64,000 bases of DNA from NCBI GenBank assembly GCA_977020255.1, contig CDROCS010000666.1, positions 62,001 through 126,000 on the forward strand, read 5' to 3'. A program made the position numbers and the translations under genes. Source of the DNA: Obrimoposthia wandeli (Eukaryota). The notes beneath the pieces were generated by a model. It was not told where the DNA came from. It did no database searches and worked only from the letters and a program-made list of their open reading frames with translations. Shown one piece after another: positions 1 to 64,000 of this stretch; within the stretch, counting starts at the first letter, position 1; the number at the start of each line of letters is the position of its first letter.

Positions 1-178
1 TTTTCCATGATTGAAAGGCCTTAGTCGCACTGGTAATGGCTTCAACCATTTCAGGCTCGGTTGCGCAGGGCAATTCGGCAATCACACCGTTTGTCGCGGG
101 GTTGGTCACATCCACCCACTCTTCAGCCACTGACTGACGAAACTCACCATCAATAAATAAGGGAACAGATTTAATCAT
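1..178 (-). CDS. mmsA: CoA-acylating methylmalonate-semialdehyde dehydrogenase, 5' part (runs off window)
   Basis: Manual translation from ATG at 178: MIKSVPLFIDGEFRQS..VDVTNPATNGVIAELPCAT..AFQSWK, an aldehyde dehydrogenase N-terminus; directly downstream of the thiolase in the Liu/Ivd cluster. Confidence 0.75.
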   Translation of the reverse strand, partial: MIKSVPLFIDGEFRQSVAEEWVDVTNPATNGVIAELPCATEPEMVEAITSATKAFQSWK

Positions 179-215
179 TGCTATGTCCTTTTTAGACGAG
201 CCGTTATCACAAAAC

Positions 216-1481
216 TTATAGCGGTATTTCGATACCAATTGCTGTCGCTTCGCCCCCTCCAATACAAAGGGAAGCAACGCCCCGCATTACTTTTTTATTC
301 GACATATCTTGGCCATTCAGGTCATGTTCGGTATCTAATGCTTGGATCTGCCTCAGGCTATGAATAAGCGTAACCAGAATACGTGCACCACTGGCACCGA
401 TAGGATGCCCAAGTGCACACGCCCCCCCTTTAACATTGACTTTGTTGATATCCAGCCCTAATTGCCGCACCGCGATTTGTGTCACCACAGCGAAAGCTTC
501 ATTGATTTCCCATAAATCAACTTCATCGATGGACCAATCTAACTCAGATAACAACTGTTCAATGGCGTAAACAGGTGCAAGCGTGAATTCTGCAGGTTTG
601 CGAGCATGTGTGCTATGCCCTCTAATAATGGCAAGAGGCTCTAGACCTTGTTGTTGTGCAAGTTCAGCATCCATAACCACTAATGCAGCAGCACCATCGG
701 AAATCGAACTTGAATTTGCAGCCGTCACTGAGCCATGCATGGCAAATACAGGGCTAAGCTTGGGGATCTTTTTGAGGTCTATTTCGCGAGGGTGTTCATC
801 ATAATTGAGTGTATTACTGTTTGATGTATCACTGCCTTTTTTGGGTGTTTTTGTACCTTTACTTGGTAACGAAATTGGCACTAATTCATCGGTAAATAGC
901 TGTTGTGCTTGCGCATCTAAAGCACGCTGAACCGACATAGTGGCCCATTTATCCATCTGCTCTCTGGTGTAATTTAATCGGTCGGCAATATGCTGAGCAT
1001 ATACCCCCATTAGGTCGCCTTCATACGCATCTTGCAAGCCATCTAAGAACATATGGTCATACGTTGTTTTATGACCCATCCGCATACCATTTCGTGAATC
1101 TTTCAGAAGATACGGCGCATTGGTCATGCTTTCCATTCCACCAGCAACAGCACACCTTATTGACCCCGCTTTTATTGCATCATGCGCTAACATGACAGAT
1201 TTCATACCTGAACCGCAGACTTTATTAATCGTCGTACAGCCAACAGAATATGGTAATCCTGCCCCTAAAGCCGCTTGGCGAGCAGGTGCTTGACCGCAAC
1301 CCGCAGGCAATACACAGCCCATAAACACTTCGTTGATACAATCAGATGAAATAGACACCATATCGAGTGCAGCCTTAATGGCAAACTGCCCTAATTGAGG
1401 AGCAGAAAACGCTTTAAGCTTGCCTTGAAAGCTACCTAACGGTGTACGTTTTGCAGATACAATCCAAATGGTTTTTTCCAT
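216..1481 (-). CDS. Acetyl-CoA C-acyltransferase (thiolase II)
   Basis: KVCGSGMK, NEAFA, GHPIGASG and CIGGG thiolase motifs. Confidence 0.95.
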   Translation of the reverse strand: MEKTIWIVSAKRTPLGSFQGKLKAFSAPQLGQFAIKAALDMVSISSDCINEVFMGCVLPAGCGQAPARQAALGAGLPYSVGCTTINKVCGSGMKSVMLAHDAIKAGSIRCAVAGGMESMTNAPYLLKDSRNGMRMGHKTTYDHMFLDGLQDAYEGDLMGVYAQHIADRLNYTREQMDKWATMSVQRALDAQAQQLFTDELVPISLPSKGTKTPKKGSDTSNSNTLNYDEHPREIDLKKIPKLSPVFAMHGSVTAANSSSISDGAAALVVMDAELAQQQGLEPLAIIRGHSTHARKPAEFTLAPVYAIEQLLSELDWSIDEVDLWEINEAFAVVTQIAVRQLGLDINKVNVKGGACALGHPIGASGARILVTLIHSLRQIQALDTEHDLNGQDMSNKKVMRGVASLCIGGGEATAIGIEIPL

Positions 1482-1606
1482 TACTCCGTCCTCGTTGACG
1501 ACAGCAATTGATCACAGCCTTTCGAATTTACGCTTCAGAATGAGCTTATCTTAGTAAGCACTCTCACGAATTAAACGAAGCTTACTATTTTTCGTACTGT
1601 GATTTC

Positions 1607-1651
1607 TTGACGTTTACGTAAGCATAGCACTAACATTTACGTAAACGTCAA
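1607..1651. promoter_or_regulatory. Two LiuR boxes in inverted orientation
   Basis: TTGACGTTTACGTAAG (1607-1622) and TTTACGTAAACGTCAA (1636-1651) match the TTTACGTwwACGTAAA-type LiuR palindrome; they lie between the divergent thiolase and liuR genes. Confidence 0.8.
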
Positions 1652-1722
1652 CAAACAAATTGGCAGCTTTATTTTATCATTACAGCTTTCCTCGTCGCCA
1701 AGCAGTTGGAGGACATAATCAG

Positions 1723-2100
1723 GTGGAAATATTCAAAATTAGCGAGCTCGCTAAAGAGTTTGATATCACGACAAGAAGCATTCGTTTTTATGAAGATATG
1801 GGGCTTATTCACCCTAATCGACAAGGTAATACTCGGGTTTATCAACATCGAGATAAGGTACGACTGAAATTGATTCTACGAGGAAAACGGCTCGGTTTTT
1901 CTCTGTCTGAAATTAAAGAATTGTTTGCGCTATACGATACCAACCAAAGTGACAATCAGCTCAATCAAATGCTCACTATTATTGACGACAAACAAGTCAC
2001 GTTACAGCGCCAACTTAACGATATTGATATTGTAATGAACGAACTCAATGCTGCCCGTAAACGTTGTCATCAAGCGCTTAATCGTTCAAAACCAAGCTAA
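1723..2100 (+). CDS. liuR: MerR-family regulator LiuR
   Basis: [21 protein letters not shown] MerR HTH; GTG at 1723 with a GGAGGA RBS; heads the liu operon. Confidence 0.9.
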
Positions 2101-2149
2101 AAATAGCTTATATAACAACCGAAGTTTACAACGCGACTTAGGAGATGTT

Positions 2150-3319
2150 ATGAAAATTGCGTATACACCGCTTAACTTCAACCTTGGCGAAACCATCAAT
2201 ATGCTGCGAGAACAAGTCAATGGTTTTGCCGCAGAACATATTGCTCCTATTGCGGCAGATATTGATAAAGATAATCAGTTTCCTAATCATCTATGGTCAC
2301 TCTTCGGGCAAATGGGGTTATTAGGTGTAACCGTTAGTGAGGAATATGGTGGTGCGGATATGGGGTATTTGGCGCATGTTATTGCGATGGAAGAAATAAG
2401 CCGAGCATCAGCCTCTGTCGCACTGAGTTATGGCGCGCATTCTAACCTTTGTGTTAACCAAATATTCCGCAATGGTACGCAGGCTCAACGTGATAAATAC
2501 CTGCCTAAACTCATTGATGGTACTCACATTGGTGCGCTTGCAATGAGTGAACCCAATGCGGGTTCTGACGTCATCAGTATGCAGTTAAAAGCGGAATTAA
2601 AAGGTGACCATTACATTCTAAACGGCACTAAAATGTGGATCACCAATGGCCCTGATGCTCATACCATCGTCGTTTACGCAAAAACAGATCCTAGCGCAAA
2701 ATCTCATGGTATTACCGCTTTCATTATCGAGCGCGATTTTGAAGGGTTCAGCCATGCTCAAAAGCTCGATAAGCTGGGAATGCGCGGTTCTAACACTTGT
2801 GAATTAGTGTTCGATAACTGCCGAGTACCGCAAGAAAATGTTTTAGGTAAAGTTAACCACGGTGTCGAGATTCTGATGAGTGGCTTGGATTATGAGCGCG
2901 TCGTACTTGCCGCTGGTCCATTAGGCATTATGCAAGCCTGCCTCGATCTTGTTGTCCCTTATGTACATGACCGCAAACAGTTTGGACGTTCTATTGGCGA
3001 ATTCCAATTGGTTCAAGCCAAAGTCGCTGATATGTATACCCGCATGAATGCCGCTCGCGCTTACGTTTATACCGTCGCAGCTGCTTGTGATCGAGGCGAA
3101 GGCACACGAAAAGATGCCGCTGGCGTCATTTTATACAGTGCCGAACTGGCAACACAACTCGCACTAGACACCATTCAACTGCTCGGTGGTAATGGTTATA
3201 TCAATGAATTTCCGGCGGGGCGATTATTACGTGATGCCAAACTGTACGAAATAGGCGCTGGCACCTCTGAAATCAGACGCATGCTGATTGGTCGAGAGTT
3301 ATTTGAAGAATCTCGCTAA
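2150..3319 (+). CDS. liuA: Isovaleryl-CoA dehydrogenase
   Basis: [20 protein letters not shown] and [13 protein letters not shown] acyl-CoA dehydrogenase motifs; ATG at 2150 with an AGGAG RBS. Confidence 0.95.
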
Positions 3320-3388
3320 AGACGTTTCCAATTCAAGGGGCTCTGTTTAAGACCCCTAGTAATGCTGTGCATTTAAAAAGGACGACAC

Positions 3389-4993
3389 ATGGCAGTTCTT
3401 CAAACTAAAGCTAAACCGAACGATCCGCATTTTCTCGCCAATCAACAAATAATGGTTGAGTTAATCGATAATCTTCAATCAAACCTTCACATTATCAAAC
3501 AAGGTGGTGGTCAGGCTGCGATTGATCGTCAACGAAAAAAAGGCAAGCTTTCTGTCCGAGAGCGCGTTACGTCACTCTTAGACAAAGGGACACATTTTCT
3601 CGAGATTGGGCAATTTGCAGCATGGCGTGTGTATGATGAACCCGTTCCCTGTGCAGGTGTTGTCGCTGGTATTGGTAAAATTGAAGGTATCGAATGCATG
3701 GTGATTGCCAACGATCCTTCAGTAAAAGGCGGTACTTATTATCCATTGACCGTCAAAAAACACCTTCGAGCACAAGAAATTGCCGAACGTTGTCATTTAC
3801 CCTGCGTATACCTTGTCGATTCTGGTGGTGCAAACCTTCCCCACCAAGCTGAAGTCTTTCCTGATAAAGATCATTTCGGACGTATTTTTTACAATCAAGC
3901 CCGAATGTCTGCCAAAGGAATTCCTCAAATTGCGGTTGTTTTAGGTCTATGTACCGCAGGGGGCGCATATGTTCCAGCAATGGCTGATGTCTCTATAATC
4001 GTAAAAGAACAAGGAACCATTTTCCTTGCCGGGCCACCTCTCGTCAAAGCAGCTACTGGTGAAATCGTGACCGCAGAGGAGCTAGGAGGCGCAGATGTAC
4101 ATTGTAAAAAATCAGGCGTTGCCGATTATTATGCCAATAATGAAATACATGCACTAAATCTTGCTAGGCAAGCTATTGCAAGTGCGAATCAAGTACCCAG
4201 CGTAGCACCACAAAAAACCATCCTACCGCCACGTTATAACGCTGAAGAAATTTACGGCATCGTTAACGCCAACTTACGGTACTTGTTCGATGTGCGAGAA
4301 GTTATTGCACGCGTCGTCGACGATTCCGATTTTGATGAATTTAAAGCTTTTTATGGCACAACGCTTATTTGTGGATTCGCCCATTTATACGGTCATCCCA
4401 TTGGCATTGTCGCCAATAACGGCATTCTTTTTTCAGAATCAGCCCAAAAAGGGGCACATTTTATTGAGCTTTGTGCCAAACGAAAAATTCCCTTGCTGTT
4501 TTTACAAAATATTACTGGGTTTATGGTCGGTAAAAAATATGAAGCAGAAGGGATAGCCAAACATGGTGCCAAGCTGGTGATGGCAGTTGCGTGTGCTGAT
4601 GTGCCTAAATTTACCGTGATTGTTGGTGGCTCTTATGGTGCAGGTAATTATGGTATGTGCGGGCGAGCCTATAACCCAACGATGATGTGGATGTGGCCGA
4701 ATGCCAGAATATCCGTCATGGGCGGGGAACAAGCAGCTGGTGTTATGGCACAAGTTAAGCGTGATGCAAAAAATAGACAAGGCGAGCAATGGTCGGCAGA
4801 AGAAGAAGAAAACTTCAAACAGCCAATCATTGAATTATATGAAAACCAAGGGCACCCCTATTATGCCAGCGCACGGTTATGGGATGACGGCATTATCGAT
4901 CCTAAAGACACAAGAGATGTCGTCGGGCAAGCGCTTATTGCGGCATTACGTGCTCCTATTCCTGACAGTCAGTTTGGCATTTTTCGAATGTAA
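3389..4993 (+). CDS. liuB: 3-methylcrotonoyl-CoA carboxylase beta (carboxyltransferase) subunit
   Basis: [18 protein letters not shown] and [10 protein letters not shown] carboxyltransferase motifs. Confidence 0.95.
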
Positions 4994-5052
4994 TAACCGA
5001 ATGTAATAGCCATATATAGCCCTTATATAGCCCGAGTGTAGAGAGCGCAAAA

Positions 5053-5988
5053 ATGAAGAAATACCAACTGAATCGAAATAGACAAGCAGAAAGCACACAG
5101 CAAAATGATGAACAGTGCGATGCAGAATTGAGTAATACAAAATCAAGTCAGACAGAATCAACTGATGTGTTGTGTGAAATCGATGCCAACTGCATTGCGA
5201 CACTCACGCTTAATCGTGTGAGTAAAAATAATGCCTTTGATGACGCAATGATAGAAAGCCTCATTCACTACCTAGATACCCTCGCCGCTATTCCTACCAT
5301 TCGGTGCTTACTGTTACGGGCAAACGGCGCACATTTTTCAGCAGGTGCCGATCTTCATTGGATGCAATCCATGGCAGAAAAATCTGTCAAAGAAAACCAT
5401 CACGATGCCCAGCAACTCGCACATTTAATGCACACTCTTGACACTTTTCCTCATCCCACTATTGCCGTCGTACAAGGCTGTGCTTTTGGTGGAGCGTTAG
5501 GACTAATTTGCTGTTGTGATATCGCCATCGCGCAGCCCGATGCGCAATTTTGCCTGAGTGAAGTGAAGCTAGGGCTTATCCCAGCAACAATCGGCCCGTA
5601 TGTTTGCCGTGCTATCGGGGTGCGTTATGCTCGACGTTTTATGCTTACAGCCGAACGCATTGATGCAAATACTGCCCAGCATATCGGGTTAATACACCTT
5701 ATTGTAAATACAGAAGCAGAAGCAGGCGAAAACACATTAGAACAGCAAATAACGCAGCTAACACAAACCATTTTAGGTAATAGCCCCGCCGCCCTTCAAC
5801 AAGCGAAAGCCCTGTGCCATACATGTGAAAACCAACCTCTTGATAAAAAATTGATTAAATATACCAGCCATTTAATTGCCGATATTCGTGTATCAGAGCA
5901 AGGGCAAGAAGGATTAAGTGCTTTCTTTGAGAAACGCCAACCATCGTGGTGTGCTAATACCAAGGTCAGTACGAAGGAAAGAAAATGA
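5053..5988 (+). CDS. liuC: Methylglutaconyl-CoA hydratase (crotonase family)
   Basis: FSAGADL, AFGGALGL and SEVKLGLIPATI; low-complexity N-terminal extension makes the start uncertain. Confidence 0.88.
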   Translation: MKKYQLNRNRQAESTQQNDEQCDAELSNTKSSQTESTDVLCEIDANCIATLTLNRVSKNNAFDDAMIESLIHYLDTLAAIPTIRCLLLRANGAHFSAGADLHWMQSMAEKSVKENHHDAQQLAHLMHTLDTFPHPTIAVVQGCAFGGALGLICCCDIAIAQPDAQFCLSEVKLGLIPATIGPYVCRAIGVRYARRFMLTAERIDANTAQHIGLIHLIVNTEAEAGENTLEQQITQLTQTILGNSPAALQQAKALCHTCENQPLDKKLIKYTSHLIADIRVSEQGQEGLSAFFEKRQPSWCANTKVSTKERK

Positions 5989-6887
5989 ATAGTCACAATA
6001 CACTTCCTAGCGCTGTCACGATTGTTGAAATGGGGGCCAGGGATGGCTTACAAAATGAAATGATGGTTAATACAGAAGCTAAGGTTAACCTTATCAATCA
6101 ACTGTCTCTAACCGGGTTAACCCATATAGAAGCAGGATCATTTGTATCGCCAAAATGGGTGCCTCAAATGGCGGATTCAAAACACGTATTGGAAAAAATA
6201 TCACGTCAACCTAATGTTATCTATTCAGCCTTAACCCCCAACTTACAAGGCTTTGAACAAGCCGTTAAATCGGGGGCAAGTCAAGTTGCAATTTTCACAT
6301 CATCGTCCGAAAGTTTCTGTAAAAAAAATATCAATTGTTCTATCGCAGAAAGCCTTAAACGGTTTGTGCCATTAATAGAAGAAGCGAAGAAGTACAACAT
6401 ACCTGTTAGAGGGTATTTATCTTGTGTTGCAGATTGCCCTTACGATGGTGCAACAAAGCCAGAACAAGTTGCAGCTATCGCCAAAGAGTTATTCGATTTA
6501 GGCTGTTACGAAGTGTCGCTTGGTGACACTATTGGTACAGGTACACCATTGCGTATAGGTCGAATGTTAGAAGCTGTACAGCGTAATATCCTAATTAATC
6601 ATCTTGCTGTTCATTTTCATGATACTTGGGGGCAAGCACTCGCTAATATATATCAAGCGTTAACGATGGGTATAAACGTAATAGATAGCAGTGTCGCTGG
6701 ATTAGGCGGTTGCCCGTATGCCGCAGGGGCAAGTGGCAATGTTGCGACTGAAGATGTGTTGTATCTGTGTCACGGATTAGGCATTAAAACAGGCGTTAAT
6801 CTGAATGATGTCGCTAAAGCAGGCTGGATGATCAGCCATATTTTGAATAAACAGCCCTCATCAAAAGTATCACTGGCTTTACGTTAA
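5985..6887 (+). CDS. liuE: Hydroxymethylglutaryl-CoA lyase
   Basis: RDGLQNE, HFHDTWGQALAN and GLGGCPYA; ATGA overlap with liuC. Confidence 0.95.
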   Translation: MNSHNTLPSAVTIVEMGARDGLQNEMMVNTEAKVNLINQLSLTGLTHIEAGSFVSPKWVPQMADSKHVLEKISRQPNVIYSALTPNLQGFEQAVKSGASQVAIFTSSSESFCKKNINCSIAESLKRFVPLIEEAKKYNIPVRGYLSCVADCPYDGATKPEQVAAIAKELFDLGCYEVSLGDTIGTGTPLRIGRMLEAVQRNILINHLAVHFHDTWGQALANIYQALTMGINVIDSSVAGLGGCPYAAGASGNVATEDVLYLCHGLGIKTGVNLNDVAKAGWMISHILNKQPSSKVSLALR

Positions 6888-6890
6888 ATT

Positions 6891-6935
6891 GGCGATAATT
6901 ATTTATTAACAACTACCTAAAAAACAATTATCGCC
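6891..6935. terminator. Inverted repeat ending the liu operon
   Basis: GGCGATAATT (6891) ... AATTATCGCC (6926), immediately after the liuE stop. Confidence 0.5.
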
Positions 6936-6999
6936 TAAAATTACCTATCATTTTTCAACCACTTATTTGTATCTATGCTCAACAAACGCAAATGTATTG

Positions 7000-7278
7000 C
7001 TAACAATCTGAGCGTAAAAAACGCTGTTCCGCTTCTAACTCATTCGCAGCAGTCCATAGCGTTTGCTCTCGACTTCTATGCCTATCTAAATGACAACCAG
7101 CACCTTCAACCTTTAACTCACTCATTGGACCTATGTATTGTTCTGCATGAGTTGAAAAAATAGTTCTAAATTCTTCCATCGTGGGAAGACGGTAATTGTC
7201 CTCTTCAAAACTGACAAAGATATCATTAACTGTCAATGATATATCCCTTTTTACACCATCAAAATCCGTACTATTCAT
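7000..7278 (-). CDS. Small hypothetical protein (~92 aa)
   Basis: ATG at 7278 (MNSTDFDGV) with upstream GAGG; globular composition. Confidence 0.55.
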   Translation of the reverse strand: MNSTDFDGVKRDISLTVNDIFVSFEEDNYRLPTMEEFRTIFSTHAEQYIGPMSELKVEGAGCHLDRHRSREQTLWTAANELEAEQRFLRSDC

Positions 7279-7615
7279 CTTATCCTCACCTAGAATAACC
7301 AGTACAAAACATCGTACATTTACGTATGGTTTTTCAGTCAGACTTAAGTGTAGTTGAATTATTATATTGCACTTTTTATCTCTAAATAAAAATATGTAAC
7401 CATTCGTATCTCTGCGTAAATGAATGCGCAACACTCTTTAATACACATAATTTAAAAGTGATTGTGTTGATGCTAAAGCTTAAACAATCATCACTTTAGA
7501 GATAAAGTGCTCATTATTAACAATAAGAACTAACCTTGCCCACAAACAGTTATAGAGAACTATAATTAAGGTTGTATGACAATAAAGTTATTTCTTTTAT
7601 GCCTGAGGTAATTAA

Positions 7616-8749
7616 ATGAACAGCAATTTTTACCTTTGGAGGCGTTACCGAAAATACTTACCTTTCGAGCACAAAAAGGACTTTCCTTTCATGTGCTTTA
7701 CCCTGCCTTTTTTTTGTTTTTATACCGCTAGTATTAAGGCTAACGAGATCACACAAAAAAATAACATCACGTCCTCTAACCAAATATTGTTAGATGAAAG
7801 TAATACCATTAAAGATGCTGACGATAACACCGTTCTCGCGTGGATGGACGATTCAGAAGATAAATTAGCAGATACCATACACGATTACAGTGAATCGCTG
7901 GATCAGTATGTAGGTAAAGAAGACGAAGAAAAAGCAATAATGAACCGTAGCTATTTACGCATTAAGTTTAAGCCGCGTTACTCACACCGTGGTTATTCTG
8001 ATTTCGATGCTAATGTTTACCTTAAACTAGACCTTCCACATACCAAACGAAATTGGAAGCTAATTTTTGAAACTGACCCTGATGATTTTGATAGCTTAGA
8101 AAGTAAGCAACGAGGTATTTCTAGTGAGAATGATAGCAGCGGATCTGCTGTTGGTGGCGTTAGGCTTCAAGATAGAATATTTGGACACTGGAAAACAAAT
8201 TTTGATCTCGGTGTAAAAGTAAGATGGCCACCGGATCCTTTTGTTAGAGTAAATGCAGATCGAGTCGATAGTTTAAACGAGCGCTGGACAAGTCGTATCA
8301 AACAAGAGTTTTTTTTCTATCATGAAAAAGGACCTGGGGCGGTAACATTCTTCGATTTTTACCGAGCGATGAATGAAGATAAAACACAAATATTTAAGGC
8401 AAGCACAAGTGGGCAGTATCTTGATCAAGATAATAACTGGGAGTTAGTACAAACGTTCGAATACTTTGACCGCCTAAGTGATAACCATCTTATGGAATAT
8501 GCGACAGGGATAAGTGCAGATACACGTGAAGAAGATGAACTATCTAACTATTGGGTATCTGCAGCATGGACACAAAAGCTCTATAAAGATTGGATTTATT
8601 TAACCATAGAGCCTGAAATCGAATTCCCGAAAGAATATGATTATCATATCAATCCCGGCATTATGTTACAGCTTGAGCTTTTCTTTATTAAGAATGGTAA
8701 TTACGACCGACTGAATCGATACATTCCCCTACCGTATAGATATGATTAA
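7616..8749 (+). CDS. Putative outer-membrane beta-barrel protein, function unknown
   Basis: Possible signal peptide near FTLPFFCFYTASIKA; alternating aromatic/hydrophobic strand pattern. Confidence 0.55.
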   Translation: MNSNFYLWRRYRKYLPFEHKKDFPFMCFTLPFFCFYTASIKANEITQKNNITSSNQILLDESNTIKDADDNTVLAWMDDSEDKLADTIHDYSESLDQYVGKEDEEKAIMNRSYLRIKFKPRYSHRGYSDFDANVYLKLDLPHTKRNWKLIFETDPDDFDSLESKQRGISSENDSSGSAVGGVRLQDRIFGHWKTNFDLGVKVRWPPDPFVRVNADRVDSLNERWTSRIKQEFFFYHEKGPGAVTFFDFYRAMNEDKTQIFKASTSGQYLDQDNNWELVQTFEYFDRLSDNHLMEYATGISADTREEDELSNYWVSAAWTQKLYKDWIYLTIEPEIEFPKEYDYHINPGIMLQLELFFIKNGNYDRLNRYIPLPYRYD

Positions 8750-8852
8750 TGCTATAACTCAATACCAAGGTGACCTCAAAGTGTCAAATTCAGATTAATT
8801 TCTGCGAGAACCTTTAGGTAAATTGGGTATAAAAATAAACATTTAGATACGT

Positions 8853-10097
8853 TTAATTAAATGGAATACCAATACCTAAAGTAAAGGTATAAGCATCTAA
8901 ATCATCTAATCCAATCAAAGTACTAGCCTCTGCAAAACCATGCCACCCATTATTAAATACACTGGATAAACCAAGATGTGCACGACCATATAATTGGTCA
9001 TCAGAGTTTATAATAATAGGCAAAATCATACCTGAGTTATCCGCTTTCAACTGACTAATTACTTTTTCTGAATTTGAATCAAAATCATAATGAACGTAAG
9101 AGCGTAAATATGGCTGAAATATACCTAAGCTCGATCGAAAAGAATGCGAAAAACTTGCCCCTGTAATCAGCATTGTTGATTCTAAATTATCGACATCATC
9201 CACTTTAGAAATCAAATAATTAGAATTCCCTCTTGATGGTCTTTCTGCATATCGGTCACTATCCGATAATGTATGTTGAATGGTACTTTCTAAGGCTATA
9301 TTCCAATATCCTTGGCTTATAACATAACCACCACCAAACGAAAAAACCCAAATGTCAGAATCCGCATCATCAGAGTTTGTTATAACATTATCGCTATAGT
9401 GACTAATTTTTCTTTCAATATCAGTATCAACAAGTGCATAACTGGCTGTAAAGTCCAGATACCATTGATCTTGAAAGTAACTGAAGTAACCTGATGCGAC
9501 TAAACCATCAATTTCACTCTCAGAGTTTTCAAGGCCAGTATCATAAAAGGGTAAACCCAGTGCCACGCCAAATAAGTACTTATCATTAAGTAAGTAATCA
9601 CCCCCTAATGTAACAGAGTAACCTTCTCTTTCTGGGGTACTTTCAAGCGTCAATGTTTGTTGCTCTACACTATTTTGGTCTTGATCAAAACGGACATAAG
9701 CACCTAAACGTGAAGAGTTTTCAGTTCCTAAAAAACCATCTTGATAAAATGTTAACTCTGTTAATTGGGGGTTTACACTTTGAGATTTTGAACGATTTTT
9801 AGCACCATTTCTAACACTATTTGCTCGTTCCGTAAGATCAGCGGTATTTAAATTGTTTTGTTGTAATATCTTATTTTTATTGATATTTGAAGAACGACTA
9901 CCAACACCTTTATGAGTGAATTTATCGCCTCTAAAATCTGCACCTACATCCATAATTGTTGTGATAACAGCATAAACATCTTCTTTTACGCTTGTTGAAT
10001 TATCACTATTATCTTCTGCTGCAAAAGCAAGAAAAGGTAATGTAAGCATAATAGGTAAAGTTCTAGCAATTACGATAGGTAATATTTCATATCGCAT
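8853..10097 (-). CDS. Autotransporter beta-domain protein with very short passenger
   Basis: Signal peptide (LAFA-AED); GYSVTLGGDY..YLFGVALG, FQPYLR and terminal FTLGIGIPF strand typical of autotransporter barrels. Confidence 0.7.
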   Translation of the reverse strand: MRYEILPIVIARTLPIMLTLPFLAFAAEDNSDNSTSVKEDVYAVITTIMDVGADFRGDKFTHKGVGSRSSNINKNKILQQNNLNTADLTERANSVRNGAKNRSKSQSVNPQLTELTFYQDGFLGTENSSRLGAYVRFDQDQNSVEQQTLTLESTPEREGYSVTLGGDYLLNDKYLFGVALGLPFYDTGLENSESEIDGLVASGYFSYFQDQWYLDFTASYALVDTDIERKISHYSDNVITNSDDADSDIWVFSFGGGYVISQGYWNIALESTIQHTLSDSDRYAERPSRGNSNYLISKVDDVDNLESTMLITGASFSHSFRSSLGIFQPYLRSYVHYDFDSNSEKVISQLKADNSGMILPIIINSDDQLYGRAHLGLSSVFNNGWHGFAEASTLIGLDDLDAYTFTLGIGIPFN

Positions 10098-10407
10098 GTG
10101 ACCCCCTAAATTAAATACACTCACGCTTTATATTATTATTCAGTGTTCGCGTGAAACTTCACCATTTAATAATAGAGAAACGAGACAATCTCGGGTGTCG
10201 CAAAAACAAACATTTCAATAAATAAACAAGATAATACACACAAAAAAAATGGATGAAAATAAACAGGATTAATATTAATAACTTAGACGCACAACAATGA
10301 ATGATTCAATAACATTCATTGATGAAAAATAGACTTTTTTTGTCTATAAAAACTTTATAATCAAGGTGCTAATTTCAGCAAGAGTTTGTTGGGCTCTTGT
10401 ATGGTCG

Positions 10408-11637
10408 TCAAAAGCTCCACTTAACTTGTAAATTAACCAAGGTATTAGGTGTATCGCCGAATAGGCTATTATTACTGCCATCAAAACGCTGTAATACGGT
10501 CAATACTTGCCAATCATCCGATAAAGAATAGCTGTTACTCGCCCCAATAAAATATGAGCCATCAAAATAATAAGTGCTTGATAACGTTAATCTACTTAAC
10601 GGTGTTATATCAAATCCGATATCGGCATACCACGTATACTCTGTAAAACTCAGCGTACGTGCTGTAAGCGGCAAGTTTAAGAACAGCAGTGCGTTACTTG
10701 GATCTTGGGGATTAGAGATAAACAATAACGAAGCGCGTGTCATCCAATTTCGTTGCCCACCAAAGCTATAATCTGTTTCAATGGTGGCAACCGTTGACGA
10801 TTCTAATCGCTCCCCCATCCACTCATTACGATCAGGCTCAAACCAACTAATTTCACCACGTAAACCAGCACCTTGAACATCACCGGCAAACCCAGCCCCA
10901 ATAACATGATCTAGCCCAGACTTCCCCACCAGCAACTGCATATCCCAACCTTGCTGGTTAAACAGATACCGACCCGCGTAGCTATCCAGCTCACTGTTTT
11001 GACTTGGGTTATACACCAGATCAAACGTACTGGCGAAACCCAGTTTTCGGCTTATCATTATGGCATCGGAGCCCGAGCGTTCTTCGTAATCAAAATCGTA
11101 AATAGAGTACGAATTAAAAATGTCGTTAGGATTCCACAACGTTGCCATTGCCCAGTTAATACGAAACCGCCCTGCACGAACTTGCCAATCATTTTCCTGC
11201 CAATCGAGATACAAGCGATCGAGCTGACTATTGCCTACAACGCCATTCTCATCTACCCAGTTTTTAGATAAATCCATATAACCGGGATCAAAGCCTACCA
11301 GATCGCCATACCCTGCTATTTCAGCTGTATCACCAAAGAGTAATCGATTTCTCATTCCGACATTAACGCGCAGATGATGATTAAATCGGTATTCAAAATT
11401 AAAGCGCTGATGGATCAGGTTATCTAGGCTGTTCCCTCGCTTCTCAATATCCGTTGCATTCGCGCTTTTACTATCAGGAAACGTTCCTGTTGCCATATAT
11501 TTCACGTAACCCGTTAAATCCCAATTTTTATCGGGCTCTAATCCGGGTATTTGAGCCAATACTGCTGAACTACACGCACACGAGATAACCGCGGCTAACA
11601 TCGTTTTTAACATGGTCTGTGATAGCTGATGTTTCAC
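10408..11637 (-). CDS. Putative outer-membrane beta-barrel, last gene of ABC operon
   Basis: Signal peptide, LDRLYLDW..RAGRFRINW motif, C-terminal QVKWSF beta-signal; overlaps the ATPase gene. Confidence 0.7.
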   Translation of the reverse strand: MKHQLSQTMLKTMLAAVISCACSSAVLAQIPGLEPDKNWDLTGYVKYMATGTFPDSKSANATDIEKRGNSLDNLIHQRFNFEYRFNHHLRVNVGMRNRLLFGDTAEIAGYGDLVGFDPGYMDLSKNWVDENGVVGNSQLDRLYLDWQENDWQVRAGRFRINWAMATLWNPNDIFNSYSIYDFDYEERSGSDAIMISRKLGFASTFDLVYNPSQNSELDSYAGRYLFNQQGWDMQLLVGKSGLDHVIGAGFAGDVQGAGLRGEISWFEPDRNEWMGERLESSTVATIETDYSFGGQRNWMTRASLLFISNPQDPSNALLFLNLPLTARTLSFTEYTWYADIGFDITPLSRLTLSSTYYFDGSYFIGASNSYSLSDDWQVLTVLQRFDGSNNSLFGDTPNTLVNLQVKWSF

Positions 11638-12317
11638 TGACGACGATCCTCTTTCAACTGACCGTCTTCAAACACAATCACTCTGCGTGCACGTTTAATA
11701 ACTCGAGGATCGTGAGTCGAAAAAATAAACGTCGTGCCTTCTTGTTGATTTAATTGTTGCATAATATCCAGCAATTCTGCGGTACTTTTAGCATCTAGGT
11801 TTGCGGTGGGTTCATCCGCCATTACAAATCTTGGCCGTGGTGCTAATGCGCGAGCCACTGCAACACGCTGTTGCTGACCACCCGATAGCTTATTCGGTCT
11901 TTTATGCAGTTGTTCAGCGAGCCCTACTTGTTTTAATAAGTCACTCGCACGCTGGCGACATTCCGCTTCTTTATGGCCTTGTAACTGCATAACAAATTCT
12001 ACGTTTTCTAATGCCGTTAATACGGGTAATAAACTGTAATCTTGAAAAATGAAACCAATATGATCGCGGCGAAAAGCAATTAAGTCTTTTTCTGATAAAT
12101 GGCAAATGTCATTACCGTCTATTTTCACTTCACCAGACGTGGGAACATCAATGCCACCAAGCATATTCAGCAGTGTCGTTTTACCCGACCCCGATGGACC
12201 CATTACCGCAACAAATTCACCTTGTTCAATGGTTAAATCGAGCGACTTAACAGCATGAACGGGAAAATCAGATTCCGGATTATATGTTTTGCACAATTGA
12301 TTAATTTGAATGCTCAT
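11634..12317 (-). CDS. ABC transporter ATP-binding protein (LolD/MacB type)
   Basis: GPSGSGKTT, LSGGQQQRVAVARAL, ADEPTANLD and FIFSTHD. Confidence 0.95.
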   Translation of the reverse strand: MSIQINQLCKTYNPESDFPVHAVKSLDLTIEQGEFVAVMGPSGSGKTTLLNMLGGIDVPTSGEVKIDGNDICHLSEKDLIAFRRDHIGFIFQDYSLLPVLTALENVEFVMQLQGHKEAECRQRASDLLKQVGLAEQLHKRPNKLSGGQQQRVAVARALAPRPRFVMADEPTANLDAKSTAELLDIMQQLNQQEGTTFIFSTHDPRVIKRARRVIVFEDGQLKEDRRQ

Positions 12318-12319
12318 AA

Positions 12320-13552
12320 TCAGTGTTTCTCCGCCATCGCATCTGCTGGGCGCTGCTTTAATATTTGATGCGCCGGATAAAGTGCCGCCAAAAAGCTTGC
12401 GGCAACCACAGTAAAAAAGATTAACTGATATTCGCCGAATGACACTCTCGGGTATATAGTCGTATCAACGCCAAACGCCCCCAAGCCTTCAGCCATTGAA
12501 TTTAATGAAATACCCGTTGTTTGTAATAACATCATTAATACAACACAAATACCCACGCCCATTAACGCACCACTCATTCCCAGTAAGCTTGTCTCAAGCA
12601 TGATCAGTAAAAACACCTTATGTTTCTGCATACCCACTGCCATCAATACACCAAACTCGCGAGTACGCTCAAACACCGACATCAGCATGATATTCACAAT
12701 ACCTAAGCCCATAGCTGATACAAAAATGCCTAGAATAATCGCGGTACTGGTGCCCGTTTGCTTGATCATCGTCGCTAACATAGGTTGAATCTGTTGCCAG
12801 TCTCGTATGGTATTCAATGCGCTGGTTTTAGCCTGTAATTGAGCTTTTACCGCTTGCGTCACAATGTTCGATGATGGCGTAGCTTCATTTACCATTATGG
12901 CTATTTCATGAACACCATCGATATGGGAAAGAGCACTTAAATCACTGCGCCTAACATACACATTACCGTCGTCAAAACTGCTCGATGGGCTCTTAAAAAT
13001 ACCACGAACACGAAATGCTGCCCCAGATACATCATTAGCCGCATCGGTAAAGGTTAAAACTACTTTTGACCCTACGCGTAAACGCAAACGCTCTGCGGTT
13101 TTACTCGATACTAATACCGGGTTTCGCCCTTGTTCTGATAACCATTCACCTTCAATAATGTGACTGACTAACGGCGTTACCTTTGCTTCTGCTTCAAGGT
13201 CAATCCCATTGATCTTTACTCCACGTGTCGAACGTGCAGAAGCCACCATACCATCAGCAATAAAACGTGCCGACCACGCGCTAACGTTTGGCATATCTCG
13301 TAATTGAGCGATGATCTGCTCTGATCCAATGATGGTGTCGTTGATCTCTGGCTCATTAATATATTCACTGCGGTGGATTTGAATATTACTGGTTTGCCAA
13401 GCGATGGCATTATCAATCATGTTGCCGTACATGCCATTCATAAAACCGATCATGCTTGCGACACCTATCAAACCAAACACCATAGCGAAAAGCATAATGC
13501 CGGTACGTAATTTATTGCGCCATAAGTTACGCCAAGCAAGTTTAATCAGCAT
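12320..13552 (-). CDS. ABC permease, LolC/E-FtsX/MacB family
   Basis: KLAWRNLWRNKLRT N-terminus, large periplasmic loop, ERTREFGVLMAVG. Confidence 0.9.
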   Translation of the reverse strand: MLIKLAWRNLWRNKLRTGIMLFAMVFGLIGVASMIGFMNGMYGNMIDNAIAWQTSNIQIHRSEYINEPEINDTIIGSEQIIAQLRDMPNVSAWSARFIADGMVASARSTRGVKINGIDLEAEAKVTPLVSHIIEGEWLSEQGRNPVLVSSKTAERLRLRVGSKVVLTFTDAANDVSGAAFRVRGIFKSPSSSFDDGNVYVRRSDLSALSHIDGVHEIAIMVNEATPSSNIVTQAVKAQLQAKTSALNTIRDWQQIQPMLATMIKQTGTSTAIILGIFVSAMGLGIVNIMLMSVFERTREFGVLMAVGMQKHKVFLLIMLETSLLGMSGALMGVGICVVLMMLLQTTGISLNSMAEGLGAFGVDTTIYPRVSFGEYQLIFFTVVAASFLAALYPAHQILKQRPADAMAEKH

Positions 13553-14771
13553 GGGCGCCTCCTTTTAATGCGCTCACAAGATCAAGACGGTAAATACGCC
13601 ACATTGGGTAGATCAAACATAAAATAAGTAACCCTAACACCAGCATTATTTGTTCTTTAAAAAGCCAAGGTGCTATCAATACTTTTAGAACGGGTTCCCA
13701 GCCTAACTCAAGCACTGCCTGGGCGAGTTCTCCGGTTAATTCATAAGGGTTGTAATAAAACCACAGCAAAACAGGCAAGGTTAATATCACCCCTAACACC
13801 ACACCTAATACACCAATGAATGCCGATTCGATGCCAATAAGCATTAATAGTTTTCTACGTAATAATCCGGTGGCTAACATGACACCGAATTCACGCTGAC
13901 GTTCTAATGTCATCATCAAAATCGTGGCAAACAACCCAAAACCAACAATGCCATAAAGCAGGTACATCATGAAAATGCCGCCGACCTTATCCATCATAAT
14001 TTGCTGTGCCATCTCGGGTGATAAGTCTTGCCAGTCACGCACTACGGCACGGGCAGTATAAGTGCGCGATAACGCATAGACCGTTTGTTCAAGGTTGACT
14101 AAATCATCGGTATGCAGCACCCAAGCGGTAACTTGATTGCCTGTGCTATATAAGGTTTGTGCTTGCGCTAATGGTAAATAAACCAACTGCTGATCAAGTG
14201 CGGGAATAGGAAACTTCACAATGCCTTTAATCGGATACAAACCCGCAGCGGTCTGCCCACGATAGCCTTGCCCGTATAAAATGATGTCATCACCCACACT
14301 TAACCCTAACGATTTGGCTAAGCCTTCTCCGACTAATACCTGCGAATCCGCGCTACTTAAATACTCACCAGCAACGAGCCTTTGCGAAATGTGTGAATAT
14401 TGATTTTCAAGCTCAGGTGATATGCCTAACACCATAACGCCTTTCGATTTCTCTGCCGCCGCAGCAAGGGCAAAAGATTCAATACGCTGCAATAAATGCG
14501 TTATATGTGGGTTATTACGAACAGGTTCGATAAAAGCATCACTGGCAGGTAATAAATCATCAATACTTTGGCTTTCTTTAAATTCAGGGTGCTGTAGTTG
14601 AATTAATCCAGTAAAGAAGCGGGCACTATTATCAATATTGCTGGCATATCCACCCTCTTGCAGGCTACGCATAAACAAGGATAATAATAACGCCAGAGCT
14701 AAGGCGGATGCTGTTAGCACTGTTCGCCGTTTTTGACGCCACAAGTTTCGCCACGCTAATTTTACTAACAT
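13542..14771 (-). CDS. ABC permease, LolC/E-FtsX/MacB family
   Basis: KLAWRNLWRQKRRT and ERQREFGVMLATG; paralog of the adjacent permease. Confidence 0.9.
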   Translation of the reverse strand: MLVKLAWRNLWRQKRRTVLTASALALALLLSLFMRSLQEGGYASNIDNSARFFTGLIQLQHPEFKESQSIDDLLPASDAFIEPVRNNPHITHLLQRIESFALAAAAEKSKGVMVLGISPELENQYSHISQRLVAGEYLSSADSQVLVGEGLAKSLGLSVGDDIILYGQGYRGQTAAGLYPIKGIVKFPIPALDQQLVYLPLAQAQTLYSTGNQVTAWVLHTDDLVNLEQTVYALSRTYTARAVVRDWQDLSPEMAQQIMMDKVGGIFMMYLLYGIVGFGLFATILMMTLERQREFGVMLATGLLRRKLLMLIGIESAFIGVLGVVLGVILTLPVLLWFYYNPYELTGELAQAVLELGWEPVLKVLIAPWLFKEQIMLVLGLLILCLIYPMWRIYRLDLVSALKGGAHAD

Positions 14772-14822
14772 ACATGCTCCGCCAGTGTCAGAATGTTTTA
14801 AGCAAATTTTGTCATGTTTTAA

Positions 14823-15575
14823 TTAGTCTCGTAATTCCTTCATCTGACTTTGAGAGAAGAAGCTACCTTTGATTGCAAAATTAAATTGCGCTTGATGGGT
14901 GATCATCTCAGTTTTATTCCCTGGTTTCTCTGCGGGCACCATTTCCATTCTGGTGGCAATTTTACGTCCGCCTAGTTGCTTAATATCGTATGTTTTCATC
15001 GTATTAACCAACTCATCAAATTCATCATAGAATTCTACTTTTCGCTGTAAATACGTGTCTTTCGATATCCACAAGCGTACTTTACTCCACACCACGGGCG
15101 CATCAGGCTTTGCGATAGCATCAATCACATAGGTATTATCATTATCAAACACTTCTGTACCGTGTATTGCGTGGGTGTAATCCACTACGATAGACGACTG
15201 GTTAATAAGATCATCATTGGTAAAATCTGACCCCATCCAAGATTGCCCAAGCATGGATGGCGCTATCTTGATCACACGTTCAATACTGGGTATCCAATTC
15301 CACATTTCGCGTTGACGCTTAAGTGATGCACTGCCTTTATCTTTGGCTGGTGCAGTCACTAACACTAACGATAATTCTTTCCCTTTCGTCCAACTTTTCA
15401 TGCTCATTGAGCGCGTCCAATCAGGGCGAATAATATTCATTGTTAGTTCGCTGTAACTCGAATCTCCGCGCATTTGAAGATCTGATTTTGTCACAATGTC
15501 TGTGGCGGTTTGGGCATGTAACCCCATTGAAAATACACTCACCAGACTCAGTAAAATAATCGGTAACGTTTGCAT
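14823..15575 (-). CDS. LolA-like periplasmic protein (outer-membrane lipoprotein-sorting protein family)
   Basis: Signal peptide; QSWMGSDFTNDDL motif typical of this LolA-fold family; first gene of the operon. Confidence 0.8.
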   Translation of the reverse strand: MQTLPIILLSLVSVFSMGLHAQTATDIVTKSDLQMRGDSSYSELTMNIIRPDWTRSMSMKSWTKGKELSLVLVTAPAKDKGSASLKRQREMWNWIPSIERVIKIAPSMLGQSWMGSDFTNDDLINQSSIVVDYTHAIHGTEVFDNDNTYVIDAIAKPDAPVVWSKVRLWISKDTYLQRKVEFYDEFDELVNTMKTYDIKQLGGRKIATRMEMVPAEKPGNKTEMITHQAQFNFAIKGSFFSQSQMKELRD

Positions 15576-15688
15576 GCTTCCTCACTTTTAAGTCCGTTTA
15601 ACGAAACCAAGCATTCAATGCTGTTTGATCAATAAGCGGCAACGAACTTTGAGGCCCCCCTTGGCATAGAACAAGTTTTGCACCGTCA

Positions 15689-15702
15689 TAATGAATTCAT
15701 TA
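15689..15702. promoter_or_regulatory. Perfect 14-bp palindrome, candidate operator for the Lol-like operon
   Basis: TAATGAATTCATTA, about 115 bp upstream of the 15575 start. Confidence 0.35.
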
Positions 15703-15888
15703 CGTCGGTATGATTAAATTAGTCCGAAGTTTAGAAGCTAACAATATCAATACATTATTTCTGTGACCAACGTTCTTGTTAGCCATGTCATCGTCTTAAA
15801 CATAAAAAAAACACAAAAAAAACAGCTACCGAAGTAACTGCTTTATGTATGCTAAAAATAATGTAAAACAGGTTATAACAACCTGCCT

Positions 15889-16668
15889 TTATTCACCGTA
15901 AATATCAAAACTAAAGTACCCAGCGGCAATCTTGTCGTAAGTGCCATTCTCACGAATCGTTTTAATCGCTTGGTTAAATTTATCGGCTAACTTTTTATCT
16001 TGTAGGCGCAATGCTAGCGCTGTACCTTCACCAATGTAGGCTTTATCTGTTACTGGCTCGCCTGCTAATGCAAAGTCTTTACCGCGTTCTTTCTCTAAAA
16101 ATGCTAAAACGAGTTGATCAGAATTACCGAATACGGCATCAAGACGCCCACTTACAAGATCGAGATACACTTCATCTTGACCAGTATAACGACGAATTTT
16201 AGCGACATCGCCATAGATATCGGTTACATAACGATCGTGAATTGTACCCAGTTGAACACCAATCGTTTTACCGTCTAATCCCGCTGTATCTATTGTAATA
16301 CCTGAATCTTTACCCGTTACAAAACGTGCTGGTGTTTGGTAATACTTGTCTGTAAATAAAACACGCTTTTTACGATCTTCCGTAATACGCATTGATGCCA
16401 TAATCGCATCAGCTTTACGTGATAATAATGCTGGAATGAGTCCATCCCAATTTTGTGAAACCCACTCACATTTAAGCTTCGCTTCTGCGCAGAGTGCGTC
16501 TGCAATTTCAATATCAAATCCCTTTGGAGTGCCTGATGCATCTTTATAATTAAATGGCGGGTAAGTAAAATCTGACGCTAGACGAATCACTTTTTCATCA
16601 GCGGCTTGTGCAGTAGTAAATAATGCTGACGCCAAAATAATTCCGACACTCATTAGTTTTTTCATCAT
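15889..16668 (-). CDS. Polar amino-acid ABC substrate-binding protein (family 3, LAO/His-like)
   Basis: YPPFNYKD, GFDIEIA, WDGLIPALL and GVQLGT; signal peptide. Confidence 0.9.
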   Translation of the reverse strand: MMKKLMSVGIILASALFTTAQAADEKVIRLASDFTYPPFNYKDASGTPKGFDIEIADALCAEAKLKCEWVSQNWDGLIPALLSRKADAIMASMRITEDRKKRVLFTDKYYQTPARFVTGKDSGITIDTAGLDGKTIGVQLGTIHDRYVTDIYGDVAKIRRYTGQDEVYLDLVSGRLDAVFGNSDQLVLAFLEKERGKDFALAGEPVTDKAYIGEGTALALRLQDKKLADKFNQAIKTIRENGTYDKIAAGYFSFDIYGE

Positions 16669-16681
16669 AAGATCCCTCTTC

Positions 16682-17770
16682 CTATTGATATTGTTGTAAC
16701 GCATTTAAGGTTTCAAGCATACTGTTTTTTGAACCAATGGAAATTCTGACACAGTGTTCAAGCGACGGTTCATGCGCTTGGTTACGGGTCACAATGCCTT
16801 TTTCTAATAAATAATCATAAATACTGCTTGATGTATTAAAGTGAATAAGCACGAAATTGGTTGCCGACGTATAAACCACATCCACAATTGGTAACGCCTC
16901 CAATTCACAAATAAACCATTCACGGGTTGTTATAAGTTCATCTGTTTGGCTACGCATACTTTTCAAACCTTCAGGCGCAAGGGCTTTCAAGGCAATTTCA
17001 GCAGTTGGATCAGCAATCGGATAAGGGGCAATTAAACGCGCAACGTAAGACATGACACTTTCATCTGCCATTAAGAAGCCGCAACGAATCGATGCTAATC
17101 CAAATGCTTTTGATAAGGTACGAATAACAATCAGATGCGGGTATTGAACCATCAGATGCAACACGCTCGTTTCTGGTGCGAACTCAATATAGGCTTCATC
17201 AACCACAACCAAAGTTGACGCCTTGCTGGCTTCAAGCAATTCCACAATATCGTGATGATGAATAGTATTACTTGTCGGATTATTCGGTGAACATAAGAAA
17301 AGTAAGCTGGTGTCAGCCAGTTGAGGTTTAATTGCCGCAACATCGAGTTGGAAATTATCTAATAGCGGCACAGCTAGCGTATTAACCGAAAAAGCATCGG
17401 CACAAAATTCATACATACCATAGGTCGGTGGGCAAACCATAATTTGGTCGTTACCTGGCTGGCAAAATGTGCGGATCAATAAATCAATGGCTTCATCAGC
17501 ACCCCGTACAGCCACGGTCTCGCAGCCCAATGCACCCGATGCTTGCTCACAATACGTTTGATACTCTGCAGCAATATCATGAGGTAAAAAATCAGGGTAA
17601 CGGTTATATACATCGTTACGTCCTTTTGACTCGTCACCATACTGGCAACTGCTTTCTAGTTCATTCGCATTCAACCATAGATGACCATTACCTCCAATGC
17701 GTCGTGCCGACTGGTATGGTATGAGTTTTTCTACTGTCTTTGGTACTAACTTTGACGCTAATGATTTCAT
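16682..17770 (-). CDS. hisC: Histidinol-phosphate aminotransferase-like (HisC paralog)
   Basis: LNANE, CSPNNPT, VVDEAYIEF and RTLSKAFGLA (PLP lysine); ATG at 17770. Confidence 0.85.
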   Translation of the reverse strand: MKSLASKLVPKTVEKLIPYQSARRIGGNGHLWLNANELESSCQYGDESKGRNDVYNRYPDFLPHDIAAEYQTYCEQASGALGCETVAVRGADEAIDLLIRTFCQPGNDQIMVCPPTYGMYEFCADAFSVNTLAVPLLDNFQLDVAAIKPQLADTSLLFLCSPNNPTSNTIHHHDIVELLEASKASTLVVVDEAYIEFAPETSVLHLMVQYPHLIVIRTLSKAFGLASIRCGFLMADESVMSYVARLIAPYPIADPTAEIALKALAPEGLKSMRSQTDELITTREWFICELEALPIVDVVYTSATNFVLIHFNTSSSIYDYLLEKGIVTRNQAHEPSLEHCVRISIGSKNSMLETLNALQQYQ

Positions 17771-17970
17771 TCCCTTTGCTCCCACACGAATAAACAGGCT
17801 AAAATATGGTCTCAATTCGGATTAACATGCAAATAGATAGCATAAGTAATCTCTGAGTGTCTTTATATTTAGATTAAAGCAGACCTAGCTTGAAATCAGA
17901 ATCGAATTGTCGGCATACTAGCCATGATAAAATCGCATACCTTAAGTATCAGTAGCGACAGGGAATAAGT

Positions 17971-18837
17971 ATGATAAATCGACTACCATCAACAAAAGAG
18001 CTTCAGGCATTTTTGATCACAGCCCAACATCTAAACTTTACTGCTGCAGCACAGGTTTTGAATGTGACACAAGGCGCCGTAAGTCGTCAGGTTATTTCAT
18101 TAGAAGAACAACTGAAAGTACGGCTATTTCACCGCCATGCACGAGGGTTAACCTTAACCAATAAAGGTTCTGAGTTTCTTCCTCTTGTTGAACAAGCAAT
18201 GAATCAAATTCATCGCGCCGTTGATCAAGTATCGAATGATAAACAATTAGTCAAACTGAAAGCCCCAAGCTGTATTACACCTTGGTTGCTGCCTAAACTG
18301 ATGACCTTTCAACAAGCCTACCCCGATATCGATGTAGAGCTAACATCTGCCATAAAACATAACGTCAACTTTTCAACCGAACCTTTTGATGCAGCGATCT
18401 GTTACGGGCAAGCACCACAAGAGAAATCCCTGCTCGCTAATTTATTGTTTGAAGAATATTTAACACCAGTATGTTCTGCTTCTGTATTACCGTTAGATAA
18501 AGCAACATTAAATACCGATGAAATGAAAGGTTTTACGTGGTTGCATGCCAATCCACAGAAAAGTGACTGGGCGTTATGGTTAAAGCAAGCTAACAGTTCA
18601 TACTTAACTGCGGATCAAAACCAGCATTTTGCAACACTAGATTTATCGGTGAGTGCAGCAATACAGGGTTTCGGTATCGCCATTGGAGATACTACATTGG
18701 CTAAGCTTGATTTAGAATCAGGTCGGTTAGTGGCTCCGCATACGTTAACAGTCGCTTCCGGTAACAGTTATTACCTTGTGCACCCAAAAACGATGCAAAA
18801 CCCTTCTTTAGAATTACTGATTGAGTGGCTGGTCTAG
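17971..18837 (+). CDS. LysR-family regulator (GcvA-like)
   Basis: HLNFTAAAQVLNVTQGAVSRQV HTH; divergent from hisC. Confidence 0.95.
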   Translation: MINRLPSTKELQAFLITAQHLNFTAAAQVLNVTQGAVSRQVISLEEQLKVRLFHRHARGLTLTNKGSEFLPLVEQAMNQIHRAVDQVSNDKQLVKLKAPSCITPWLLPKLMTFQQAYPDIDVELTSAIKHNVNFSTEPFDAAICYGQAPQEKSLLANLLFEEYLTPVCSASVLPLDKATLNTDEMKGFTWLHANPQKSDWALWLKQANSSYLTADQNQHFATLDLSVSAAIQGFGIAIGDTTLAKLDLESGRLVAPHTLTVASGNSYYLVHPKTMQNPSLELLIEWLV

Positions 18838-19243
18838 ATTTATTGGTGCTTATCCCGATATTGAAGTACGCACAGAACAATTATATGGCATCGATAAAAA
18901 ACGCATAAGCTGCTCTGGTGGCAGCGCTGCTATTGATTTAGCCGTTGAGCTGTTAACACGCCATTGTGGTCGTACGCGTGCTATGAAGGGATTAGCCGAT
19001 ATGATTATCGATAAGCCTCGTGGCCAATTGCATCGCTTGTTTAAAGATTACTTCTCGAAATCAGCACATGAATACTGGCACGAAATGAGACTGCAGCATC
19101 TACATTGGCAATTAGTGAATTCTAACCATAGTTTGACTATTTTAGCGGAAGAAATAGGCATTCAAGATGCTAGCTACCTCAGTAAGGTATTTCGTAAGCG
19201 CTTCGGGCAAAGCCCTGCAACATTACGTCACTCGAATAAATAG
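18821..19243 (+). pseudogene. GlxA/FtrA-type AraC regulator remnant (5'-truncated, internal deletion)
   Basis: DJ-1-like tail (SCSGGSAAIDL) fused directly to the second half of an AraC HTH (QLHRLF..SYLSKVFRKRFGQSP); no proper start. Confidence 0.75.
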
Positions 19244-19250
19244 ACCGTAC

Positions 19251-19680
19251 TTAATCTTTCGAAATAAGCCAACCAATCACAATACAACCCAACATCCAGC
19301 TAGAGCCAAATAAAAAAGCATGATTTACATTGTCAGGAATTAGCAGGCAGGCAAGAATTCCAATGATCATAACAATAGCAAATATTATCTGCCAAAAAAT
19401 GTCATATCTATAAGTACCAACGGCTTTAGCTTTCGAATTGTTTTTCATTTGTGAAACATCACAATTTTGCCATATGATAATTAGAGCATAAACGCCCATC
19501 GCCAGCAATTACAAAAAAGTAACATAATGTAAGATTGTGATTCACCAATAAATACAAAATAATCAATACTCTATATGAATAATAAAACACCCTATTCAGT
19601 TGATGTTAATATTATATGTAAGAACAAATCAACCGGAAGCACAAAGCTTTAACATTTTATTCACGTAATCATCTGCACTT
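19251..19680 (-). pseudogene. Degraded membrane transporter (possible amino-acid permease C-terminus)
   Basis: Hydrophobic TM-like segments in 19251-19508; upstream reading broken by stops and frameshifts. Confidence 0.3.
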
Positions 19681-19996
19681 CCTTGCATCTTATTTGTTAT
19701 TGGTATTGAGAAAAATACTTTATTACCTATTTACTATTTTATTACTGATGATAATCACTGTATCATCTCCGGCTCGCTAAGGATTGCACTCGCTTATGAA
19801 AGCATTTTCAGGAAAAGAGCATAATCGATTTTCAACGGCATATTCTCAAATATCGAACCTATTAAAAAACTCTCACAGAGTAAATATATGCGGGTAGTCG
19901 TATTACATCCAGTTAAATAAGTAACTGTTAAATAAGCAGTTACTTCATTGTTATCAAGCGTATGCATTCAAAGACATGGCTTGAAAGTAAGGTAGC

Positions 19997-20551
19997 ATGA
20001 ATATTAAATTTACACATATTTTAACCACACTGGTTGTCGTTTTTTCTACAGCACCTCAAGCTTCAACCATTAAGTTTGGTAACTGGCTTTATTCCGACAC
20101 ATACAAGACATTTATTTCGCAAGAAGTGACTCATGAACTGCCTAAGCAAGCTGAGATCTATCAAATCGCGAAATCTAAAGAGCTTAATGTTGGCTTTATC
20201 GTTCAAAGCCAAGCATGTCATGGAAAAGTCGGTGAATACGATTCAGCTGGCGCATATTTAATCAATAAGAAACGTATAAATTTGGCGTATCAATGTATAA
20301 GTAACAACACTGTACGTTTATTCCCGGTTATTAAGCGTGAACGACAATTTGTGATTAATGAATTCAAAACACAATCGCTCGTTTGTATCAGCCCGACAAA
20401 AGAATTGAAAAACGATCCTAACAGTATTTCATTATGTGTTTCTGGCGCGGGATTTAGTGATGCCTATCATGCACTTTCAATCGGTGAAGATTACACAGCA
20501 AAACAACAATTATCATCGACGACCCGCAAGAGCAAGCATACCGTGCAGTAA
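19997..20551 (+). CDS. Secreted hypothetical protein
   Basis: Signal peptide (MNIKFTHILTTLVVVFSTAPQA); four Cys. Confidence 0.65.
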   Translation: MNIKFTHILTTLVVVFSTAPQASTIKFGNWLYSDTYKTFISQEVTHELPKQAEIYQIAKSKELNVGFIVQSQACHGKVGEYDSAGAYLINKKRINLAYQCISNNTVRLFPVIKRERQFVINEFKTQSLVCISPTKELKNDPNSISLCVSGAGFSDAYHALSIGEDYTAKQQLSSTTRKSKHTVQ

Positions 20552-20803
20552 CAAGAGTCTTCAGCTACTCATTAAATGGGGAATGTAAACATACCTTTAT
20601 ATTCCCTACCTTATGAAAGCAAAATATTACTTATTAATTTCAATTTATGGCTCACTGTAATAATGTTATTGCTATAAAATTTTAGTTGTACTGATTGTGA
20701 TAACAATCACAGGAACACACCGCAATATCGTTACTATAAGGCACATCATTTATTGACACTTTTGTTTTAATAATTAGTCTGTAAAAAGCTAGGTAACGAT
20801 TAC

Positions 20804-21772
20804 ATGACAAAAAAAATCATCTTAGATACCGATCCTGGAATTGATGATGCAATGGCAATCTTATTTGCCGAAGCACACCCAGCATTAGATTTAGTAGCAA
20901 TTACAACAGTTTATGGCAATGCCACTATCGAAAATGCCACCCGTAATGCGCTTTATTTAAAACAGAAATTCAATTTCACCGCAGATATTGCCAAAGGGGC
21001 AAGTAAGCCGCTTCATCGCCCACCTGTTGGCGCGACCGTTGTTGTACACGGTGAAAGTGGATTTGGCGATCTCACTGCACCTGATGACATTACAGAACAA
21101 GCAGACCCTCGCCCTGCTTACCAATACATCATCGACACGGTAAAAGCTAACCCGGGCGAAATTACATTAGTCACTGTGGGCCCATTAACCAATATTGCTT
21201 TAGCCCTTGAAGCTGCACCTGAAATCGTCGACTTAGTTAAAGAAGTTGTCGTGATGGGTGGTGCATTTGGAATGAATGATCACCGTGGTAATGTGACTCC
21301 GTATGCTGAAGCCAATATTCATGATGATCCCCATGCGGCAGATATCGTTTTTTGTGCCTCATGGCCCGTCGTTATTATTGGTTTAGATGTAACTGAACAA
21401 AGCTTTTTCACTGGCCAATATCTCGATGAATTACGCGATGATGCAGGCGAAGTAGGTCAATTTATCTGGGATGTAAGCCGCTATTATTTACGCTTCTACT
21501 CACAAAAAGTCGGACTAAATGGTTGCCATGTGCACGATCCTTCTGCCATCGCGTATGTCATCAACCCCGACTTATTTACCTTACGTGAAGGTGGTGTACG
21601 AGTTGTAACAGATGGCCCAGCAGAAGGCATGACGATTCAAAAATTTGATGAACGTAAATATATGACAGATGAATGGTCATCAATGCCTAGTCAAAATGTG
21701 GGCATTGCCGTCGACGATCAAGCGCTTTTAAAGCTGTATCGTGAAAGCCTAGTTGCATACAGTCAGCAGTAA
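20804..21772 (+). CDS. Nucleoside hydrolase (IUNH family)
   Basis: DTDPGIDDAMA, GPLTN, AEANI and HDP. Confidence 0.95.
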   Translation: MTKKIILDTDPGIDDAMAILFAEAHPALDLVAITTVYGNATIENATRNALYLKQKFNFTADIAKGASKPLHRPPVGATVVVHGESGFGDLTAPDDITEQADPRPAYQYIIDTVKANPGEITLVTVGPLTNIALALEAAPEIVDLVKEVVVMGGAFGMNDHRGNVTPYAEANIHDDPHAADIVFCASWPVVIIGLDVTEQSFFTGQYLDELRDDAGEVGQFIWDVSRYYLRFYSQKVGLNGCHVHDPSAIAYVINPDLFTLREGGVRVVTDGPAEGMTIQKFDERKYMTDEWSSMPSQNVGIAVDDQALLKLYRESLVAYSQQ

Positions 21773-21810
21773 AGCGTTATAAACAAGCTAGATAGGCAAA
21801 GCTAATAACT

Positions 21811-21845
21811 AAGGCTGATCATCAAATAGGTGATCAGCCTTTTCT
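21811..21845. terminator. Rho-independent terminator
   Basis: AAGGCTGATCA-n9-TGATCAGCCTT followed by a T run, between convergent genes. Confidence 0.75.
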
Positions 21846-22725
21846 AGTCTTCAAGTAAACCAGTTAGAGCATCGGCTAGCCACGTTAAAGCAGGACCCTT
21901 GGCTTTTTTCTTCGACATCACACGATCAATAGGAACGCGCCAAGGTTTATGATCGAAGCTTAAATTCAACCGAGCCATCTTCCCATCTGCAACTCCCTCA
22001 TCAGACATATGGCTAGGAATATACCCCCAACCGATACCATTTTTAACTAACTGATTCACCCCATTAAATGTATTTCCCCACCACAAATGCGCCGAAATCA
22101 TAGGAAAGTGAGACAATTCTTGCCCCTCAATGCCTTTAATCAACAACTGACGGTAAGGGATTAAATCAGCCGCTTTTACAGTTTCTAATAAAGCTAAAGG
22201 GTGCGAAGGGCTAACAACACCATGAAAAGGCAAGCTACCCACGTAACAAAGATCAACATCTTGAGGGAAACCGCTATTTGCGAACATTAACCCTATATCT
22301 GCCCTGCCCGAATGCACCAATGCATACACGTCAGGCGTAGAAACGGTATAAAAATCTAAGATAGTGGCAGGAAATAATACCGAAAAATCAGACAATATTT
22401 GCCATAACGCAGGCAATAATAATGCATCATCTACCGCTAATTTTAACTGGGTTTCATTGTTATTGTTCAACGCATTTGCCGCGTTTTCTAATTCACTCGT
22501 TTGCTGCAAAATAGCCTGTGCGAATGATAATAAACGTTGCCCTTCAAGCGTGAGTGACGGCTTGCGAGTACTGCGATCAAATAGTTGCGTATCTAAATCA
22601 ATTTCTAGGGTTGCGATGCCTTGGCTAACTGCTGATTGCACCTTCCCAAGCTTACGCGCACAGGCAGAAAATGAACCCAACTGTGCTGTAACCACAAACA
22701 TTCTTAGCTGTTCTAAATTGTACAT
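21844..22725 (-). CDS. LysR-family regulator
   Basis: GSFSACARKLGKVQSAVSQ HTH; divergent from the PACE gene. Confidence 0.95.
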   Translation of the reverse strand: MYNLEQLRMFVVTAQLGSFSACARKLGKVQSAVSQGIATLEIDLDTQLFDRSTRKPSLTLEGQRLLSFAQAILQQTSELENAANALNNNNETQLKLAVDDALLLPALWQILSDFSVLFPATILDFYTVSTPDVYALVHSGRADIGLMFANSGFPQDVDLCYVGSLPFHGVVSPSHPLALLETVKAADLIPYRQLLIKGIEGQELSHFPMISAHLWWGNTFNGVNQLVKNGIGWGYIPSHMSDEGVADGKMARLNLSFDHKPWRVPIDRVMSKKKAKGPALTWLADALTGLLED

Positions 22726-22818
22726 ATCACTTTTCCTGATAATAACTAACTATCAATCATCTCATTTATTGATGATTATATACCACATGATTTACCCATA
22801 ATGTTTAGAAGGTTTCAA

Positions 22819-23241
22819 ATGTCATTTAAAGAACGTATTTTTCATAGTGTATTATTCGAAATAATTGCACTGCTTTTTTTCATGATAGCTGCATCTTTTG
22901 TAACGAAAGCAGACACCAAATCTGTTGCTGGTTTAGCCATCGGGCTTTCTATGATCGCAATGACTTGGAACTATATCTACAACCTAGCTTTTGACCGTGT
23001 GTTCGGTGAAAACCGTGTATCTCGCGGATTAAAAATGCGAATTGGTCATGGTCTTGGTTTCGAATTGGGCTTGGTATTTGTGAGCTTTCCGTTAATGATG
23101 TGGATACTGCAACTCGATTTTTGGACGGTATTGATAATGGATGCTGGTGTTGTTATCTTTTTCCTCGTTTATGCCATTGTGTATAACTGGTGTTATGACA
23201 CTATCCGCTCACGATTCATTCCAACCGTTGCCATATCGTAA
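22819..23241 (+). CDS. PACE-family (AceI-like) efflux transporter
   Basis: ERIFHSVLFE and duplicated WNYIYNLAFD / YNWCYD BTP repeats. Confidence 0.9.
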   Translation: MSFKERIFHSVLFEIIALLFFMIAASFVTKADTKSVAGLAIGLSMIAMTWNYIYNLAFDRVFGENRVSRGLKMRIGHGLGFELGLVFVSFPLMMWILQLDFWTVLIMDAGVVIFFLVYAIVYNWCYDTIRSRFIPTVAIS

Positions 23242-23328
23242 TATTTGTACGCTTATTCTTTACTCGTCACGTTTGACTATCTAGGATATAGCCTTTGCTT
23301 ATATCCAAGATGGTTAAGACGTGTAAGT

Positions 23329-23811
23329 ATGAACAAAACTTTGTTACTCGAACAGATGATTTCTGCATTAGAGGCGACGCATAAAGGCGCTGTTGAAGCG
23401 GCGTTGCGTGCTTACAATACGGCAACGAATGATGAAAATGTGGCAGAAAATCAATATGACACATTAGCGTTAGAAGCATCGTATTTAGCGCATGGGCAAG
23501 CTCAGCGAGTAGCAGAATGTGAAGCCGATATTCTTGCCTTCAAAAAACTTGATATCGCGGATGATGCAGAAAAGAAAATCGTGACTTTAGGGTGTTTAAT
23601 ACAACTTATCGATGAAGATGATAACAACAAATACGTCTTTTTTGCTCCCTCTGCTGGCGGTTTAAAAGTTCGCTTTGATGAAAAAGACATTATTGTGGTT
23701 ACCCCTTCGTCTCCGTTAGGGGAAGCGTTAATTGGTCGAGAATTACACGACGAGGTCAACGTGCATATTGGCAATCAAATCATCAATTATGAAATTGCAC
23801 TGATTAATTGA
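23329..23811 (+). CDS. GreA/GreB-family elongation-factor-like protein
   Basis: AENQYDTLALEASYLAHGQ and ITPSSPLGEALIG-type C-terminus (VTPSSPLGEALIG). Confidence 0.85.
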   Translation: MNKTLLLEQMISALEATHKGAVEAALRAYNTATNDENVAENQYDTLALEASYLAHGQAQRVAECEADILAFKKLDIADDAEKKIVTLGCLIQLIDEDDNNKYVFFAPSAGGLKVRFDEKDIIVVTPSSPLGEALIGRELHDEVNVHIGNQIINYEIALIN

Positions 23812-23834
23812 TTGGTTGGTTCGTTACTTAGTTG

Positions 23835-24722
23835 CTATTCTGAAAACTCAGCGATTAAAAAATCAATAAAGCAGCGAACTTTCTTCGACAAATAACGACG
23901 GTGTGGGTATATCGCAAATAAACCAAATTCCAGCGTATGATGGCCCGGCAAGATTTCTTGCAACAGCCCCTGCTCAATTTCTGATTCCACAATAAAACGT
24001 GGAATCATACCTATTCCTCCACCAGCCATTGTTATTGCCTTTACCGCTCGCGGGCTATTTACTGCTATTTTTGAGCTGACTTCAATTAAATCCGTTTGCC
24101 CATCTGGCGATACAATTGGCCACTGTTTACCAATTCGAAAATTACTGTCTATGATGCAGTGATGCTGGCTAATATGCTGAGCATTTTCAGGTTCTCCGTG
24201 CCGATTTATATACGCAGGAGATGCACACAATAATAACGGTAGCGTTTTAATTCGCCTTGCAATTAAGCTTGAGTCATCAACACCACCAATTCGAATGACG
24301 ACATCAATACCCTCTTCCAACATATCAATCTTTCGATCCGATAACTGTAAGTCGATACTCATCTCTGGGTTGGCATCTAGAAATTTGGGGATCAACGGTG
24401 ACAATGTCATCTCACCAAATGTTTGCGGAACACTTACCCGCAGCAGACCTCGTGGGGTCGATTGTTCTCCGGTTACATTATCAATTAATGCCTCAAATTC
24501 TTCCAACAAAGGAATCACCTGATCATAGTAACGCTGCCCTTCTTCAGTCAGTGCCAAACGTCGAGTTGAGCGATTAAATAAGCGTACACCTAGGCGATTT
24601 TCGACCTCACCTACATATTTACTCACCAGTGCCTTCGATAAGCCCTGTCGCTCGCTTGCAGCAGTAAACGAACCTGTTTCAACTACTGCAACAATTGTTT
24701 TCATGCCATCTAAAGTATCCAT
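23835..24722 (-). CDS. LysR-family regulator (CrgA-like)
   Basis: GSFTAAS..VSKYVGEVENRLGVRLFNRSTR. Confidence 0.95.
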   Translation of the reverse strand: MDTLDGMKTIVAVVETGSFTAASERQGLSKALVSKYVGEVENRLGVRLFNRSTRRLALTEEGQRYYDQVIPLLEEFEALIDNVTGEQSTPRGLLRVSVPQTFGEMTLSPLIPKFLDANPEMSIDLQLSDRKIDMLEEGIDVVIRIGGVDDSSLIARRIKTLPLLLCASPAYINRHGEPENAQHISQHHCIIDSNFRIGKQWPIVSPDGQTDLIEVSSKIAVNSPRAVKAITMAGGGIGMIPRFIVESEIEQGLLQEILPGHHTLEFGLFAIYPHRRYLSKKVRCFIDFLIAEFSE

Positions 24723-24841
24723 AACTGTCAATGTAGCATTGACAATCATTCAATGAAAACACTCTTTATCAACAAACCATTAACACTGATACTTACCCCA
24801 TCAGCAACACAATGATGCTCACTCACACTGGAGAGAAATTT

Positions 24842-25471
24842 ATGTCAGCAATTAAACTATACCGCCACGCACTTTCAGGCCACTCACATCGAGTAGAAGT
24901 ATTCTTATCCCTTCTTGCATTGGAAGCCGACATGATTGATGTGGATCTCGCCAATGGCGCACATAAGGAAACGGCCTTTTTGCAAAAAAATAGTTTTGGT
25001 CAAGTGCCTGTCATTGATGATGGAGACATTACACTTTCTGATTCAAACGGTATCCTTGTTTATTTAGCCACTCAATATGATGACAAACACACATGGCTAC
25101 CGAAAAACGCTGTTCAGGCCGCTAAAGTACAACGTTTTCTTTCTGTTGCAGCAGGCAAAGTGAATTCTGGACCCGCTACAGCACGTCTCATTAATGTGTT
25201 CGGGGCTGATCTCGATAAAAAAGCCGCCACGGTTACAGCACATGGAATACTCGCCCAACTAGAGAACCATTTGGAAGGCCGTAATTGGCTGGTAACCGAA
25301 AATCCAACGATTGCCGATGTTGCCAATTACACTTACATTGCACATGCACCTGAAGGGGATATTTCCCTTAAAGCGTATCCTAATATTCGTGCTTGGTTAA
25401 CGCGTTTTGAAAATCTGCAAGGCTTCCTTCCAATGCAAACAAGTGCCGTGGGTTTAAATGCTATTGCTTAA
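24842..25471 (+). CDS. Glutathione S-transferase
   Basis: LSGHSHRV, NSFGQVPVI..DSNGILVYLA and PTIADVA. Confidence 0.92.
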   Translation: MSAIKLYRHALSGHSHRVEVFLSLLALEADMIDVDLANGAHKETAFLQKNSFGQVPVIDDGDITLSDSNGILVYLATQYDDKHTWLPKNAVQAAKVQRFLSVAAGKVNSGPATARLINVFGADLDKKAATVTAHGILAQLENHLEGRNWLVTENPTIADVANYTYIAHAPEGDISLKAYPNIRAWLTRFENLQGFLPMQTSAVGLNAIA

Positions 25472-25577
25472 ACACTGAGACTTAAAAAATCAACTTAACG
25501 ATATACCTGACAATCACTCTCACACCGTTATTGTCAGGTATTCCTGCATCCCCCTCATAATAAGCAGAGTACGTAAT

Positions 25578-27761
25578 ATGAAAACGCCACCGTATTCATC
25601 GTCGACTGGGAACGCGTCACACCAACCGAAAGACTCACCTTTTCATCAAGGAGAGCAAGCAGCACAGAGTCGCCTTGGGGTACGTGACAAAATGGAGCGT
25701 TTTGGTCGCCAAGTTATCCGTGATTTCATGCCAGAACAGCACCGTGAATTTTATAATCAATTACCGTTTGTTTTTGTTGGGCATGCCGATGGCGATGGGT
25801 GGCCGTGGGCATCAATATTATTCAATGACCCTGGTTTCATGCGCTCTAGTGACGACAGAATCTTAACAATCAACACTGTACCTGTTGTTGGCGATCCTTT
25901 GGCTGATGCCATTAAAAAGGGAACTCGATTGGGCTTACTGGGTATTGAATTGACCACTCGACGACGTAATCGCTTAGCAGCCCACGTTATCGAATGCTCA
26001 AAAAACGGCTTTCAACTTCATGTTGATCAAGCCTTTGGTAACTGCCCGCAGTATATCCAAACGCGTGAACTAGAAATGCTCGACCCTACCTTATTACCGA
26101 CACCTAGCATCGAACACATTCACGATTTCGACGAACAAGCCAAAACATTGATTGCTAATAGCGACACATTCTTTGTCGCGAGTTATATCGACAATCATGA
26201 CCCAGACAATACCTTAGCCAGTGAGGGTGCAGATGTGTCTCACCGCGGTGGAAAGCCAGGTTTTATTCGAGTCGATAATGACAAAACATTAACGATTCCA
26301 GACTATTCGGGGAATTTTCATTTCAACACGTTTGGCAATTTCATTGAAAATTCAAAGGCAGGCTTATTGTTTGTAGATTTTGAAAGTGGTCACCTGTTAA
26401 CACTGACCGGAACCGTTGAAATTCTATGGGATAGCCCAGAAACAAAATACTTTGAAGGCGCTGAACGCTTATGGACATTTCGCATCGATCATGGTCGCTG
26501 GATTCGTCACGGATTATCGTTACGCTGGACACTGGATCAATTCTCACCCAGCACGCTACTAACAGATACTTGGGAAGCGGCAAAAAACCGTCAACAGGCA
26601 AATGCACATAAAAAAGAAGAACATAAAAGCGAAGAAGCTAAGAGTAAATGGCTACCGTATGTCGTCACCAAGGTGAAAAAAGAAAGCAGCGTAATAACCT
26701 CTTTCTATTTAGAAGCTCAAGATCACCAGCAACCCACATTCAAACCGGGTCAGTTTTTAACGGTTAAAGCCGATATTCAAGGACAACAACAGATCCGTAC
26801 TTATACCCTATCAAGCACGCCAACAGATCCACATTATCGTATAAGCGTAAAACGCGAAACCTCAACTGACAACAATGTTCCAAATGGTATTTTCTCGAAT
26901 TATCTTCATGACAATTTAAATATTGGAGATACCCTTTATGCCAAGGCTCCCTGTGGAGATTTTACTTTTGATTTCACTGAAAAGCGCCCCGCAGTATTAC
27001 TGGCAGGAGGTGTGGGTATAACACCGATGGTATCAATGGTTCGTCATGCTCAGAATGAAGCTACGCGCACCCACTTTACTCGCGATATCACCTTTATCGG
27101 TGCGGCGAAAAATCAAGAACAACGATCTTTTTTTGAAGAGCTAAATACAATAAGCGAATCTTCAGGCGGAAAGATCAGAGCCTTTTGGTCTCTAGGGCAA
27201 ATAGATAAACATCTTAAACACGGTGAAGACTTTCATCATCATGGGCGGATTTCAAAAGCGTTATTACAAACAATATTACCCTTGGATGATTACGACGTTT
27301 ACTTATGTGGTCCTACTGGTTTTATGCAAGCCACTTACGAACTATTACGTAGTCTCGGAATCAGTGATGCCAGAATATATGCTGAAGAGTTTGGGCCAGC
27401 ATCACTCAAAAGAAACGCAGATAATGCCACTCGCCTATTCAAACCTTTGCCAGCAGCAACAGAAGCCATCATCGAGTTCACAGATTCCAGCGTAGAACAA
27501 GCTTGGTCAAAAGAAGACGGTTCATTACTCGACTTTGCAGAAGCACATGGATTAACACCGGAATTTGGCTGTCGAAGTGGTCAGTGTGGCGCATGCAAAA
27601 CCAAACTTGTATCCGGTAACGTGGCTTATCAAACAGAGCACACTTCATCAATCAATGACGATGAAGTGTTATTGTGCTGTGCAGTACCCGCGGCTATAGA
27701 AAGTGCCGAGGTTAATAACAACACAGATAAAAGCATTGCCAGATTGCGCATAAAGCTCTGA
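25578..27761 (+). CDS. PNPOx-like / FAD-NAD reductase / 2Fe-2S ferredoxin fusion
   Basis: FGNCPQYI, DVSHRGGKPGF, RTYTLSS, GGVGITP, YLCGP and CRSGQCGAC..CC. Confidence 0.9.
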   Translation: MKTPPYSSSTGNASHQPKDSPFHQGEQAAQSRLGVRDKMERFGRQVIRDFMPEQHREFYNQLPFVFVGHADGDGWPWASILFNDPGFMRSSDDRILTINTVPVVGDPLADAIKKGTRLGLLGIELTTRRRNRLAAHVIECSKNGFQLHVDQAFGNCPQYIQTRELEMLDPTLLPTPSIEHIHDFDEQAKTLIANSDTFFVASYIDNHDPDNTLASEGADVSHRGGKPGFIRVDNDKTLTIPDYSGNFHFNTFGNFIENSKAGLLFVDFESGHLLTLTGTVEILWDSPETKYFEGAERLWTFRIDHGRWIRHGLSLRWTLDQFSPSTLLTDTWEAAKNRQQANAHKKEEHKSEEAKSKWLPYVVTKVKKESSVITSFYLEAQDHQQPTFKPGQFLTVKADIQGQQQIRTYTLSSTPTDPHYRISVKRETSTDNNVPNGIFSNYLHDNLNIGDTLYAKAPCGDFTFDFTEKRPAVLLAGGVGITPMVSMVRHAQNEATRTHFTRDITFIGAAKNQEQRSFFEELNTISESSGGKIRAFWSLGQIDKHLKHGEDFHHHGRISKALLQTILPLDDYDVYLCGPTGFMQATYELLRSLGISDARIYAEEFGPASLKRNADNATRLFKPLPAATEAIIEFTDSSVEQAWSKEDGSLLDFAEAHGLTPEFGCRSGQCGACKTKLVSGNVAYQTEHTSSINDDEVLLCCAVPAAIESAEVNNNTDKSIARLRIKL

Positions 27762-27791
27762 GTGATCAAGCTAATAATAGATCGTCATTTT

Positions 27792-28778
27792 TCACAACAT
27801 GGCTTGTTTACTTAAAACGGTACTCACTACTTTTGCCGCTATGCGTGCCGTTTGATCGTCATAATCAAACTCTGGATTTAATTCAACAACATCTAATATT
27901 TTCACTTTGCCACTGTTGATAATTCGATTAAGTGCATATTCAACAATAGACCACTCTACCCCTTGAAAACGTGACAAATTAACACCAGACGCGACGGTTG
28001 CAGAAAAAACAGACAGGTCAAAACTAATATGTACATAATCGACATCGTTCAAAAAAAGATCAATTTTGTTCCGGACAATTCTTTTATTCCGCATCGTCAT
28101 TTCTTTATCTAAAAGCCAATGACAGCCTAATTGCTCAGCATATTCAAATGATGATTGTGAATTTGTACGATTACATATTCCTAGACCTAAGTAATGAAAA
28201 GGTCGATATTTTTCTGAACAAAAGCTCGCAATAGAATGAAATACTGACCCTACTTTTGGCGATAATGTAGGTCGTAATTCAAGATGTGCATCGAAATTAA
28301 TAACCCCAACTCGAACTTGACGCCCTTTCTCTTCATTATTATCATTAAGCTGATGTGCAATATGTTTTGGTTGATTAACATAATCAGACAGCGCTTGATA
28401 ACTAGAAATAGATACTTCATGCCCGCCCCCTAATATGACAGGGAAATGACCTTTATCGAAAAATCCGACTATTTTCTGATATTGCAAAGCTTGTAATTCA
28501 TTGAATTCAAGCCCATCGAGTTCATCAATAATGCCAGCATCATACAATGGCAAAGAAGGTGAACCTTTATACTCTTTTTTTAGCGATCGGCAGATACTTT
28601 CAGGTCCATCATTGTCACTTGAACGTCCACGAAAACGACCAAGGCTCAAATCTGACGCAACACCCAATAATACCGCCCCAACCTGAGACTGTTTAGTGTA
28701 AGAACGAAAAGTCGTTGAACCATAGTAACTATTAGGAATCACTCGAACAAACCACTGATTTAACTGCTTAAAAAACAT
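27792..28778 (-). CDS. Formimidoylglutamase (HutG)/arginase-family protein with altered metal ligands
   Basis: LGGGHE, NFDAHLELR, SFDLSVF and ELNPEFDYD. Confidence 0.8.
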   Translation of the reverse strand: MFFKQLNQWFVRVIPNSYYGSTTFRSYTKQSQVGAVLLGVASDLSLGRFRGRSSDNDGPESICRSLKKEYKGSPSLPLYDAGIIDELDGLEFNELQALQYQKIVGFFDKGHFPVILGGGHEVSISSYQALSDYVNQPKHIAHQLNDNNEEKGRQVRVGVINFDAHLELRPTLSPKVGSVFHSIASFCSEKYRPFHYLGLGICNRTNSQSSFEYAEQLGCHWLLDKEMTMRNKRIVRNKIDLFLNDVDYVHISFDLSVFSATVASGVNLSRFQGVEWSIVEYALNRIINSGKVKILDVVELNPEFDYDDQTARIAAKVVSTVLSKQAML

Positions 28779-28808
28779 TGTGCCTCCTAATCTAGCCGGA
28801 CTATTGCA

Positions 28809-29558
28809 TTACCATTCAGGAGGCAGCATTCGAGCAGCTTGTAATACAGCAAATACAATGCTGTTTTTTCTATTATTAATGCGTTCTGTAGGCGCCATTA
28901 CACTAATGGCACCCACCACTTTTTTATTCAAAAATACTGGGGCACTCACACTGGATACACCCAGATCAAATTCAGACGTACTTAACGCATAACCTTCTTT
29001 TTTAATACACCGCAACTCATTAAACCACTTTGTTTTTTCATGCTCATCCGCAATGCCGAAATGCGTTAACGTACTGAGTAATCGCTTCTCATTAAATTGT
29101 GCTAATATCACTTTTGATGAAGCGCCTAAAATAAGCGGCTGGCTTTGGCCTTGCTGGTAACTACACCTTAACGCATATGGGCTATCTACCATTTCGACAC
29201 ATAAAGCATTAAACCCAACAGGCACCATATAGGCAGACATTTCGCCAGTTTGATCTTGTAAGCGCTTCAGTACAGGCCTAACCCCTTCCGACAAAGGCGA
29301 AAACGTATGAAAATTACGCATTAGTTGCAGTGCAGCAGGACCAACCGTATAACGCTTACCACTCGGTTGTTCTTCAATAAAATTCCATTCACGAAGCGTG
29401 GCTATGTATCGATATACCGAGCTAACCGGTGTATCTGTTTGTTCGCTGATCATCTGTGCTGATAGCGGCACAGAAGATGAGGAGATCGTCAGTAAAATTT
29501 GTAATAACCGTTGATTTGGGCTCAAGAGATTTCGACTCGATGTTGTCTTCTCTAACAT
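28809..29558 (-). CDS. IclR-family regulator
   Basis: N-terminal HTH (SSVYRYIATL); LGASSKVILA and SSVSAPVF effector domain. Confidence 0.92.
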   Translation of the reverse strand: MLEKTTSSRNLLSPNQRLLQILLTISSSSVPLSAQMISEQTDTPVSSVYRYIATLREWNFIEEQPSGKRYTVGPAALQLMRNFHTFSPLSEGVRPVLKRLQDQTGEMSAYMVPVGFNALCVEMVDSPYALRCSYQQGQSQPLILGASSKVILAQFNEKRLLSTLTHFGIADEHEKTKWFNELRCIKKEGYALSTSEFDLGVSSVSAPVFLNKKVVGAISVMAPTERINNRKNSIVFAVLQAARMLPPEW

Positions 29559-29590
29559 TTTTAATCCTCTTTAATACAAAACACAAACAC

Positions 29591-29611
29591 AATTCTCATC
29601 TGATGAGAATT
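29591..29611. promoter_or_regulatory. Candidate IclR operator
   Basis: Perfect palindrome AATTCTCATC-T-GATGAGAATT, 33 bp upstream of iclR; weaker copy near 29633-29651. Confidence 0.6.
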
Positions 29612-29899
29612 TTAATGTTATTAATTCCATTAAATCTCAAATTATGAGAATCACTATCAACTAACAATGAAATAGAGGGTCGAGAGTTTGATCCTGATAT
29701 TTTATCTTTTGAGCAAGCTAGTGATTTGAATAACCACCGTTATGTCAGTTATAGCGCTGTACAAGTCACGGGCATTTATGTAGTTAAACGTGCAGATAAC
29801 TATTGCTAATGAATAATGGATTAAATTGTATTCATTCAACCCCTGTACGCAGTATAATAAGCGGAGATCACGCTATTAATACCCGTTTTAGGAATCGCA

Positions 29900-30289
29900 A
29901 TGATAGAAGAACAACAAAACAACCCGTTACATGGCCTTAAGTTAGAGGTTTTACTAACAGAACTTATCGACTTTTATGGCTGGGAGATCCTTGGAACTGC
30001 AATGCGTTTTCACTGCTTTAACACAAACCCAACGATAGAAGGCTGCGTTAAATTCTTTCGTAAAACAGAATGGGCAAGAGAGAAGTTAGAAAACTTTTAT
30101 TTATCTCGTTTTAAACGTATGCCAAGAGCCAGTGAAGCAGAGTTTTCATTACCGCCTCGTAAACGTATCTTTGCTGTAGGCGTTCTGCCACGAGAGCCAA
30201 TGGTGTTGACTGTCGAATCAATTGAGCTTTCTCAAGCAAAAGCGGCTTCTGCCCATAAAGAAAGATCACGTGGACCTCGACGTCGATAG
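29900..30289 (+). CDS. VF530/DUF2132-family small DNA-binding protein
   Basis: NNPLHGLKLE..YGWE..NP...KFFRKTEWAREKLE. Confidence 0.85.
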   Translation: MIEEQQNNPLHGLKLEVLLTELIDFYGWEILGTAMRFHCFNTNPTIEGCVKFFRKTEWAREKLENFYLSRFKRMPRASEAEFSLPPRKRIFAVGVLPREPMVLTVESIELSQAKAASAHKERSRGPRRR

Positions 30290-30523
30290 ATTGATCTGAT
30301 TGCACTAAGCTCTCAAGATATTCAAAATACGCTGACCATCTGGTTGGCGTCATTCTCTTCTCCGCCTTTCCTTTGTCTCTCTAGTCTCTAGTCCAAAGCT
30401 ACGCCTCATTGCCATTATGAATACCTGATGTTCTATTGCAGTCAGATGAGTTAGGCAATATAGATTCTTAGGGCTATTATCAGTGTTCAACTAATAATAA
30501 ACTTAGAGTGTGCCCCTTTTACG

Positions 30524-31285
30524 ATGAAACTACATAAATTAGACGGTTATATTCAATCCATTTATTTAGTTGAGTATAAAGATAAACTGCTATTACTCGA
30601 TGGCTGTAGTCGTGCTGATATACCGGTTTTAACACACTTTATTGTGGGTACGCTACAAAGACCAATGAGCGATCTTAACCTAATCATTGTTACCCACATG
30701 CACCCAGATCATGCTGGGGCAGCACATAAATTGCGTACTTTAACAGGGTGTAAAATTGCATCTGCGAATGTACCGGGTCAATGGTATAACGGGCTTGAAG
30801 GGGTGCTCATGCATTTAACCGACATGCTACTCGCCAAATGGGTGGCAAAGCGCATGAAGAAACCACGCCGCAATATCTGGTATTCGAGCAAACTAAAAGC
30901 AGACTATAAGCTTAACGATGGTGATACCTTGCCCAATTTTCCCGACTGGGTCGCTCTTGCCACTCAAGGTCATACCGATAGAGATATATCGTTACATCAC
31001 GTTCCAAGCAACCGTGTTTATGTGGCTGATTTAATGGTAAAAGTGAAAGGAAACTATATTCCACCCTTCCCTGTTTTTTACCCTAATCGCTACCGTAATT
31101 CATTACGTAAGATTATCGCCCTAAAGCCTGATTCCGTTATTCTCGCTCATGGTGGTGAAGTACAGCCTTCAGATCAGGAATATCTGCACTTATTGAGTTG
31201 CGCCCCTAAAATACCCAAAACACACTGGCGCTCAGTTAAAATAAGAATAAGCCAAGCATTAAAATTAAAACATTCTGTTAAGTAA
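30524..31285 (+). CDS. Metallo-beta-lactamase-fold hydrolase
   Basis: THMHPDHAG, GHT, ADL and AHG. Confidence 0.9.
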   Translation: MKLHKLDGYIQSIYLVEYKDKLLLLDGCSRADIPVLTHFIVGTLQRPMSDLNLIIVTHMHPDHAGAAHKLRTLTGCKIASANVPGQWYNGLEGVLMHLTDMLLAKWVAKRMKKPRRNIWYSSKLKADYKLNDGDTLPNFPDWVALATQGHTDRDISLHHVPSNRVYVADLMVKVKGNYIPPFPVFYPNRYRNSLRKIIALKPDSVILAHGGEVQPSDQEYLHLLSCAPKIPKTHWRSVKIRISQALKLKHSVK

Positions 31286-31481
31286 TATCCCTGTACTAAT
31301 TGCACCGCTACCAATGCAATGTTTCTGACTATTATCGCCTAGCTGTCTGTATTCATCGATTGATGTTTATTCCTCTAATTAGCGATTATCTCTTTTCATT
31401 TGATGGCGCATAAAGGTAAAAAAGGGTTCACCGAATTGGGCAAACTGCACCTGTCTGATAATTACTGTTCCGGAGAATCAA

Positions 31482-31808
31482 ATGAAAAAATATATTCCTA
31501 TTCTTGGTCTTAGTGCGATTTTATTAAGTTCGTTTTCAGTTCAAGCTGCCCTATTCAGCGATGCTGCAAAACTAGGTGCCAATGCTGGAGCAATGGAATA
31601 TTGTAAAAATATCGACTCTGGTGATTCTTCTAAATACAACTTACTGAAAATTCGCACATTAAAAGAATATGATCGTTTAGACAGTGGCGACCGAGCTAAA
31701 GCCCTTATATATCGCAAAAGTGCAGAAGATAAAGGTGTTTACCTTAATGATTCTTTAGATAAAAAGCGTTGCCAATCAATACGACGTACCCTGCACCTTA
31801 CGCTTTAA
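31482..31808 (+). CDS. Small secreted hypothetical protein
   Basis: Signal peptide (SVQA-A); two Cys. Confidence 0.65.
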   Translation: MKKYIPILGLSAILLSSFSVQAALFSDAAKLGANAGAMEYCKNIDSGDSSKYNLLKIRTLKEYDRLDSGDRAKALIYRKSAEDKGVYLNDSLDKKRCQSIRRTLHLTL

Positions 31809-31828
31809 TTCGCCAAGCTCTAAAGACA

Positions 31829-32308
31829 TCATTCACCTGTCAAAACGATATCATCGCGAATAAGCTTCTTACATAAAGATAGAATCAACCCACGTTCTTC
31901 TGTTGTTAACGGTGAGTAAAAATCGTCGACAAGCGCACTCAGTTGCTGGTGCGCTTTGTCTTTCACTTCAACCCCTTTTTGGGTTAATACAAGGTAACGG
32001 GCTTTCTTATTCAGCTCACTCTTATGCACTTCAACCAAACCACGTTTAATGCAGTTATCCACTAAACGCTTAGTTACCGAGCGTTCACGGCGTAATGCTT
32101 CTGCTAATGCTTGCTGAGGTACTTCACCCAAATGCGCCAGTACGCGCAATGCACCCAACATTTCCAATGTGATATCACACTCTACCGCTAATGTTTGATT
32201 AGCAATAGTTCTAAACTGTTTATAGGCTAAACCCAACATGAAAGATGTGTTGTTCTCTAACTCTGGAATCATTGTAATTGGCTTAGTCATGGTAATCTCA
32301 TACTTCAT
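31829..32308 (-). CDS. MarR-family regulator
   Basis: QQALAEALRRERSVTKRLVDNCIKRGLVE..KARYLVLTQKG. Confidence 0.88.
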   Translation of the reverse strand: MKYEITMTKPITMIPELENNTSFMLGLAYKQFRTIANQTLAVECDITLEMLGALRVLAHLGEVPQQALAEALRRERSVTKRLVDNCIKRGLVEVHKSELNKKARYLVLTQKGVEVKDKAHQQLSALVDDFYSPLTTEERGLILSLCKKLIRDDIVLTGE

Positions 32309-32322
32309 TAAGTGTTGCGACG

Positions 32323-33369
32323 TTATGTTAACGAAGCAATTTGATTCACGCGTGATTTGGTGAGCTGATAAACAATAAATAATATACCTAAAGTTACGGT
32401 AAGTTCCCATGCTCGTAAGAAGGTACTTTCCAAACCTAGGGTATTATTTCCAATATATAGCTGAATCGGTAACATAGTGGCCAATAATGCATCTCCATGA
32501 ATATCTCTTGATACGCCTTCAGATGTTGCCATTAATTTCGCAATAATAAAAACGGTCAACCCTAATCCTAATCCGTAATACCCAATAATATTTTGATGCC
32601 CCGCCATTAATAACGTGAAAATAACTGCGACAGCACAACCGCCAACCTGGGTGATAAAACGACGCTCAACAACATCAATAAATTTACTACGTGAAAATTG
32701 CGTGGCGGCAGCAATAACTGGCACCATGCAGAAGGTGGCTGAGATCAAATCCACAATCATTAAAAAGCCTAAACCGCAGCCAATTAACCCCATTGATACC
32801 AAACGGTTTTGATACGTAACATTTTGTGGTGTAAATACTGGTGGCTTATTGCCTTTTTTCATGGGGAATAGCCATAGCATCACTTTAGTCACGATAATCG
32901 TAATGATCATGGATAAGAGTATTTCTCGGATACGATCAGGCATATCCATTGTCGTTGTTTGTGCAAATACGACAACCAAAATCCAGTTAAATGTCGGCAT
33001 TAACATTCCACCTAATTTTGCAGGTGTGTTTGCTCGACGTCGTAACTGATCGATAAAAATAAGGCTGATTGTCCACACAATGAAAGGATGATCTTGAAAC
33101 ACTTCAACAACGAGCAATGCCGTTGATGCAGCAAAAAAAGTGGGTAGTAGCATTTTGACTAACCCTTTAAAAGAATAGTCTTTTGCTTTTGTCATTACAA
33201 TTGTTGGGTATAACGCAAGATATACAGCTGAACCAAAATCCAACAGTTTACCCGCCAGCATACAAATAGTAATAGTAAAGGCGATTCTAAGCGCTTCATT
33301 CGTGCTGGCACTAAAACCACCAACATTTAAATGCGTCATTATCTTTGGCATTGCATCCCCCTTAAGCAC
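32323..33369 (-). CDS. DUF2955-type inner-membrane efflux component
   Basis: Multi-TM; LRIAF..YLALYP; lies between HlyD and MarR genes. Confidence 0.75.
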   Translation of the reverse strand: MLKGDAMPKIMTHLNVGGFSASTNEALRIAFTITICMLAGKLLDFGSAVYLALYPTIVMTKAKDYSFKGLVKMLLPTFFAASTALLVVEVFQDHPFIVWTISLIFIDQLRRRANTPAKLGGMLMPTFNWILVVVFAQTTTMDMPDRIREILLSMIITIIVTKVMLWLFPMKKGNKPPVFTPQNVTYQNRLVSMGLIGCGLGFLMIVDLISATFCMVPVIAAATQFSRSKFIDVVERRFITQVGGCAVAVIFTLLMAGHQNIIGYYGLGLGLTVFIIAKLMATSEGVSRDIHGDALLATMLPIQLYIGNNTLGLESTFLRAWELTVTLGILFIVYQLTKSRVNQIASLT

Positions 33370-33380
33370 GCACTTTAGAA

Positions 33381-34433
33381 TTAATAGATGTAGCGAAAGT
33401 AAGCGACAACTTGAATCCAGCTATGACCGATTGCATCAATCAAACCATTGCCATTTTTAACAATAACGCTCGCCTTAGAGCCTGAGATTAATGCAGAATC
33501 GACGCCATCGACCTGAATACGTGTACGGATTTTTTGCTGCTCTCGAATCCAACGGCTGTCATTGGTAACATCCGATAACATGCTGTTTTGGCTAGATGCG
33601 TCATAAATAGCGCTATCACGATTAATAACCTGCCCTTCAAATAATTGACCGGGCATCGCATCAAAAGCAACTAGCACAGGGGTACCAACCATTAGATGTG
33701 AAATGCCTTTTTCATTAAAATCGGCTTTTAACCAACTACTTGCTTCATTAACCAAAAACATGGCGACGGTGCCTTTATTCATATAGGTACCCGCTTGAAG
33801 CTGTAAGTTACTCACAGTGCCATCAATTTTTGCTACAACAACCGCATGCGATAAATCCAGCTCTGCTTGTTCTAACTTGGCTTTTGCCAGTTCAATAGCA
33901 GCATTATTATCTTCTGTCGCAAGCTCTGCCTGAATACGTAAACTATCAGCACGCGCAGATTGAACAACCCTTTCTGCAACTCTGTCATTCATCTGTACAT
34001 CATCAAATCCTTGCTGGGTTATCAACCCTTTAGATAAAAGCGATTGGTAACGCTTTAATTTCGTTTTGGCATTCTGCCATTCGATATTTCGCTGCGCTAA
34101 TGTTTGGTTAGCCGCTTGAAGTTCTTGCCATTTTGCTGAGTTCGTTTCTTGTACCTGATGTAACTCAGCTTGTGATTGACGTACCGCTAATTCGTAACTG
34201 CGACTATCAATTGAAAACAAAACATCACCCGCTTTTACTGTTTCACCATTTTCAACATTGACCTTCGTGACAACGCCAGTTACTTCCGGGGCAATATTGG
34301 CGACCGTTTTCTGCATACTTGCTTGAGTCGTAAAAGGGGCAACATTGTCAGAAGTAATAAGAAAAGCAGAAAACCCAATGGTGACACTTAGAACAACATA
34401 GATGGCGTATTGATAAATTTTATCTCTTTTCAT
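33381..34433 (-). CDS. HlyD-family membrane-fusion protein
   Basis: NIAPEVTGVV..GDVLFSID, coiled coil and ADFNEK. Confidence 0.92.
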   Translation of the reverse strand: MKRDKIYQYAIYVVLSVTIGFSAFLITSDNVAPFTTQASMQKTVANIAPEVTGVVTKVNVENGETVKAGDVLFSIDSRSYELAVRQSQAELHQVQETNSAKWQELQAANQTLAQRNIEWQNAKTKLKRYQSLLSKGLITQQGFDDVQMNDRVAERVVQSARADSLRIQAELATEDNNAAIELAKAKLEQAELDLSHAVVVAKIDGTVSNLQLQAGTYMNKGTVAMFLVNEASSWLKADFNEKGISHLMVGTPVLVAFDAMPGQLFEGQVINRDSAIYDASSQNSMLSDVTNDSRWIREQQKIRTRIQVDGVDSALISGSKASVIVKNGNGLIDAIGHSWIQVVAYFRYIY

Positions 34434-34680
34434 TTTTGTTACCTATACAACAATATTTTTATATGAGAAGTGTACTCTTTTTTGTTGCAGATGCAACAAT
34501 AGTGAAATAGAAGAATCACCAGCAGTAACCATGAACAAAGCAGCATGGGATTAAAAGCAGGATTAGATAGAAGAATGAATTATGAAGTAAAACGTTAAGA
34601 ATCAAAGTGATGGTTATGCCCCATCACTCAAAATATATAATAAATACGGTAATAAAAAACGAACATAATGATACCGACAA

Positions 34681-35574
34681 TCACGTAAATATTTCATTTT
34701 TCATGTATGTTTTAAGCATTGAACATACCGCTTGAAAAACAGGGCCTGATTGATGTCTTCTCGAGGTAATGCAATCTATTGTGTTGATCCAACCATTTGG
34801 TTCATATTCTAGATTAAGTGATACCAACTTCCCCTCTTGTATGGCAGAAGCAGCCAAGCTTTCAGGAATAACCGCCCAACCAATACCTTGCTGAGCAAGA
34901 TGAAGTAGCATCAAATGGTTACTCGCATACCAAGCTTTAATGCTTATGCCATAGCTAAACCAGAGCTCTTTTCCTTGCGAAGATCGTTGTACGATTTGAC
35001 GATAATTTCTTAAGTCTGTATCTTTCACGCTTTCTAGACTTGATAACGGATGGCTGGGTGACACAACCGTTATGAATCGGTTATAGCCCAACGTGAAAAA
35101 ATCCATCTCGTTTTGCATCTTTCCGTCAGCGTAGATAATACCGACTTGCGCAGTGCCCTCACTCACCATTTTTTCAACATCAAAAGTAGAAGCGGAGACT
35201 ATCTCAATATTGGTGATAGGAAACTGTTCGGCAAGTTCACTTAATTTTTTTAACAGCTTTGCATCCACCAAACTTTCTTCAATGGCGAGTACTAATTCGT
35301 GCTCATGTTGCTGATCGAGCGATGCTACCTTTTGATCAAAGTGAAGCTGTTGATGCAAGATAGATTTTGCAATTGGTAATAATGCCGTGCCTTGTGCAGT
35401 AAGCACTGGAATATTACGGCTACGGTCAAACAACTGTTGGTTTAGTGCAATTTCAAGGTTAGATACCGACTGACTTACTCCCGATTGTGCGCGCTTTAAC
35501 TGCCTGGCAGCTGCCGAAAAAGAACCACACTCACACACGGCTACAAAGATTTTGAGTTGTTCAAAGCTATACAT
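34681..35574 (-). CDS. LysR-family regulator
   Basis: GSFSAAARQLKRAQSGVSQ. Confidence 0.95.
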   Translation of the reverse strand: MYSFEQLKIFVAVCECGSFSAAARQLKRAQSGVSQSVSNLEIALNQQLFDRSRNIPVLTAQGTALLPIAKSILHQQLHFDQKVASLDQQHEHELVLAIEESLVDAKLLKKLSELAEQFPITNIEIVSASTFDVEKMVSEGTAQVGIIYADGKMQNEMDFFTLGYNRFITVVSPSHPLSSLESVKDTDLRNYRQIVQRSSQGKELWFSYGISIKAWYASNHLMLLHLAQQGIGWAVIPESLAASAIQEGKLVSLNLEYEPNGWINTIDCITSRRHQSGPVFQAVCSMLKTYMKNEIFT

Positions 35575-35607
35575 TTTTTCACCGTCTTTCTTGAGTTACG
35601 ACTGATA

Positions 35608-36504
35608 TTACATTCTTTTACTGGCGGCATTTCGCAGCATATTATAAAAACATTTGGCTGCTAGCCCAGTTTTCACGCCCTTGGGTAAGGTTAAGTGCAG
35701 AGGAACTTGATAACGCTCAGCATTTTCAATCTTAAGTACCACTATTTTATCATTCGCACGACTTTTCACTATGTGCTCAGGTAAACGACAAAATCCTACA
35801 CCCTGCTCAATGGCACGAAAAGCATGATCGAAATTATCTACCGTAATACGTTGCTGTGATTTGAGCCAACCAACATCTTGCTTGCTGTTTCTGTCTGTTT
35901 CGCTGCCTAAATCCCTGATCACAATTTGACTAGTTGCAGACATATCAGTAAGGCTAAGAGAGGCCTTTTGCGCCAACGAATGATGTGCCGCAACCACAGG
36001 AACCATGGTCGTAATGCCAAAAGCTTCTGCTGGGTAATTTGTAACAGGCAGATTAATAATAGCGATATCTGCTTGTTCACTGGTCACCATTTCTGTGGTT
36101 TTCGACAGTGACGTTTCCACTACCTGAATCGACGTAGTGCTATTTTGCGCTAAGTATTCCGCCATTGGCTGATATAGCCATTCCTGATCGCAAAGGTGAT
36201 CGACCGCAATAGTGATCTCAGATTCAATCCCTTTCGATAGCTGCTCACTGATCACTTCCAGTTCGTGTGCTTGATCCAGCAACGTATTGGCCCGACGCAA
36301 TAATGACTTACCGTCTTCAGTTAGAACCGCTCTGCGCCCTTGTATTTCTATCAGTGATATACCTAGTTGCCCTTCAAGCTTTTTGACGGCGTAAATCAGC
36401 GTGGTATGGCTTTTGTTCAATACTGTAGCAGCTGCCTGAATACTACCAGCTCGATCTATTTCATACAGTGTCAGCCACTGGTCGAGTGTCGTCTTTAATC
36501 TCAT
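35608..36504 (-). CDS. LysR-family regulator
   Basis: GSIQAAA..KSHTTLIYAVKKLE; divergent from ydhR. Confidence 0.92.
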   Translation of the reverse strand: MRLKTTLDQWLTLYEIDRAGSIQAAATVLNKSHTTLIYAVKKLEGQLGISLIEIQGRRAVLTEDGKSLLRRANTLLDQAHELEVISEQLSKGIESEITIAVDHLCDQEWLYQPMAEYLAQNSTTSIQVVETSLSKTTEMVTSEQADIAIINLPVTNYPAEAFGITTMVPVVAAHHSLAQKASLSLTDMSATSQIVIRDLGSETDRNSKQDVGWLKSQQRITVDNFDHAFRAIEQGVGFCRLPEHIVKSRANDKIVVLKIENAERYQVPLHLTLPKGVKTGLAAKCFYNMLRNAASKRM

Positions 36505-36632
36505 TGGTCTAATTTTTCCACAGTTAATGGCAATATTATGAACTTTTCTGTTTATTTTTTATAGGTAAGAATAGACCCAATAGCAGAAAACAACGCCGAC
36601 AAAATGGCAGACTAAAATACGGAGAGACAACA

Positions 36633-36938
36633 ATGAAAAAATTACTACAGGTTGATTTCGAGTTTAACGGCCCATTTGGTGAAGATATGGCAAATGCCTT
36701 AGTTGGACTTGCCGAATCAATTAACCACGAGACAGGCATGATCTGGAAAATCTGGACTGAAAGTGCCAAAGATAAGTTGGGTGGCGGCATCTATCTGTTT
36801 GAAGACGAAGCAAGTGCACAGGCATACCTGCTAATGCACACCGCGCGTTTACAGCAGATGGGAGTCGGTGAAGTTCGCGGGCATATTTTTGACATCAACC
36901 AACCACTAACAGCAATCAATAACGGCCCTATCAACTAG
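36633..36938 (+). CDS. ydhR: YdhR-like putative monooxygenase
   Basis: [37 protein letters not shown]. Confidence 0.85.
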
Positions 36939-36948
36939 GAATAAAACC

Positions 36949-37326
36949 ATGAATAACAAATCCTTTTTAACCCTACATGGTGGTATATACCTGCTATTCG
37001 CACTGGCACTGTTCTTTATACCTGACCTGATATGGCCTATGTATGGCGTAGAATTAAATGACCAATACGCCTATTTCCTATCACAACATACCAGCATCTT
37101 TCTGGGTGGCATCGCCGCTATTAGTCTGATGTTAAGAGACATCGAGCAAAAGGTGGTCACGAAGAAATTGTTGATCGCTTTAGTCATCACCAATGTTCTC
37201 GGTGTGATTATTACCGTCTATGCAGGAGTTAAAGGGATATTCGTTGGTTTTGGCTGGAGTGATCCCGCTTTCTTCACTTTGCTTTCAATACTCAGTTTTA
37301 TACAACTGAAAAAGCAGTCAATCTGA
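36949..37326 (+). CDS. Small 4-TM membrane protein
   Basis: Four hydrophobic helices; co-transcribed with ydhR. Confidence 0.75.
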   Translation: MNNKSFLTLHGGIYLLFALALFFIPDLIWPMYGVELNDQYAYFLSQHTSIFLGGIAAISLMLRDIEQKVVTKKLLIALVITNVLGVIITVYAGVKGIFVGFGWSDPAFFTLLSILSFIQLKKQSI

Positions 37327-37501
37327 GCGCTAAAACGAAGATAAAACTAAGAGAAAACAGATAAAGCCTGCCGTTGAGTTCATATTTTTCACTAGAAAGA
37401 ATCTAGAAAAAGAACCTATTGCAGGCTTTAAGCACCCTAGCATTCAATCATATACAGGATCTTAAGATCTAAGCGTATATTTTAGATAGAAAAAGACCAA
37501 A

Positions 37502-37528
37502 GATACTGCTTTGATACCAAAATGATAC
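37502..37528 (+). promoter_or_regulatory. Three GATAC pentamers at 11-bp period
   Basis: GATAC at 37502, 37513 and 37524, about 65 bp upstream of the DUF917 gene. Confidence 0.55.
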
Positions 37529-37593
37529 TGAACTAATCTCGACAACAACATACTGTTTCTGTTTCTGTTTCAACAATTGAAAGGATTCAAAAT

Positions 37594-38790
37594 ATGGTAT
37601 TAGAAAAAAAGACACTCAATCACGAAGATTTAAGCGATATTCTTTTAGGCGCTCACTTTTATGCATGCGGTGGTGGTGGCGCGCTAGAAAATGGTAAGGA
37701 GCTACTTAAAGAAATTGATAAGCACTTCAATTCAAAGTCTGAGGTTCAAATTCAATATGTGGAACTGGCTGAAGTCAAAGATACGGACCAGTTACCAGTA
37801 ATGGCTGCAATGGGGGCCCCGCAAAAATTTCTGGAAAAAGGTTATAGTCAATCCCCAATTAGTGCGTTTAATGCCCTTGAGAAACTCAGCAAAACCCAAT
37901 TCGCAACTTTATCACCCGTTGAAACTGGTCCGATAGCCTATGGTATGAGCTTATTAGTTGCTGCAGTAAAAGGTATTCCGATTGTTAATGGCGATGGTGG
38001 TGGAAGAGCTTTCCCATGTTTACAGTTATCTACCTTTGCGAATATAAACTTAGAGAGCCCGATAGCAGTTGCCCCCAGTGTACTCACGTCAGAAAAATCA
38101 ATGCAAGAAGACGGTGCCATTATTACTATTGACTGCGGTTCCAGTGCTGATGTTGACGCGATGACCAGAGGTATTATCAGTACCTCGAAGTGCTTTGATG
38201 ATCGTGCTTCTCTTGCCTCTTTCAACATGACTGGTAAGCAACTAAAACAGCCGAATGCGTTTGTGCCAGATATGCTAATTAAATCGAAAAATCTGGGGGG
38301 TCATATTAGGGAATGTATTTCAGACAACCTTTCTTGTTTTAGTGCCATAGAGCAATTAGACGGGGCTAATTGTGTTATGCAAGGCCGGTTAAGTAATATC
38401 CTTACTTTAACAGTCAATGGTTTTGACTGGGTCACACAAGAATACACCTCAAATTGCTCTAGTGAAAAATTCTATGTTGTTTCACAAAATGAGAATATGA
38501 TTTTATGGTCTGATGATATGGATACACCTATAGCGTTGGCACCTGATCTAATTTGCTGTATTTCTAGTGATGCATCTTTAATGAGCAATGACGAAATTAT
38601 CGAAGCCTGGAATAAAAACAAATCAGACACTCGCTTACAAGAAATGGCCATATTCACTTTACCTGCTGCCTCGCAAATTAACCAACCTTGGTTTCATGAC
38701 AACTTCTCCCAAATATTTAAGCAGTTTGGATATTTTGGTAGTTATCACCCACCAATAACGAAAAATACAGGAGGTTGCAATGCAGAGTAA
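37594..38790 (+). CDS. DUF917-family protein
   Basis: LGAHFYACGGGG, MGAP, PVETG and NGDGGGRAFPCLQ. Confidence 0.88.
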   Translation: MVLEKKTLNHEDLSDILLGAHFYACGGGGALENGKELLKEIDKHFNSKSEVQIQYVELAEVKDTDQLPVMAAMGAPQKFLEKGYSQSPISAFNALEKLSKTQFATLSPVETGPIAYGMSLLVAAVKGIPIVNGDGGGRAFPCLQLSTFANINLESPIAVAPSVLTSEKSMQEDGAIITIDCGSSADVDAMTRGIISTSKCFDDRASLASFNMTGKQLKQPNAFVPDMLIKSKNLGGHIRECISDNLSCFSAIEQLDGANCVMQGRLSNILTLTVNGFDWVTQEYTSNCSSEKFYVVSQNENMILWSDDMDTPIALAPDLICCISSDASLMSNDEIIEAWNKNKSDTRLQEMAIFTLPAASQINQPWFHDNFSQIFKQFGYFGSYHPPITKNTGGCNAE

Positions 38791-39517
38791 AATGAAGCTT
38801 AAAATTATCATTCCTGTTAATACCACTGAGTTTACCGCTCAGATCTCAAAAAGCGTTGATAAATTCAGAAGTGAAAGCGTGAGTATTGATCTTGAGCACA
38901 TTGATAATGGGACCCCTTTTATTCAATCTCGCATAGATCTCGCCATTAACGCGCCTTACGTTATCGAGAAAATAGTTAAAGCAGAACAAGATGGTTTTGA
39001 CGGAATATTTGTCACTGATATGGATATGTGCGGTGTTGAAGCGGCTCGGCAAGCGGTTAGAATTCCGGTGATTGGCGGGTTTAGACCTAGCCTTTACACC
39101 GCAATGTTATTAAGTCAAAAGGTTTCGATACTAACAGTGAATGATGTGGTGGATTTACAAAACGAGCATATCCGCGCATTTGGTGTGACAGAAAACCTCG
39201 CATCGATTCTACCTCTGAATAAGAGTGTTGATGAGTTAAAGAATCCAACACCTGAAGGCGAAAGCAAAATACTTACCGAGTTGTTTGAATTGGCATGCAA
39301 AGCTGTTGAACAAGATGGCGCAGGCAGCATCATGTTCGGCTGCACAGGATTCACGGATTTTGCCGCACCGTTAAACGAATTGCTAAGTGCTAAATTCAAA
39401 CAGAACGTTCCGGTGATGGACCCTAATTGTTGTGCAATTGGCTATTTGATTATGTTGGTGCAAAATAGACTTTCACAAAGTGGATTAAGTTATCCGTATA
39501 AGGGAGTTAGGCAATAG
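38780..39517 (+). CDS. Asp/Glu/hydantoin (allantoin) racemase-family protein
   Basis: IIPVNT, GVEAARQAVRIPVIG, FGCTGF and VPVMDP; overlaps the DUF917 stop. Confidence 0.85.
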   Translation: MQSKMKLKIIIPVNTTEFTAQISKSVDKFRSESVSIDLEHIDNGTPFIQSRIDLAINAPYVIEKIVKAEQDGFDGIFVTDMDMCGVEAARQAVRIPVIGGFRPSLYTAMLLSQKVSILTVNDVVDLQNEHIRAFGVTENLASILPLNKSVDELKNPTPEGESKILTELFELACKAVEQDGAGSIMFGCTGFTDFAAPLNELLSAKFKQNVPVMDPNCCAIGYLIMLVQNRLSQSGLSYPYKGVRQ

Positions 39518-39592
39518 ACCACGATATAGACGTATGAGATTTGGATAGAGGTGTAAATAAATGAAAGGCAGCCCAAAAAAGGCTGCTTTCAT

Positions 39593-39935
39593 TTATTCTG
39601 TGATGTCGATTATTCCTGCAAAGCATTCATACTGATGTGGTAAAATACATTAATTGAAACTGCCGAACGCAAGCGCAATTGAGAAAGCCATCTTTCCCAT
39701 AGCGAAGTAATGACCATCATTATTGCACTTTATATGTAACATCATCTCTATTTCAAAAAATTTATCTTGGTATTATCCATCACTATCACATTCCCGAATT
39801 TGCTCAGCTACACACGGTTTTTAAAAGTAATACCTTCTGTGCTCCCTATTAAGTGCAGCCTTAACTCGTCTAAAAAGTAAACCAACGAGGATTAAATTTA
39901 TAGACTCAACAAAAACTAAAGTTTGCCATAATTCA
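39593..39935 (+). mobile_element. IS982-family transposase remnant
   Basis: Manual translation LFCDVD..ERKRN*ESHLSHSEVMTIIIA..FPNLLSYTRFL..IKFIDST..VCHN, with stops and frameshifts. Confidence 0.8.
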
Positions 39936-40103
39936 AGAGTATACCTCGATATAAAGTATTTAAGGTTGTAACCAAAAAAAGGTAAAGAGAAGTGACATAG
40001 TTAATTTGGTCATCTAGTTTAGTTAGAAGTTGATATTATGTGCTTACGACAGGTCTGGCTTGTGATTGCCGGGTGGCTAATTTATCTTCAAATGTGGTAT
40101 TCG

Positions 40104-41111
40104 TTATGCCCAGCACATGGTTATCATGGCTGCAATATTCATGGGTCGAGTTTCGCCGCCACCAGTGTCAGTTGTTTTGATTTTCGCCATTGGGTTAATT
40201 ACTGGAGTACTAATTCCTGTCGGTTGTAAGGGTACATTTTGAGAGCCAAATTCTAATTGATGATTATGGCTGTGAATTTCATCCGATTCAGTAGATCCGA
40301 CACCATCGTATAATCCTTCTCTCCCTAGTAACTCTCGTTTATCGTTTCCAGTGTCTCTGTTCGATCCATTATCCCAGCTGCGAATAAAATACCCACGCAT
40401 ATCAGGGAGCAGAGAATTTTTTCCATTTTCGTCTGTTCCAAACCTCCCATTCAGTACTGAATTCAGCCTAGTCTGATTTTCATCTAATGCTATTGCTGGT
40501 TCGCAAACAGAAAGGTGTGTTGGAGGTGGAGTCTCCGTGTTTATCCAAAATTGCTGCTCCCCAATGATCCCTTTAACCATCAAAGGTAGATAATCTATGG
40601 CCTGCGCCCCTTTATTACAGTAAATTGAATATAGTATGATTTTTGCTTCCGGTACTTTACATTGCAGCTTAAACCTTAAAAAACTGGTATTTTCTCCAAT
40701 CTGAAGGTTTAATGAAAAGTTTATTAACTGGTTTTGTGCCGAAGGAATAGTCTTTGAGTTTTCAGCTTCTCCATCAGTAAGGGTCACAGTCACTTGAGCA
40801 CCTTCACTAATCATTATTGAGCCAGCAAGGGTAACCATTTCCCCTTGTAGATATTTATTAGCACGTGGAAATTCATTTAAATTCTGTGAAAGTGACAGGT
40901 ACGGAGCAGTATTCGACACAGTTAATTCACAACCGCCATCTGAATTTATTACCACTGGCATATTGTTACCTGATTTACGGTTTTCATACACCCATCCATC
41001 AGGATGGCCACAATCTCCTGAAACTTTATTACTAAAGAGCGAAAAATCACCGTTATAAACGAGATTGGTAAGAGCCTGTCTATTGTACTGTTGACAAAAA
41101 TGTTCATCCAT
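40104..41111 (-). CDS. CBM-like jelly-roll domain plus phage tail-collar domain protein
   Basis: N-terminal LTNLVYNGDF..DGW; C-terminal LPDMRGYFIRSWDNG..GS.E.DEIHSHNH..TGGGETRPMNIA. Confidence 0.8.
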   Translation of the reverse strand: MDEHFCQQYNRQALTNLVYNGDFSLFSNKVSGDCGHPDGWVYENRKSGNNMPVVINSDGGCELTVSNTAPYLSLSQNLNEFPRANKYLQGEMVTLAGSIMISEGAQVTVTLTDGEAENSKTIPSAQNQLINFSLNLQIGENTSFLRFKLQCKVPEAKIILYSIYCNKGAQAIDYLPLMVKGIIGEQQFWINTETPPPTHLSVCEPAIALDENQTRLNSVLNGRFGTDENGKNSLLPDMRGYFIRSWDNGSNRDTGNDKRELLGREGLYDGVGSTESDEIHSHNHQLEFGSQNVPLQPTGISTPVINPMAKIKTTDTGGGETRPMNIAAMITMCWA

Positions 41112-41370
41112 TGAGATATTCTCTTGTTATTATCTATACTTCTCTAATTTTTGGATTAACGTACATCCTGTATCTGTTGTTATCTGCTGGTCATATTCTT
41201 AGCAGAATTTGTCCTTGATAATGGGATATAAGCAAAAGCCAATGTAATACCATTATTGAATACATTCGCTTTTATGATGTTAGTGCTGTTCTCATTGCGT
41301 GGTAGTAACATACTGATTGCCAGGCTTTAACCCCTGGCTTTGGTTAATGTTCTTTTTTATGTAATGTGTA

Positions 41371-42063
41371 TTACGCCATTTCGACCAACTCTGTTTTAAA
41401 ACTTTCTACGAATGGGCTCGTACCGAATTTCAGATCTATCCAGTTGTTGTTTTCATCCAATGTCACACGTGCATGTGGTTTTGAACTAGGGAATACAATT
41501 TTTTGTTTTCCTGTTGTTTGATTTGCAGATATAACTTCATTGCCCTTTACTGAAGCGCTACCTGCTGTGACGTAGTATGATATGTCAGGTTCCATTGCTA
41601 GAACCGCATTATTTTCCGCCGTATGAACAAATGCCATTTTCTTGTTCATTGCTAGTGAGAACGCAAATGTGTCTGATGGAATAATGGGATCAGCATCTAA
41701 TGTTTCTATAAAAAAGGAACCAGCTTCGTCTTTACTATCAGTAGGGTCTGAAAATCCTGCAGCCCCATTGCTATCTAAATAAAACTTACACTTATTTGGC
41801 TTGCCAGAAATGCTAACATCTTTTTGTCCGCCGACGCTTAATACAGTCCCAGCTTTCAACGTTTCTGTTTCTGACCATTGTAACTGGAACGCTGTTTCCC
41901 AATTGAATCCTGCGTGCTGCGTGTCCCTTACCGGGCGAAGATTAGTTAACCATGCTGTTTGAGAGAAGCCGTTTTTCAGTAAGTTAGGATCGTCCTGGAA
42001 CATGAAGATGTTTTGTGTTTTTCCACTGTTATTTTGTACGTATAGAGTAAATTTATCTGACAT
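41371..42063 (-). CDS. RhiA-like beta-rich protein
   Basis: FTLYVQNNS..AW..FNWETAFQLQWSET..SYYVTAG..VF..ARVTLDENNNW resembles the RhiA family as recalled; no signal peptide. Confidence 0.6.
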   Translation of the reverse strand: MSDKFTLYVQNNSGKTQNIFMFQDDPNLLKNGFSQTAWLTNLRPVRDTQHAGFNWETAFQLQWSETETLKAGTVLSVGGQKDVSISGKPNKCKFYLDSNGAAGFSDPTDSKDEAGSFFIETLDADPIIPSDTFAFSLAMNKKMAFVHTAENNAVLAMEPDISYYVTAGSASVKGNEVISANQTTGKQKIVFPSSKPHARVTLDENNNWIDLKFGTSPFVESFKTELVEMA

Positions 42064-42303
42064 TTTATCTTTCCTTTTTTAAGTTGTTATATTGTTTAAC
42101 TGATTTAATTAAATTGAAATATCATCTTTTTCTACATATTCATCTAATTTCTACGGGGCGTATTTTATTTTTCCGAAAGAAGGGAGATTTAGGTTTTGTT
42201 ATGGGCTAAAACGTATGATTGCTAACATCGTCTTTCCAATATTGCCCCTGCAGCATCTTCTTATCCCATCGTCCAGGTTTACATAAACTAAAAGTATTAT
42301 GTA

Positions 42304-42507
42304 CTAACTAAACGTTGCACTATTCCCATTAACCCCTGTGCATGCTCGACCTACTTTGGCAAACCCTGCGACCTGAATTAAATAATCGTCATTTACTACA
42401 AGCACACCAGGATTATTTATATTATTAACGTTCCTTGCATCCTCATAATCAGTTGTTCCTGTTGCTATATCAGCAGTTCCAGCTTCGTTTAGTATTAGTA
42501 CGTTCAT
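42304..42507 (-). CDS. Small hypothetical protein (67 aa)
   Basis: AGGGA RBS; follows the conserved hairpin leader; first gene of the leftward unit. Confidence 0.55.
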   Translation of the reverse strand: MNVLILNEAGTADIATGTTDYEDARNVNNINNPGVLVVNDDYLIQVAGFAKVGRACTGVNGNSATFS

Positions 42508-42745
42508 GATATTATTCCCTATATCGATTTATGTTTATATTTATATTTATAGTCATAGGCTCTTTTATATTGCCTATAACATGTATTTAAAGTCCACGCG
42601 GTGGATTTTATTTTTACTATATCTTTAACGACAGTGATTAAATAGCAACGAATATTGCTGTTATTGAACCACTCCACTTTTTTACTGATCTTTTAGCACC
42701 AAAATTAGCGGTTAAAAATACTTACATTTCAGATAACACTAATTG

Positions 42746-43288
42746 CGTTAAACTTTATTAAAATAGTATTAAGGTGTTCTTAAAATATATTTATTCGCAC
42801 TTTTTAATCGCCTTTCAATATTCAGCTCATCGAAGTCACAATATAAATATACGAGCTAAATATAATTCCTTCCGTATCAAAACAGCATCATGTGCTCATA
42901 AGTCAGTATCTCTTGGTATCACAATATCAATATTTTCTAATTACTTTAATTGGTTACGATAAATGTCAAACTTGCTAAATTCAGGTTTGCATATACTCTA
43001 AGGTTACGGCTATATATAAAACTAGGAATAACATATGGCAGGTAAAGTGCTAATCAATGGAATGAAGCTGAAGCAACTTGGTATTAGGGAGCAACACGCA
43101 CTCTCTTGAGTAGAAGTTAGCTAACTTCTTCGCCGTGCCTATCGAGGAACTTATTACTGCAGACTCGGTAAAAGTCGCTGATATGCCGGCGTCCACTATG
43201 GAAAAGCAGAAAACCTTGTTCTGTGGTTACGATCTGCGTCGAAATACATACTTATTGAAGTTGCAAGACAAACGGCAAAACTCGAACC
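42746..43288 (+). repeat. Diverged copy A of the regulator module (paralog of 46555-47188)
   Basis: Long collinear matches, e.g. CGTTAAACTTTATTAAAATA, CTTGCTAAATTCAGGTTTGCATATACTCTAA and AAACGGCAAAACTCGAACC. Confidence 0.95.
42874..42920 (-). promoter_or_regulatory. Phased GATAC array (site A)
   Basis: Minus strand GATAC-n5-GATAC-n16-GATGC-n6-GATAC. Confidence 0.7.
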
Positions 43289-43380
43289 ATTTTCAGGTTC
43301 CTCGGGTCACCGTTCCCTTTGTTTCGTTAACCCTAGCTAAGGCATCTGATGGTGTAAATCATCTGCGTCACTTAGGTTAA
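43035..43380 (+). pseudogene. Decayed paralog of the XRE-STAND regulator
   Basis: ATGGCAGGTAAAGTGCTAATCAATGGAATGAAGCTGAAGCAACTT matches the 46839 start; small insertion, deletions through the HTH, and loss of NTPase/TPR. Confidence 0.92.
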
Positions 43381-43407
43381 TGAAATATTGTGCAAAATCG
43401 TTAAAAT

Positions 43408-43454
43408 GATACGAAAAGATACATCGACAAAGCTGGATGATACGCAAGTGATAC
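43408..43454 (+). promoter_or_regulatory. Phased GATAC array (site C)
   Basis: GATAC at 43408, 43418, 43439 and 43450; same 10/21/11 spacing in a non-homologous context. Confidence 0.7.
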
Positions 43455-43730
43455 TGCAATAATTAGCACGTTTGCTAAATTTAATTTGTGGCTTCGGCTT
43501 GTTGACAATAATTATGGGATCAGACCAATTACAATAAATTTAATATGATTATTATATTGTAATCGATAAGTATATTTTTATTTAGCTAGTGCTAACAAAA
43601 TAAACACCACAATGATAACGTTCAACTAATGCTGGAGTCATACAATAAATGCAACAGATTAAAAATTGATAAGTGAGTCAGTTGAAGGAAGAATTTTACT
43701 CTCACTCATAAACTCAAAAACCACGATATC

Positions 43731-43907
43731 AATGGTCTGATCAGGCGTTTCTGGCCTAAGAAATTCGACATGGCGACTCTTACAGAGAAGGCTATTGAGG
43801 ATAGGATTTTCATGCTGAACCTCACTCCTAGAAAAGTATTGGGAGGGCTAACACCCTTTGAACCCTTTACTGACAAGTTTGCCTATTTCGGAGTACTAAC
43901 TCTTTAA
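43731..43907 (+). mobile_element. IS30-family transposase C-terminal remnant
   Basis: NGLIRRFWPKKFDMATLTEKAIEDRIFMLNLTPRKVLGGLTPFE. Confidence 0.85.
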
Positions 43908-43921
43908 CAGCTAAATAGGAT

Positions 43922-43978
43922 GTTAAAAGACCATTGTCTTTTAACTCCATGTTATAGGCAATGGAAAGAGCCTATAAC
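43922..43978 (+). promoter_or_regulatory. Tandem hairpin leader upstream of ORF 44007
   Basis: GTTAAAAGAC-CATT-GTCTTTTAAC followed by GTTATAGGC-n10-GCCTATAAC; the second hairpin recurs at 42552-42580 on the minus strand. Confidence 0.6.
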
Positions 43979-44006
43979 GTCGATTATAAATTAAAAGGAT
44001 AAAATA

Positions 44007-44315
44007 ATGAAGAACACAGAAAGTTTGCCAGGAACGGGGATAAATCCTGGAGATGTTACAATCGTCAATAATGGTTCACCCTGTGAGGTTAAACTATTAA
44101 GTGATGATGGACTGCATGCCGATTACGGTTGGTATGGAGAGCAAGCAGGAAGATATGTTACAAAAAATGGGTTAGAAAATATGAACGGCAAAGCCATATG
44201 GGTTGAGGTAAATGGACAAATATTGTGTAAAAATCTAACTCCTTACAATACGGATTGGGCACCAATTGTCTTTGAAATAAATCCAGACTCTAACGACTGC
44301 CATCTAGCTCAGTAG
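44007..44315 (+). CDS. Small hypothetical protein (102 aa, no signal peptide)
   Basis: AAGGA RBS; beta-rich; three Cys. Confidence 0.7.
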   Translation: MKNTESLPGTGINPGDVTIVNNGSPCEVKLLSDDGLHADYGWYGEQAGRYVTKNGLENMNGKAIWVEVNGQILCKNLTPYNTDWAPIVFEINPDSNDCHLAQ

Positions 44316-44563
44316 GAAAAATCTCTTTTCATTTGATAATTCCATCTCTCAACGATTTGGTAATAATGGCGACCATAGTAAATTTTTAATAAGCAATACT
44401 AAGATCAATAAGTTAAAAACATTTTACAATAAAACTTGGTCGCTCAAACTATGCCCATCTGAGTATAGAATAATCTGGGTGTAGTTTTTAACCACACCCA
44501 GATATGAATAGTAATCACCTCTAAAAACACATTTCTCTTTAAACCTTTATTGAAGGACACATT

Positions 44564-45583
44564 ATGAAAATAGCATTGAAAATAGTCATTATCGTCGATG
44601 ATACCTATGACAGCATTGCGACAAATATTAATGCCTCGGTTGGTATTAGCTATCAAGATATCGAATCGACCAATCCGGGTGTGCCACCTCAAAGCATTAG
44701 CCCGGAACAGGTCATATTAATTCCCACACACGATAACGAGATAATAGGCCCATGGAAATACACTATATTTGCAGGCGATTCATTTTCATCTATAGCCGAC
44801 GGTATTAACCAATGCAAAGGCGTGACGGCTCAAGGCATTGAACAGGCTAACGATACACCAGCCAGCGAGTTGCAAGTAGGGCAATCTATTGATATTCCTA
44901 CAGAGGACGAAATAACTCCACTTCCACCAGTAGTTACCGCCGAGAATATGGGTTATTGGGATAAAACCTATTCACCCGGCGATCCACTGTTAGGTGCAAC
45001 CATTGGGATTGCATTTAGTGGTTGGGCCGATGTAAACCAAGCCATTGAGGATAGTAAAAAAGTCTACGATAATTTAGTTGGTGAGAAATATATCTCAATC
45101 GGTGGTGGTGCAAAAGATACAGGTAGTTTTACTAAAACCGTGATCGATCAAATTAATACTGCCATCCGAAATAACCAGTTCAAAGGTTATACAGGGTTGG
45201 CCTATGATGTTGAAGAGGGTGATTCGGGATTGGCCTCTGACTTTAGTGAATCATTTGCCCTCGCCCGGAAGAATAATTTAAAAGTACTGGTTACAATTAG
45301 TCATTCTGCACCTTATGGCATTCTTGACAGGGTGGCGCTGATGGAGAGTTTTTTAGAGGATGAAAACATCGACTTTTTGTCACCTCAGCTTTACAGTGGT
45401 GGTGACGAAAAGGAAAATGACTATCATACCCTCTCAGATTTTCCATGGACTAAGTATAGAAAATGCCAAGCTGCTATTTTAGTCTCAATTGTCACCGCCG
45501 ATATGTATGAAGACGCTCAGAGCTACTTTGAGAAGCTCGATATCGAGCTTAAAGGTTATATTCAATGGGCAAATGTAAGTTAA
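44564..45583 (+). CDS. Tandem LysM plus GH18-like TIM-barrel protein
   Basis: DDTYDSIA..NP..QVILIP and YTIFAGDSFSSIA..VGQSIDIP (two LysM); ISIGGG and GLAYDVEEG. Confidence 0.8.
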   Translation: MKIALKIVIIVDDTYDSIATNINASVGISYQDIESTNPGVPPQSISPEQVILIPTHDNEIIGPWKYTIFAGDSFSSIADGINQCKGVTAQGIEQANDTPASELQVGQSIDIPTEDEITPLPPVVTAENMGYWDKTYSPGDPLLGATIGIAFSGWADVNQAIEDSKKVYDNLVGEKYISIGGGAKDTGSFTKTVIDQINTAIRNNQFKGYTGLAYDVEEGDSGLASDFSESFALARKNNLKVLVTISHSAPYGILDRVALMESFLEDENIDFLSPQLYSGGDEKENDYHTLSDFPWTKYRKCQAAILVSIVTADMYEDAQSYFEKLDIELKGYIQWANVS

Positions 45584-45586
45584 TGG

Positions 45587-45785
45587 GGTGATCTGCAAAC
45601 AGAGCAGTATCAACCCTCACCCGTCAGTCGTGTTGAGATAGATAAACCCGATGGCGGTAAACGCCAACTGGGTATCCCAACCGTCATTGATCGGGTGATC
45701 CAACAAGCCATCGCTCAGGTACTAACGCCCATCTTTGACCCCGATTTCTCGAACAACAGTTACGGGTTTCGTCCGAGTCGAAACG
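45587..45785 (+). mobile_element. Group II intron reverse transcriptase fragment (~66 codons)
   Basis: YQPSPVSRVEIDKPDGGKRQLGIPTVIDRVIQQAIAQVLTPIFDPDFSNNSYGFRP; no YADD or maturase domain. Confidence 0.9.
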
Positions 45786-45828
45786 GGCTAATGCCCGTTT
45801 TAATGGTATTTAGGTTTTGTTATAAGAT

Positions 45829-46512
45829 TTATTGGATTATATATTTAAATACGAACCCCGCGGTAAAAGTTCGCGTAGTGTTGCCCAGATTAAGAACTAC
45901 ATTATACATTGTGTTTTCTTTTAGAGTTCCTGCAGAGAAATTAACGGGCACCAGTCCAGATGATGCGCCAGGGGTAGACATTTGCTTCGCTTTCCGATCA
46001 CCTTGTCCCAAAACAGTACCTTCACGAAGAATAAGCCACGTAATATCAGAACTGGCAATTGCGTTCGATGGTCTATTAAAAAAGGTGTTAATTCCAGTTA
46101 GGTTTTTAGAAATTACCGTCAATGAACTCATGCCTTGTTGAACAGGCTGCCCCGCCATAATTGATTGCGTAGCTGCTACAGTATTTAAATTTCTATCAGC
46201 AGTTACAGCAATTGTATATGCCCCCTTTAAAAAATTCAAATCGCCTGGATTAACCGACACAGAGCCTTCATTACTGTTTATATTGGCTCTGTAAACTGGT
46301 GTTTTCGTTTCATTCACTATAATCCCTTCCCAGATAACAACTTGTCCGCCAACATTGTCATCAGGCATTTTATAGTTAAATGTTAGCTCAGTGGCTGATT
46401 TAATCTAGAGGTTGGTAATTTCCGAAAGATAGCCAACATCATTATGGGAACCTTTATAATTTTCCAATGATGGCAATACTAAAACTTCGTCTAGTGTGTT
46501 TACGTTACTCAT
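45829..46512 (-). CDS. RhiB-like two-domain beta-sandwich protein with an in-frame TAG at codon 36
   Basis: ATG at 46512 with AAGGA RBS is in frame with ORF 45829-46368; TAG at 46407-46405; LTFNYKMP..VVIW..YTI..SSLT..FNRPS..W resembles RhiB as recalled. Confidence 0.55.
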
Positions 46513-46554
46513 AATATTATCCTTTTATTTATAGGTTTTTAATAAAAATAATTT

Positions 46555-47188
46555 CGTTAAACTTTATTAAAATAATTTCAAGGTGACCTGAAATATATTA
46601 ATTAGCACCTTTTAATCGCTTTTCGGTATTCAGCTAATCGAAGTGACAACATTAAGATACAAGGTGAATATAATTTCATTCGTATCAAAACAGCATCATG
46701 TATTTGCTCGTCGGTATCTATTGGTATCACAATGTCAATATTTTCTAATTATTTTAATCTGTTACGGATAAATCAAGCTTGCTAAATTCAGGTTTGCATA
46801 TACTCTAAAGTTACCATTATATGAAACTAGGTGAGCACATGGCAGGTACCGTCCTGATCAATGGAATGAAACTGAAGCAACTTAGGGAGCAACACGCTTT
46901 ATCTCAAGAAGGGCTTGAATATGCGTGCAGCCAAAAAAAAGGGTGTAGTGTTTCAATTGCGACCATCAAAAGAGCTGAGCTGGGCACCCCCTTGAGTAGA
47001 AGAACTGTAGCGAGGTTAGCTAACTTCTTTACCGTGCCTATCGAGGAAATTATCACTTCCGACTCGGTAAAAGTTTCTGAAATACCGGCGCTCACTACGG
47101 AAAAAACAGAAAGTCTTGTTCTGTGGTTACGAACAGCTTCAAAAGACATGCTTATCGATATTGAAAAACAAACGGCAAAACTCGAACC
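46555..47188 (+). repeat. Copy B of the regulator module
   Basis: Paralogous to 42746-43288. Confidence 0.95.
46682..46728 (-). promoter_or_regulatory. Phased GATAC array (site B)
   Basis: Minus strand GATAC-n5-GATAC-n16-GATGC-n6-GATAC. Confidence 0.7.
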
Positions 47189-49724
47189 TTTATTTACCCA
47201 GTGTCTTGGCAACACGTTGATGATAGCCCTCCCATGCATTCTTAAAGAAAAGAAACTCTATTTAGCATTACAAAACATTCTATTAGAGTTATCTCTTTAT
47301 TCAAGTAGTCGGTTTAGTGCATTGATCACCGTTCAGGCTCTGACTAAGTCGTCCAATAATCAATGGATATTAGATGATCATCGCATAAATGCGCTTTCTG
47401 AGTTAGCAATACAAGTACAGAGCACATCAATCGTTGTTTCTGATGTGTTATGCGAAGCAAGTATGCGTTATTTTTTATATCAGAATAATGAGTCGATTTC
47501 AGGTTTTAAGACGTTAGTTCAGCAGTGTGAACCTTTATCAAATTACACTATTGGTAGAGATCATGAAATCCAGCTATTTCGCTATGCCATTAATAGCGTT
47601 GAGCAGGAGCAAAAGAGCTACTTTTTGACGATTAATGCCGTTGAAGGTATGGGCAAGAGTCACATGTTGGATGTATTGGCTGATATGGCCAAAAAACAAG
47701 GCTGGCTAACGATTAGATTAGATTTTGAGTTGTCACCTACGCCTTCAGAAATTCTGATTAATCAATTATATGACGCTTTAAATACTAACGATGATATAAC
47801 GAAAGAATATAAACAAATTCAAGTTGCCGACTACCCACTAATACTATCAGAAAACATTATAAGTATGGACCGGGAATCAGGCCCTATCTTTTTATCATTA
47901 GATAACTTCCACTTGATAGACCAAGCTACTTTAAAATATCTCAGTAATATGATGGAACGCATACTAAATAAGGCCATTTTATTTGCTGTAAGTTACTTAC
48001 CGTCCAATGAAACAAATCGTTATACTGAAGAGCTTCGTTATTTGAGATTACCAGAAATAAATATGGCTTTGGCTCCATTAACGGCTAAGGATATGGAGAC
48101 ATTTTCTCGGGAAGGGCCGATAATACCTGACGATACTAAGCTCTCTTACATGGAAATATCTGAAGGAAACCCATATTATTATCAACAGCTATCTAATTAT
48201 GGGCATGAAAATAGAATTCCCTCTACGATTAAATTTCACCTTCAGAATAAAATTGATTGTCTGTCACCTTTATCAAGACAAGTTCTTGCTCTTATTTCAC
48301 TGACTTCTAATAACCTAACGCTAGATTCTATCAATTCGATAATTTCTCTCGCGAGTTCGACAATTGAAGAGTTGGTAGGCATGAGATTGCTTAGAGTTTC
48401 TAATGATAAAATAATCACAATATGCCAGCCATTTTTGCGAAATGTAATACTAGGCAATATTCGACACCAAGATAAATGCAACATCTATCTGTCTCTCGCG
48501 AAGCAGGTTAAAGATAGTGCTTCATTATCCGATCTCAACGTGCAATTGAAGTTAGCTGACTATTACAGCCAAGGAGAAGCGTGGTGTAAGGCGGCACTGT
48601 CTTTTTTAAATTGTGGTCAGTATTATACGGAGAAAGGAGAGTATCGTCAGGCTCAATGTTACCTGAAGTTGTCATTAGAACATCATCAAAAAATCCCCCT
48701 ATTATCACAATCAAACGAATTATTGTTAGATATTCGCCTAAATCTGGCAACCATTGTTCGTGTTACACATGGCTGGGTTAGTCATAGTACAGTGGCAGCT
48801 TATCAGAATTGTATTTCGCTAGCGAAACATCAGCGATGTGCAAAGCGCCATTGTATTTCATTGAGTGGTTTGTGGGTGACTCAGCTAATGGCCATGGAAT
48901 TTGAATTATCTGAGGTAACAGCAAATGAAATTCTGTCGTTAGCTGAGAAATCCAATGAATCTAGTTGTAAAGCTCTAGCCCACAGCTGCTTAACAAATTC
49001 TCAATTTTGGCTTGCGAAGCACCACCAAGCAATAAACAATGCGAAGCTTACATTTAAGTACTTCCAAGAGGATAAGGACACAGCGACCTATGCAACAATT
49101 GGTCTAAATCCATTAATGTTGGCAGGTTGTTTCGGTAGCTTATCGGCTTCACTACTTTGTCAAGATCAGGAGGTGAGCTACTTTCAAAGCCACAATCAAG
49201 ATAAAGTTATAATAAATGAACCATTTAGTTACGCTATCGCGTTGCAAGGAGAAGTCTGGGTAAGTTATCACTTGCGAGATTTTGAACAAGTAGTCGGATT
49301 GTCAGAGCAATTACTATCCCTTGCTGAATCATATAATTTCCCTTTTTATAAAGGGGTAGCCATGCTTTTTAAAGGCTGGGCACAGCTTTTCACATCGAAT
49401 CAAGATGCAGAAAAATCGTTGATAGTTATAGAGGAAGGTTACAATCACTGGTTAGCATCAAGTGGCGATCAAATCGCACACTCCCTTTACTCGCTTATCA
49501 AAGCTGAGTTATATATAAAAGTATCACGACAGGACGAAGCAATACGTCTTTTAGAAAATGGGATAGAAATTGCGTTGAAAAAAAAGGAAGCGTGTTACTT
49601 AGTTCCTATGTATGCCATGTTAGCCTCTTTAAAAAATAAGGATGATCATTACAGGGAATTAGCAAAAACCACCGCTAATGACCAAGATACCACTTTGTTT
49701 TTACAAGAATACAGTCTTAATTAA
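46839..49724 (+). CDS. XRE-HTH / degenerate cyclase-like / STAND AAA NTPase / TPR protein
   Basis: LKQLREQHALSQEGL..SIATIKRAELG (XRE); IGRDHEI, EGMGKS Walker A, LSLDNFH Walker B, EGNPYY; helical TPR-like C-terminus; start set by conservation with the paralog. Confidence 0.88.
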   Translation: MAGTVLINGMKLKQLREQHALSQEGLEYACSQKKGCSVSIATIKRAELGTPLSRRTVARLANFFTVPIEEIITSDSVKVSEIPALTTEKTESLVLWLRTASKDMLIDIEKQTAKLEPLFTQCLGNTLMIALPCILKEKKLYLALQNILLELSLYSSSRFSALITVQALTKSSNNQWILDDHRINALSELAIQVQSTSIVVSDVLCEASMRYFLYQNNESISGFKTLVQQCEPLSNYTIGRDHEIQLFRYAINSVEQEQKSYFLTINAVEGMGKSHMLDVLADMAKKQGWLTIRLDFELSPTPSEILINQLYDALNTNDDITKEYKQIQVADYPLILSENIISMDRESGPIFLSLDNFHLIDQATLKYLSNMMERILNKAILFAVSYLPSNETNRYTEELRYLRLPEINMALAPLTAKDMETFSREGPIIPDDTKLSYMEISEGNPYYYQQLSNYGHENRIPSTIKFHLQNKIDCLSPLSRQVLALISLTSNNLTLDSINSIISLASSTIEELVGMRLLRVSNDKIITICQPFLRNVILGNIRHQDKCNIYLSLAKQVKDSASLSDLNVQLKLADYYSQGEAWCKAALSFLNCGQYYTEKGEYRQAQCYLKLSLEHHQKIPLLSQSNELLLDIRLNLATIVRVTHGWVSHSTVAAYQNCISLAKHQRCAKRHCISLSGLWVTQLMAMEFELSEVTANEILSLAEKSNESSCKALAHSCLTNSQFWLAKHHQAINNAKLTFKYFQEDKDTATYATIGLNPLMLAGCFGSLSASLLCQDQEVSYFQSHNQDKVIINEPFSYAIALQGEVWVSYHLRDFEQVVGLSEQLLSLAESYNFPFYKGVAMLFKGWAQLFTSNQDAEKSLIVIEEGYNHWLASSGDQIAHSLYSLIKAELYIKVSRQDEAIRLLENGIEIALKKKEACYLVPMYAMLASLKNKDDHYRELAKTTANDQDTTLFLQEYSLN

Positions 49725-49829
49725 ATGAAATACTTCACTATTATTTATTGTTTTAATAGTGATTGAAAAAGCCTAAGCGGTAATCCGATAATCCCCACAA
49801 AATTTACGCACGATAATTGTTTCTCGCCG

Positions 49830-50000
49830 TTTGAAAACGCTCAAGATGTGGGACAAGTAGATAAAGAAAAGGATTCCAAACAGCTAGCACGACATATTCA
49901 AATGAAAATTGTAGTATTACGCACTTATACTTCTGCATCTAATGTAAATCACCCCCTAGAGCAGATGATTGACGATGTATTTACGCACTACCCTTTCTAG
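49830..50000 (+). pseudogene. TetR-family regulator C-terminal remnant
   Basis: FENAQDVGQV..KQLARHIQMKIVVLRTY..EQMIDDVFTHYPF*; no HTH or start. Confidence 0.55.
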
Positions 50001-50423
50001 AAAATGCACCAAAATGATGTAGCCCACACTCAACTTGTGATGCAACCCCAAGATCTTAAGTATGATTATTGCCTAAAATATAAATTTGTGATTCTCGTTT
50101 CTTATTGCTGATGATATAATCAATTTCTATATTATTTTGATTATTGACGTTAGAGGTTTTTTTGTTTTTATTTATTGCTTTAGTTCTGGGTGTTTTTTTT
50201 ATGGGTTCATGGTTAATTAGTCATACTCAGGTGAGCCAGATGTCAGAATTGTATGTGAGTTATTTCGAATAATAAGCTTTGGCTTTGCTTAAGCGCCCGG
50301 GTAATACTCAATATTCTATTAACTCTGAGTTCAGTGATCATCGCCAACCTCTTTATATTGGTTGGCTATTTAACACATGCCTTACAAGCACAATGCCATC
50401 ATTTTAAGTGACATACTTACGCG

Positions 50424-51182
50424 TTACAACGCCAACCCATCCCAAAATAATTTACTGCCAGATAAAAAGAGAAAGAGATAACACAATTTATATATCAAAT
50501 TTTGGCTAACACGATGCAATATTCCAATACCTAATTTTACGCCTACTGGGGCTAACGGCATTAAAACGAGTGCGGTTAATAAATTGGTTTTATCAAACTC
50601 GCCAAGCAATGTGTAAGGCACTAATTTAAATAAATTAATAATGCCAAATAGTACAGCCATGGTCGCAACAAGCACGACTTTATCAAGCTTTAACGGTAAT
50701 AAATAAATACTCGCGGGGCCGCCACCGGCATGAATAGCAGTGCTCGAAAAACCACTGAGCACACTCCAAAACCAAGCTGTTATTACACCTAATATCCCCC
50801 TCGGTTTTTTATTCACTTTATTTCTAGAAAGAATATACTGCAAACAAAACAAAAGTGATAAGCCACCGATTAACAATTTCAATCCCGCTTCCGGTGTAAC
50901 ACTGAGAAATAAACCCGCGAGTACAACACCCACCACCGCTCCGGGTAGCATTAATTTGATCTGAGTATAATCTGCATGTCGATAATGTTCTTTTATCGCA
51001 AAGACATCCATTAAACATAAGATGGGTAAAAGAATCGCGGCAGCTTGAGTAGGGGCAATCGTTAATGCCATTAATGGCACAGCAATAATACCTAATGCGC
51101 CGCCCAAACCACCTTTACCGATCCCATAGATCAATACTGCAGGAATTGCAGTGACATAAAACCAAGGATCGGAAACGATCAT
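50424..51182 (-). CDS. Sulfite exporter TauE/SafE-family protein
   Basis: GIGKGGLGG, AAAILLPILCLMD and HAGGGP. Confidence 0.9.
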   Translation of the reverse strand: MIVSDPWFYVTAIPAVLIYGIGKGGLGGALGIIAVPLMALTIAPTQAAAILLPILCLMDVFAIKEHYRHADYTQIKLMLPGAVVGVVLAGLFLSVTPEAGLKLLIGGLSLLFCLQYILSRNKVNKKPRGILGVITAWFWSVLSGFSSTAIHAGGGPASIYLLPLKLDKVVLVATMAVLFGIINLFKLVPYTLLGEFDKTNLLTALVLMPLAPVGVKLGIGILHRVSQNLIYKLCYLFLFLSGSKLFWDGLAL

Positions 51183-51279
51183 ATAATTTATCCATCTACG
51201 ATCATAAATATAAAAGAGCTGTTTCTTAACTGAGCGATTGTTTTACTGATCGACGTTTTTATTTATCGACAGTTCAATC

Positions 51280-52170
51280 CTAGCCAAAACCTCTTTTAGC
51301 TAAATACTTACGACTGCGCTTTATATCAGGCAGTGTTGTGGATGAATTACGAGGATCGCGCTCTTGCTCTATGGTGATCCACCCTGTGTAACCAATTTCA
51401 GTCAGCACTTGTTGAACTGCATCATAATCGACAGCACCTTCGCCAATTGGGCACATCACCCCATCAGCACATGCTTGCCAAAAACCAACCCGAGATTCGA
51501 TAACACTGTGCAATACAGCATCGTTTACGTCTTTAAAGTGCACGTAATCTAAACGGTTCGCATACTGCTTCAAGCTTTTAGCTGGATCCATTCCTGCGTA
51601 ATATAAGTGACCCGTATCAAGGCACAGCCCCACTTCATCATGCGTCAGTTCTGCCAACATACGGTCGACTTCATCTTCATATTCGATATAACCACCAGCA
51701 TGGGGGTGAACAACTGCGCGAATATCAAATGCTTTAGCAATCGCACTGATCTGACGAATAGTACCCATCATCACCGACCACTTACCGTTATCTAACCGTG
51801 GCGCTAAATCGCTTAACCCTGCGAACTGGCTGCGTACATCATTAACACAATCGATAACAACCAATTTATCGGCACCGATTTTTTGTAATAACGCACACAG
51901 TGTTTTGGTTTTATTGAGTATGTCAGTTTGACTATCGATATCAGATAACGGTTCGAAAATCGTTCCTGCGCAAATCTCAAGCTCTTTCAAAAATAAAGCC
52001 GTATTCACTGAATCAGCATCGAGCGGCATAAAGCCATATGGGCCAAGCTCTAATCCCGCAAAGCCAGCTTCATTGGTTTCATGTAATACATGCATCCAAT
52101 CTGGATTATGAGGATTATCTGCCGATTCTACGCCCCAGCAGCAAGGTGCACACGCAATCATATAACTCAT
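51280..52170 (-). CDS. IolE/MocC-like sugar-phosphate isomerase/dehydratase (AP-endonuclease 2 TIM barrel)
   Basis: PCCWG, ELGP, HPHAGG..E, CLDTGH, HFKD, GEGAVD and EQE. Confidence 0.82.
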   Translation of the reverse strand: MSYMIACAPCCWGVESADNPHNPDWMHVLHETNEAGFAGLELGPYGFMPLDADSVNTALFLKELEICAGTIFEPLSDIDSQTDILNKTKTLCALLQKIGADKLVVIDCVNDVRSQFAGLSDLAPRLDNGKWSVMMGTIRQISAIAKAFDIRAVVHPHAGGYIEYEDEVDRMLAELTHDEVGLCLDTGHLYYAGMDPAKSLKQYANRLDYVHFKDVNDAVLHSVIESRVGFWQACADGVMCPIGEGAVDYDAVQQVLTEIGYTGWITIEQERDPRNSSTTLPDIKRSRKYLAKRGFG

Positions 52171-52235
52171 GTTCTACTCCTTTTATATACAGGAATTTTT
52201 AACTCTTTCTACTATACGGACTTTTCCTATCGTGG

Positions 52236-52257
52236 CGGTTTGCATTTTTGCAAACCG
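52236..52257. promoter_or_regulatory. Palindrome between the divergent iolE-like and atoB genes
   Basis: CGGTTTGCA-TTTT-TGCAAACCG. Confidence 0.55.
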
Positions 52258-52344
52258 GGTTTGATCTAATGGCTATAACACCCAAATCAAACATCCTTTT
52301 ACACTGAATCTGTATTCGATAATCCATGAAAACAGGATGAAGTT

Positions 52345-53556
52345 ATGGAACCCATTTACATCGTAGCGGCAAAGCGTACTCCTATTGGTAGTTTTAACGG
52401 CTCTCTAGCCCCTGTATCGGCACCTGAACTGGGTGCTATTGCCATTCGCAGCGCATTAAATCAATGCCATCTAGATCCCACGCTTGTCGACGAAGTGATT
52501 GTGGGTAACGTATTAAGTGCCGGCATCGGCATGGGGCCAGGCAGACAAGCTGCAATCGCCGCTGGTATTCCCGACACGGTGCCCGCTTATACCCTTAACA
52601 TGATTTGTGGTAGCGGCATGAAAACCGTCATGGATGCGGCTAGCCATATTCGTTCTGGTGATGCTGAAATCATTGTGGCATGTGGTATGGAAAACATGTC
52701 TCAAGCCCCTTTTTTACAGTCTTATCAAATGCGAGCTGGCGTTCGAATGGGTAACCAAACCATTGAAGACAGTATTATTAAAGACGGGCTAACCGATGTG
52801 TTTAATCAATATCACATGGGTATTACTGCTGAAAATATCGCGGAAAAACTCAATATATCGCGAGAAGAACAAGATGCTTTTGCCCTATCTAGCCAAAAAA
52901 ACGCAGCAATAGCATTAGAAAGTCATGGCTTTAAATCTGAAATAGAGCCTGTAAATGTGACTCACCGTCGCAAGACAAATTGCATTGAAAACGATGAATA
53001 CCCAAAAACGAACACCACAGCAGAATCACTCGCTAACTTACGTCCAGCCTTCAAGAAAGACGGAACAGTAACAGCGGGTAATGCATCGGGAATCAATGAT
53101 GGTGCAGCGGCGATTATTCTGGCGTCTAAATCAGCGGTTGAACGTTACCAATTAGAACCCATTGCTGAAATTGTGGGTTACGGCCAAGCGGGTGTTTCAC
53201 CAGATGTAATGGGGCTCGGCCCTGTACCCGCGATTGCAAATGTTCTCGATAAAACCCAATTATCGCTGAGTAACATTGAATACTTTGAATTAAATGAAGC
53301 GTTTGCGGCGCAAGCACTCGGCGTGGTTAAACAATTAGCCGAACAACACGATGTCGACCAACAATGGATATTAGATCGCACCAATCACAACGGTGGTGCC
53401 ATCGCACTTGGGCATCCGTTAGGTGCATCAGGCAACCGTATTCTCGTAAGCCTTATCTATGAATTAGAACGTCAAAACAAAGAGTATGGATTGGCATCGT
53501 TATGTATAGGCGGTGGCATGGGAACAGCCGTTATCGTTCGTCGTTGCTCGAAATAA
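52345..53556 (+). CDS. atoB: Acetyl-CoA acetyltransferase
   Basis: MICGSGMK, NEAFA, GHPLGASG and CIGGGMG. Confidence 0.92.
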   Translation: MEPIYIVAAKRTPIGSFNGSLAPVSAPELGAIAIRSALNQCHLDPTLVDEVIVGNVLSAGIGMGPGRQAAIAAGIPDTVPAYTLNMICGSGMKTVMDAASHIRSGDAEIIVACGMENMSQAPFLQSYQMRAGVRMGNQTIEDSIIKDGLTDVFNQYHMGITAENIAEKLNISREEQDAFALSSQKNAAIALESHGFKSEIEPVNVTHRRKTNCIENDEYPKTNTTAESLANLRPAFKKDGTVTAGNASGINDGAAAIILASKSAVERYQLEPIAEIVGYGQAGVSPDVMGLGPVPAIANVLDKTQLSLSNIEYFELNEAFAAQALGVVKQLAEQHDVDQQWILDRTNHNGGAIALGHPLGASGNRILVSLIYELERQNKEYGLASLCIGGGMGTAVIVRRCSK

Positions 53557-53583
53557 GCCTAAGAATGTAAGAAGGAACACAAC

Positions 53584-54237
53584 ATGAAAAAAATTATTTC
53601 AGCAGAAGCTATTGCCAGCAAACTTCATGACGGTATGACAATCATGATCGGTGGATTCATGGCAAATGGCGCCCCTGAAGGCTTAATTGATATTTTACTT
53701 GAACATAATATCAAAGATATCACCTTGATCACCACCGACACCGGCACTCCTATTACTGGTTCAGGTAGACTTATTTCAGAGCGCCGTATCAAGAAACTGT
53801 TCGCATCGCATGTTGGAACCAACCCAGAAACCGGCAACCAAATGAATGCCGGTGAACTCGATGTTGAGCTAGTACCACAAGGTACATTAGCCGAAAGAAT
53901 TCGTGCAGGAGGCGCAGGCCTCGGTGGCATTCTAACTCCAACAGGCTTAGGCACGCTCGTTGCAGAAAACAAACAGGTTATCACTGTTGATGGTGAAGAT
54001 TTCTTATTAGAAAAGCCCCTTCGTGCTGATTTGGCCTTTATTCGAGGTTCTATTGTCGATACTAAAGGCAATGTGTTTTATAAAAAGACCACTCAGAATT
54101 TCAACCCGTTAATGGCAACCGCGGCCGACTTAGTCATAGTCGAAGCCGAAACGCTCGTTGATGTGGGTCAAATAGAACCAGAATGCGTTCATACTCCAGG
54201 TTTGTTCGTTGATTATGTTTATCAGGGAGGAAAATAA
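53584..54237 (+). CDS. atoD: Acetoacetate CoA-transferase alpha subunit
   Basis: DGMTIMIGGF and PQGTLAERIRAGGAG. Confidence 0.92.
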   Translation: MKKIISAEAIASKLHDGMTIMIGGFMANGAPEGLIDILLEHNIKDITLITTDTGTPITGSGRLISERRIKKLFASHVGTNPETGNQMNAGELDVELVPQGTLAERIRAGGAGLGGILTPTGLGTLVAENKQVITVDGEDFLLEKPLRADLAFIRGSIVDTKGNVFYKKTTQNFNPLMATAADLVIVEAETLVDVGQIEPECVHTPGLFVDYVYQGGK

Positions 54238-54238
54238 T

Positions 54239-54910
54239 ATGGCGCTAGATAAACATCAAATTCGTCGTAATATCGCGTGGCGTGTGGCACAAGAACTGAA
54301 CGATGGTGATGTGGTGAATTTAGGCATCGGCATGCCGTCTCTTGTTGCTAACGAGATCAATTGTGATATTGAATTGATTCTACAATCTGAAAATGGATTA
54401 CTCGGCATTGCTGGCTTAGCTGATATTACCAATACCGACCCTGATTTGGTTAACGCAGGCGGACAACCTATTACCGAAACAGCAGGCGCGAGCTATTTCA
54501 ATAGTGCCGACTCTTTTGCGATTATTCGTGGTGGTCACGTTGATGTAACCGTATTAGGTGCATTGCAGGTCGATGAACAAGGTAATTTAGCCAACTGGAT
54601 TATACCGGGGAAGATGGTTCCCGGCATGGGTGGCGCGATGGATCTTGTAGTGGGTGCAAAGAAAGTGATTGTATCGATGGAGCACACAGCGAAAGGCAAA
54701 CATAAACTATTGAACCACTGCACATTGCCGCTAACAGCCACCAATCAAGTTAATATGATCATCACTGAAATGGGTGTTATCGAAATAACCCCAGAAGGTA
54801 TGCTACTAACAGAAATTGCCCCAGAATATACGGTAGAAGAGGTTCAACAGGCAACCGAAGCGACGTTAATCATTGCTGATAATTTAAAAGTTATTCCCTT
54901 CCCTGAATAA
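54239..54910 (+). CDS. atoA: Acetoacetate CoA-transferase beta subunit
   Basis: NLGIGMP, QSENG (catalytic Glu) and GMGGAMDLV. Confidence 0.92.
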   Translation: MALDKHQIRRNIAWRVAQELNDGDVVNLGIGMPSLVANEINCDIELILQSENGLLGIAGLADITNTDPDLVNAGGQPITETAGASYFNSADSFAIIRGGHVDVTVLGALQVDEQGNLANWIIPGKMVPGMGGAMDLVVGAKKVIVSMEHTAKGKHKLLNHCTLPLTATNQVNMIITEMGVIEITPEGMLLTEIAPEYTVEEVQQATEATLIIADNLKVIPFPE

Positions 54911-54993
54911 TATTTGCGAACCAATATAATTAAAAAAGATAACTAACAAATACAACTAAGCCATGTAACTAAACAGTACGGCGAATAAATGCA

Positions 54994-55023
54994 GAATAGG
55001 TGTCGCACAGCCGACACCTATTC
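54994..55023. terminator. Hairpin between convergent atoA and olsF-like genes
   Basis: GAATAGGTGTCG-n6-CGACACCTATTC, 12-bp perfect stem. Confidence 0.7.
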
Positions 55024-55099
55024 ATGTTTACTAAACACTCACTAAAGCTGCCTCAAAACGTAAACTAAGCCAATACCTCGAATAATCATTTGTTATCAG

Positions 55100-56977
55100 T
55101 TACTCATTCGTAATATGCGCTGCCAAATACGCTTTGGCTTGTTCACGCCCCATGTATTTGCCCAAGGTTTTTTCGGGTACTTGCGCCAAGTTCACCACAA
55201 TCAAACCATCTAATGCATCGTTAAATGCAGGGTCGACGTTAAAGCACACCAACTTACCTTTCAACCCAAGATACTGACGCAGTAATACTGGCAAACCACG
55301 ACCATGTTCTAAGCGACTCAACACTTTTGATAATAACTGCACATCACCTAACGCAGACAGCATATCGGTATGCCAGAAGGCCTGCCCGTCACCTTTCAAT
55401 GGCGTGGTAGCATTTACTAATGCCGCTTTGGCGTTGTCATAATGATGAACCGTTAATGTCGATGCCATTAGCTGACGCGCCACTAAACTGTAGTCATTAC
55501 TGATGCTGACAGGGCCAAACAAATGGGTATATTGCGGGTGACGCGAAACAAACGTCGCAATGCCTTTCCATAGCAACAATAACGCACTTAAACTGCGTTG
55601 ATACGGTGCGGCAACCACAGAACGACCTAATTCTATTGATTTACCTAACTGGTTAATAAACGCTTCATCGTAATTAAACAAACTACGTGAATATAACCCG
55701 TCTATGCCTTGTTTCTCGACCAACTCATCCACCAACCCCATACGATAAGCACCCACTAATTCGTGACGGGTGTTATGCCATACAATAAGCTGGTGATAAT
55801 GCGGATCATAACCATCTACATCGCATGCTAACCCCGTGCCTTCACCCACCGCACGAAAACTAATTTCACGTACGCGTCCAATTTCTTGCATCATCATTGG
55901 AATTACGGCAGAACGCACGCAGTACACATCGAAATCCCCTTGGGTTAACAAGTGGCAGTTCGGCTCAAGCAGATCCATTTCTGCTTGCAATAAAGCGGGG
56001 GCAATCGCCGTAATCACGGGTTCAGTATCAGTATCAGTATCAGTATCAGACATTAACTTACTTGCTATCGATTCATAAGCAGCTGACTCATAAACGCCTG
56101 ATTTATTGACCAATGATTGAGTATTGTTATTACCTTGCAGCGGATTCGTCGCACTCAATAAATAGGTATTAAGTCGCAGGTAATTCACCACTTTCTGATC
56201 GCTATCTAACGCTTTCAATTCAGAAAACGGAATCGCATCACCAATGGCAATCGACATGGTTTGATTGTGCTTATTCAGCAACTCACGCCCCAGCAACAAA
56301 GTACGCAGCATCGGGTGAATGGTGCCTGCTTTGTAAAAGGCTTTACTATTGTGACCATCAATAAAGATTGGCACCGTGGTCGCTTGGCTACGTTTAACCA
56401 ATTTAGCCACAGAGCGGCTCCATGCTTTGTCGATCAAGCGGTGTGGCATAGCCTGCGTTTCTTCGGCAGAATCTGACGCGGATTGATAGGTCGACACTTC
56501 GCCTGCCGGAAAAATCAGTAGTAATCCCCCTTCTGCCAAATGCTGATAGGCTTCTCGCATGGCTTTTATATTGGCTTTAATCGCCTCTTTGCCTTCAAAC
56601 ACATCGACGGCGATAAACAACTCGCTGATTTCAGGTAAACGCTTTAAATAATGATTCGCCAACACTTTAATGTCATTACGTACATGCCCTAATAATTCAG
56701 CCAACATTACGCCTTCTATCGCGCCCAGCGGGTGATTCGCCACCACAACCGTTGCGCCATTTAGCGGAACATGATCTAAACTGCCTTTAGTAACTTGATA
56801 CTCAATACCCAACACATCGAGGGTATAACGCATGAATGCATGGGCACTTAGCCCTGCTGGTCGTTGTTGATATAGTGCATCAAGTTGGCTTAGCCCTGTT
56901 GCCCATTCAGCGACAGATTCCCCTAAACCAAAGGGCGTAACGCGCGGTAAACGAAACGGGCTACTTTGCGCATTCAT
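55100..56977 (-). CDS. OlsF-like bifunctional amino-lipid synthase (PlsC-type O-acyltransferase plus OlsB/GNAT N-acyltransferase)
   Basis: VVANHPLGAIEG, FPAGEV; EIGRVREISFR..D.YD..Y, IELGRS and LLRQYL. Confidence 0.85.
   Translation of the reverse strand: MNAQSSPFRLPRVTPFGLGESVAEWATGLSQLDALYQQRPAGLSAHAFMRYTLDVLGIEYQVTKGSLDHVPLNGATVVVANHPLGAIEGVMLAELLGHVRNDIKVLANHYLKRLPEISELFIAVDVFEGKEAIKANIKAMREAYQHLAEGGLLLIFPAGEVSTYQSASDSAEETQAMPHRLIDKAWSRSVAKLVKRSQATTVPIFIDGHNSKAFYKAGTIHPMLRTLLLGRELLNKHNQTMSIAIGDAIPFSELKALDSDQKVVNYLRLNTYLLSATNPLQGNNNTQSLVNKSGVYESAAYESIASKLMSDTDTDTDTEPVITAIAPALLQAEMDLLEPNCHLLTQGDFDVYCVRSAVIPMMMQEIGRVREISFRAVGEGTGLACDVDGYDPHYHQLIVWHNTRHELVGAYRMGLVDELVEKQGIDGLYSRSLFNYDEAFINQLGKSIELGRSVVAAPYQRSLSALLLLWKGIATFVSRHPQYTHLFGPVSISNDYSLVARQLMASTLTVHHYDNAKAALVNATTPLKGDGQAFWHTDMLSALGDVQLLSKVLSRLEHGRGLPVLLRQYLGLKGKLVCFNVDPAFNDALDGLIVVNLAQVPEKTLGKYMGREQAKAYLAAHITNE
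56022..56049. repeat. In-frame hexamer microsatellite (TCAGTA)4
   Basis: Encodes SDTDTDTDTE in the interdomain linker of the OlsF-like protein. Confidence 0.9.
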
Positions 56978-57104
56978 ACAATACCTCCCTTTTCGGTATC
57001 AGTGCCAACAGAGTGCCGAAGATAAAAACAATAAAAAACGAGAGCCCACCCGCGAGTGATAATAATGCGGGGCGTGACGTGCCTGTCTGTGTTGTTATAT
57101 TCAT
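56961..57104 (-). CDS. 47-aa single-TM small protein (below ORF-track cutoff)
   Basis: AAGGA RBS; MNITTQTGTSRPALLSLAGGLSFFIVFIFGTLLALIPKREVLYECAK*; overlaps the olsF-like start. Confidence 0.55.
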   Translation of the reverse strand: MNITTQTGTSRPALLSLAGGLSFFIVFIFGTLLALIPKREVLYECAK

Positions 57105-57231
57105 AAAGTAATCCTTATTTTTTTAGGCATATACGTATCCCTCGCCCCGTGTCGGCACAGCGATTAATAAATGAGGGATGGGTAGCACTTTTATTTACGC
57201 GCTTTTATTTATAAGGCTTTATTCATAGCAG

Positions 57232-57687
57232 TTAATTAGCGAGCAGTATCGGCCAGTTTTTGTCGCCCTTCACGATAAACCCTGCAATATCTTGCTCCCA
57301 ACGTTGCTTAATCGTTTTGTCATAATTCAGATACAATTTAGGCGTATTGTCAGAGCCTTTTACGATAGTCCATTGCTGGGGATCGCCCGGAGCACGGTCG
57401 TTCTTAGCCGCTACAGCCCAAGCACAGAATCCACCGTATTGCGGGGCATATTTCTCAGGATTACTCACAAACAGATCACGATTTTGCTTAGAGGAAAAAT
57501 ACCAATCTGCGCCTTTATATTCGGTAATGTAGGCGCTATTCCCTTTAACGGGTTTGCCCTCGGTGAAATAGGCAACCGTGTCGTAACCATCTAAAGCTTT
57601 ATTACTGAAATATCCAGTATAAATAGCGTCACCTGCCAATACAGACCCACTGACTAGTAATAAAAGTAATCCCATTAATGCTTTCAT
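57232..57687 (-). CDS. Periplasmic YHS-domain protein (Cys form)
   Basis: Signal peptide; ALDGYDTVAYF, F..NPEKYAPQYGGFCAW and LYLNY. Confidence 0.9.
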   Translation of the reverse strand: MKALMGLLLLLVSGSVLAGDAIYTGYFSNKALDGYDTVAYFTEGKPVKGNSAYITEYKGADWYFSSKQNRDLFVSNPEKYAPQYGGFCAWAVAAKNDRAPGDPQQWTIVKGSDNTPKLYLNYDKTIKQRWEQDIAGFIVKGDKNWPILLAN

Positions 57688-57829
57688 GTATTCCCTTTCC
57701 TTTTTTTACCGTTATTCAGCTTATAACCGACAAACATCTTCTCTCATAGAAGATTAAAATAGATGTTCAATACTGGTTCGCTAATGCGTCATGTTTTTCG
57801 ACTTTTTCTCGAATAGTCTTTTGAATGTT

Positions 57830-58648
57830 CTAAATAATGAGTTCTGCTGGTGCAGTAATCATCTTCCTGACTAATAAGAACGAGGACGTCGGGGTTTTAT
57901 TGCCATTTATTTCTCTTTTTTCGCAATTTTTATCGTCACAAAGCGATCCCGCGAGATAATTCATGGTTAATAACTGCGGGGTCACTTCAATGTGCGTGAA
58001 ACTAACGGTATGCGCATCGGCGCGGTGCATACAGGCAGAAAGGTGGCTGTGGCAACCATTGCGTTTAAACGCTAACAATTCGTCTCTCGGTACATGGCTG
58101 GCATGAAACGCACGCAACGATTCAGCCGTCACACCGTGTTCAACGTAGCGCAGATATTCCCCTTGGCGGTGTGCCGTCACATTGTGCAAATCGACCCCCG
58201 ACGACACCATCGGTGCTTGCGGTGTGATGGTCAAAAGTGAAATACCGTTCCAGCACATACCCAGTACTTCCCCGTGTGATTGCGTTAACGTCGGATCAAA
58301 CAGCATTAAACTGAAAGGCGCATAATGCAGTAAGGGCACCGTATCCAACATGGCTAATGCTTCATGTGCGGTGCGGCAATTGGCGAGCTGTTTGATCAAT
58401 AACCCGCGACTGATTAGCGGGTGTTGCGGTATTTTCCCTTGATAGAAATTCAACAAACACAGCGATAAACCGTGCTCGTTCATTGCAATCCAACTGCCAC
58501 CACCCACAGGGTCTACCGGCATCACAAATTCAGTGCCCGTGTTATCGAAACGAGTTGGCGGTAAGGCTTCTTGTCGCCCCTTCTGCTCATCACGGTTAAA
58601 ATAAATTTGATAGCCCGAGGACGTTAACATCCAAGTTGCCGTACACAT
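57830..58648 (-). CDS. NRDE/TANGO2-family Ntn-fold protein
   Basis: MCT N-terminus (Cys2), FNRDE, GGSWIAMN and SRG. Confidence 0.9.
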   Translation of the reverse strand: MCTATWMLTSSGYQIYFNRDEQKGRQEALPPTRFDNTGTEFVMPVDPVGGGSWIAMNEHGLSLCLLNFYQGKIPQHPLISRGLLIKQLANCRTAHEALAMLDTVPLLHYAPFSLMLFDPTLTQSHGEVLGMCWNGISLLTITPQAPMVSSGVDLHNVTAHRQGEYLRYVEHGVTAESLRAFHASHVPRDELLAFKRNGCHSHLSACMHRADAHTVSFTHIEVTPQLLTMNYLAGSLCDDKNCEKREINGNKTPTSSFLLVRKMITAPAELII

Positions 58649-59232
58649 TATGCCTGCCCTCGTAAGTAACTCGCTGTCGCGGGTGCTATACCAAAATCAG
58701 TACTCACATTGGCATTGCAATATAATACCGACACGCGGATTAACGCATAATGGTGGATGGCATGCGCGGCCACAAAAATCAATTCACGCGCCATGCTCGA
58801 CGTTAACTGCTCAGAATATTGTTGATGCAACGACACTTCTGTTTTTACTTCAACATGGCGGTAAATATCGTCACTGCGTAAAGCCAGTAACCACTGTTTA
58901 ATGTGTTCTAATTCGCGTAAAGCGGTTGTACGGCATGCTTCAACGGGTGCCCCACGGCGGCGAAAATTATAATCGATGATCCCTGTTTTTTGTTCATTCA
59001 TCAGCGAGAAATACAAATCAAGGCTATGGCGAAAATGCTCACCAATACTGCTGTTTACATACGGCGCTGCTACGTGCTGATAATCTTCATCACTTAAGGT
59101 GTCTAATAGCGCAATGCCTTGTTCAATCACATCCATATTGCCTGTTACACAAGAATCTAATGCGTGCACATCCGATGCCAAAGGCGAAATTCTGGGGCTA
59201 CTTTGCGTTGCTGAGTTCGCTGATATTGTCAT
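58648..59232 (-). CDS. DinB/YfiT-superfamily protein
   Basis: SIGEHFRH, YNFRRRG and RELIFVAAHAIHH His triad. Confidence 0.88.
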   Translation of the reverse strand: MTISANSATQSSPRISPLASDVHALDSCVTGNMDVIEQGIALLDTLSDEDYQHVAAPYVNSSIGEHFRHSLDLYFSLMNEQKTGIIDYNFRRRGAPVEACRTTALRELEHIKQWLLALRSDDIYRHVEVKTEVSLHQQYSEQLTSSMARELIFVAAHAIHHYALIRVSVLYCNANVSTDFGIAPATASYLRGQA

Positions 59233-59268
59233 AATTACCTCTTTTTATTTATTCAATTACAACGAGTT

Positions 59269-60474
59269 CTAATCTGTCGCGGGATAATGCTCCACCAAGG
59301 CTTTCTCGGCACGCCACGCTTTATACAATGCCCACAGCGAGGGGGTTTTATGGCCCGCTTTTCGTTGCAAATCACCTATTTCATACAAGGTGCGATACTG
59401 AACCAACAAGGTGCTAAAAATCTCTTTCAGTGGCGTATTCCGGTCCCAAATATGGGCGGCTTCACTGCTGGCCCCATTTACTTCAAGAATAGTCAATTTT
59501 TCGCCCTTCATCAGGCTCTCTATATTATGGAACTTCACATCTAACCGACCAAAATGAAAACCCGGTAAATCATCAAAAATATAATCCAAACGTTCAGCTA
59601 ACTGTTCTGTGATGTATTGATTACCATTGCGGAAAATACAACCACGGCTGTGACTGCCCGCAAACGCCAAACGGAAATGACACCCTTCGGTTAGCACCCA
59701 ATCTAATTTGTCTTGATGGCGCGGTAAATACAGGTGACGAAGCTGCCCTGCTCGGGGGTCATTTTCGATTAATTGCGCCAACGTACTCGTACCATCGCCA
59801 ACCACAAACGGGGTGTATTTCAAGGTAATAGACGTTACACGGCCTTTCATCTCGCCGGGGTAACGAATATAAAACACCCCTGCTTCGGCATCGTATGGCG
59901 CTTTTTCTTGCAATAAATAACGGGCACCCAACGGGAAAGTGCGAATGTATTCCATCACTCCTGCTTCGTCTTCAAGCAGTTTTACCCCGACGCCACGACA
60001 CCCCATATCTGGTTTCGCGACGATAGGAAAATCGATGCCTTCATCTTGCATCGCCAGCAACGCATCGTTCAACTGCATAAATTCAGGCATATCGGTACGC
60101 GTTAATGTGACAAACGGCGATATCCATTTTTTCGCCTCTGACCCCGCCAGCGCTAAAATGTCATTTTTCGATTCACCGACCATGCCACTTAAGGCAATGC
60201 CAGGGTTGGCAATTAACGGCAACGCGAAATTGCGGTATTTCACCCCATGCCACAGGCTTTGCATCACAACAGGCGTGTAGAAAAACCATGCAGGCCAGAA
60301 CTCGTAACGCGACACACTCGCCCCCGTGTCTGGTTCCATTTTTGGCATACCGGCATTCACAGGATTAACCGATTCAATGATCGACAACTGAGGAGGATGC
60401 GAGGCCGCTCGTTCTGAAATAAGCTCAGGCTCATGCGAAATCGGTGAATCCTGCAATACTGACTTAACTGTCAT
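59269..60474 (-). CDS. ATP-grasp ligase (D-Ala-D-Ala-ligase-like fold)
   Basis: FPIVAKPDMGCRGVGV, LLQE, GRLDVKF and LEVNG. Confidence 0.88.
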   Translation of the reverse strand: MTVKSVLQDSPISHEPELISERAASHPPQLSIIESVNPVNAGMPKMEPDTGASVSRYEFWPAWFFYTPVVMQSLWHGVKYRNFALPLIANPGIALSGMVGESKNDILALAGSEAKKWISPFVTLTRTDMPEFMQLNDALLAMQDEGIDFPIVAKPDMGCRGVGVKLLEDEAGVMEYIRTFPLGARYLLQEKAPYDAEAGVFYIRYPGEMKGRVTSITLKYTPFVVGDGTSTLAQLIENDPRAGQLRHLYLPRHQDKLDWVLTEGCHFRLAFAGSHSRGCIFRNGNQYITEQLAERLDYIFDDLPGFHFGRLDVKFHNIESLMKGEKLTILEVNGASSEAAHIWDRNTPLKEIFSTLLVQYRTLYEIGDLQRKAGHKTPSLWALYKAWRAEKALVEHYPATD

Positions 60475-60562
60475 GGCTTTTAGCCTCTCTTCCCTAAAAT
60501 TAAATATGCTTATCGTTATAAGTGTTATTACGATAACTGTTTCTTACATAGCCAAGTAACGA

Positions 60563-61168
60563 CTATGAAAATGACGGCTGTTTTAATCGTCGCTGTAGTC
60601 GGCGTTTTACCGTACGGTTCGAGATAATCAATATCAGCCCTGCAATCGGAATCAACCACCATTTGTATGCGCTGGCTTGTATCCACGCTTGGCTACCAAG
60701 CTGATAAACCAAGGTAAACACCACGCTTGTCCATACTGCGGTGGCGGCAAGTACTGCGGTCAAAAATCGTAATGGGGGCACTCTAAAAATACCGCATAAG
60801 GCATAGCCCAAGGTGCGTAAGCCTGGAATAAAACGAATAATGAAGATATTGGTTGCAGTGTTACACTGTAACCGACGGCGCACACTGCGCATACTTTGCT
60901 TGGTTAGTATCGCGTAACGAAAGCCCCGCCAATGTGACGACCACGCCCCAAGGTAATACAAGGCTAAATCGCCCGTCGCAATCCCAACAAAGACGGCCAA
61001 TACCGCGAACGGCAACGATAACGAACCATTGGCGGCTAACACGGCAGCCGCAACAATCGCGACATCTTCAAGCAAATACGACATCAGAATAATGGCTAAA
61101 AATACGGTAAACGGAGCATCACCAGCCCCAAGTTGAGTTACCCAATTCATAATCGCCTGTTCTGTCAT
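60563..61168 (-). CDS. DedA/VTT-family membrane protein
   Basis: LLED, GIATGDLALYYLG and RFIPGLR. Confidence 0.9.
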   Translation of the reverse strand: MTEQAIMNWVTQLGAGDAPFTVFLAIILMSYLLEDVAIVAAAVLAANGSLSLPFAVLAVFVGIATGDLALYYLGAWSSHWRGFRYAILTKQSMRSVRRRLQCNTATNIFIIRFIPGLRTLGYALCGIFRVPPLRFLTAVLAATAVWTSVVFTLVYQLGSQAWIQASAYKWWLIPIAGLILIISNRTVKRRLQRRLKQPSFS

Positions 61169-61473
61169 CTTACTGCTCCTGCTTATTCACTTTTCATCCG
61201 CCATTCCAACGGCCTTATCTACAAGACCTACGCGCCAAGTAAAAAATTTCGTTTAAATTAAAAAATTTATCAAAATAAAGATGTTAAGGGTGTCATCTTG
61301 AATATAGCGTTATTGGTATCACGCGTATTATCTAAACACTTCAATCAAGCCGTTCTTAGCGCAGCGTTTTTTGGTCTGTTTTTTTGGAAGGGATGTTCGA
61401 CAACAATATTTCATAGGTCATTGTTAATATGATTTTATGCGATCAACCTTTAAATCATAAAAAATTTGAATTG

Positions 61474-61574
61474 ATAATATGATCGACATCATTGCCGTTG
61501 ATATTAGCTGTAACTTACAGGCCTATTTTGTATTAATTACAATATATTACGAGCTAGAATATTCATCAGTAAGC
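61474..61574. repeat. Dispersed intergenic repeat, copy 1
   Basis: ATAATATGATC..TGATATTAG..AGGC..TTTTGTATT..ATATTACGAGCTAGAAT..TCAGTAAGC. Confidence 0.75.
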
Positions 61575-61691
61575 ATACGTACTATTACAAGTATCGCGCT
61601 ATGTCGGCCTTAAGTGGTTGTGCTATTACTGTGAAATATACAACCTTAGATCGTTGAATATAATGTAGTGTTATTAAGAGAGCTTATCGAT

Positions 61692-62348
61692 ATGTTTAGC
61701 AAAACCGTTGTTGGTTCGTTTTTGTATGCGAAGTCTTACAAAGAAGCATTATTTCGGGCAACTATTTTACCAATAACTATTTCATTAGTTTTGGAGTTTG
61801 CCTTTAGTTACATTAACAGCCAGCCTCTTCATTATTTGAATAACGTTTTTCTCACAGTTTTGAATGCAATTGTTGCTATAAATGTTCATAACATCGTTCT
61901 GCATGGTGTAGATTCTGTACCTAAATGGGGAAGGTTTAAGTTTGGTAAAGTTGAGCTCTGGTTTATTGGCCATTACATTTGCTTGGCGGCTGCATTTATA
62001 GCGATAACGTTTATGACTCGTTTTTTAGGTTCAGCATTAATTTTAATTGTAGCGGCTTTTGGTGTAGTCGCGTGTCGCCTATCTCTTGTGTTTCCAGCAA
62101 TTGCTATAGGTAAAGGTGTTTCCTTTCCGTATGCATGGCACCTAAGTTCAGGGAAAACACTATATATGTTTAGTGTGGTTGCAATATTTCCTATTAGTTT
62201 GAGTTTAGTCCTAATGCCATTACAAACATTTGGAATACCACAAGTGGTGACTAGTATCCTGAGCTATTTGGTTACTATTATCACAGTAACGTCACTTTCG
62301 TTAGCGTACAAGTTGCTAACTGAAGGTGAACTAAGCCAAGGAAACTAA
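61692..62348 (+). CDS. Hypothetical multi-TM membrane protein, cassette-like
   Basis: About six hydrophobic helices; AT-rich. Confidence 0.75.
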   Translation: MFSKTVVGSFLYAKSYKEALFRATILPITISLVLEFAFSYINSQPLHYLNNVFLTVLNAIVAINVHNIVLHGVDSVPKWGRFKFGKVELWFIGHYICLAAAFIAITFMTRFLGSALILIVAAFGVVACRLSLVFPAIAIGKGVSFPYAWHLSSGKTLYMFSVVAIFPISLSLVLMPLQTFGIPQVVTSILSYLVTIITVTSLSLAYKLLTEGELSQGN

Positions 62349-62460
62349 CAGGGCGCTCAAAAAAACGCATTACATTCGGTGGTTTTGGTCTAACTATCTC
62401 GAGTTTAAAGGAAATCATAATAAACTGATATTAGCTATGAGATTTTAGGCGTGATTTGTA
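62343..62460 (+). mobile_element. Eroded attC/Vibrio-cassette-repeat-like site
   Basis: CTAAC overlapping the stop, GGCGCTCAA, internal CGGTGGTTTTGGT..GAGTTTA, distal TTAGGCG; terminal GTTRRRY absent. Confidence 0.4.
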
Positions 62461-62502
62461 TAACTTATCATACATAACGGGCTAGAATGGCTTTCAGTGA
62501 AC
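62426..62502. repeat. Dispersed intergenic repeat, copy 2
   Basis: TGATATTAG-n12-AGGC..TTTGTATAACTTATCATACATAACGGGCTAGAATGGCTTTCAGT; aligns without gaps to copy 3. Confidence 0.75.
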
Positions 62503-62611
62503 GTTAAGCTGCTAAGTCGCAGTTTAAGATAATGAATGTTTTGTAAACCAACGTTGATGATCATGACTGCCTTTCGCTTTATTTATTGGGATTAAACGGA
62601 ATTATATTGAT

Positions 62612-63082
62612 ATGAACGAACAAACAGAAAGCAAATTTGAATATGTCGGGTTTTGGGCTCGAGTCGGTGCAACACTAATAGATACCATTATTATACTTAT
62701 GATAAGTGCCCCTCTTATGTACATGTTTTATGGTGATTTATATCTGTATTCAGATGATTTTGTACTAGGGTTCGCAGATGTAATCGTGAATTATATATTC
62801 CCTTTAGTAGCCGTTCTTATTTTTTGGACTTATAAATCAGCAACGCCAGGGAAAATGGCCATTAAAGCAATTATTGTCGACGCAGATACTGGAAAACGAC
62901 CAACAACGAAACAATATATTATTAGATATTTTGGATATTTTATTTCAATTCTTCCACTTTGCTTAGGGCTGATGTGGGTAGGTTGGGATAGTAAGAAACA
63001 AGGCTGGCACGACAAACTCGCAAAAACAGTCGTTATTCGTCCGCAAAATCGCGGGGTAGAAAGCGTTAAATTCAACGTATAG
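62612..63082 (+). CDS. RDD-family membrane protein
   Basis: YVGFWARVGATLID, ATPGKM and KQGWHDKLAKTVV. Confidence 0.92.
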   Translation: MNEQTESKFEYVGFWARVGATLIDTIIILMISAPLMYMFYGDLYLYSDDFVLGFADVIVNYIFPLVAVLIFWTYKSATPGKMAIKAIIVDADTGKRPTTKQYIIRYFGYFISILPLCLGLMWVGWDSKKQGWHDKLAKTVVIRPQNRGVESVKFNV

Positions 63083-63176
63083 GTATAACTTACTATCACC
63101 TTACCTATCAATGCTGCTCTTAGACAGTTCGCGTCAGTAAGCGAAAATCATTTTTAAGGTCATTTATTTTTTACTG

Positions 63177-63440
63177 ATGAGCATTAATTTCAACCATGAA
63201 AATATGAAAGAACTGCAATTTTTTACAAATGATAAAACGTTCACTTATATTGATGTAAGTTCACCAACATTTGAAGAAGAGAAAAGACAACTCTTAATGC
63301 AAGATTTCGTGGTGAGTGGTGACAGAATTAGAGCCGATACAGTTGATAGTGCGATTGATAAACATAAGAATAGTTCGGATGACCGAATGAAAGAGTATGC
63401 CGTTATAGGTTTAGTTGCAGGTTTTTTTGGCGGAATTTAG
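63177..63440 (+). CDS. Small hypothetical protein with hydrophobic C-terminus
   Basis: 87-aa ORF ending AVIGLVAGFFGGI. Confidence 0.6.
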   Translation: MSINFNHENMKELQFFTNDKTFTYIDVSSPTFEEEKRQLLMQDFVVSGDRIRADTVDSAIDKHKNSSDDRMKEYAVIGLVAGFFGGI

Positions 63441-63771
63441 TAACCATATTACAAGTAATCAGGACGATGAGTACACTCATCGATGCATACACCAACAACC
63501 AACACCTGCTTACTGTTAGAGTGAGAACTACTGATTAACTGCTCCCGCAATTCTTTGGTAGTTCCTTTTACTGTCTTTCTTTTCTGACTGTTTTAGACAT
63601 GTCTCGCCTATCCCTTCTTGCTCCAATTACAATCAATGCGTTTCCCGTAATTATTTTGCCGTATGACAGCCCCCTACCGCTAGCTGTTATCAACTGTTCT
63701 TTAGACGCCACATTAACTCTAAAGCTATGATTTTTATTGATTAATCTGCAAATTACACCCAATAGTAATCA

Positions 63772-63873
63772 ATAACATGATCAATGTCATATGCATTGAT
63801 ATTAGTAGTGATTTTTCAGACACATTTTGTGTTATTTACCATATATAACAAGCTAAGATGGCAGTCAGTAAGC
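63772..63873. repeat. Dispersed intergenic repeat, copy 3
   Basis: ATAACATGATC..TGATATTAG..AGAC..TTTTGTGTT..ATATAACAAGCTAAGATGGCAGTCAGTAAGC. Confidence 0.75.
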
Positions 63874-64000
63874 ATTGAGGTCGGCTAAATATACGCAATT
63901 TATAAATTGTTGTTACGAGTTTTCAATTTTCAACAGCCTTTTAATAAATATACGAAGGTTACAGTCGACAATTTTTTCAATGATGGTTATGGTAGAAACA

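Follow-up and report, generated by a model that had tools for sequence, protein, structure and literature searches.

To our knowledge, all characterized STAND transcription factors (MalT, GutR, and AfsR) are activators. GutR of Bacillus subtilis, which consists of an N-terminal HTH, an NTP-binding domain, and TPR repeats, activates a single operon and is switched by a small substrate. It has been cited as a non-immune STAND protein (PMC13581612). MalT of Escherichia coli (LAL/STAND) is inducer and ATP dependent and acts, through a C-terminal LuxR-type HTH, on short asymmetric boxes, arrayed 5' of weak catabolic promoters. In AfsR and the large SARP-NOD-TPR proteins of Streptomyces, an N-terminal DNA-binding domain (an OmpR-type winged helix with BTAD) precedes the STAND NOD and the TPR repeats, and the target promoters lack a −35 element, carrying instead direct repeats about 11 bp apart with the proximal one at −35. 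Precedents for activator promoters of both kinds are available (PMC10936776, PMC4381067). A related NOD-TPR core is found in cyclase-AAA_16-TPR proteins (the mycobacterial Rv0386 type and the TOMM kinase/cyclase fusion), while genes resembling part of the locus described here are known from rhiABC(R) of Rhizobium leguminosarum, which is under quorum sensing by RhiR/RhiI. For RhiA itself, neither a Pfam domain nor a function is known (PMC13133039).

Here, we analyzed a 64-kb stretch of DNA (the window) from a marine gammaproteobacterium, in which a candidate STAND regulator lies beside a small operon and an island of unrelated genes, and compared it with 21 other loci carrying homologs of the regulator (22 loci including the window).

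The regulator and comparable systems

The regulator gene and its domains are as follows:

46839 to 49724, plus strand: regulator gene, 961 aa, with putative XRE HTH, alpha/beta domain, AAA_16 NOD, and TPR repeats
Residues about 15 to 77: putative XRE HTH
Residues 95 to 235: alpha/beta domain
Residues about 240 to 540: AAA_16 NOD
Residues about 540 to 965: TPR sensor

The longest reading of the open reading frame in the window is 46821 to 49724, but the ATG at 46839 is the likely start since the homolog alignment is invariant from M7 on; residues are numbered from the ATG at 46821, in the alignment (A1) and the AlphaFold2 model alike. A preliminary description of this DNA had proposed a long regulator with an XRE HTH, an NTPase, and TPR repeats. 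Both the architecture and the motifs (EGMGKS, LSLDNFH, and GNPYY) were recovered, with AAA_16 above its Pfam cut-off at residues 244 to 380 (E = 9e-8), whereas the Pfam matches to the HTH (HTH_31, 21.3 bits against a cut-off of 27; HTH_3, 16.7 bits against 23) and to TPR_12 stayed under their thresholds. The AlphaFold2 model (pLDDT 83) has four helices at residues 15 to 69, and S45 and A47-E53 of the HTH recognition helix are invariant across the family. The NOD has a P-loop with Walker A and Walker B motifs: G276, G278, K279, and D361 are invariant among the 17 homologs aligned, and Walker B reads D-N instead of the usual D-D/E; therefore, nucleotide hydrolysis may be weak. The best Foldseek matches of the model were STAND proteins, headed by the STAND-TPR protein PH0952 (7e-12), with Avs3, Avs5, CED-4, Apaf-1, Orc1/Cdc6, and MalT among the further matches, and a PDB profile search likewise returned PH0952, Orc1, and MalT as well as TPR matches. 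In its predicted structure, the regulator belongs to the STAND class, with a putative HTH at the N terminus and a repeat sensor after the STAND fold (NBD, helical, and winged-helix domains).

The order of DNA-binding domain, STAND NOD, and TPR is shared with AfsR, but the sequence relation is limited to the NOD-TPR core (NCBIfam AfsR, E = 0.003), the predicted DNA-binding domain is an XRE HTH rather than a winged helix with BTAD, an extra alpha/beta domain is present, and the targets, in a marine gammaproteobacterium, are not antibiotic clusters. The regulator resembles MalT in its AAA_16/STAND core and repeat sensor (TPR_MalT and the MalT structure were weak matches), and a similar dependence on inducer and ATP is predicted; the type and position of the HTH differ. 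GutR, in turn, has neither the intermediate alpha/beta domain nor a known variable cargo slot.

The alpha/beta domain had earlier been called a degenerate cyclase-like region, a label that was not confirmed. In the AlphaFold2 model, residues 95 to 235 have a beta-alpha-beta-beta-alpha-beta order and stand before the AAA_16 module, but this topology is not specific to cyclases. The segment had no PF00211 match in the Pfam scan and no match in a PDB profile search, and hhalign against the cyclase domain of P0018 gave an E value of 0.4 over 23 columns only; topology and domain position are thus all that speaks for a cyclase. Within that non-significant stretch, LWLR of the regulator is aligned to LFSD of the cyclase and GN stands in place of GD, differences that we take to fall at cyclase metal-binding positions. 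The following part of the protein is nevertheless homologous to the cyclase-AAA_16-TPR proteins over about 700 residues (residues 239 to 933, hhalign probability 99.7%; TIGR03903, the TOMM kinase/cyclase fusion, 5e-5), and these carry a domain of cyclase-like topology in the same pre-NOD position. Unlike them, the regulator has a putative XRE HTH at its N terminus, which argues for a DNA-binding output rather than cNMP synthesis.

The DUF917-racemase operon and the TGATAC arrays

The operon and four box arrays are located as follows:

37501 to 37556, plus strand: DUF917 promoter, with AGATAC at 37501 and TGATAC at 37512 and 37523 (11-bp spacing)
37594 to 38790, plus strand: DUF917/S-Me-THD-like gene, 398 aa, first gene of the conserved putative target operon
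38780 to 39517, plus strand: Asp/Glu/hydantoin racemase family gene, 245 aa, second gene of the operon
42846 to 42921, minus strand: array B, four boxes (42921-42916, TGATAC; 42911-42906, AGATAC; 42890-42885, TGATGC; 42879-42874, TGATAC), spacing 10/21/11, then TATATT at 42851-42846
43407 to 43481, plus strand: array C, boxes at 43407, 43417, 43438, and 43449, spacing 10/21/11, then TAAATT at 43476-43481
46654 to 46729, minus strand: array D, four boxes (46729-46724, 46719-46714, 46698-46693, 46687-46682), spacing 10/21/11, then TATCTT at 46659-46654

DUF917 and the racemase were the only recurring neighbors of the regulator, and the operon lay beside it in 15 of the 22 loci. The first protein matched S-Me-THD_N (1e-26) and S-Me-THD_C (6e-13) in Pfam and PDB entry 2o3i (1e-22), and the second Asp_Glu_race (1e-26). 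A terminator-like hairpin follows the racemase gene at 39565-39589 (terminator scan), and homology to the sister strain locus L056 stops at 39520. Cyclodipeptide-oxidase clusters are jointly enriched in DUF917 proteins and hydantoin racemases (bioRxiv 10.1101/2023.09.25.559410). The operon is probably the ancestral target of the regulator, and it probably encodes a small pathway that degrades or modifies a cyclic amide; as a guess, the substrate might be hydantoin-like or cyclic dipeptide-like.

Phased GATAC arrays had been noted before the DUF917 operon and before each unit facing away from a regulator copy, and their restriction to these sites within the 64 kb was confirmed. GATAC-N5/6-GATAC occurs six times (0.2 expected), always inside the operon-to-regulator region, and TGATAC box pairs with at most one mismatch occur eight times (0.9 expected), all within the four arrays. 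In the DUF917 promoter, a −10-like TACTGT (37551-37556) stands at +23 from the last box, and the same three-box layout is found 5' of DUF917 in L001, L002, L003, L056, L059, L061, and L063. Array C, which faces the 102-aa and LysM genes, shares its layout with the array of the P. jeanii locus L002, and array D, divergent from the regulator, recurs in L056, L065, L003, L059, and L061 and in a degenerate form in L060.

Of 19 regulator loci scanned, 18 carried at least one box pair, nearly always next to the regulator gene or to the DUF917 operon. The boxes are conserved even where regulator identity has dropped to 22-28% and the targets are unrelated (an MVL lectin, a Tad pilus, YkuD_2, and a gene adjoining a CDPS-like gene), and where loci share the regulator but no other gene, the boxes still lie within 100-900 bp of it. 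In a Thiotrichales genome, moreover, a short XRE protein with an identical helix has the same promoter. From this co-occurrence, we infer that the regulator binds the TGATAC boxes.

A TAnnnT motif (background frequency, 0.019 per position) lies 22-24 nt past the last box in 27 of 30 arrays, and at exactly +23 in 22, although the DUF917 promoters among them are orthologous and hence not independent, which inflates this statistic. This spacing places the last box at −39 to −35. It is followed by a conserved TGAAYT, and the promoters lack a good −35 hexamer; TGAAYT in place of the hexamer is typical of activator-dependent promoters. Between the cargo arrays and the first start codon lie 130-330 nt. 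The array layout is that of MalT- and AfsR/SARP-type activator promoters, with the roughly 11-bp repeats and the proximal −35 position of the AfsR type; box sequence and layout in detail differ from those of MalT. As predicted from sequence, the position of the boxes relative to the −10 element fits activation, but repression through a box that covers −35 is equally conceivable.

A variable slot between racemase and regulator

The slot between the racemase and the regulator contains the following:

40104 to 41111, minus strand: 335-aa cargo gene, tail-collar/RhiB-like domain at about residues 175-331
41371 to 42063, minus strand: RhiA homolog, 230 aa (alignment A5)
42304 to 42507, minus strand: 67-aa cargo ORF, first gene downstream of array B
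42508 to 42845, minus strand: leader of about 300 nt, from array B to the first cargo gene
43036 to 43291, plus strand: decayed regulator 5' copy, first ~118 codons, with ~100 bp deleted and early stops
43698 to 43907, plus strand: short ORF fragment between array C and its first gene
44007 to 44315, plus strand: 102-aa cargo ORF, with a palindrome GTTATAGGC-N12-GCCTATAAC upstream at 43949-43978
44564 to 45583, plus strand: LysM-GH18-like gene, 339 aa, two LysM and a TIM barrel of ~210 aa
45620 to 45790, plus strand: reverse-transcriptase fragment (RVT_1 N terminus, Pfam 8e-8), a mobile-element scar
45829 to 46512, minus strand: broken cargo gene, 227 codons, in-frame TAG at 46407-46405 (codon 36)

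The 230-aa protein is, as previously proposed, RhiA-like: it is 30% identical to Rhizobium RhiA from residues 4 to 212, covering ~90% of RhiA (pairwise 3e-22), and tblastn against plasmids matched 39 records, 35 of them Rhizobium (best E, 3e-16), most of those listed being annotated rhiA. The RhiB-like and tail-collar proteins of the preliminary description turned out to be one and the same 335-aa protein, the C-terminal 120 aa of which match RhiB (pairwise 6e-10) and phage tail-fiber profiles (PHROG tail and tail-fiber families, 4e-10 to 8e-8; weakly, Pfam Collar, 0.024, and T4 short tail fiber, 0.14). Thus, as in rhiABC(R), the gene after the RhiA homolog, on the same strand, encodes a protein with the RhiB tail-collar domain. 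In contrast to that system, the protein carries an extra N-terminal region of about 200 aa (the first 170 or so residues are unassigned), there is no plasmid or nod-nif context, a TGATAC promoter is the predicted control instead of quorum sensing, and Pfam scans of the island ORFs gave no domain of the LuxR or LuxI type.

The LysM protein (Pfam LysM, 3e-10; 209 homologs, with D215 and E217 invariant in alignment A3) has, in its predicted structure, the GH18-like barrel suggested for it. Family 18 enzymes have a TIM barrel with a catalytic D-x-E on strand 4. The AlphaFold2 model of the LysM protein (pLDDT 93.6) matched SleL best in Foldseek (2e-8), then GH18 chitinases (2e-8 to 1e-5 for the barrel against both, TM about 0.4-0.5); the barrel is short, and no Pfam Glyco_hydro_18 match was obtained. 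No relatives of the 67-aa and 102-aa ORFs were detected in the searches run. Downstream of its in-frame stop, the broken gene continues as a 179-aa ORF, and homologs of 214-261 aa span both pieces. The absence of Sec signal peptides claimed for the island holds for the window proteins, the N termini of which were inspected, but signal or lipoprotein leaders do occur in part of the homologs of the broken gene and in part of the cargo of other loci.

Across strains, the content of the slot changes. A strain with a 94% identical regulator has wholly different genes there. The flanking housekeeping genes are syntenic between strains. The island had been proposed to be a host-interaction or antagonism kit, possibly released by lysis or by a secretion system, and a neighborhood survey was suggested as a check; rhiA, rhiB/tail-collar, LysM-GH18, and the small proteins were found beside the regulator in 0 of the 21 other loci, and by this check the island is not a coherent kit conserved with the regulator. 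Of the proposed regulon of a STAND activator, the boxes track the regulator across genera, but the island cargo is not conserved. Cargo elsewhere includes GH19 and GH24 glycosidases, an amine oxidase, and lipoproteins. The divergent array is present in every cargo locus whose upstream region was read and absent in the empty-slot loci read (L001, L057, and L063), and four-box array, −10 spacing, and leader are intact before cargo in eight loci of several species.

The leader of the window has homologs in L056 and L065 and ends in a palindrome, GTTATAGGC-N12-GCCTATGAC (42552-42582); a second promoter-like palindrome stands directly 5' of several cargo genes. Integron-type cassettes were considered and rejected. 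Known attC sites are 57-141 bp long with RYYYAAC/GTTRRRY cores at the cassette ends, whereas the 30-bp palindrome is too short and does not match the core consensus, and the island ORFs that were scanned with Pfam lacked an integrase domain. Several island genes are separated by gaps of 240-260 bp and strong hairpins; given these, array-driven co-transcription of the RhiA-like, RhiB-like, and LysM genes is a candidate only.

The decayed regulator copy reported earlier was found. It belongs to a segment, 42733-43291, which repeats 46542-47191 at 83-90% identity minus ~100 bp, so that arrays B (42874-42921) and D (46682-46729) are not independent of each other; both keep every box. The fragment at 43698-43907 had no Pfam match and resembles what we assume to be the C terminus of a transposase or integrase. 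The island of the window is a composite that includes a piece of a regulator gene, remnants of mobile elements, and one broken gene.

Proposed mechanism and alternatives

We consider it probable, though well short of certain, that the regulator is a STAND activator that is switched by a ligand and controls a small catabolic operon, and that the same promoter type drives strain-specific cargo. By analogy with MalT, GutR, and AfsR, an inducer bound by the TPR part would let the NOD take up ATP and multimerize. Multimerization would line up several HTH domains head to tail, and these would bind two to four TGATAC boxes at a spacing of one or two helical turns. With the proximal box at about −39 to −35, the bound protein would replace the missing −35 element and recruit RNA polymerase. 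The four-box promoter would fire away from the regulator into the slot with its strain-varying genes, which in the window would form three units: (i) the 67-aa, RhiA-like, and RhiB-like genes, (ii) the 102-aa and LysM-GH18-like genes, and (iii) the broken 227-codon gene. The first two seem to have arrived together with a piece of another regulator locus. Activation, the mode of switching, and the function of the cargo are all predictions.

Most XRE proteins act as dimers that repress at inverted repeats, and the proximal box here extends over −35; the regulator could thus sit on the −35 region of its targets as a repressor released by inducer. We regard this as rather unlikely, since TGAAYT stands where a good −35 hexamer would be expected, the STAND precedents are all activators, and boxes on one helix face, out to −80, suit recruitment better than occlusion. 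It is also improbable that the cargo arrays are recombination leftovers, with only the DUF917-racemase operon regulated and the cargo silent or decaying. The regulator, reverse-transcriptase, and transposase-like fragments and a gene with an in-frame stop within 7 kb, the unrelated slot content of close strains, and the few or no relatives of the cargo proteins would suit this explanation, but it accords poorly with the intact array, −10 spacing, and leader at eight cargo loci against their absence at empty slots, with the retention of all boxes in arrays B and D at 83-90% identity, and with the fact that most cargo ORFs are intact.

An Avs-type anti-phage sensor with a DNA-binding output, switching on cargo effectors upon recognition of a phage protein, might be suspected from the Foldseek matches to Avs3 and Avs5, a match of the TPR part to the phage protein family phrog_25255 (2e-34), and cargo that varies by strain like defense genes. 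However, PADLOC returned no model or family for any of the 9 proteins, what stays constant beside the regulator is a pair of metabolic enzymes, the syntenic flanks are housekeeping genes, and the similarity is that of the generic STAND core, common to MalT and Orc1, which makes this explanation very improbable. Because the assignment of the boxes to the regulator is indirect and LysR-type regulator genes lie near several regulator loci, another factor might bind the TGATAC arrays, with the STAND regulator nearby by coincidence of gene order. We give this almost no weight, as the boxes stay 100-900 bp from the regulator even where no other gene is shared, S45 and A47-E53 are invariant, and the short Thiotrichales XRE protein pairs the same helix with the same promoter.

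Implications

The proposed TGATAC regulon, driven by a ligand-switched activator, is clear, testable, and of a known general kind. A further reading, which we offer tentatively and hold to be doubtful, is an expression platform in which a four-box promoter, a ~300-nt leader, and a palindromic junction (GTTATAGGC...GCCTATAAC) would allow integrase-free exchange of orphan genes under one shared signal. If this is true, the cargo would respond to the signal that induces the DUF917-racemase pathway, and the combination of signal-less, putative beta-rich proteins with a cell-wall/chitin glycosidase (in the window, L056, and L038) would point to enzyme-assisted release.

Layout of the island

The island has a G+C content of about 37-40%, compared with 42-46% in most of the flanks, and N is absent from the window sequence. 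Its features, from left to right, are as follows.

37594-38790: DUF917 (S-Me-THD-like) gene, leftmost in the region
38780-39517: Asp/Glu/hydantoin racemase gene, overlapping the DUF917 gene and followed by a terminator-like hairpin
Right of the racemase gene, minus strand: three ORFs of 335, 230, and 67 aa
Between the minus-strand trio and the 102-aa ORF: decayed short copy of the 5' end of the regulator gene
Plus strand: ORFs of 102 and 339 aa
46512-45829, minus strand: broken cargo gene
46839-49724: regulator gene, 961 aa, rightmost in the region

A predicted direct-repeat operator and its promoter geometry

The phased box array noted in the preliminary description proved to be well above chance. 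GATAC-N5/6-GATAC occurs six times in 64 kb versus 0.2 expected, and TGATAC pairs, with one mismatch allowed, occur eight times versus 0.9 expected, all eight lying within four arrays. The array ahead of DUF917 (from 37501) consists of three boxes in 11-bp steps, and the three cargo arrays, B (42874-42921), C (from 43407), and D (46682-46729), have four boxes each at spacings of 10, 21, and 11 bp, the third box being TGATGC in arrays B and D. Arrays B and D have to be counted as one observation because both are carried by the same 560-bp duplication, which also includes the first ~118 codons of the regulator. The decayed regulator copy described earlier is confirmed.

Across loci, a TAnnnT hexamer lies 22-24 nt past the last box in 27 of 30 arrays and at exactly +23 in 22 of the 30 (background, 0.019 per position), although the orthologous promoters among them are not independent. 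The spacers between the last box and TAnnnT differ in sequence, and the spacing rule is kept across unrelated targets. At this distance the last box falls at -39 to -35, and the sequence found there, TGAAYT, is poor as a -35 element. Elsewhere in the window, a CTGATA x4 hexanucleotide repeat (56025-56047, minus strand) encodes (Asp-Thr)4 within a 625-aa acyltransferase gene, the ortholog of which in the sister strain L056 encodes 636 aa.

The boxes accompany the regulator in other genomes. DUF917 is preceded by a three-box array in seven other loci and by a two-box form in four more, and the four-box divergent array was found in every cargo-bearing locus whose upstream region was read and is missing from three loci with no cargo (L001, L057, and L063). 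Even where regulator identity falls to 22-28% (Gilvimarinus, Oceanospirillaceae, Aliamphritea, Ferrimonas, and Photobacterium), a TGATAC pair lies no more than a few hundred bases from the homolog. The genes behind these pairs differ widely: an MVL-type lectin, a Tad pilus operon, an L,D-transpeptidase, and a gene that neighbours a CDPS-like gene and a racemase. In Gilvimarinus algae (L004, 13040-16716), a 26% identical regulator is directly followed downstream by a racemase, by a 408-aa protein in which a cyclodipeptide-synthase domain is recognised (E 2e-8), and by a box pair that has TATACT at +23.

The same promoter is also present in a Thiotrichales MAG (L038, 9874-15910), where TGATAC-N5-TGATACTGAAT with TACTAT at +23 precedes a gene, interrupted at an A-run, for a short XRE protein with the same recognition helix; next come a LuxR-type response regulator, two RhiA-like genes, a phage-type lysozyme, and a 374-aa ORF, and the RhiA-like and lysozyme genes belong to an operon behind this promoter. 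The HTH-only relatives (L012-L055) have few box pairs (9 in 724 kb), and only in L038 does one lie at the HTH gene.

Architecture of the regulator

Against Pfam, only AAA_16 scored above threshold in the regulator, with HTH_31, HTH_3, and TPR_12 below it. Related protein clusters number only about 16, and each of them comes from Vibrionaceae or a marine metagenome; the nearest is 94% identical. A 17-sequence alignment (residues counted from the ATG at 46821) shows no variation in the residues of Walker A, in D361 (Walker B), or in the HTH stretch S45 plus A47-E53. The Walker B of STAND and AAA+ proteins usually has Asp or Glu at the position following this aspartate. Here the motif is LSLDNFH, with N362 nearly invariant across the family, which suggests weak nucleotide hydrolysis.

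The AlphaFold2 model (pLDDT 83) begins with a four-helix N-terminal domain, followed by an alpha/beta domain (residues 95-235) and a nucleotide-binding core; from about residue 540 onwards the tail is entirely helical. Foldseek placed a STAND-TPR protein first (6mfv, 7e-12), followed by Avs3, CED-4, Apaf-1, Orc1/Cdc6, and MalT, and in profile comparison residues 239-933 aligned to a cyclase-AAA_16-TPR protein at 99.7% probability. Residues 95-235 had been described as a degenerate cyclase-like region. Both their beta-alpha-beta-beta-alpha-beta order and their position before the NOD match those of cyclase domains, but neither hhalign nor a PDB profile search gave significant cyclase homology; because topology and position fit and sequence similarity is not significant, this label is plausible but unproven. 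The TPR tail (residues 581-927) matches a phage protein family of unknown function, phrog_25255 (E 2e-34). PADLOC matched no defence model to any of 9 proteins.

A conserved enzyme pair and a variable slot

The preliminary description had the regulator driving a host-interaction or antagonism kit of RhiA/RhiB-like, tail-collar, LysM-GH18, and small beta-rich proteins. We compared the window with 21 further loci that have a full-length regulator homolog (22 including the window). In tblastn searches of these loci with all island proteins, only DUF917 and the racemase adjoined regulator homologs, and no relative of the remaining island proteins was found beside any homolog in the other 21 loci; a conserved kit is therefore not supported. 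The DUF917-racemase pair is adjacent to the regulator in 15 of the 22 loci, including every locus, contig permitting, in which regulator identity is 36% or more, and is divergent from the regulator in L062 and L067. In Vibrio ostreicida (L001, 7611-9638), the two genes read as one 675-aa ORF and appear to have been fused.

The space between the racemase and the regulator, here termed the slot, is empty in L001, L057, and L063, and elsewhere its genes are unrelated; a check of cargo relations also found the 231-aa cargo of L003 unrelated.

Slot genes of other loci (all on the minus strand)
L003, L059, L066: two 231-aa paralogs, one a lipoprotein
L002: 399-aa protein
L060, L061: 143/194-aa family
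L065: amine oxidase
L056 (94% identical regulator): 209-aa protein, GH19 enzyme, 79-aa protein

In Vibrio spartinae (L060, 12654-18859), the regulator is followed, 1.8 kb downstream, by a 1383-aa Pkinase-AAA_16-TPR protein and a YcaO gene.

The window and L056 are 91-95% identical on both flanks, with homology ending at 39520 and restarting at 46541, and a 37-bp terminator match joins L056 to window positions 45788-45824. In the simplest history, the now-broken gene was at first alone in the window slot; array B, the regulator fragment, and array C arrived later, on ~6.3 kb acquired from another locus of this type. The island is strain-specific cargo in a swap slot, partly decayed.

Cargo proteins of the window

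The 230-aa protein is a RhiA homolog by tblastn against plasmids and by direct comparison; a word-based search was empty, and the relation surfaced only through the plasmid search. The 335-aa protein has the RhiB tail-collar domain in its last 120-150 residues and, against PDB sequences, gave weak matches to the T4 short tail fibre only. RhiB has been reported to have a tail-collar Pfam domain (PMC13133039). In Rhizobium, the gene that follows rhiA carries a tail fibre annotation. Neither the 102-aa protein nor the RhiA family had a match among PDB sequences, and no relatives of the 67-aa and 102-aa ORFs were found. As a candidate RhiA relative, the 209-aa cargo of L056 gave an hhalign E of 0.0065 but a probability of 6%.

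The 339-aa protein, one of a large family, combines two LysM domains with a ~210-aa domain that Pfam does not cover; in other family members this domain is also found joined to PG_binding_1, a chitin-binding module, or DPBB. A model of the 339-aa protein (pLDDT 93.6) matched SleL and GH18 chitinases. Because the protein's closest homolog (L068) lies in a YcaO cluster without boxes, the gene is not tied to the regulon elsewhere.

At 45829-46512 (minus strand), one 227-codon gene is cut by an in-frame TAG at 46407-46405 into a 35-codon ORF and a 179-aa ORF. Intact relatives (P0141, P0143, P0144, and others) are 214-261 aa long, some with signal peptides, and one 834-aa relative matches in five stretches; the 179-aa ORF had no match among plasmids. 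A reverse-transcriptase gene fragment (45620-45790, plus strand; Pfam RVT_1 8e-8, N-terminal 49 positions only) lies just before the shared terminator at 45780-45801, and 43698-43907 is presumably a transposase-like fragment, for which Pfam gave no support. A hairpin with a 14-bp stem (44473-44503) lies between the 102-aa gene and the LysM gene, and a further one (41319-41338) follows the RhiA-like gene; either may separate transcription units.

Leaders and a recurrent palindrome

Between the array and the first cargo gene lies a leader of ~300 nt (window array B, 42508-42845, minus strand; L056, 9530-9833; L065, 1813-2110) that is 70-80% conserved. Rfam found no family in 36500-50500, and a structured leader RNA is not claimed, RNAalifold on the three leaders having returned a covariation term of +1.9, which lends no support. 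In the window and L056, the leader ends in a palindrome with 9-bp arms, of which L065 retains the left arm only.

Positions of the palindrome GTTATAGGC-N11/12-GCCTATAAC
Window: 42552-42582, 43949-43978
L056: 9556-9586, 8777-8807
L065: 1841-1852

It lies 25-45 nt upstream of cargo start codons and is also found before the 102-aa gene (window) and the GH19 gene (L056). The palindrome may be a proximal promoter, being also readable as a weak -35/-10 pair, or it may be a hairpin or an exchange junction; between-locus homology ends at it or just past it. An integron attC site was rejected, with no integrase domain among the island ORFs scanned and the wrong size.

Proposed mechanism and implications

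The comparative evidence supports the reading of the regulator as a predicted STAND activator with a direct-repeat operator. Its anatomy fits the same switch type as MalT/AfsR: the repeat sensor would hold the STAND core in a closed state, from which an inducer would release it to bind ATP and multimerise, and the multimer would put several DNA-binding domains on phased direct repeats extending to the -35 position of a weak promoter. In promoter layout the SARP class comes nearest; in the protein core, the cyclase-AAA_16-TPR and MalT groups do; and GutR likewise has an N-terminal HTH. The new features are an XRE domain, an additional alpha/beta domain, the predicted TGATAC operator, DUF917-racemase as its target, and a variable slot.

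In cyclodipeptide-oxidase clusters, DUF917 is found together with hydantoin racemases (bioRxiv 10.1101/2023.09.25.559410). Because of this co-occurrence and the one distant locus with a CDPS-like gene, our guess is that the inducer is a cyclic amide.

An uncharacterised regulator family of marine Gammaproteobacteria gains a predicted operator of TGATAC direct repeats, a predicted promoter geometry, and a predicted core target. STAND transcription factors would gain a fourth type of DNA-binding domain, XRE, and the case would exemplify an XRE domain that recognises direct instead of inverted repeats. Slot content turns over among near-identical strains, and homologs of RhiA and RhiB, whose function has been unknown since 1992, would be placed under a different, possibly tractable switch in a Vibrionaceae genome. 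Finally, the link to DUF917 and hydantoin-type racemases may aid substrate assignment for this enzyme pair.

Follow-up and report, generated by a model that had tools for sequence, protein, structure and literature searches.

The four arrays of GATAC boxes found in the 64,000-nt window, by which we mean the whole stretch of DNA analyzed, are real, evolutionarily conserved promoter elements. In the reading that we favor, with a probability of about 65%, they are activator sites bound by the adjacent STAND protein, which would switch on a DUF917/racemase operon and a number of orphan genes. The sequence-only reading had interpreted the arrays as a helically phased operator on which an oligomeric activator acts by means of its XRE domain, and comparison of 12 related loci supports this proposal, in which we infer the binding, the activation, and the signal. 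The arrays, their conservation, their geometry, their co-occurrence with the regulator gene, and the domain make-up of the regulator were established directly.

Architecture and conservation of the GATAC arrays

37502..37528, plus strand: array D, three GATAC boxes, spacing 11/11, upstream of the DUF917 gene
41170..41184, minus strand: weak GATAA-N5-GATAC pair upstream of a 335-aa tail-fiber/collar-like gene, unsupported as a site
42874..42920, minus strand: array A, four boxes, spacing 10/21/11, box 3 being GATGC; duplicated copy of array B
43408..43454, plus strand: array C, four perfect GATAC boxes, spacing 10/21/11; flanks unrelated to those of A and B
46682..46728, minus strand: array B, four boxes, spacing 10/21/11, divergent from the intact regulator gene

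The coordinates, strands, and box letters of arrays A to D are exactly those given by the sequence-only reading, and its statement that array C repeats the spacing of A and B in the opposite orientation with non-homologous flanks was also confirmed. The boxes are spaced by 10, 11, or 21 bp only, or by 32 bp if the box in between has degenerated or is absent. Those within one array all share the same orientation with no conserved inverted partner, and each array is oriented toward its downstream gene, so that the boxes point toward the target genes, as had been claimed, in all arrays including those of the related loci.

GATAC as a single word is not enriched in the window (65 per strand vs ~70 expected), and therefore the signal lies in the arrangement of the boxes: GATAC-N5/6-GATAC has 6 matches vs 0.20 expected from 100 dinucleotide shuffles, and the full 10/21/11 four-box pattern has 3 matches vs 0.00. 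The possibility had been raised that the spaced pattern is equally frequent in shuffled AT-rich intergenic DNA, which is not the case, because 5,000 shuffles of the local AT-rich intergenic DNA alone (3,470 nt, 33% GC) gave a mean of 0.014 and a maximum of 1 against the 6 observed pairs. Simple tandem repeats or iterons were ruled out, given that Tandem Repeats Finder made no call for arrays A, B, and D, reporting only a weak 2-copy row inside array C, and that the inter-box DNA diverges while the boxes stay. Arrays A and B both lie inside a duplication of ~380 bp (42733-43113 and 46542-46911, 77-90% identical piecewise), to which the flanks of arrays C and D are unrelated. The earlier caution that A and B may reflect duplication alone is valid within the window, but the 10/21/11 array has also been retained in five other species, where the spacers have diverged. 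The weaker fifth site suggested at 41170-41184 did not hold up: the pair is present, but it has neither a TAnnnT hexamer at 21-22 nt nor an orthologue for comparison.

In the 12 related loci compared, where identity of the regulator ranges from 94% down to 27%, the pair of DUF917 and Asp/Glu/hydantoin-racemase genes adjoins the gene of a ~960-aa XRE-HTH/STAND/TPR protein without exception (12/12). An 11/11-spaced array lies upstream of DUF917 at every related locus where the region is present, with orthologues of array D at L001, L002 (2 boxes), L004, L006, L007 (2 boxes), L008, L010, L029, and L068, and counterparts with 4 boxes at L009 and L070. The 10/21/11 array exists only where some gene diverges from the regulator gene; orthologues of array B were found at L001, L006, L007, L008, L010, and L029, while the array is absent from L002 and is reduced to a decayed remnant of boxes 1-2 at L004, which has no divergent gene. 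The distance from the 10/21/11 array to the regulator start codon is constant at 110-115 nt in 10 loci (110 nt from the regulator-proximal box of array B to the regulator ATG), which shows that the array has a link to the promoter of the regulator itself as well, and a simple activator model leaves this link unexplained.

In two alignments of orthologous arrays, pairwise identity was 0.97 and 0.91 in the box columns vs 0.56 and 0.45 in the inter-box columns. Conservation extends beyond the searched pentamer, with T at -1 in 57/64 boxes, Y at +5 in 56/64, and R at +6 in 57/64, and the box unit is about 9 bp long: T, GATAC, then pyrimidine-purine-A. Over loci of 39-53% GC, both the box and the recognition helix of the regulator stay constant even where protein identity falls to 27%. 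The XRE-STAND gene is the sole DNA-binding gene common to all related loci, which have no integrase, replication, or transposase gene in common. The genome-wide scan for the four-box pattern that had been suggested was run on 185,579 species genomes, and its only non-tandem matches were in two Vibrionaceae, both with the regulator; this exact-match scan misses degenerate arrays and covers four-box sites only. Elsewhere, exact pattern scans return mostly tandem microsatellites or true tandem arrays.

Promoter geometry and downstream genes

37551..37556, plus strand: predicted -10 hexamer (TAnnnT) of the DUF917 promoter, 22 nt past the last box of array D
42846..42851, minus strand: predicted -10 hexamer of array A, 22 nt past the last box
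43476..43481, plus strand: predicted -10 hexamer of array C, 21 nt past the last box
46654..46659, minus strand: predicted -10 hexamer of array B, 22 nt past the last box; T-A...T conserved in the alignment

In 23/23 arrays, non-homologous promoters included, a TAnnnT hexamer lies 21-22 nt downstream of a box pair, compared with a background of 2-4% per position for TAnnnT; because orthologous promoters share ancestry, these arrays should be counted not as 23 independent events but as ~8-10 clearly diverged promoter contexts. Within the 64-kb window this compact pattern picks out the four known promoters and no others, with 0.1 expected, and in the related loci it picks out only the expected promoters. 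At the DUF917 promoter, the T, A, and T of the putative -10 hexamer are invariant alignment columns across the orthologous loci, and the hexamer at the -35 position matches only 3/6. Over the arrays, the hexamers at this position share 0-3 of 6 letters (mean 2.25) with the sigma-70 hexamer, and a sigma-70 promoter scan called none of the array promoters. With 21-22 nt between the last box and TAnnnT, this box falls at about -39 to -35, which is the geometry of class-II activators. No box overlaps the -10 or start region, and the boxes extend upstream to about -80.

37594..38790, plus strand: DUF917/S-Me-THD-like gene, 398 aa (Pfam PF06032, 1.3e-26; PF20906, 6.3e-13)
38780..39517, plus strand: Asp/Glu/hydantoin racemase gene, 245 aa (PF01177, 1e-26), in the same operon as DUF917
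41371-42063, minus strand: 230-aa orphan ORF, after the 67-aa ORF
42304..42507, minus strand: 67-aa ORF, the first of at least 60 aa downstream of array A
44007..44315, plus strand: 102-aa orphan ORF, the first gene downstream of array C
44564-45583, plus strand: LysM protein gene, after the 102-aa orphan ORF
45829-46368, minus strand: 179-aa orphan ORF downstream of array B
46405-46512, minus strand: 35-aa ORF with a good Shine-Dalgarno sequence, downstream of array B

The DUF917 gene, which lies next to the regulator gene in every locus, is the candidate for the conserved core target. A terminator scan found a terminator-like hairpin past the racemase gene at 39565-39589, and the interval from the racemase gene to the regulator gene is a hot spot of gene turnover across the loci. 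Family searches gave no match for the 67-aa and 230-aa ORFs downstream of array A, and the 35-aa and 179-aa ORFs downstream of array B have no Pfam, NCBIfam, PHROG, or PADLOC match. A hairpin leader element downstream of array A (42534-42591) is homologous to the leader hairpin of array C (43940-43996), and the target of array C is uncertain because of the ~520-nt leader between the array and the first gene. The 335-aa tail-fiber/collar-like gene lies at 40104-41111, and the C-terminal half of its product matches tail-fiber PHROGs at 4e-10. The orphan cassettes include tail-fiber/collar-like, LysM, and GH19-type proteins.

The adjacent STAND protein and its proposed action

46839..49724, plus strand: gene of the candidate operator-binding protein, 961 aa (XRE-type HTH, alpha/beta domain, STAND NOD ATPase, TPR sensor)
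43037..43380, plus strand: broken second copy of the regulator gene, about the first 12% of the gene, the rest being absent

The start of the regulator gene was set at 46839 because relatives begin at the ATG equivalent to this position, while the mechanically defined ORF begins at 46821. The protein is composed of an XRE-type HTH (~15-75), an alpha/beta domain without known family (~95-235), a STAND NOD ATPase (~245-560), and a TPR sensor (~560-965). Pfam assigned AAA_16 at 8.9e-08, above the cut-off, and weakly TPR_12, while HTH_31 (3.4e-04) and HTH_3 (7.4e-03) at the N terminus were both below the gathering cut-off. In the AlphaFold model (pLDDT 83), a four-helix N-terminal domain was predicted at 15-69 and an all-helical repeat region at 549-965, and a PDB profile search gave TPR matches. 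The top Foldseek match was the STAND protein PH0952 (7e-12), which was also found by the PDB profile search (1.2e-07), followed by Avs3 in second place (3.9e-08); MalT (2.4e-05), CED-4, and Apaf-1 were also matched. Faint similarities were seen to BldD in the HTH and to NCBIfam AfsR in the TPR region (0.003). G276, G278, and K279 of the Walker A P-loop are invariant among 17 aligned sequences, as is D361 of Walker B, which ends a predicted strand (356-361) and is followed by N instead of a second acidic residue. Sequence and model are thus those of a STAND ATPase with a NOD core, a putative C-terminal repeat sensor, and a DNA-binding-type N-terminal domain, and the protein is most likely an uncharacterized Vibrionaceae sensor-regulator. 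The HTH is its most conserved part, containing 22 of ~99 invariant columns within 7% of the length. The recognition helix is identical in 17/17 aligned family members and near-identical in about 25 further representatives, a constancy that matches that of the box. Alignment with the intact gene showed that the broken copy carries one or more premature stops and one or more frame changes and has lost an internal segment of the HTH, and the fragments recovered by blastx lie in two frames and span no more than regulator residues ~1-118.

The arrays probably act as upstream activator sites of sigma-70-type promoters without usable -35 elements. The identity of the binder, activation as opposed to repression, oligomerization, and the ligand are all parts of what we infer. 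The most likely binder of the boxes is the adjacent 961-aa protein, through its N-terminal XRE-type HTH. A ligand sensed through the TPR/arm region would turn the regulator into its ATP-bound, oligomerizing form, and the oligomer would place one HTH on each ~9-bp box, head to tail, along a single face of the DNA. The HTHs would occupy three consecutive turns at the DUF917 promoter, and the divergent or cargo promoters would have two occupied turns on either side of a skipped position. Bound at about -39 to -35, the regulator on the promoter-proximal box could contact RNA polymerase, giving class-II activation. The core regulon would be the operon of DUF917 (hydantoinase-like) and racemase, and the accessory regulon the lineage-specific orphan genes divergent from the regulator gene. 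The idea of an oligomeric activator rests on the multi-box operators and on the fold of the protein, a member of the STAND class, which contains the oligomerizing activators MalT and AfsR. Since the usual mode of XRE-type HTH proteins is binding of a dimer to a palindrome, such a head-to-tail use of the HTH would be unusual.

Alternative explanations and related systems

The same protein might act through the same boxes mainly by repression, or in a dual manner, with its ADP-bound form blocking the -35 region until a ligand releases or remodels it. We regard this as unlikely, although the proximal box abuts the -35 position and could occlude RNA polymerase, most members of the XRE family are repressors, and autorepression would fit the constancy of the distance to the promoter of the regulator itself. 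The very poor -35 hexamers of the targets (0-3 of 6), missed by the sigma-70 scan, mean that these promoters should be weak even without a repressor. Moreover, the -10/start region is free of boxes, which reach about -80 as at activator-dependent promoters, and STAND regulators of known function, AfsR and MalT, are activators.

Another possibility, which seems to us quite improbable, is that the boxes are bound by an unlinked factor reading direct repeats, such as an OmpR/PhoB-type response regulator or an AraC-type protein, and that the XRE-STAND protein is merely co-located and has another target. Winged-helix response regulators classically use direct repeats at 10-11 bp, the last of which abuts -35, and the tie between HTH and box rests on sequence comparison. 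It would be difficult, however, for an unlinked factor to account for the XRE-STAND gene being the only DNA-binding gene common to all loci, for an array fixed at 110-115 nt from its start codon in 10 loci, for the joint constancy of box and recognition helix down to 27% identity at 39-53% GC, and for a four-box pattern found only alongside the regulator among 185,579 species. That the arrays are non-regulatory, being debris of duplication or recombination, arm-type sites, iterons of a mobile element, or products of chance, is hardly credible. Arrays A and B do lie within a duplication, the racemase-regulator interval is a turnover hot spot, and exact scans elsewhere return mostly tandem microsatellites, but neither C nor D is a duplicate of A or B, the arrays lack the structure of tandem repeats, and the boxes persist while the spacers diverge. 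A -10-like hexamer at a fixed 21-22 nt and an orientation that is always toward a gene are properties of promoters, the loci have no common integrase, replication, or transposase gene, and chance is excluded by the shuffles.

Apart from these alternatives, the protein may be an NLR-like sensor with a transcriptional output, in which detection of a molecule would turn on the hydantoin/cyclic-amide-type enzyme pair together with a fast-exchanged orphan cassette. We hold this to be rather unlikely; if true, it would make the locus a previously undescribed inducible module of antagonism, defense, or small-molecule signaling instead of a plain catabolic regulon. The antiphage STAND/NLR-like Avs family shares the NOD-plus-TPR sensor fold with the regulator, but has a nuclease or protease effector in place of the N-terminal DNA-binding-type HTH, and the regulator gene is linked to a metabolic enzyme pair. 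PADLOC models including Avs gave no match at E ≤ 0.01 for the regulator or nine cargo proteins.

Among activators with known operators, MalT binds several asymmetric boxes at promoters without a good -35. It and the archaeal STAND-TPR protein PH0952 have the same NOD fold as the regulator, but in MalT a LuxR-type HTH at the C terminus and a SUPR sensor take the place of the N-terminal XRE HTH and the TPR, and the MalT box and box arrangement differ from the GATAC arrays. In one account, MalT of E. coli is described as an inducer- and ATP-dependent oligomerizing activator (PMC4381067). AfsR and the "large" SARPs of Streptomyces are alike in having an N-terminal DNA-binding domain, a STAND NOD ATPase, and TPR, and AfsR is also alike in its operators of direct repeats at one or two helical turns at promoters with poor elements. 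Operators of SARP/AfsR are direct repeats 11 or 22 bp apart near -10, at promoters with poor -35 and -10 elements, where the 3′ repeat is 8 bp from -10 and the protomers sit side by side, one per repeat, touching RNA polymerase (PMC10936776). AfsR, however, has an OmpR-type winged helix and BTAD where the regulator has an XRE-type HTH, and the regulator has up to four boxes with a skipped position as well as the extra alpha/beta domain. Membership in the AfsR-type SARPs was rejected because the protein lacks the OmpR-type winged helix and BTAD (Pfam gave no match to Trans_reg_C or BTAD) and because the last box is 21-22 nt, not 8 bp, from the -10-like hexamer. The host of AfsR belongs to Actinobacteria, and that of the regulator to Gammaproteobacteria.

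The N-terminal XRE-type HTH is shared with the XRE/Cro-cI family, and the RRNPP regulators (PlcR, NprR) combine an XRE HTH with a TPR sensor. A classical XRE/Cro-cI repressor, acting as a dimer on an inverted repeat, was rejected on the grounds of same-orientation boxes without a conserved inverted partner. Both families have palindromic operators, dimers, and no NOD ATPase, whereas the sites found here are direct repeats and, in contrast with RRNPP proteins, the STAND module is placed between the HTH and the TPR.

Arrangement of GATAC boxes and promoter geometry

The sequence-only reading had placed four arrays of phased GATAC boxes in the window, and re-reading of the sequence returned exactly the same positions.

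37502-37528, plus strand: array D, box-to-box spacing of 11/11 bp, before the DUF917 gene
42874-42920, minus strand: array A, four boxes, 10/21/11 bp
43408-43454, plus strand: array C, four boxes, 10/21/11 bp
46682-46728, minus strand: array B, four boxes, 10/21/11 bp, diverging from the regulator gene
46821/46839-49724, plus strand: candidate regulator, 961 aa from 46839

The window contains no excess of the word GATAC (65 per strand versus ~70 expected), whereas GATAC pairs with a spacing of 5-6 nt occur six times versus 0.20 in shuffles, and the full 10/21/11 pattern occurs three times versus 0.00. The proposal would have been weakened by an equal frequency in shuffled AT-rich intergenic DNA, but such local DNA gave a mean of 0.014 pairs after shuffling against the six present. 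The non-random feature is, thus, the arrangement of GATAC and not the frequency of the word. Tandem Repeats Finder made no call on the arrays, apart from a weak 2-copy row inside C. The suspicion that arrays A and B are duplicates was confirmed by sequence comparison in the window, which places both inside a duplication of ~380 bp; the A copy includes a broken remnant of the regulator 5' end, corresponding to approximately the first 12% of the gene, in which one or more premature stops, one or more frame changes, and an internal loss are present. The flanks of array C are indeed non-homologous, and those of C and D are unrelated.

In every array, a TAnnnT hexamer lies 21-22 nt beyond a box pair; such a hexamer occurs at only 2-4% of background positions, and the 22 nt between box and hexamer are unrelated across promoter types. 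(At the DUF917 site of the related locus L068, this distance was taken from the second exact box.) The compact pattern of two boxes, 21-22 nt, and TAnnnT was found in the 64 kb only at the four promoters, where 0.1 occurrences were expected. Hexamers at the -35 position match the sigma-70 hexamer printed by the promoter scan tool at 0-3 of six positions, and a standard promoter scan called none of these promoters. Because TAnnnT follows the box by 21-22 nt, the last box should lie at approximately -39 to -35 and the others at approximately -48/-59 or -48/-69/-79. These computed positions bear out, for all arrays, the idea that the boxes share one face of the helix and are directed at the downstream gene. 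As judged from sequence, the geometry is that of an activator-dependent (class II) promoter. The same cannot be said of a fifth, weak pair (GATAA-N5-GATAC, 41170-41184) upstream of a tail-fibre-like 335-aa gene, where the promoter geometry is absent and the site is not supported. A fourfold GTATC with a 6-bp period at 56025-56043, within an ORF at 55100-56977 (minus strand), is a hexamer tandem in coding sequence and has no relation to the operator.

Conservation of the arrays with the XRE-STAND gene

Genes for DUF917 (S-Me-THD-like) and an Asp/Glu/hydantoin racemase adjoin the regulator gene in each of the 12 related loci, including where regulator identity is as low as 27%, and the 11/11 array is found upstream of DUF917 in every locus where that region is present. 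The number of boxes varies: L002, L007 (Vibrio spartinae), and L068 have two exact boxes, while L009 and L070 have four, some of which are GACAC. The 10/21/11 array is carried by the window's own locus and by L001, L006, L007, L008, L010, and L029, which are exactly the loci with a gene divergent from the regulator; of the two loci that lack the divergent gene, L002 has no such array and L004 (V. ostreicida) retains only a decayed remnant. In the L004 remnant, which runs from 9888 downstream on the minus strand, box 1 is intact, box 2 is degenerate, and the others are lost. Despite the missing gene, this remnant lies at the usual distance, 112 nt, from the regulator ATG, which hints either that the proximal boxes serve the regulator's own expression or that the divergent cargo was lost recently.

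Pairwise identity between species is 97% in box columns versus 56% in inter-box columns for the 10/21/11 arrays, and 91% versus 45% for the 11/11 arrays. Conservation among 64 boxes extends beyond the searched pentamer, with T at -1 (57/64), a pyrimidine at +5 (56/64), and a purine at +6 (57/64). The footprint of one HTH is approximately the size of a 9-bp unit, and the alignment suggests a box unit of about 9 bp that would match it. Most 10/21/11 arrays have a conserved GATGC as box 3, with CACAT before it, and Vibrionaceae DUF917 promoters have a conserved CTCGACA in the stretch from the last box to the -10 element.

The XRE-STAND gene is the sole DNA-binding gene common to all loci. Its ATG lies 110-115 nt from the proximal box in 10 loci, among them those of the L009/L070 clade, in which DUF917 itself is the divergent target. 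The domains of the encoded protein are, in order, the XRE-type HTH, an alpha/beta domain with no assigned family, the STAND NOD ATPase, and the TPR region, and profile and structure searches gave PH0952, Avs3, CED-4/Apaf-1, and MalT as its nearest solved relatives. Homologs are few and come from Vibrionaceae or marine metagenomes; an exhaustive profile search among 1.84 billion sequences added ~25 full-length representatives whose recognition helix is near-identical. The HTH makes up 7% of the regulator's length yet holds 22 of the ~99 invariant columns, and the recognition helix is identical in 17 of 17 aligned sequences, a constancy paralleled by that of the boxes across loci of 39-53% GC. 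In the L009/L070 clade, whose DUF917 promoters have four boxes, several of them GACAC, the HTH differs from that of Vibrionaceae at two positions, which may reflect covariation of box and HTH specificity. The alpha/beta domain (residues ~95-235, ~47100-47540), between the HTH and the NOD, was modelled confidently (pLDDT 85-93) and has no Pfam match; its reading as a cyclase-like domain was dropped for lack of Pfam support.

A four-box scan of 185,579 species genomes found the pattern in non-tandem form only in two Vibrionaceae, P. jeanii and V. kasasachensis, both of which carry the regulator, while the other 18 of 20 matches were tandem repeats of 21-bp period from unrelated phyla. A three-box scan of metagenome contigs gave 37 matches, all of them perfect 11-bp tandem microsatellites, none near DUF917 or the regulator. 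Five soil metagenome contigs (L032, L035, L050, L061, and L062) share an element of five to six GATAC boxes in 11-bp phase, with inverted copies in L035 (74, plus; 423, minus) and L061 (473, plus; 805, minus); it may form the termini of a mobile element or serve as an operator in an unrelated system.

Proposed mechanism and relation to known systems

The findings predict that the arrays are a real, conserved operator of an unstudied STAND regulator family, and our literature search found no paper that describes this family or direct repeats of GATAC as an operator. The TPR/arm region would sense a ligand and thereby convert the STAND protein into an ATP-bound, oligomerising form; the oligomer would then set its HTHs head to tail, one on each box, and the protomer nearest the promoter would recruit RNA polymerase to activate transcription. 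An XRE-type HTH normally acts as a dimer that reads palindromes. As its predicted sites are direct, not inverted, repeats, the regulator cannot be classed as a classical XRE repressor. Its proposed working resembles that of MalT. It also resembles that of AfsR and other large SARPs, whose protomers sit side by side on direct repeats with a spacing of 11 or 22 bp at promoters with a poor -35 element (PMC10936776), but the regulator is not a SARP, given that both winged helix and BTAD are missing and that the distance to the -10 element differs. The arrangement suggests that a STAND oligomer can deploy an XRE-type HTH in head-to-tail fashion, a solution that Streptomyces AfsR and Escherichia coli MalT reached with other DNA-binding folds. 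For a family with no published member, a full cis-regulatory code that can be tested is proposed: the box, the spacing rules, the promoter position, a candidate binding helix, and a core regulon.

In V. spartinae (L007, CP046268), a second STAND protein of 1383 aa (kinase, AAA_16, and TPR) is encoded 1.8 kb downstream of the regulator together with YcaO and TfuA genes, and this region (14654-22738) looks like a TOMM-type peptide-modification cluster.

Predicted targets and cargo genes

The regulon prediction is well-supported: the core target of the putative operator would be the operon of DUF917 and racemase, and accessory targets would be orphan genes that differ from species to species. DUF917 proteins are uncharacterised, probably hydantoinase-like, and often accompanied by hydantoin racemases (preprint 10.1101/2023.09.25.559410). 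Tying this pair to a dedicated sensor narrows the search for its substrate, and the model offers a way in which orphan genes beside the regulator, otherwise impossible to annotate, could be controlled.

Predicted targets of the 10/21/11 arrays
Array A: 67-aa and 230-aa ORFs
Array B: 35-aa ORF (46405-46512, minus strand) and 179-aa ORF
Array C: 102-aa ORF and LysM protein, with a 520-nt leader before the first gene

The cargo genes encode hypothetical proteins that, in a set of 15 billion sequences, fall into clusters of 1-2 members; they have no family match in Pfam, NCBIfam, or PHROGs, and those of different species have no mutual similarity except in L007 and L010. The 35-aa ORF, in the leader downstream of array B, has a good Shine-Dalgarno sequence and no family match, and it resembles the 102-aa gene at 44007 in its start region. 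Also in the variable interval between racemase and regulator are the 335-aa gene (40104-41111, minus strand), whose C-terminal half is tail-fibre/collar-like (PHROG, 4e-10), and the LysM gene (44564-45583, plus strand); the 94%-identical relative L001 has a GH19 glycosidase there (8037-8750, minus strand). A prophage was considered, but tail-fibre PHROG matches were confined to the 335-aa gene, no other phage genes were seen, and no recognisable prophage surrounds the tail-fibre-like, LysM, or GH19 genes. A defence system was set aside when PADLOC gave no match, as was a 45-aa ORF (43770-43907) as a transposase C terminus, which had no match in Pfam or in plasmid tblastn searches. In the long leaders, an Rfam search for a riboswitch or other known RNA gave no match at E <= 0.1.

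A common leader element closely precedes the ribosome-binding sites of the genes that follow arrays A and C, and its two window copies are inverted relative to each other.

42534-42591, minus strand: window copy
43940-43996, plus strand: window copy
~9540-9590, minus strand, in L001: third copy

It folds into a 9-11-bp hairpin in the window copies (z = -3.7 and -2.9) and more weakly in that of L001 (z = 0.1), and may be a common 5'-UTR cassette of the cargo genes.

What the first reader, a model, noticed from the sequence alone, without database searches (positions are those of the whole stretch)
55100..61168. Seven-gene DedA, ATP-grasp, DinB, NRDE, YHS, small-TM, OlsF-like operon: candidate new amino/peptido-lipid pathway
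Seen: co-oriented, tightly packed genes (dinB/NRDE and small ORF/olsF overlap), visibly more GC-rich than the flanks (not computed), ending at a strong hairpin. Established: OlsF-type PlsC+GNAT fusions make ornithine lipids alone; ATP-grasp enzymes form amide bonds; DedA proteins flip lipids; NRDE/TANGO2 are Ntn-fold proteins with N-terminal Cys; DinB/YfiT proteins are His-triad metalloenzymes, some thiol transferases. Inference: the ATP-grasp extends or builds an unusual headgroup, OlsF acylates it, DedA flips it, and NRDE, DinB and periplasmic YHS remodel or recycle it. I know of no characterised pathway with this gene set.
Basis: partly seen in the sequence, partly recalled or inferred. Interest (0 to 1): 0.75.

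Follow-up and report, generated by a model that had tools for sequence, protein, structure and literature searches.

The report
Ornithine-lipid synthase with conserved accessory module
A marine Photobacterium operon joins a known type of ornithine-lipid synthase to five or six uncharacterised genes, including a membrane-coupled ATP-dependent ligase and a relative of the human disease protein TANGO2. The same set recurs in three bacterial phyla, so it is probably an undescribed lipid-remodelling system that can now be tested.

Summary
Window 61168-55100 (minus strand) encodes DedA/VTT, an orphan ATP-grasp ligase, a DinB-like His-triad protein, a TANGO2/NRDE Cys-Ntn protein, a periplasmic YHS protein and an OlsF-type synthase, ending at a 12-bp-stem terminator. 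The "small TM gene" is the stump of a DoxX-like gene cut by a 421-bp deletion.

The locus is the syntenic orthologue of Vibrio cholerae VCA0651-VCA0646. VCA0646 is a proven ornithine-lipid (OL) synthase that makes plain OL on its own. vca0646-0649 is a HapR-activated operon of otherwise unknown function.

The linkage is not chance:
- The ATP-grasp was found in 133 of 301 Vibrionaceae genomes.
- OlsF lay in cis in 31 of 40 loci fetched.
- The same gene set recurs in other orders, with split OlsB/OlsA, in Arenicella, Terriglobales and Bacteroidota.
- DedA::ATP-grasp fusion proteins exist.

No paper I found treats the set as a unit or assigns the accessory genes a function.

Best reading (inferred): the ATP-grasp, whose closest solved relatives are cyanophycin-synthetase G domains, ligates an amine to the OL head-group carboxylate. 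DedA then flips the product, and NRDE and DinB edit or recycle it.

This scan had not noted the cluster before.

The parts
60563..61168 (-). DedA/VTT-domain membrane protein (201 aa), first gene of the cluster; orthologue of V. cholerae VCA0651 by position
   Evidence: PF09335 54.4 bits. Weak match to the UptA models, 34 bits against a cut-off of 250. Found upstream of the ATP-grasp in 39 of 40 Vibrionaceae loci. Fused to the ATP-grasp in P0192, P0196, P0198, P0200, P0206, P0214 and P0238 and in Bacteroidota L063-L070.
59269..60474 (-). Orphan ATP-grasp carboxylate-amine ligase (401 aa) with an aromatic N-terminal helix (EFWPxWxFYxP); orthologue of VCA0650, which is annotated 'D-Ala-D-Ala ligase'
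   Evidence: No Pfam hit. AF2 pLDDT 86.8. Foldseek top hits are cyanophycin synthetase 1 (7txv, E 2.6e-11), then GshF and Ddl. The profile search against PDB is best to CphA2/CphA1, E 2.5e-11. K154, R310, D312, E331 and N333 are invariant.
58648..59232 (-). DinB_2-like four-helix metalloprotein (194 aa); orthologue of VCA0649
   Evidence: PF12867 22.1 bits, cut-off 24.8. Orthologue L061 scores above the cut-off (25.3 bits); L062 scores just below it (23.0). H66, H69, H157, H160, H161, E150, R91 and R93 are invariant in 10 sequences from three phyla. The profile hits PDB 3dka 'DinB-like', E 0.004. The published primer 300U_649_rev maps 51 nt into the V. cholerae orthologue.
57830..58648 (-). 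TANGO2/NRDE-family Cys-Ntn protein (272 aa), start overlapping the DinB stop by 1 nt; orthologue of VCA0648
   Evidence: PF05742 28.5 bits, above the cut-off of 22.6. M1-C2, R19-D20-E21, N67, S80-R81-G82 and R209 are invariant. The profile hits human TANGO2 8sv7, E 3.4e-6.
57232..57687 (-). Periplasmic YHS-domain protein of the Cys/Sec '(seleno)protein' family (151 aa, N-terminus that looks like a signal peptide); orthologue of VCA0647
   Evidence: NF041384 156.9 bits against a cut-off of 70; PF04945 51.8 bits. Found in cis in 33 of 40 Vibrionaceae loci and in Arenicella, Terriglobales and Bacteroidota loci.
56961..57104 (-). Remnant of a DoxX/MauE-like multi-TM gene. A 47-aa ORF is left after a 421-bp internal deletion (junction 57017/57016)
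   Evidence: DNA alignment A2 against the intact genes of P. frigidiphilum and P. profundum. The Bacteroidota orthologue hits DoxX_2 at 28.7 bits, above the cut-off of 26.3. Marinomonas and V. mimicus copies are weakly MauE/DoxX-like. tblastn found the gene in only 16 of 40 Vibrionaceae loci, and not in V. cholerae.
55100..56977 (-). OlsF-type bifunctional aminolipid synthase (625 aa: N-terminal O-acyltransferase, low-complexity linker, C-terminal GNAT N-acyltransferase); syntenic orthologue of V. cholerae VCA0646
   Evidence: PF19576 65.6 bits and PF13444 73.6 bits. NF052615 scores 394 bits against a cut-off of 620, but the two experimentally proven V. cholerae OlsFs score only 434 and 418. 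The primer VCA0646F matches exactly at the start of the gene 1.77 kb downstream of the ATP-grasp in G682 and G593. Identity to that orthologue is 60%.
54994..55023 (.). Bidirectional intrinsic-terminator-like hairpin (12-bp stem, 6-nt loop) closing the cluster against the convergent CoA-transferase/thiolase genes
   Evidence: Neighbouring genes at 52345-54910 are thiolase plus two CoA_trans subunits.
61169..61667 (.). AT-rich divergent intergenic region upstream of DedA; presumed main promoter region (inferred, not shown)
   Evidence: ORF map and GC profile. In V. cholerae the fragment upstream of VCA0649 had little promoter activity (PMC12186959). VCA0650-1, VCA0648-9 and VCA0646-7 change together in RNA-seq (PMC7600106).

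Best explanation
SHOWN. This is the Photobacterium version of the V. cholerae VCA0651-VCA0646 locus. Its last gene is an OlsF-type synthase, and the V. cholerae orthologue makes ornithine lipid (OL) by itself. The genes ahead of it form an accessory module: DedA, ATP-grasp, DinB-like, TANGO2/NRDE, periplasmic YHS, and a DoxX-like membrane protein that is broken in this window. The module is conserved with OlsF or with split OlsB/OlsA in Gammaproteobacteria, Acidobacteriota and Bacteroidota, in several different gene orders. In some organisms DedA and the ATP-grasp are one polypeptide.

INFERRED (most likely mechanism). The module remodels and exports the aminolipid head group.
1. The ATP-grasp sits at the cytoplasmic membrane face, held there by its aromatic N-terminal helix or by fusion to DedA.
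2. It phosphorylates the free alpha-carboxylate of OL or lyso-OL and ligates an amine or amino acid to it. Its closest characterised relatives (cyanophycin-synthetase G domain, RimK, GshB) extend the alpha-carboxylate of N-acylated amino acids in the same way.
3. The DedA partner flips the product to the outer leaflet.
4. The Cys-Ntn TANGO2/NRDE protein and its translationally coupled DinB-like metalloenzyme hydrolyse or exchange a lipid amide (editing, turnover or recycling).
5. YHS and DoxX act on, or sense, the lipid on the periplasmic side.

The amine partner is unknown.
For: Orthology to VCA0646:
- The published cloning primer matches exactly at the gene start, 1.77 kb downstream of the ATP-grasp hit.
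- The orthologue shows 60% identity and the same gene order (L020).
- VCA0646 function: PMC12186959.

Linkage:
- The full order is conserved in Photobacterium, Vibrio, V. mimicus and Marinomonas.
- Of 40 Vibrionaceae loci, 37 keep DedA>ATP-grasp>DinB>NRDE and 31 keep OlsF in cis. The 8 tested without it in cis all have an OlsF elsewhere in the genome.
- Rearranged versions exist: ATP-grasp>OlsF>DinB>NRDE (L007, L008, L057), NRDE>ATP-grasp>OlsB>OlsA>YHS (L009, Arenicella L061), and Terriglobales with divergent OlsB/OlsA (L062).
- Bacteroidota carry OlsB-like>OlsA-like>DinB>[X-DedA-ATP-grasp] in all 8 fusion loci fetched; DinB was detected by tblastn in 5 of the 8.
- DedA::ATP-grasp fusions.

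Enzymology:
- ATP-grasp fold with invariant K, R, D, E and N, nearest to CphA1/CphA2.
- NRDE has invariant Cys2 and the RDE motif and matches human TANGO2.
- DinB His residues are invariant.

Precedent for the proposed chemistry:
- Cerilipin (OL amidated with taurine) is made by an ATP-dependent enzyme whose gene is unknown.
- Ser-Gly and Orn-Ser-Gly lipids exist, and the review names no ligase for them (PMC12971839).

Genetics in V. cholerae:
- vca0646-0649 are co-transcribed and HapR-activated. vca0646 plus vca0647 together, but neither alone, cause cell death on overexpression.
- All six genes fall together in an iurV mutant.
Against: - VCA0646 alone gives ordinary OL in E. coli.
- In wild-type V. 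cholerae at low salt, [14C]ornithine label was seen only in OL and at the TLC origin. No MS was done on V. cholerae lipids.
- olsF has its own salt-responsive promoter, so it can be expressed without the upstream genes.
- Twelve of 20 Bacteroidota loci, and 8 of 39 complete Vibrionaceae loci, carry the module without a synthase in cis.
- Several Bacteroidota copies sit next to AhpC/TSA and a Crp regulator. In V. cholerae the genes co-vary with msrB, thioredoxin, glutaredoxin and copper genes. These hints point to a redox or thiol role rather than a lipid role.
- No substrate has been tested. The ATP-grasp's N-terminal helix is only weakly hydrophobic.
- vca0648 and vca0649 were dispensable for the only phenotype reported.
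Confidence: 0.45

Rival explanations
1. The accessory module is a redox, thiol or small-molecule system. The ATP-grasp builds a soluble peptide-like metabolite. DinB acts as a thiol-dependent metalloenzyme and the Ntn protein trims an amide. DedA exports the product, and YHS(Cys/Sec) with DoxX form a periplasmic, quinone-linked redox pair. On this view it shares envelope-stress regulation with OL synthase but does not act on OL.
For: - YHS belongs to a family with selenocysteine variants (NF041384).
- DoxX_2 and MauE hits for the membrane partner.
- The DinB fold is typical of thiol transferases (established knowledge).
- Bacteroidota type-2 loci have no acyltransferase in cis but lie beside AhpC/TSA and a Crp regulator.
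- V. cholerae VCA0646-0651 fall together with msrB, trx2, grx and copG in the iurV mutant.
- The trio of ATP-dependent ligase, DinB and Cys-Ntn amidohydrolase recalls EgtA/EgtB/EgtC logic. This is a resemblance from memory, not a test.
Against: - Linkage to OlsF or to OlsB+OlsA has arisen or been kept in at least five different gene orders in three phyla.
- Every module-bearing genome tested had an OL-type synthase.
- OlsF and YHS interact genetically.
- Human TANGO2 binds acyl-CoA, and its pocket fits fatty-acid amides (PMC11867700, PMC13044924).
Confidence: 0.25
2. The module only handles plain OL. DedA flips OL for transport to the outer membrane, YHS and DoxX receive it, and NRDE and DinB degrade OL or lyso-OL when conditions change. 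The ATP-grasp has a supporting role, for example re-ligation or salvage of a hydrolysis product, and no new lipid species is made.
For: - Only OL has been seen in V. cholerae.
- No OL flippase or OL hydrolase is mentioned in the two aminolipid reviews consulted (PMC11631085, PMC12971839).
- Cys-Ntn hydrolases include lipid amidases such as acid ceramidase, NAAA and BSH (PMC13044924).
- Overexpressing OlsF plus YHS is toxic, as expected if OL trafficking is overdriven.
Against: - An invariant, catalytically intact ATP-grasp, physically fused to DedA, is the most conserved member of the set.
- A pure transport and degradation system has no obvious need for an ATP-dependent ligase.
Confidence: 0.2
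3. The ATP-grasp is a D-alanine--D-alanine ligase, as public annotation says, and the cluster is a chance neighbourhood of unrelated genes.
For: NCBI and UniRef name many members 'D-alanine--D-alanine ligase'. Ddl structures appear among the fold matches.
Against: - Sequence similarity to Ddl is negligible (E 0.57).
- No Ddl Pfam or NCBIfam model is hit.
- The best profile and fold matches are cyanophycin synthetases.
- Synteny is conserved across three phyla, and gene fusions exist.
Confidence: 0.02

Closest known systems
Vibrio cholerae VCA0646 (second OlsF) and the vca0646-0649 operon (PMC12186959; bioRxiv 10.1101/2024.09.23.614608)
   Same: Syntenic orthologue: DedA>ATP-grasp>DinB>NRDE>YHS>OlsF, with 60% identity for OlsF and 62% for the ATP-grasp. 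VCA0646 is a proven OL synthase. The operon is HapR-activated, and olsF has a low-salt-inducible promoter of its own.
   Different: The published work treats only four genes. It calls three of them 'unknown function' and does not mention the ATP-grasp or DedA genes (VCA0650/0651). V. cholerae lacks the DoxX-like gene. Photobacterium has only this one OlsF, whereas V. cholerae has two.
OlsF of Serratia proteamaculans / Flavobacterium johnsoniae, and the OlsB/OlsA pathway
   Same: Same two-domain architecture (PF19576 O-acyltransferase plus PF13444 GNAT). In other phyla the module sits beside split OlsB-like and OlsA-like genes.
   Different: The window protein scores 394 bits on the OlsF equivalog model (cut-off 620), as do both V. 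cholerae enzymes, so this is a divergent Vibrionaceae clade. G172 carries a canonical OlsF (794 bits) as well as the module-linked copy (361 bits).
Cyanophycin synthetase G domain (CphA1/CphA2), RimK, GshB/GshF: ATP-grasp ligases that extend the alpha-carboxylate of an N-acylated amino acid
   Same: Best fold and profile matches. The ATP- and Mg-binding residues are conserved.
   Different: Only 17-20% identity and TM-score about 0.45. The protein is a single domain with a unique aromatic N-terminal helix or an N-terminal DedA fusion. Its substrates are unknown.
Cerilipin synthesis in Gluconobacter cerinus (ATP-dependent transfer of taurine to the ornithine carboxyl of OL; gene unknown) and Ser-Gly / Orn-Ser-Gly lipids
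   Same: The chemistry is exactly what an ATP-grasp next to an OL synthase would be expected to do. These are orphan activities.
   Different: No link has been shown. I could not reach a Gluconobacter genome to test for a homologue. No such lipid has been reported from Vibrionaceae.
Human TANGO2 and Cys-Ntn lipid amidases (acid ceramidase, NAAA, bile-salt hydrolase)
   Same: Pfam PF05742 membership, N-terminal Cys2, the NRDE motif, and a profile match to 8sv7.
   Different: About 25-30% identity over the N-terminal half only. No activity is known for any family member. The one bacterial homologue that has been studied (Shewanella HtpA, SO0126) sits in a different gene context and was assigned to haem trafficking, a role now disputed for the eukaryotic homologues.
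MprF-type systems (aminoacyl-phosphatidylglycerol synthase fused to a flippase, often with a cognate hydrolase)
   Same: Same logic: a cytoplasmic head-group-modifying enzyme is physically coupled to a lipid flippase, with a hydrolase encoded alongside. Phenotypes involve cationic peptides.
   Different: Unrelated protein families. MprF uses aminoacyl-tRNA, not ATP-grasp chemistry. This is an analogy only.

Membership tests
OlsF (bifunctional ornithine lipid synthase) | N-terminal PF19576-type O-acyltransferase domain plus C-terminal PF13444 GNAT N-acyltransferase domain in one protein | tested here: met
   PF19576 at residues 46-276 (65.6 bits) and PF13444 at residues 370-470 (73.6 bits)
OlsF (bifunctional ornithine lipid synthase) | Score above the NCBIfam equivalog cut-off (NF052615, 620 bits) | tested here: not met
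   394 bits. The same model gives 434 and 418 bits for the two experimentally validated V. cholerae OlsFs, so the cut-off excludes this proven clade.
OlsF (bifunctional ornithine lipid synthase) | Orthology to an enzyme shown to make OL | tested here: met
   Synteny and 60% identity to the V. cholerae gene, which was identified by an exact match to the published VCA0646 cloning primer
OlsF (bifunctional ornithine lipid synthase) | Product is ornithine lipid | not testable with these tools
   Needs lipid analysis of the Photobacterium enzyme
ATP-grasp superfamily | ATP-grasp fold with the conserved Lys, Glu/Asp and Asn ATP-Mg ligands | tested here: met
   AF2 model with Foldseek probability 1.00 to CphA1, GshF and Ddl. 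K154, D312, E331 and N333 are invariant in 19 sequences.
D-alanine--D-alanine ligase (public annotation) | Significant similarity to the Ddl families, including the Ddl N-terminal domain | tested here: not met
   No Ddl Pfam or NCBIfam hit. PDB Ddl E 0.57. Cyanophycin synthetases score better.
TANGO2/NRDE (PF05742), Cys-Ntn fold | Pfam score above the gathering threshold; N-terminal Met-Cys; NRDE motif | tested here: met
   28.5 bits against a cut-off of 22.6. C2 and R19-D20-E21 are invariant in 8 orthologues. The profile hits human TANGO2 8sv7, E 3.4e-6.
DinB_2 (PF12867) | Pfam score above the gathering threshold | tested here: inconclusive
   The window protein scores 22.1 against 24.8. Orthologue L061 scores 25.3 and L062 scores 23.0. 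The profile hits PDB 3dka 'DinB-like', E 0.004.
DinB_2 (PF12867) | Conserved metal-binding His triad | tested here: met
   H66, H69, H157, H160 and H161 are invariant across three phyla. Which three bind metal was not determined.
DedA / VTT domain (PF09335) | VTT domain above threshold | tested here: met
   54.4 bits against a cut-off of 33.9. It is not an UptA equivalog (34 bits against 250).
YHS-domain (seleno)protein (NF041384) | Score above cut-off; signal peptide; conserved Cys at the Cys/Sec position | tested here: met
   156.9 bits against a cut-off of 70. The N-terminal hydrophobic leader and the GGFCAW motif are visible in the translation. The exact Sec position was assigned from memory of the family, not tested.
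DoxX/MauE-like membrane protein | Intact multi-TM protein with a DoxX-family match | tested here: not met
   The window copy is truncated by a 421-bp deletion. Intact orthologues match weakly, or above threshold in Bacteroidota (DoxX_2, 28.7 bits against 26.3).

The most novel reading that the evidence does not exclude
This ATP-grasp family is the missing class of ATP-dependent aminolipid head-group ligases. On this reading it is the kind of enzyme behind cerilipin (OL-taurine) and peptide-extended aminolipids, handing its product directly to a DedA flippase. The co-conserved TANGO2/NRDE protein would be a Cys-Ntn amidase or transferase acting on N-acyl-amino-acid lipids. That would give the first physiological substrate class for the family that includes human TANGO2.
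Probability: 0.2. Interest if true: 0.85.

Novelty: new variant of a known kind. Interest (0 to 1): 0.66.

Why it matters
**Ornithine lipids.** OL shapes stress tolerance, polymyxin susceptibility and host recognition, yet how it is flipped, trafficked, modified at the carboxyl group or degraded is unknown. A module kept beside OL synthases in three phyla, and physically fusing a ligase to a DedA protein, is a concrete candidate for those missing steps. The ATP-dependent taurine transfer described in 1976-78 still has no gene.

**V. cholerae.** The cluster gives a biochemical frame for the unexplained vca0646-0649 quorum-sensing and cell-death phenotype. It also shows that the operon studied there probably starts two genes further upstream.

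**TANGO2.** The cluster places a TANGO2-family protein in a defined lipid-amide context in easily manipulated bacteria. That is useful for a human disease protein whose function is still disputed.

Tried and rejected
1. I first read the sub-threshold OlsF score (394 against 620 bits) as a sign of a different amino-acid substrate. I rejected this because both proven V. cholerae OL synthases score the same.
2. I tested whether the ~290-aa N-terminus of the Bacteroidota triple fusion is an NRDE domain. hhalign was negative (probability 0.05) and there was no Pfam hit. It remains unknown.
3. I tried to test the cerilipin idea by reaching a Gluconobacter genome through plasmid NC_006672. That genome is not in the searchable collection.
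4. I looked for literature that combines ATP-grasp, NRDE, DinB and Ntn, or that reports unusual aminolipids in Marinomonas, Photobacterium or Aliivibrio. Nothing relevant turned up.
5. I checked whether the ATP-grasp N-terminus is a true TM helix. Mean hydropathy is only 0.1-0.4, so I call it an aromatic interfacial helix.
6. The V. cholerae primers mapped only imperfectly on V. mimicus. This was resolved by finding the exact matches in the Vibrio genus set.
7. I did not run genome-wide co-occurrence of the module with OlsF in Vibrionaceae or Bacteroidota. OL-type synthases are probably too common there for it to be informative (not measured here); physical linkage was used instead.
9. The large representative-protein search was not used, because the word search and family scans were enough.

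Full report
**What is in the window**

Six intact, co-oriented genes lie on the minus strand between 61168 and 55100:
- A DedA/VTT membrane protein (PF09335).
- A 401-aa protein with no Pfam hit and only faint cyanophycin-synthetase/RimK similarity.
- A DinB_2-like protein.
- A TANGO2/NRDE protein beginning Met-Cys and carrying the NRDE motif.
- A YHS-domain protein of the Cys/Sec '(seleno)protein' family (NF041384, 157 bits), with an N-terminus that looks like a signal peptide.
- A 625-aa OlsF-type fusion of a PF19576 O-acyltransferase and a PF13444 GNAT.

Gaps between genes are 88, 36, -1, 142, 127 and -17 nt. The cluster ends at a perfect 12-bp-stem hairpin (55023-54994) that faces convergent thiolase and CoA-transferase genes.

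GC is 0.458. The right flank is 0.355 and the adjacent left-flank genes are 0.448. The 'GC-rich island' impression therefore holds on one side only.

The 47-aa 'small TM' ORF is a relic. P. frigidiphilum and P. profundum have a ~183-aa multi-TM gene at that position, and the window has lost 421 bp from the middle of it. Intact orthologues are DoxX/MauE-like.

**Where the window comes from**

The proteins are 88-93% identical to those of Photobacterium frigidiphilum, P. indicum and P. profundum. The window's own assembly is 1.35 Gb in 6912 contigs. This is therefore a bacterial contig inside a eukaryote-sized assembly.

**Link to characterised genes**

A 2025 paper (PMC12186959) shows that V. 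cholerae has a second OlsF, VCA0646:
- It makes ornithine lipid when expressed alone in E. coli.
- It is needed for OL at low salinity.
- It affects polymyxin susceptibility.
- It is 'the last gene of a putative operon VCA0649-VCA0646'.

The published VCA0646 cloning primer matches exactly in two Vibrio genomes, at the start of the OlsF-like ORF 1.77 kb downstream of their ATP-grasp gene. The primer designed 51 nt into VCA0649 lands 51 nt into the DinB-like ORF.

The V. cholerae order is DedA>ATP-grasp>DinB>NRDE>YHS>OlsF (L020). This gives the gene assignments:
- VCA0646 = OlsF
- VCA0647 = YHS
- VCA0648 = NRDE
- VCA0649 = DinB-like
- VCA0650 = the ATP-grasp (listed as 'D-alanine-D-alanine ligase' in PMC7600106)
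- VCA0651 = DedA

Both proven V. cholerae OlsFs score below the NCBIfam OlsF cut-off (434 and 418 against 620 bits). The window protein's 394 bits is therefore no argument against OL synthesis.

Three further results bear on the operon:
- A Bassler-lab preprint (10.1101/2024.09.23.614608) finds vca0646-0649 to be a HapR-activated operon 'of unknown function'. Overexpression causes cell death, and vca0646 plus vca0647 (OlsF plus YHS) are jointly required.
- An RNA-seq table in PMC7600106 shows VCA0650-1, VCA0648-9 and VCA0646-7 all falling together in an iurV mutant.
- The fragment upstream of VCA0649 had little promoter activity.

Taken together, these suggest that the transcription unit really starts at the DedA gene. 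This is inference.

**Is the linkage real?**

The ATP-grasp family is large. The word search returned 2104 hits with the window protein and 2763 with a distant member. The ATP-grasp was found in:
- 133 of 301 Vibrionaceae species genomes;
- 10 of 401 sampled Gammaproteobacteria;
- 59 of 251 sampled Bacteroidota.

I fetched 40 Vibrionaceae loci:

| Gene found beside the ATP-grasp | Loci (of 40) |
|---|---|
| DedA | 39 |
| DinB+NRDE | 37 |
| YHS | 33 |
| OlsF-like | 31 |
| DoxX-like | 16 |

All were in the window's order, apart from one rearranged locus (L057, listed below). One of the nine loci lacking OlsF in cis is cut short by a contig end. The eight module-bearing genomes that lack OlsF in cis all carry an OlsF elsewhere.

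The same genes recur in other orders and with other synthase architectures:
- ATP-grasp>OlsF>DinB>NRDE (L007, L008, L057).
- NRDE>ATP-grasp>OlsB-like>OlsA-like>YHS (L009, and Arenicella xantha L061).
- A Terriglobales contig with divergent OlsA/OlsB next to YHS>163 aa>DinB>DedA>NRDE>ATP-grasp (L062).
- A contig with YHS>144 aa>DinB>NRDE>[DedA::ATP-grasp fusion] (L060).
- Loci pairing the ATP-grasp with one or two stand-alone PF13444 GNATs (L010, L014).

In Bacteroidota, 8 of 20 fetched loci encode OlsB-like>OlsA-like>DinB>[~290 aa-DedA-ATP-grasp] as an 810-865-aa fusion; DinB was detected by tblastn in 5 of these 8. Most of the rest encode YHS>DoxX>DinB>NRDE>ATP-grasp with no acyltransferase nearby. 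At least seven separate DedA::ATP-grasp fusion proteins were also listed by the word search.

Conservation across three phyla, in at least five gene orders, with gene fusions, is strong evidence of functional coupling. No chance model accounts for it.

**What the parts look like**

*ATP-grasp.* The AF2 model is confident (pLDDT 86.8). Its best matches are the G domain of cyanophycin synthetase 1 and 2, then GshF and Ddl. Lys154, Arg310, Asp312, Glu331 and Asn333 are invariant. A conserved aromatic EFWPxWxFYxP helix precedes the catalytic core. That helix is only weakly hydrophobic, so it is probably interfacial rather than transmembrane. The public label 'D-Ala-D-Ala ligase' is not supported.

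*NRDE protein.* It keeps Cys2 and R19-D20-E21 invariantly (N18 of the motif varies in one orthologue), and its profile finds human TANGO2. Recent structural work argues that TANGO2 is a Cys-Ntn hydrolase with a pocket suited to fatty-acid amides above 500 Da, and that the NRDE motif is needed for acyl-CoA binding (PMC13044924, PMC11867700). OL is such a molecule. The only studied bacterial homologue, Shewanella HtpA, sits in a different gene context.

*DinB-like protein.* It keeps five His, two Arg and two Glu invariantly.

**Mechanism**

Shown:
- The synthase makes OL on its own.
- The accessory module is co-conserved and in part physically fused.

Inferred: the characterised relatives of this ATP-grasp all phosphorylate the alpha-carboxylate of an N-acylated amino acid or peptide and add an amine. 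OL and lyso-OL present exactly such a carboxylate at the membrane surface.

The 2026 OL review states that taurine transfer to the OL carboxyl (cerilipin) is ATP-dependent and that its gene is unknown. It also states that Ser-Gly and Orn-Ser-Gly lipids exist and that glycine lipid is an intermediate of the former; it names no ligase (PMC12971839).

I therefore favour a head-group-amidating ligase that is coupled to a DedA flippase. An Ntn amidase/transferase and a DinB metalloenzyme would edit or recycle the product, with a periplasmic YHS/DoxX branch.

Against this:
- Only plain OL has been seen in V. cholerae. That was by TLC only; MS was done solely on E. coli expressing single genes.
- olsF has its own promoter.
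- Many Bacteroidota copies of the module lack a synthase in cis and sit by AhpC and Crp genes.
- The V. cholerae genes co-vary with thiol and copper stress genes.

A redox or small-metabolite role, or a role limited to OL transport and turnover, are therefore live rivals.

**Novelty**

The synthase is a known kind with a characterised orthologue. The accessory module as a conserved unit, its cross-phylum distribution, the DedA::ATP-grasp fusions, and the inclusion of VCA0650/0651 in the V. cholerae locus appear undescribed in the literature I could search. I rate it a new variant of a known kind, with a 20% chance that it is a new class of aminolipid-modifying pathway.

Noticed in passing
whole window / G000: The window's assembly is 1.35 Gb in 6912 contigs, yet this contig is 88-93% identical at protein level to Photobacterium frigidiphilum, P. 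indicum and P. profundum. It is a bacterial (symbiont or contaminant) contig in a eukaryote-sized assembly.
   Followed up: partly
window 56961-57231; L002:11195-11840: The DoxX-like gene has decayed independently. The window has a 421-bp frameshifting deletion. P. indicum has a different, shorter internal deletion. tblastn does not detect the gene in V. cholerae or in 24 of the 40 Vibrionaceae loci.
   Followed up: yes
L063-L070 (Bacteroidota), e.g. L063:6896-9316: Proteins of 810-865 aa fuse an unassigned ~290-aa N-terminal region, a VTT/DedA domain and the ATP-grasp. They are preceded by OlsB-like, OlsA-like and DinB genes. The N-terminal region has no Pfam hit and is not NRDE by hhalign.
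   Followed up: partly
L073, L075, L076, L079, L082 (Bacteroidota): The unfused module YHS>DoxX_2>DinB>NRDE>ATP-grasp>~210 aa lies next to an AhpC/TSA peroxiredoxin and a Crp-family regulator (Pfam-checked in L073; same-sized ORFs at the same positions in L075 and L076). One locus (L080) has a YceI lipid-binding protein inserted. This hints at a redox or stress connection.
   Followed up: partly
window 55100-56977 (about residues 300-325 of the product); L001:11898-13820: The linker between the two OlsF domains is a low-complexity T/D/E/S/H repeat. Its length differs between the window (625 aa) and P. frigidiphilum (640 aa).
   Followed up: no
G172 (L008 and G172:C7:35388-37103): One gammaproteobacterial genome carries both a canonical OlsF (794 bits) and the module-linked divergent OlsF (361 bits). 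This parallels the two OlsFs of V. cholerae.
   Followed up: partly
window 52345-54910: Convergent thiolase plus two CoA-transferase subunits (atoB/atoDA-like) lie immediately downstream of the terminator. No sign of them was seen in the related loci checked (only the 403-aa thiolase query was found, in a single distant locus).
   Followed up: no
window 61668-62348 and 62612-63082: The divergent 226-aa ORF upstream of DedA has no Pfam hit but is conserved (90-93%) at the same place in P. frigidiphilum and P. indicum. An RDD-family protein follows it, in the AT-rich region that another reader flagged as integron-cassette-like.
   Followed up: no
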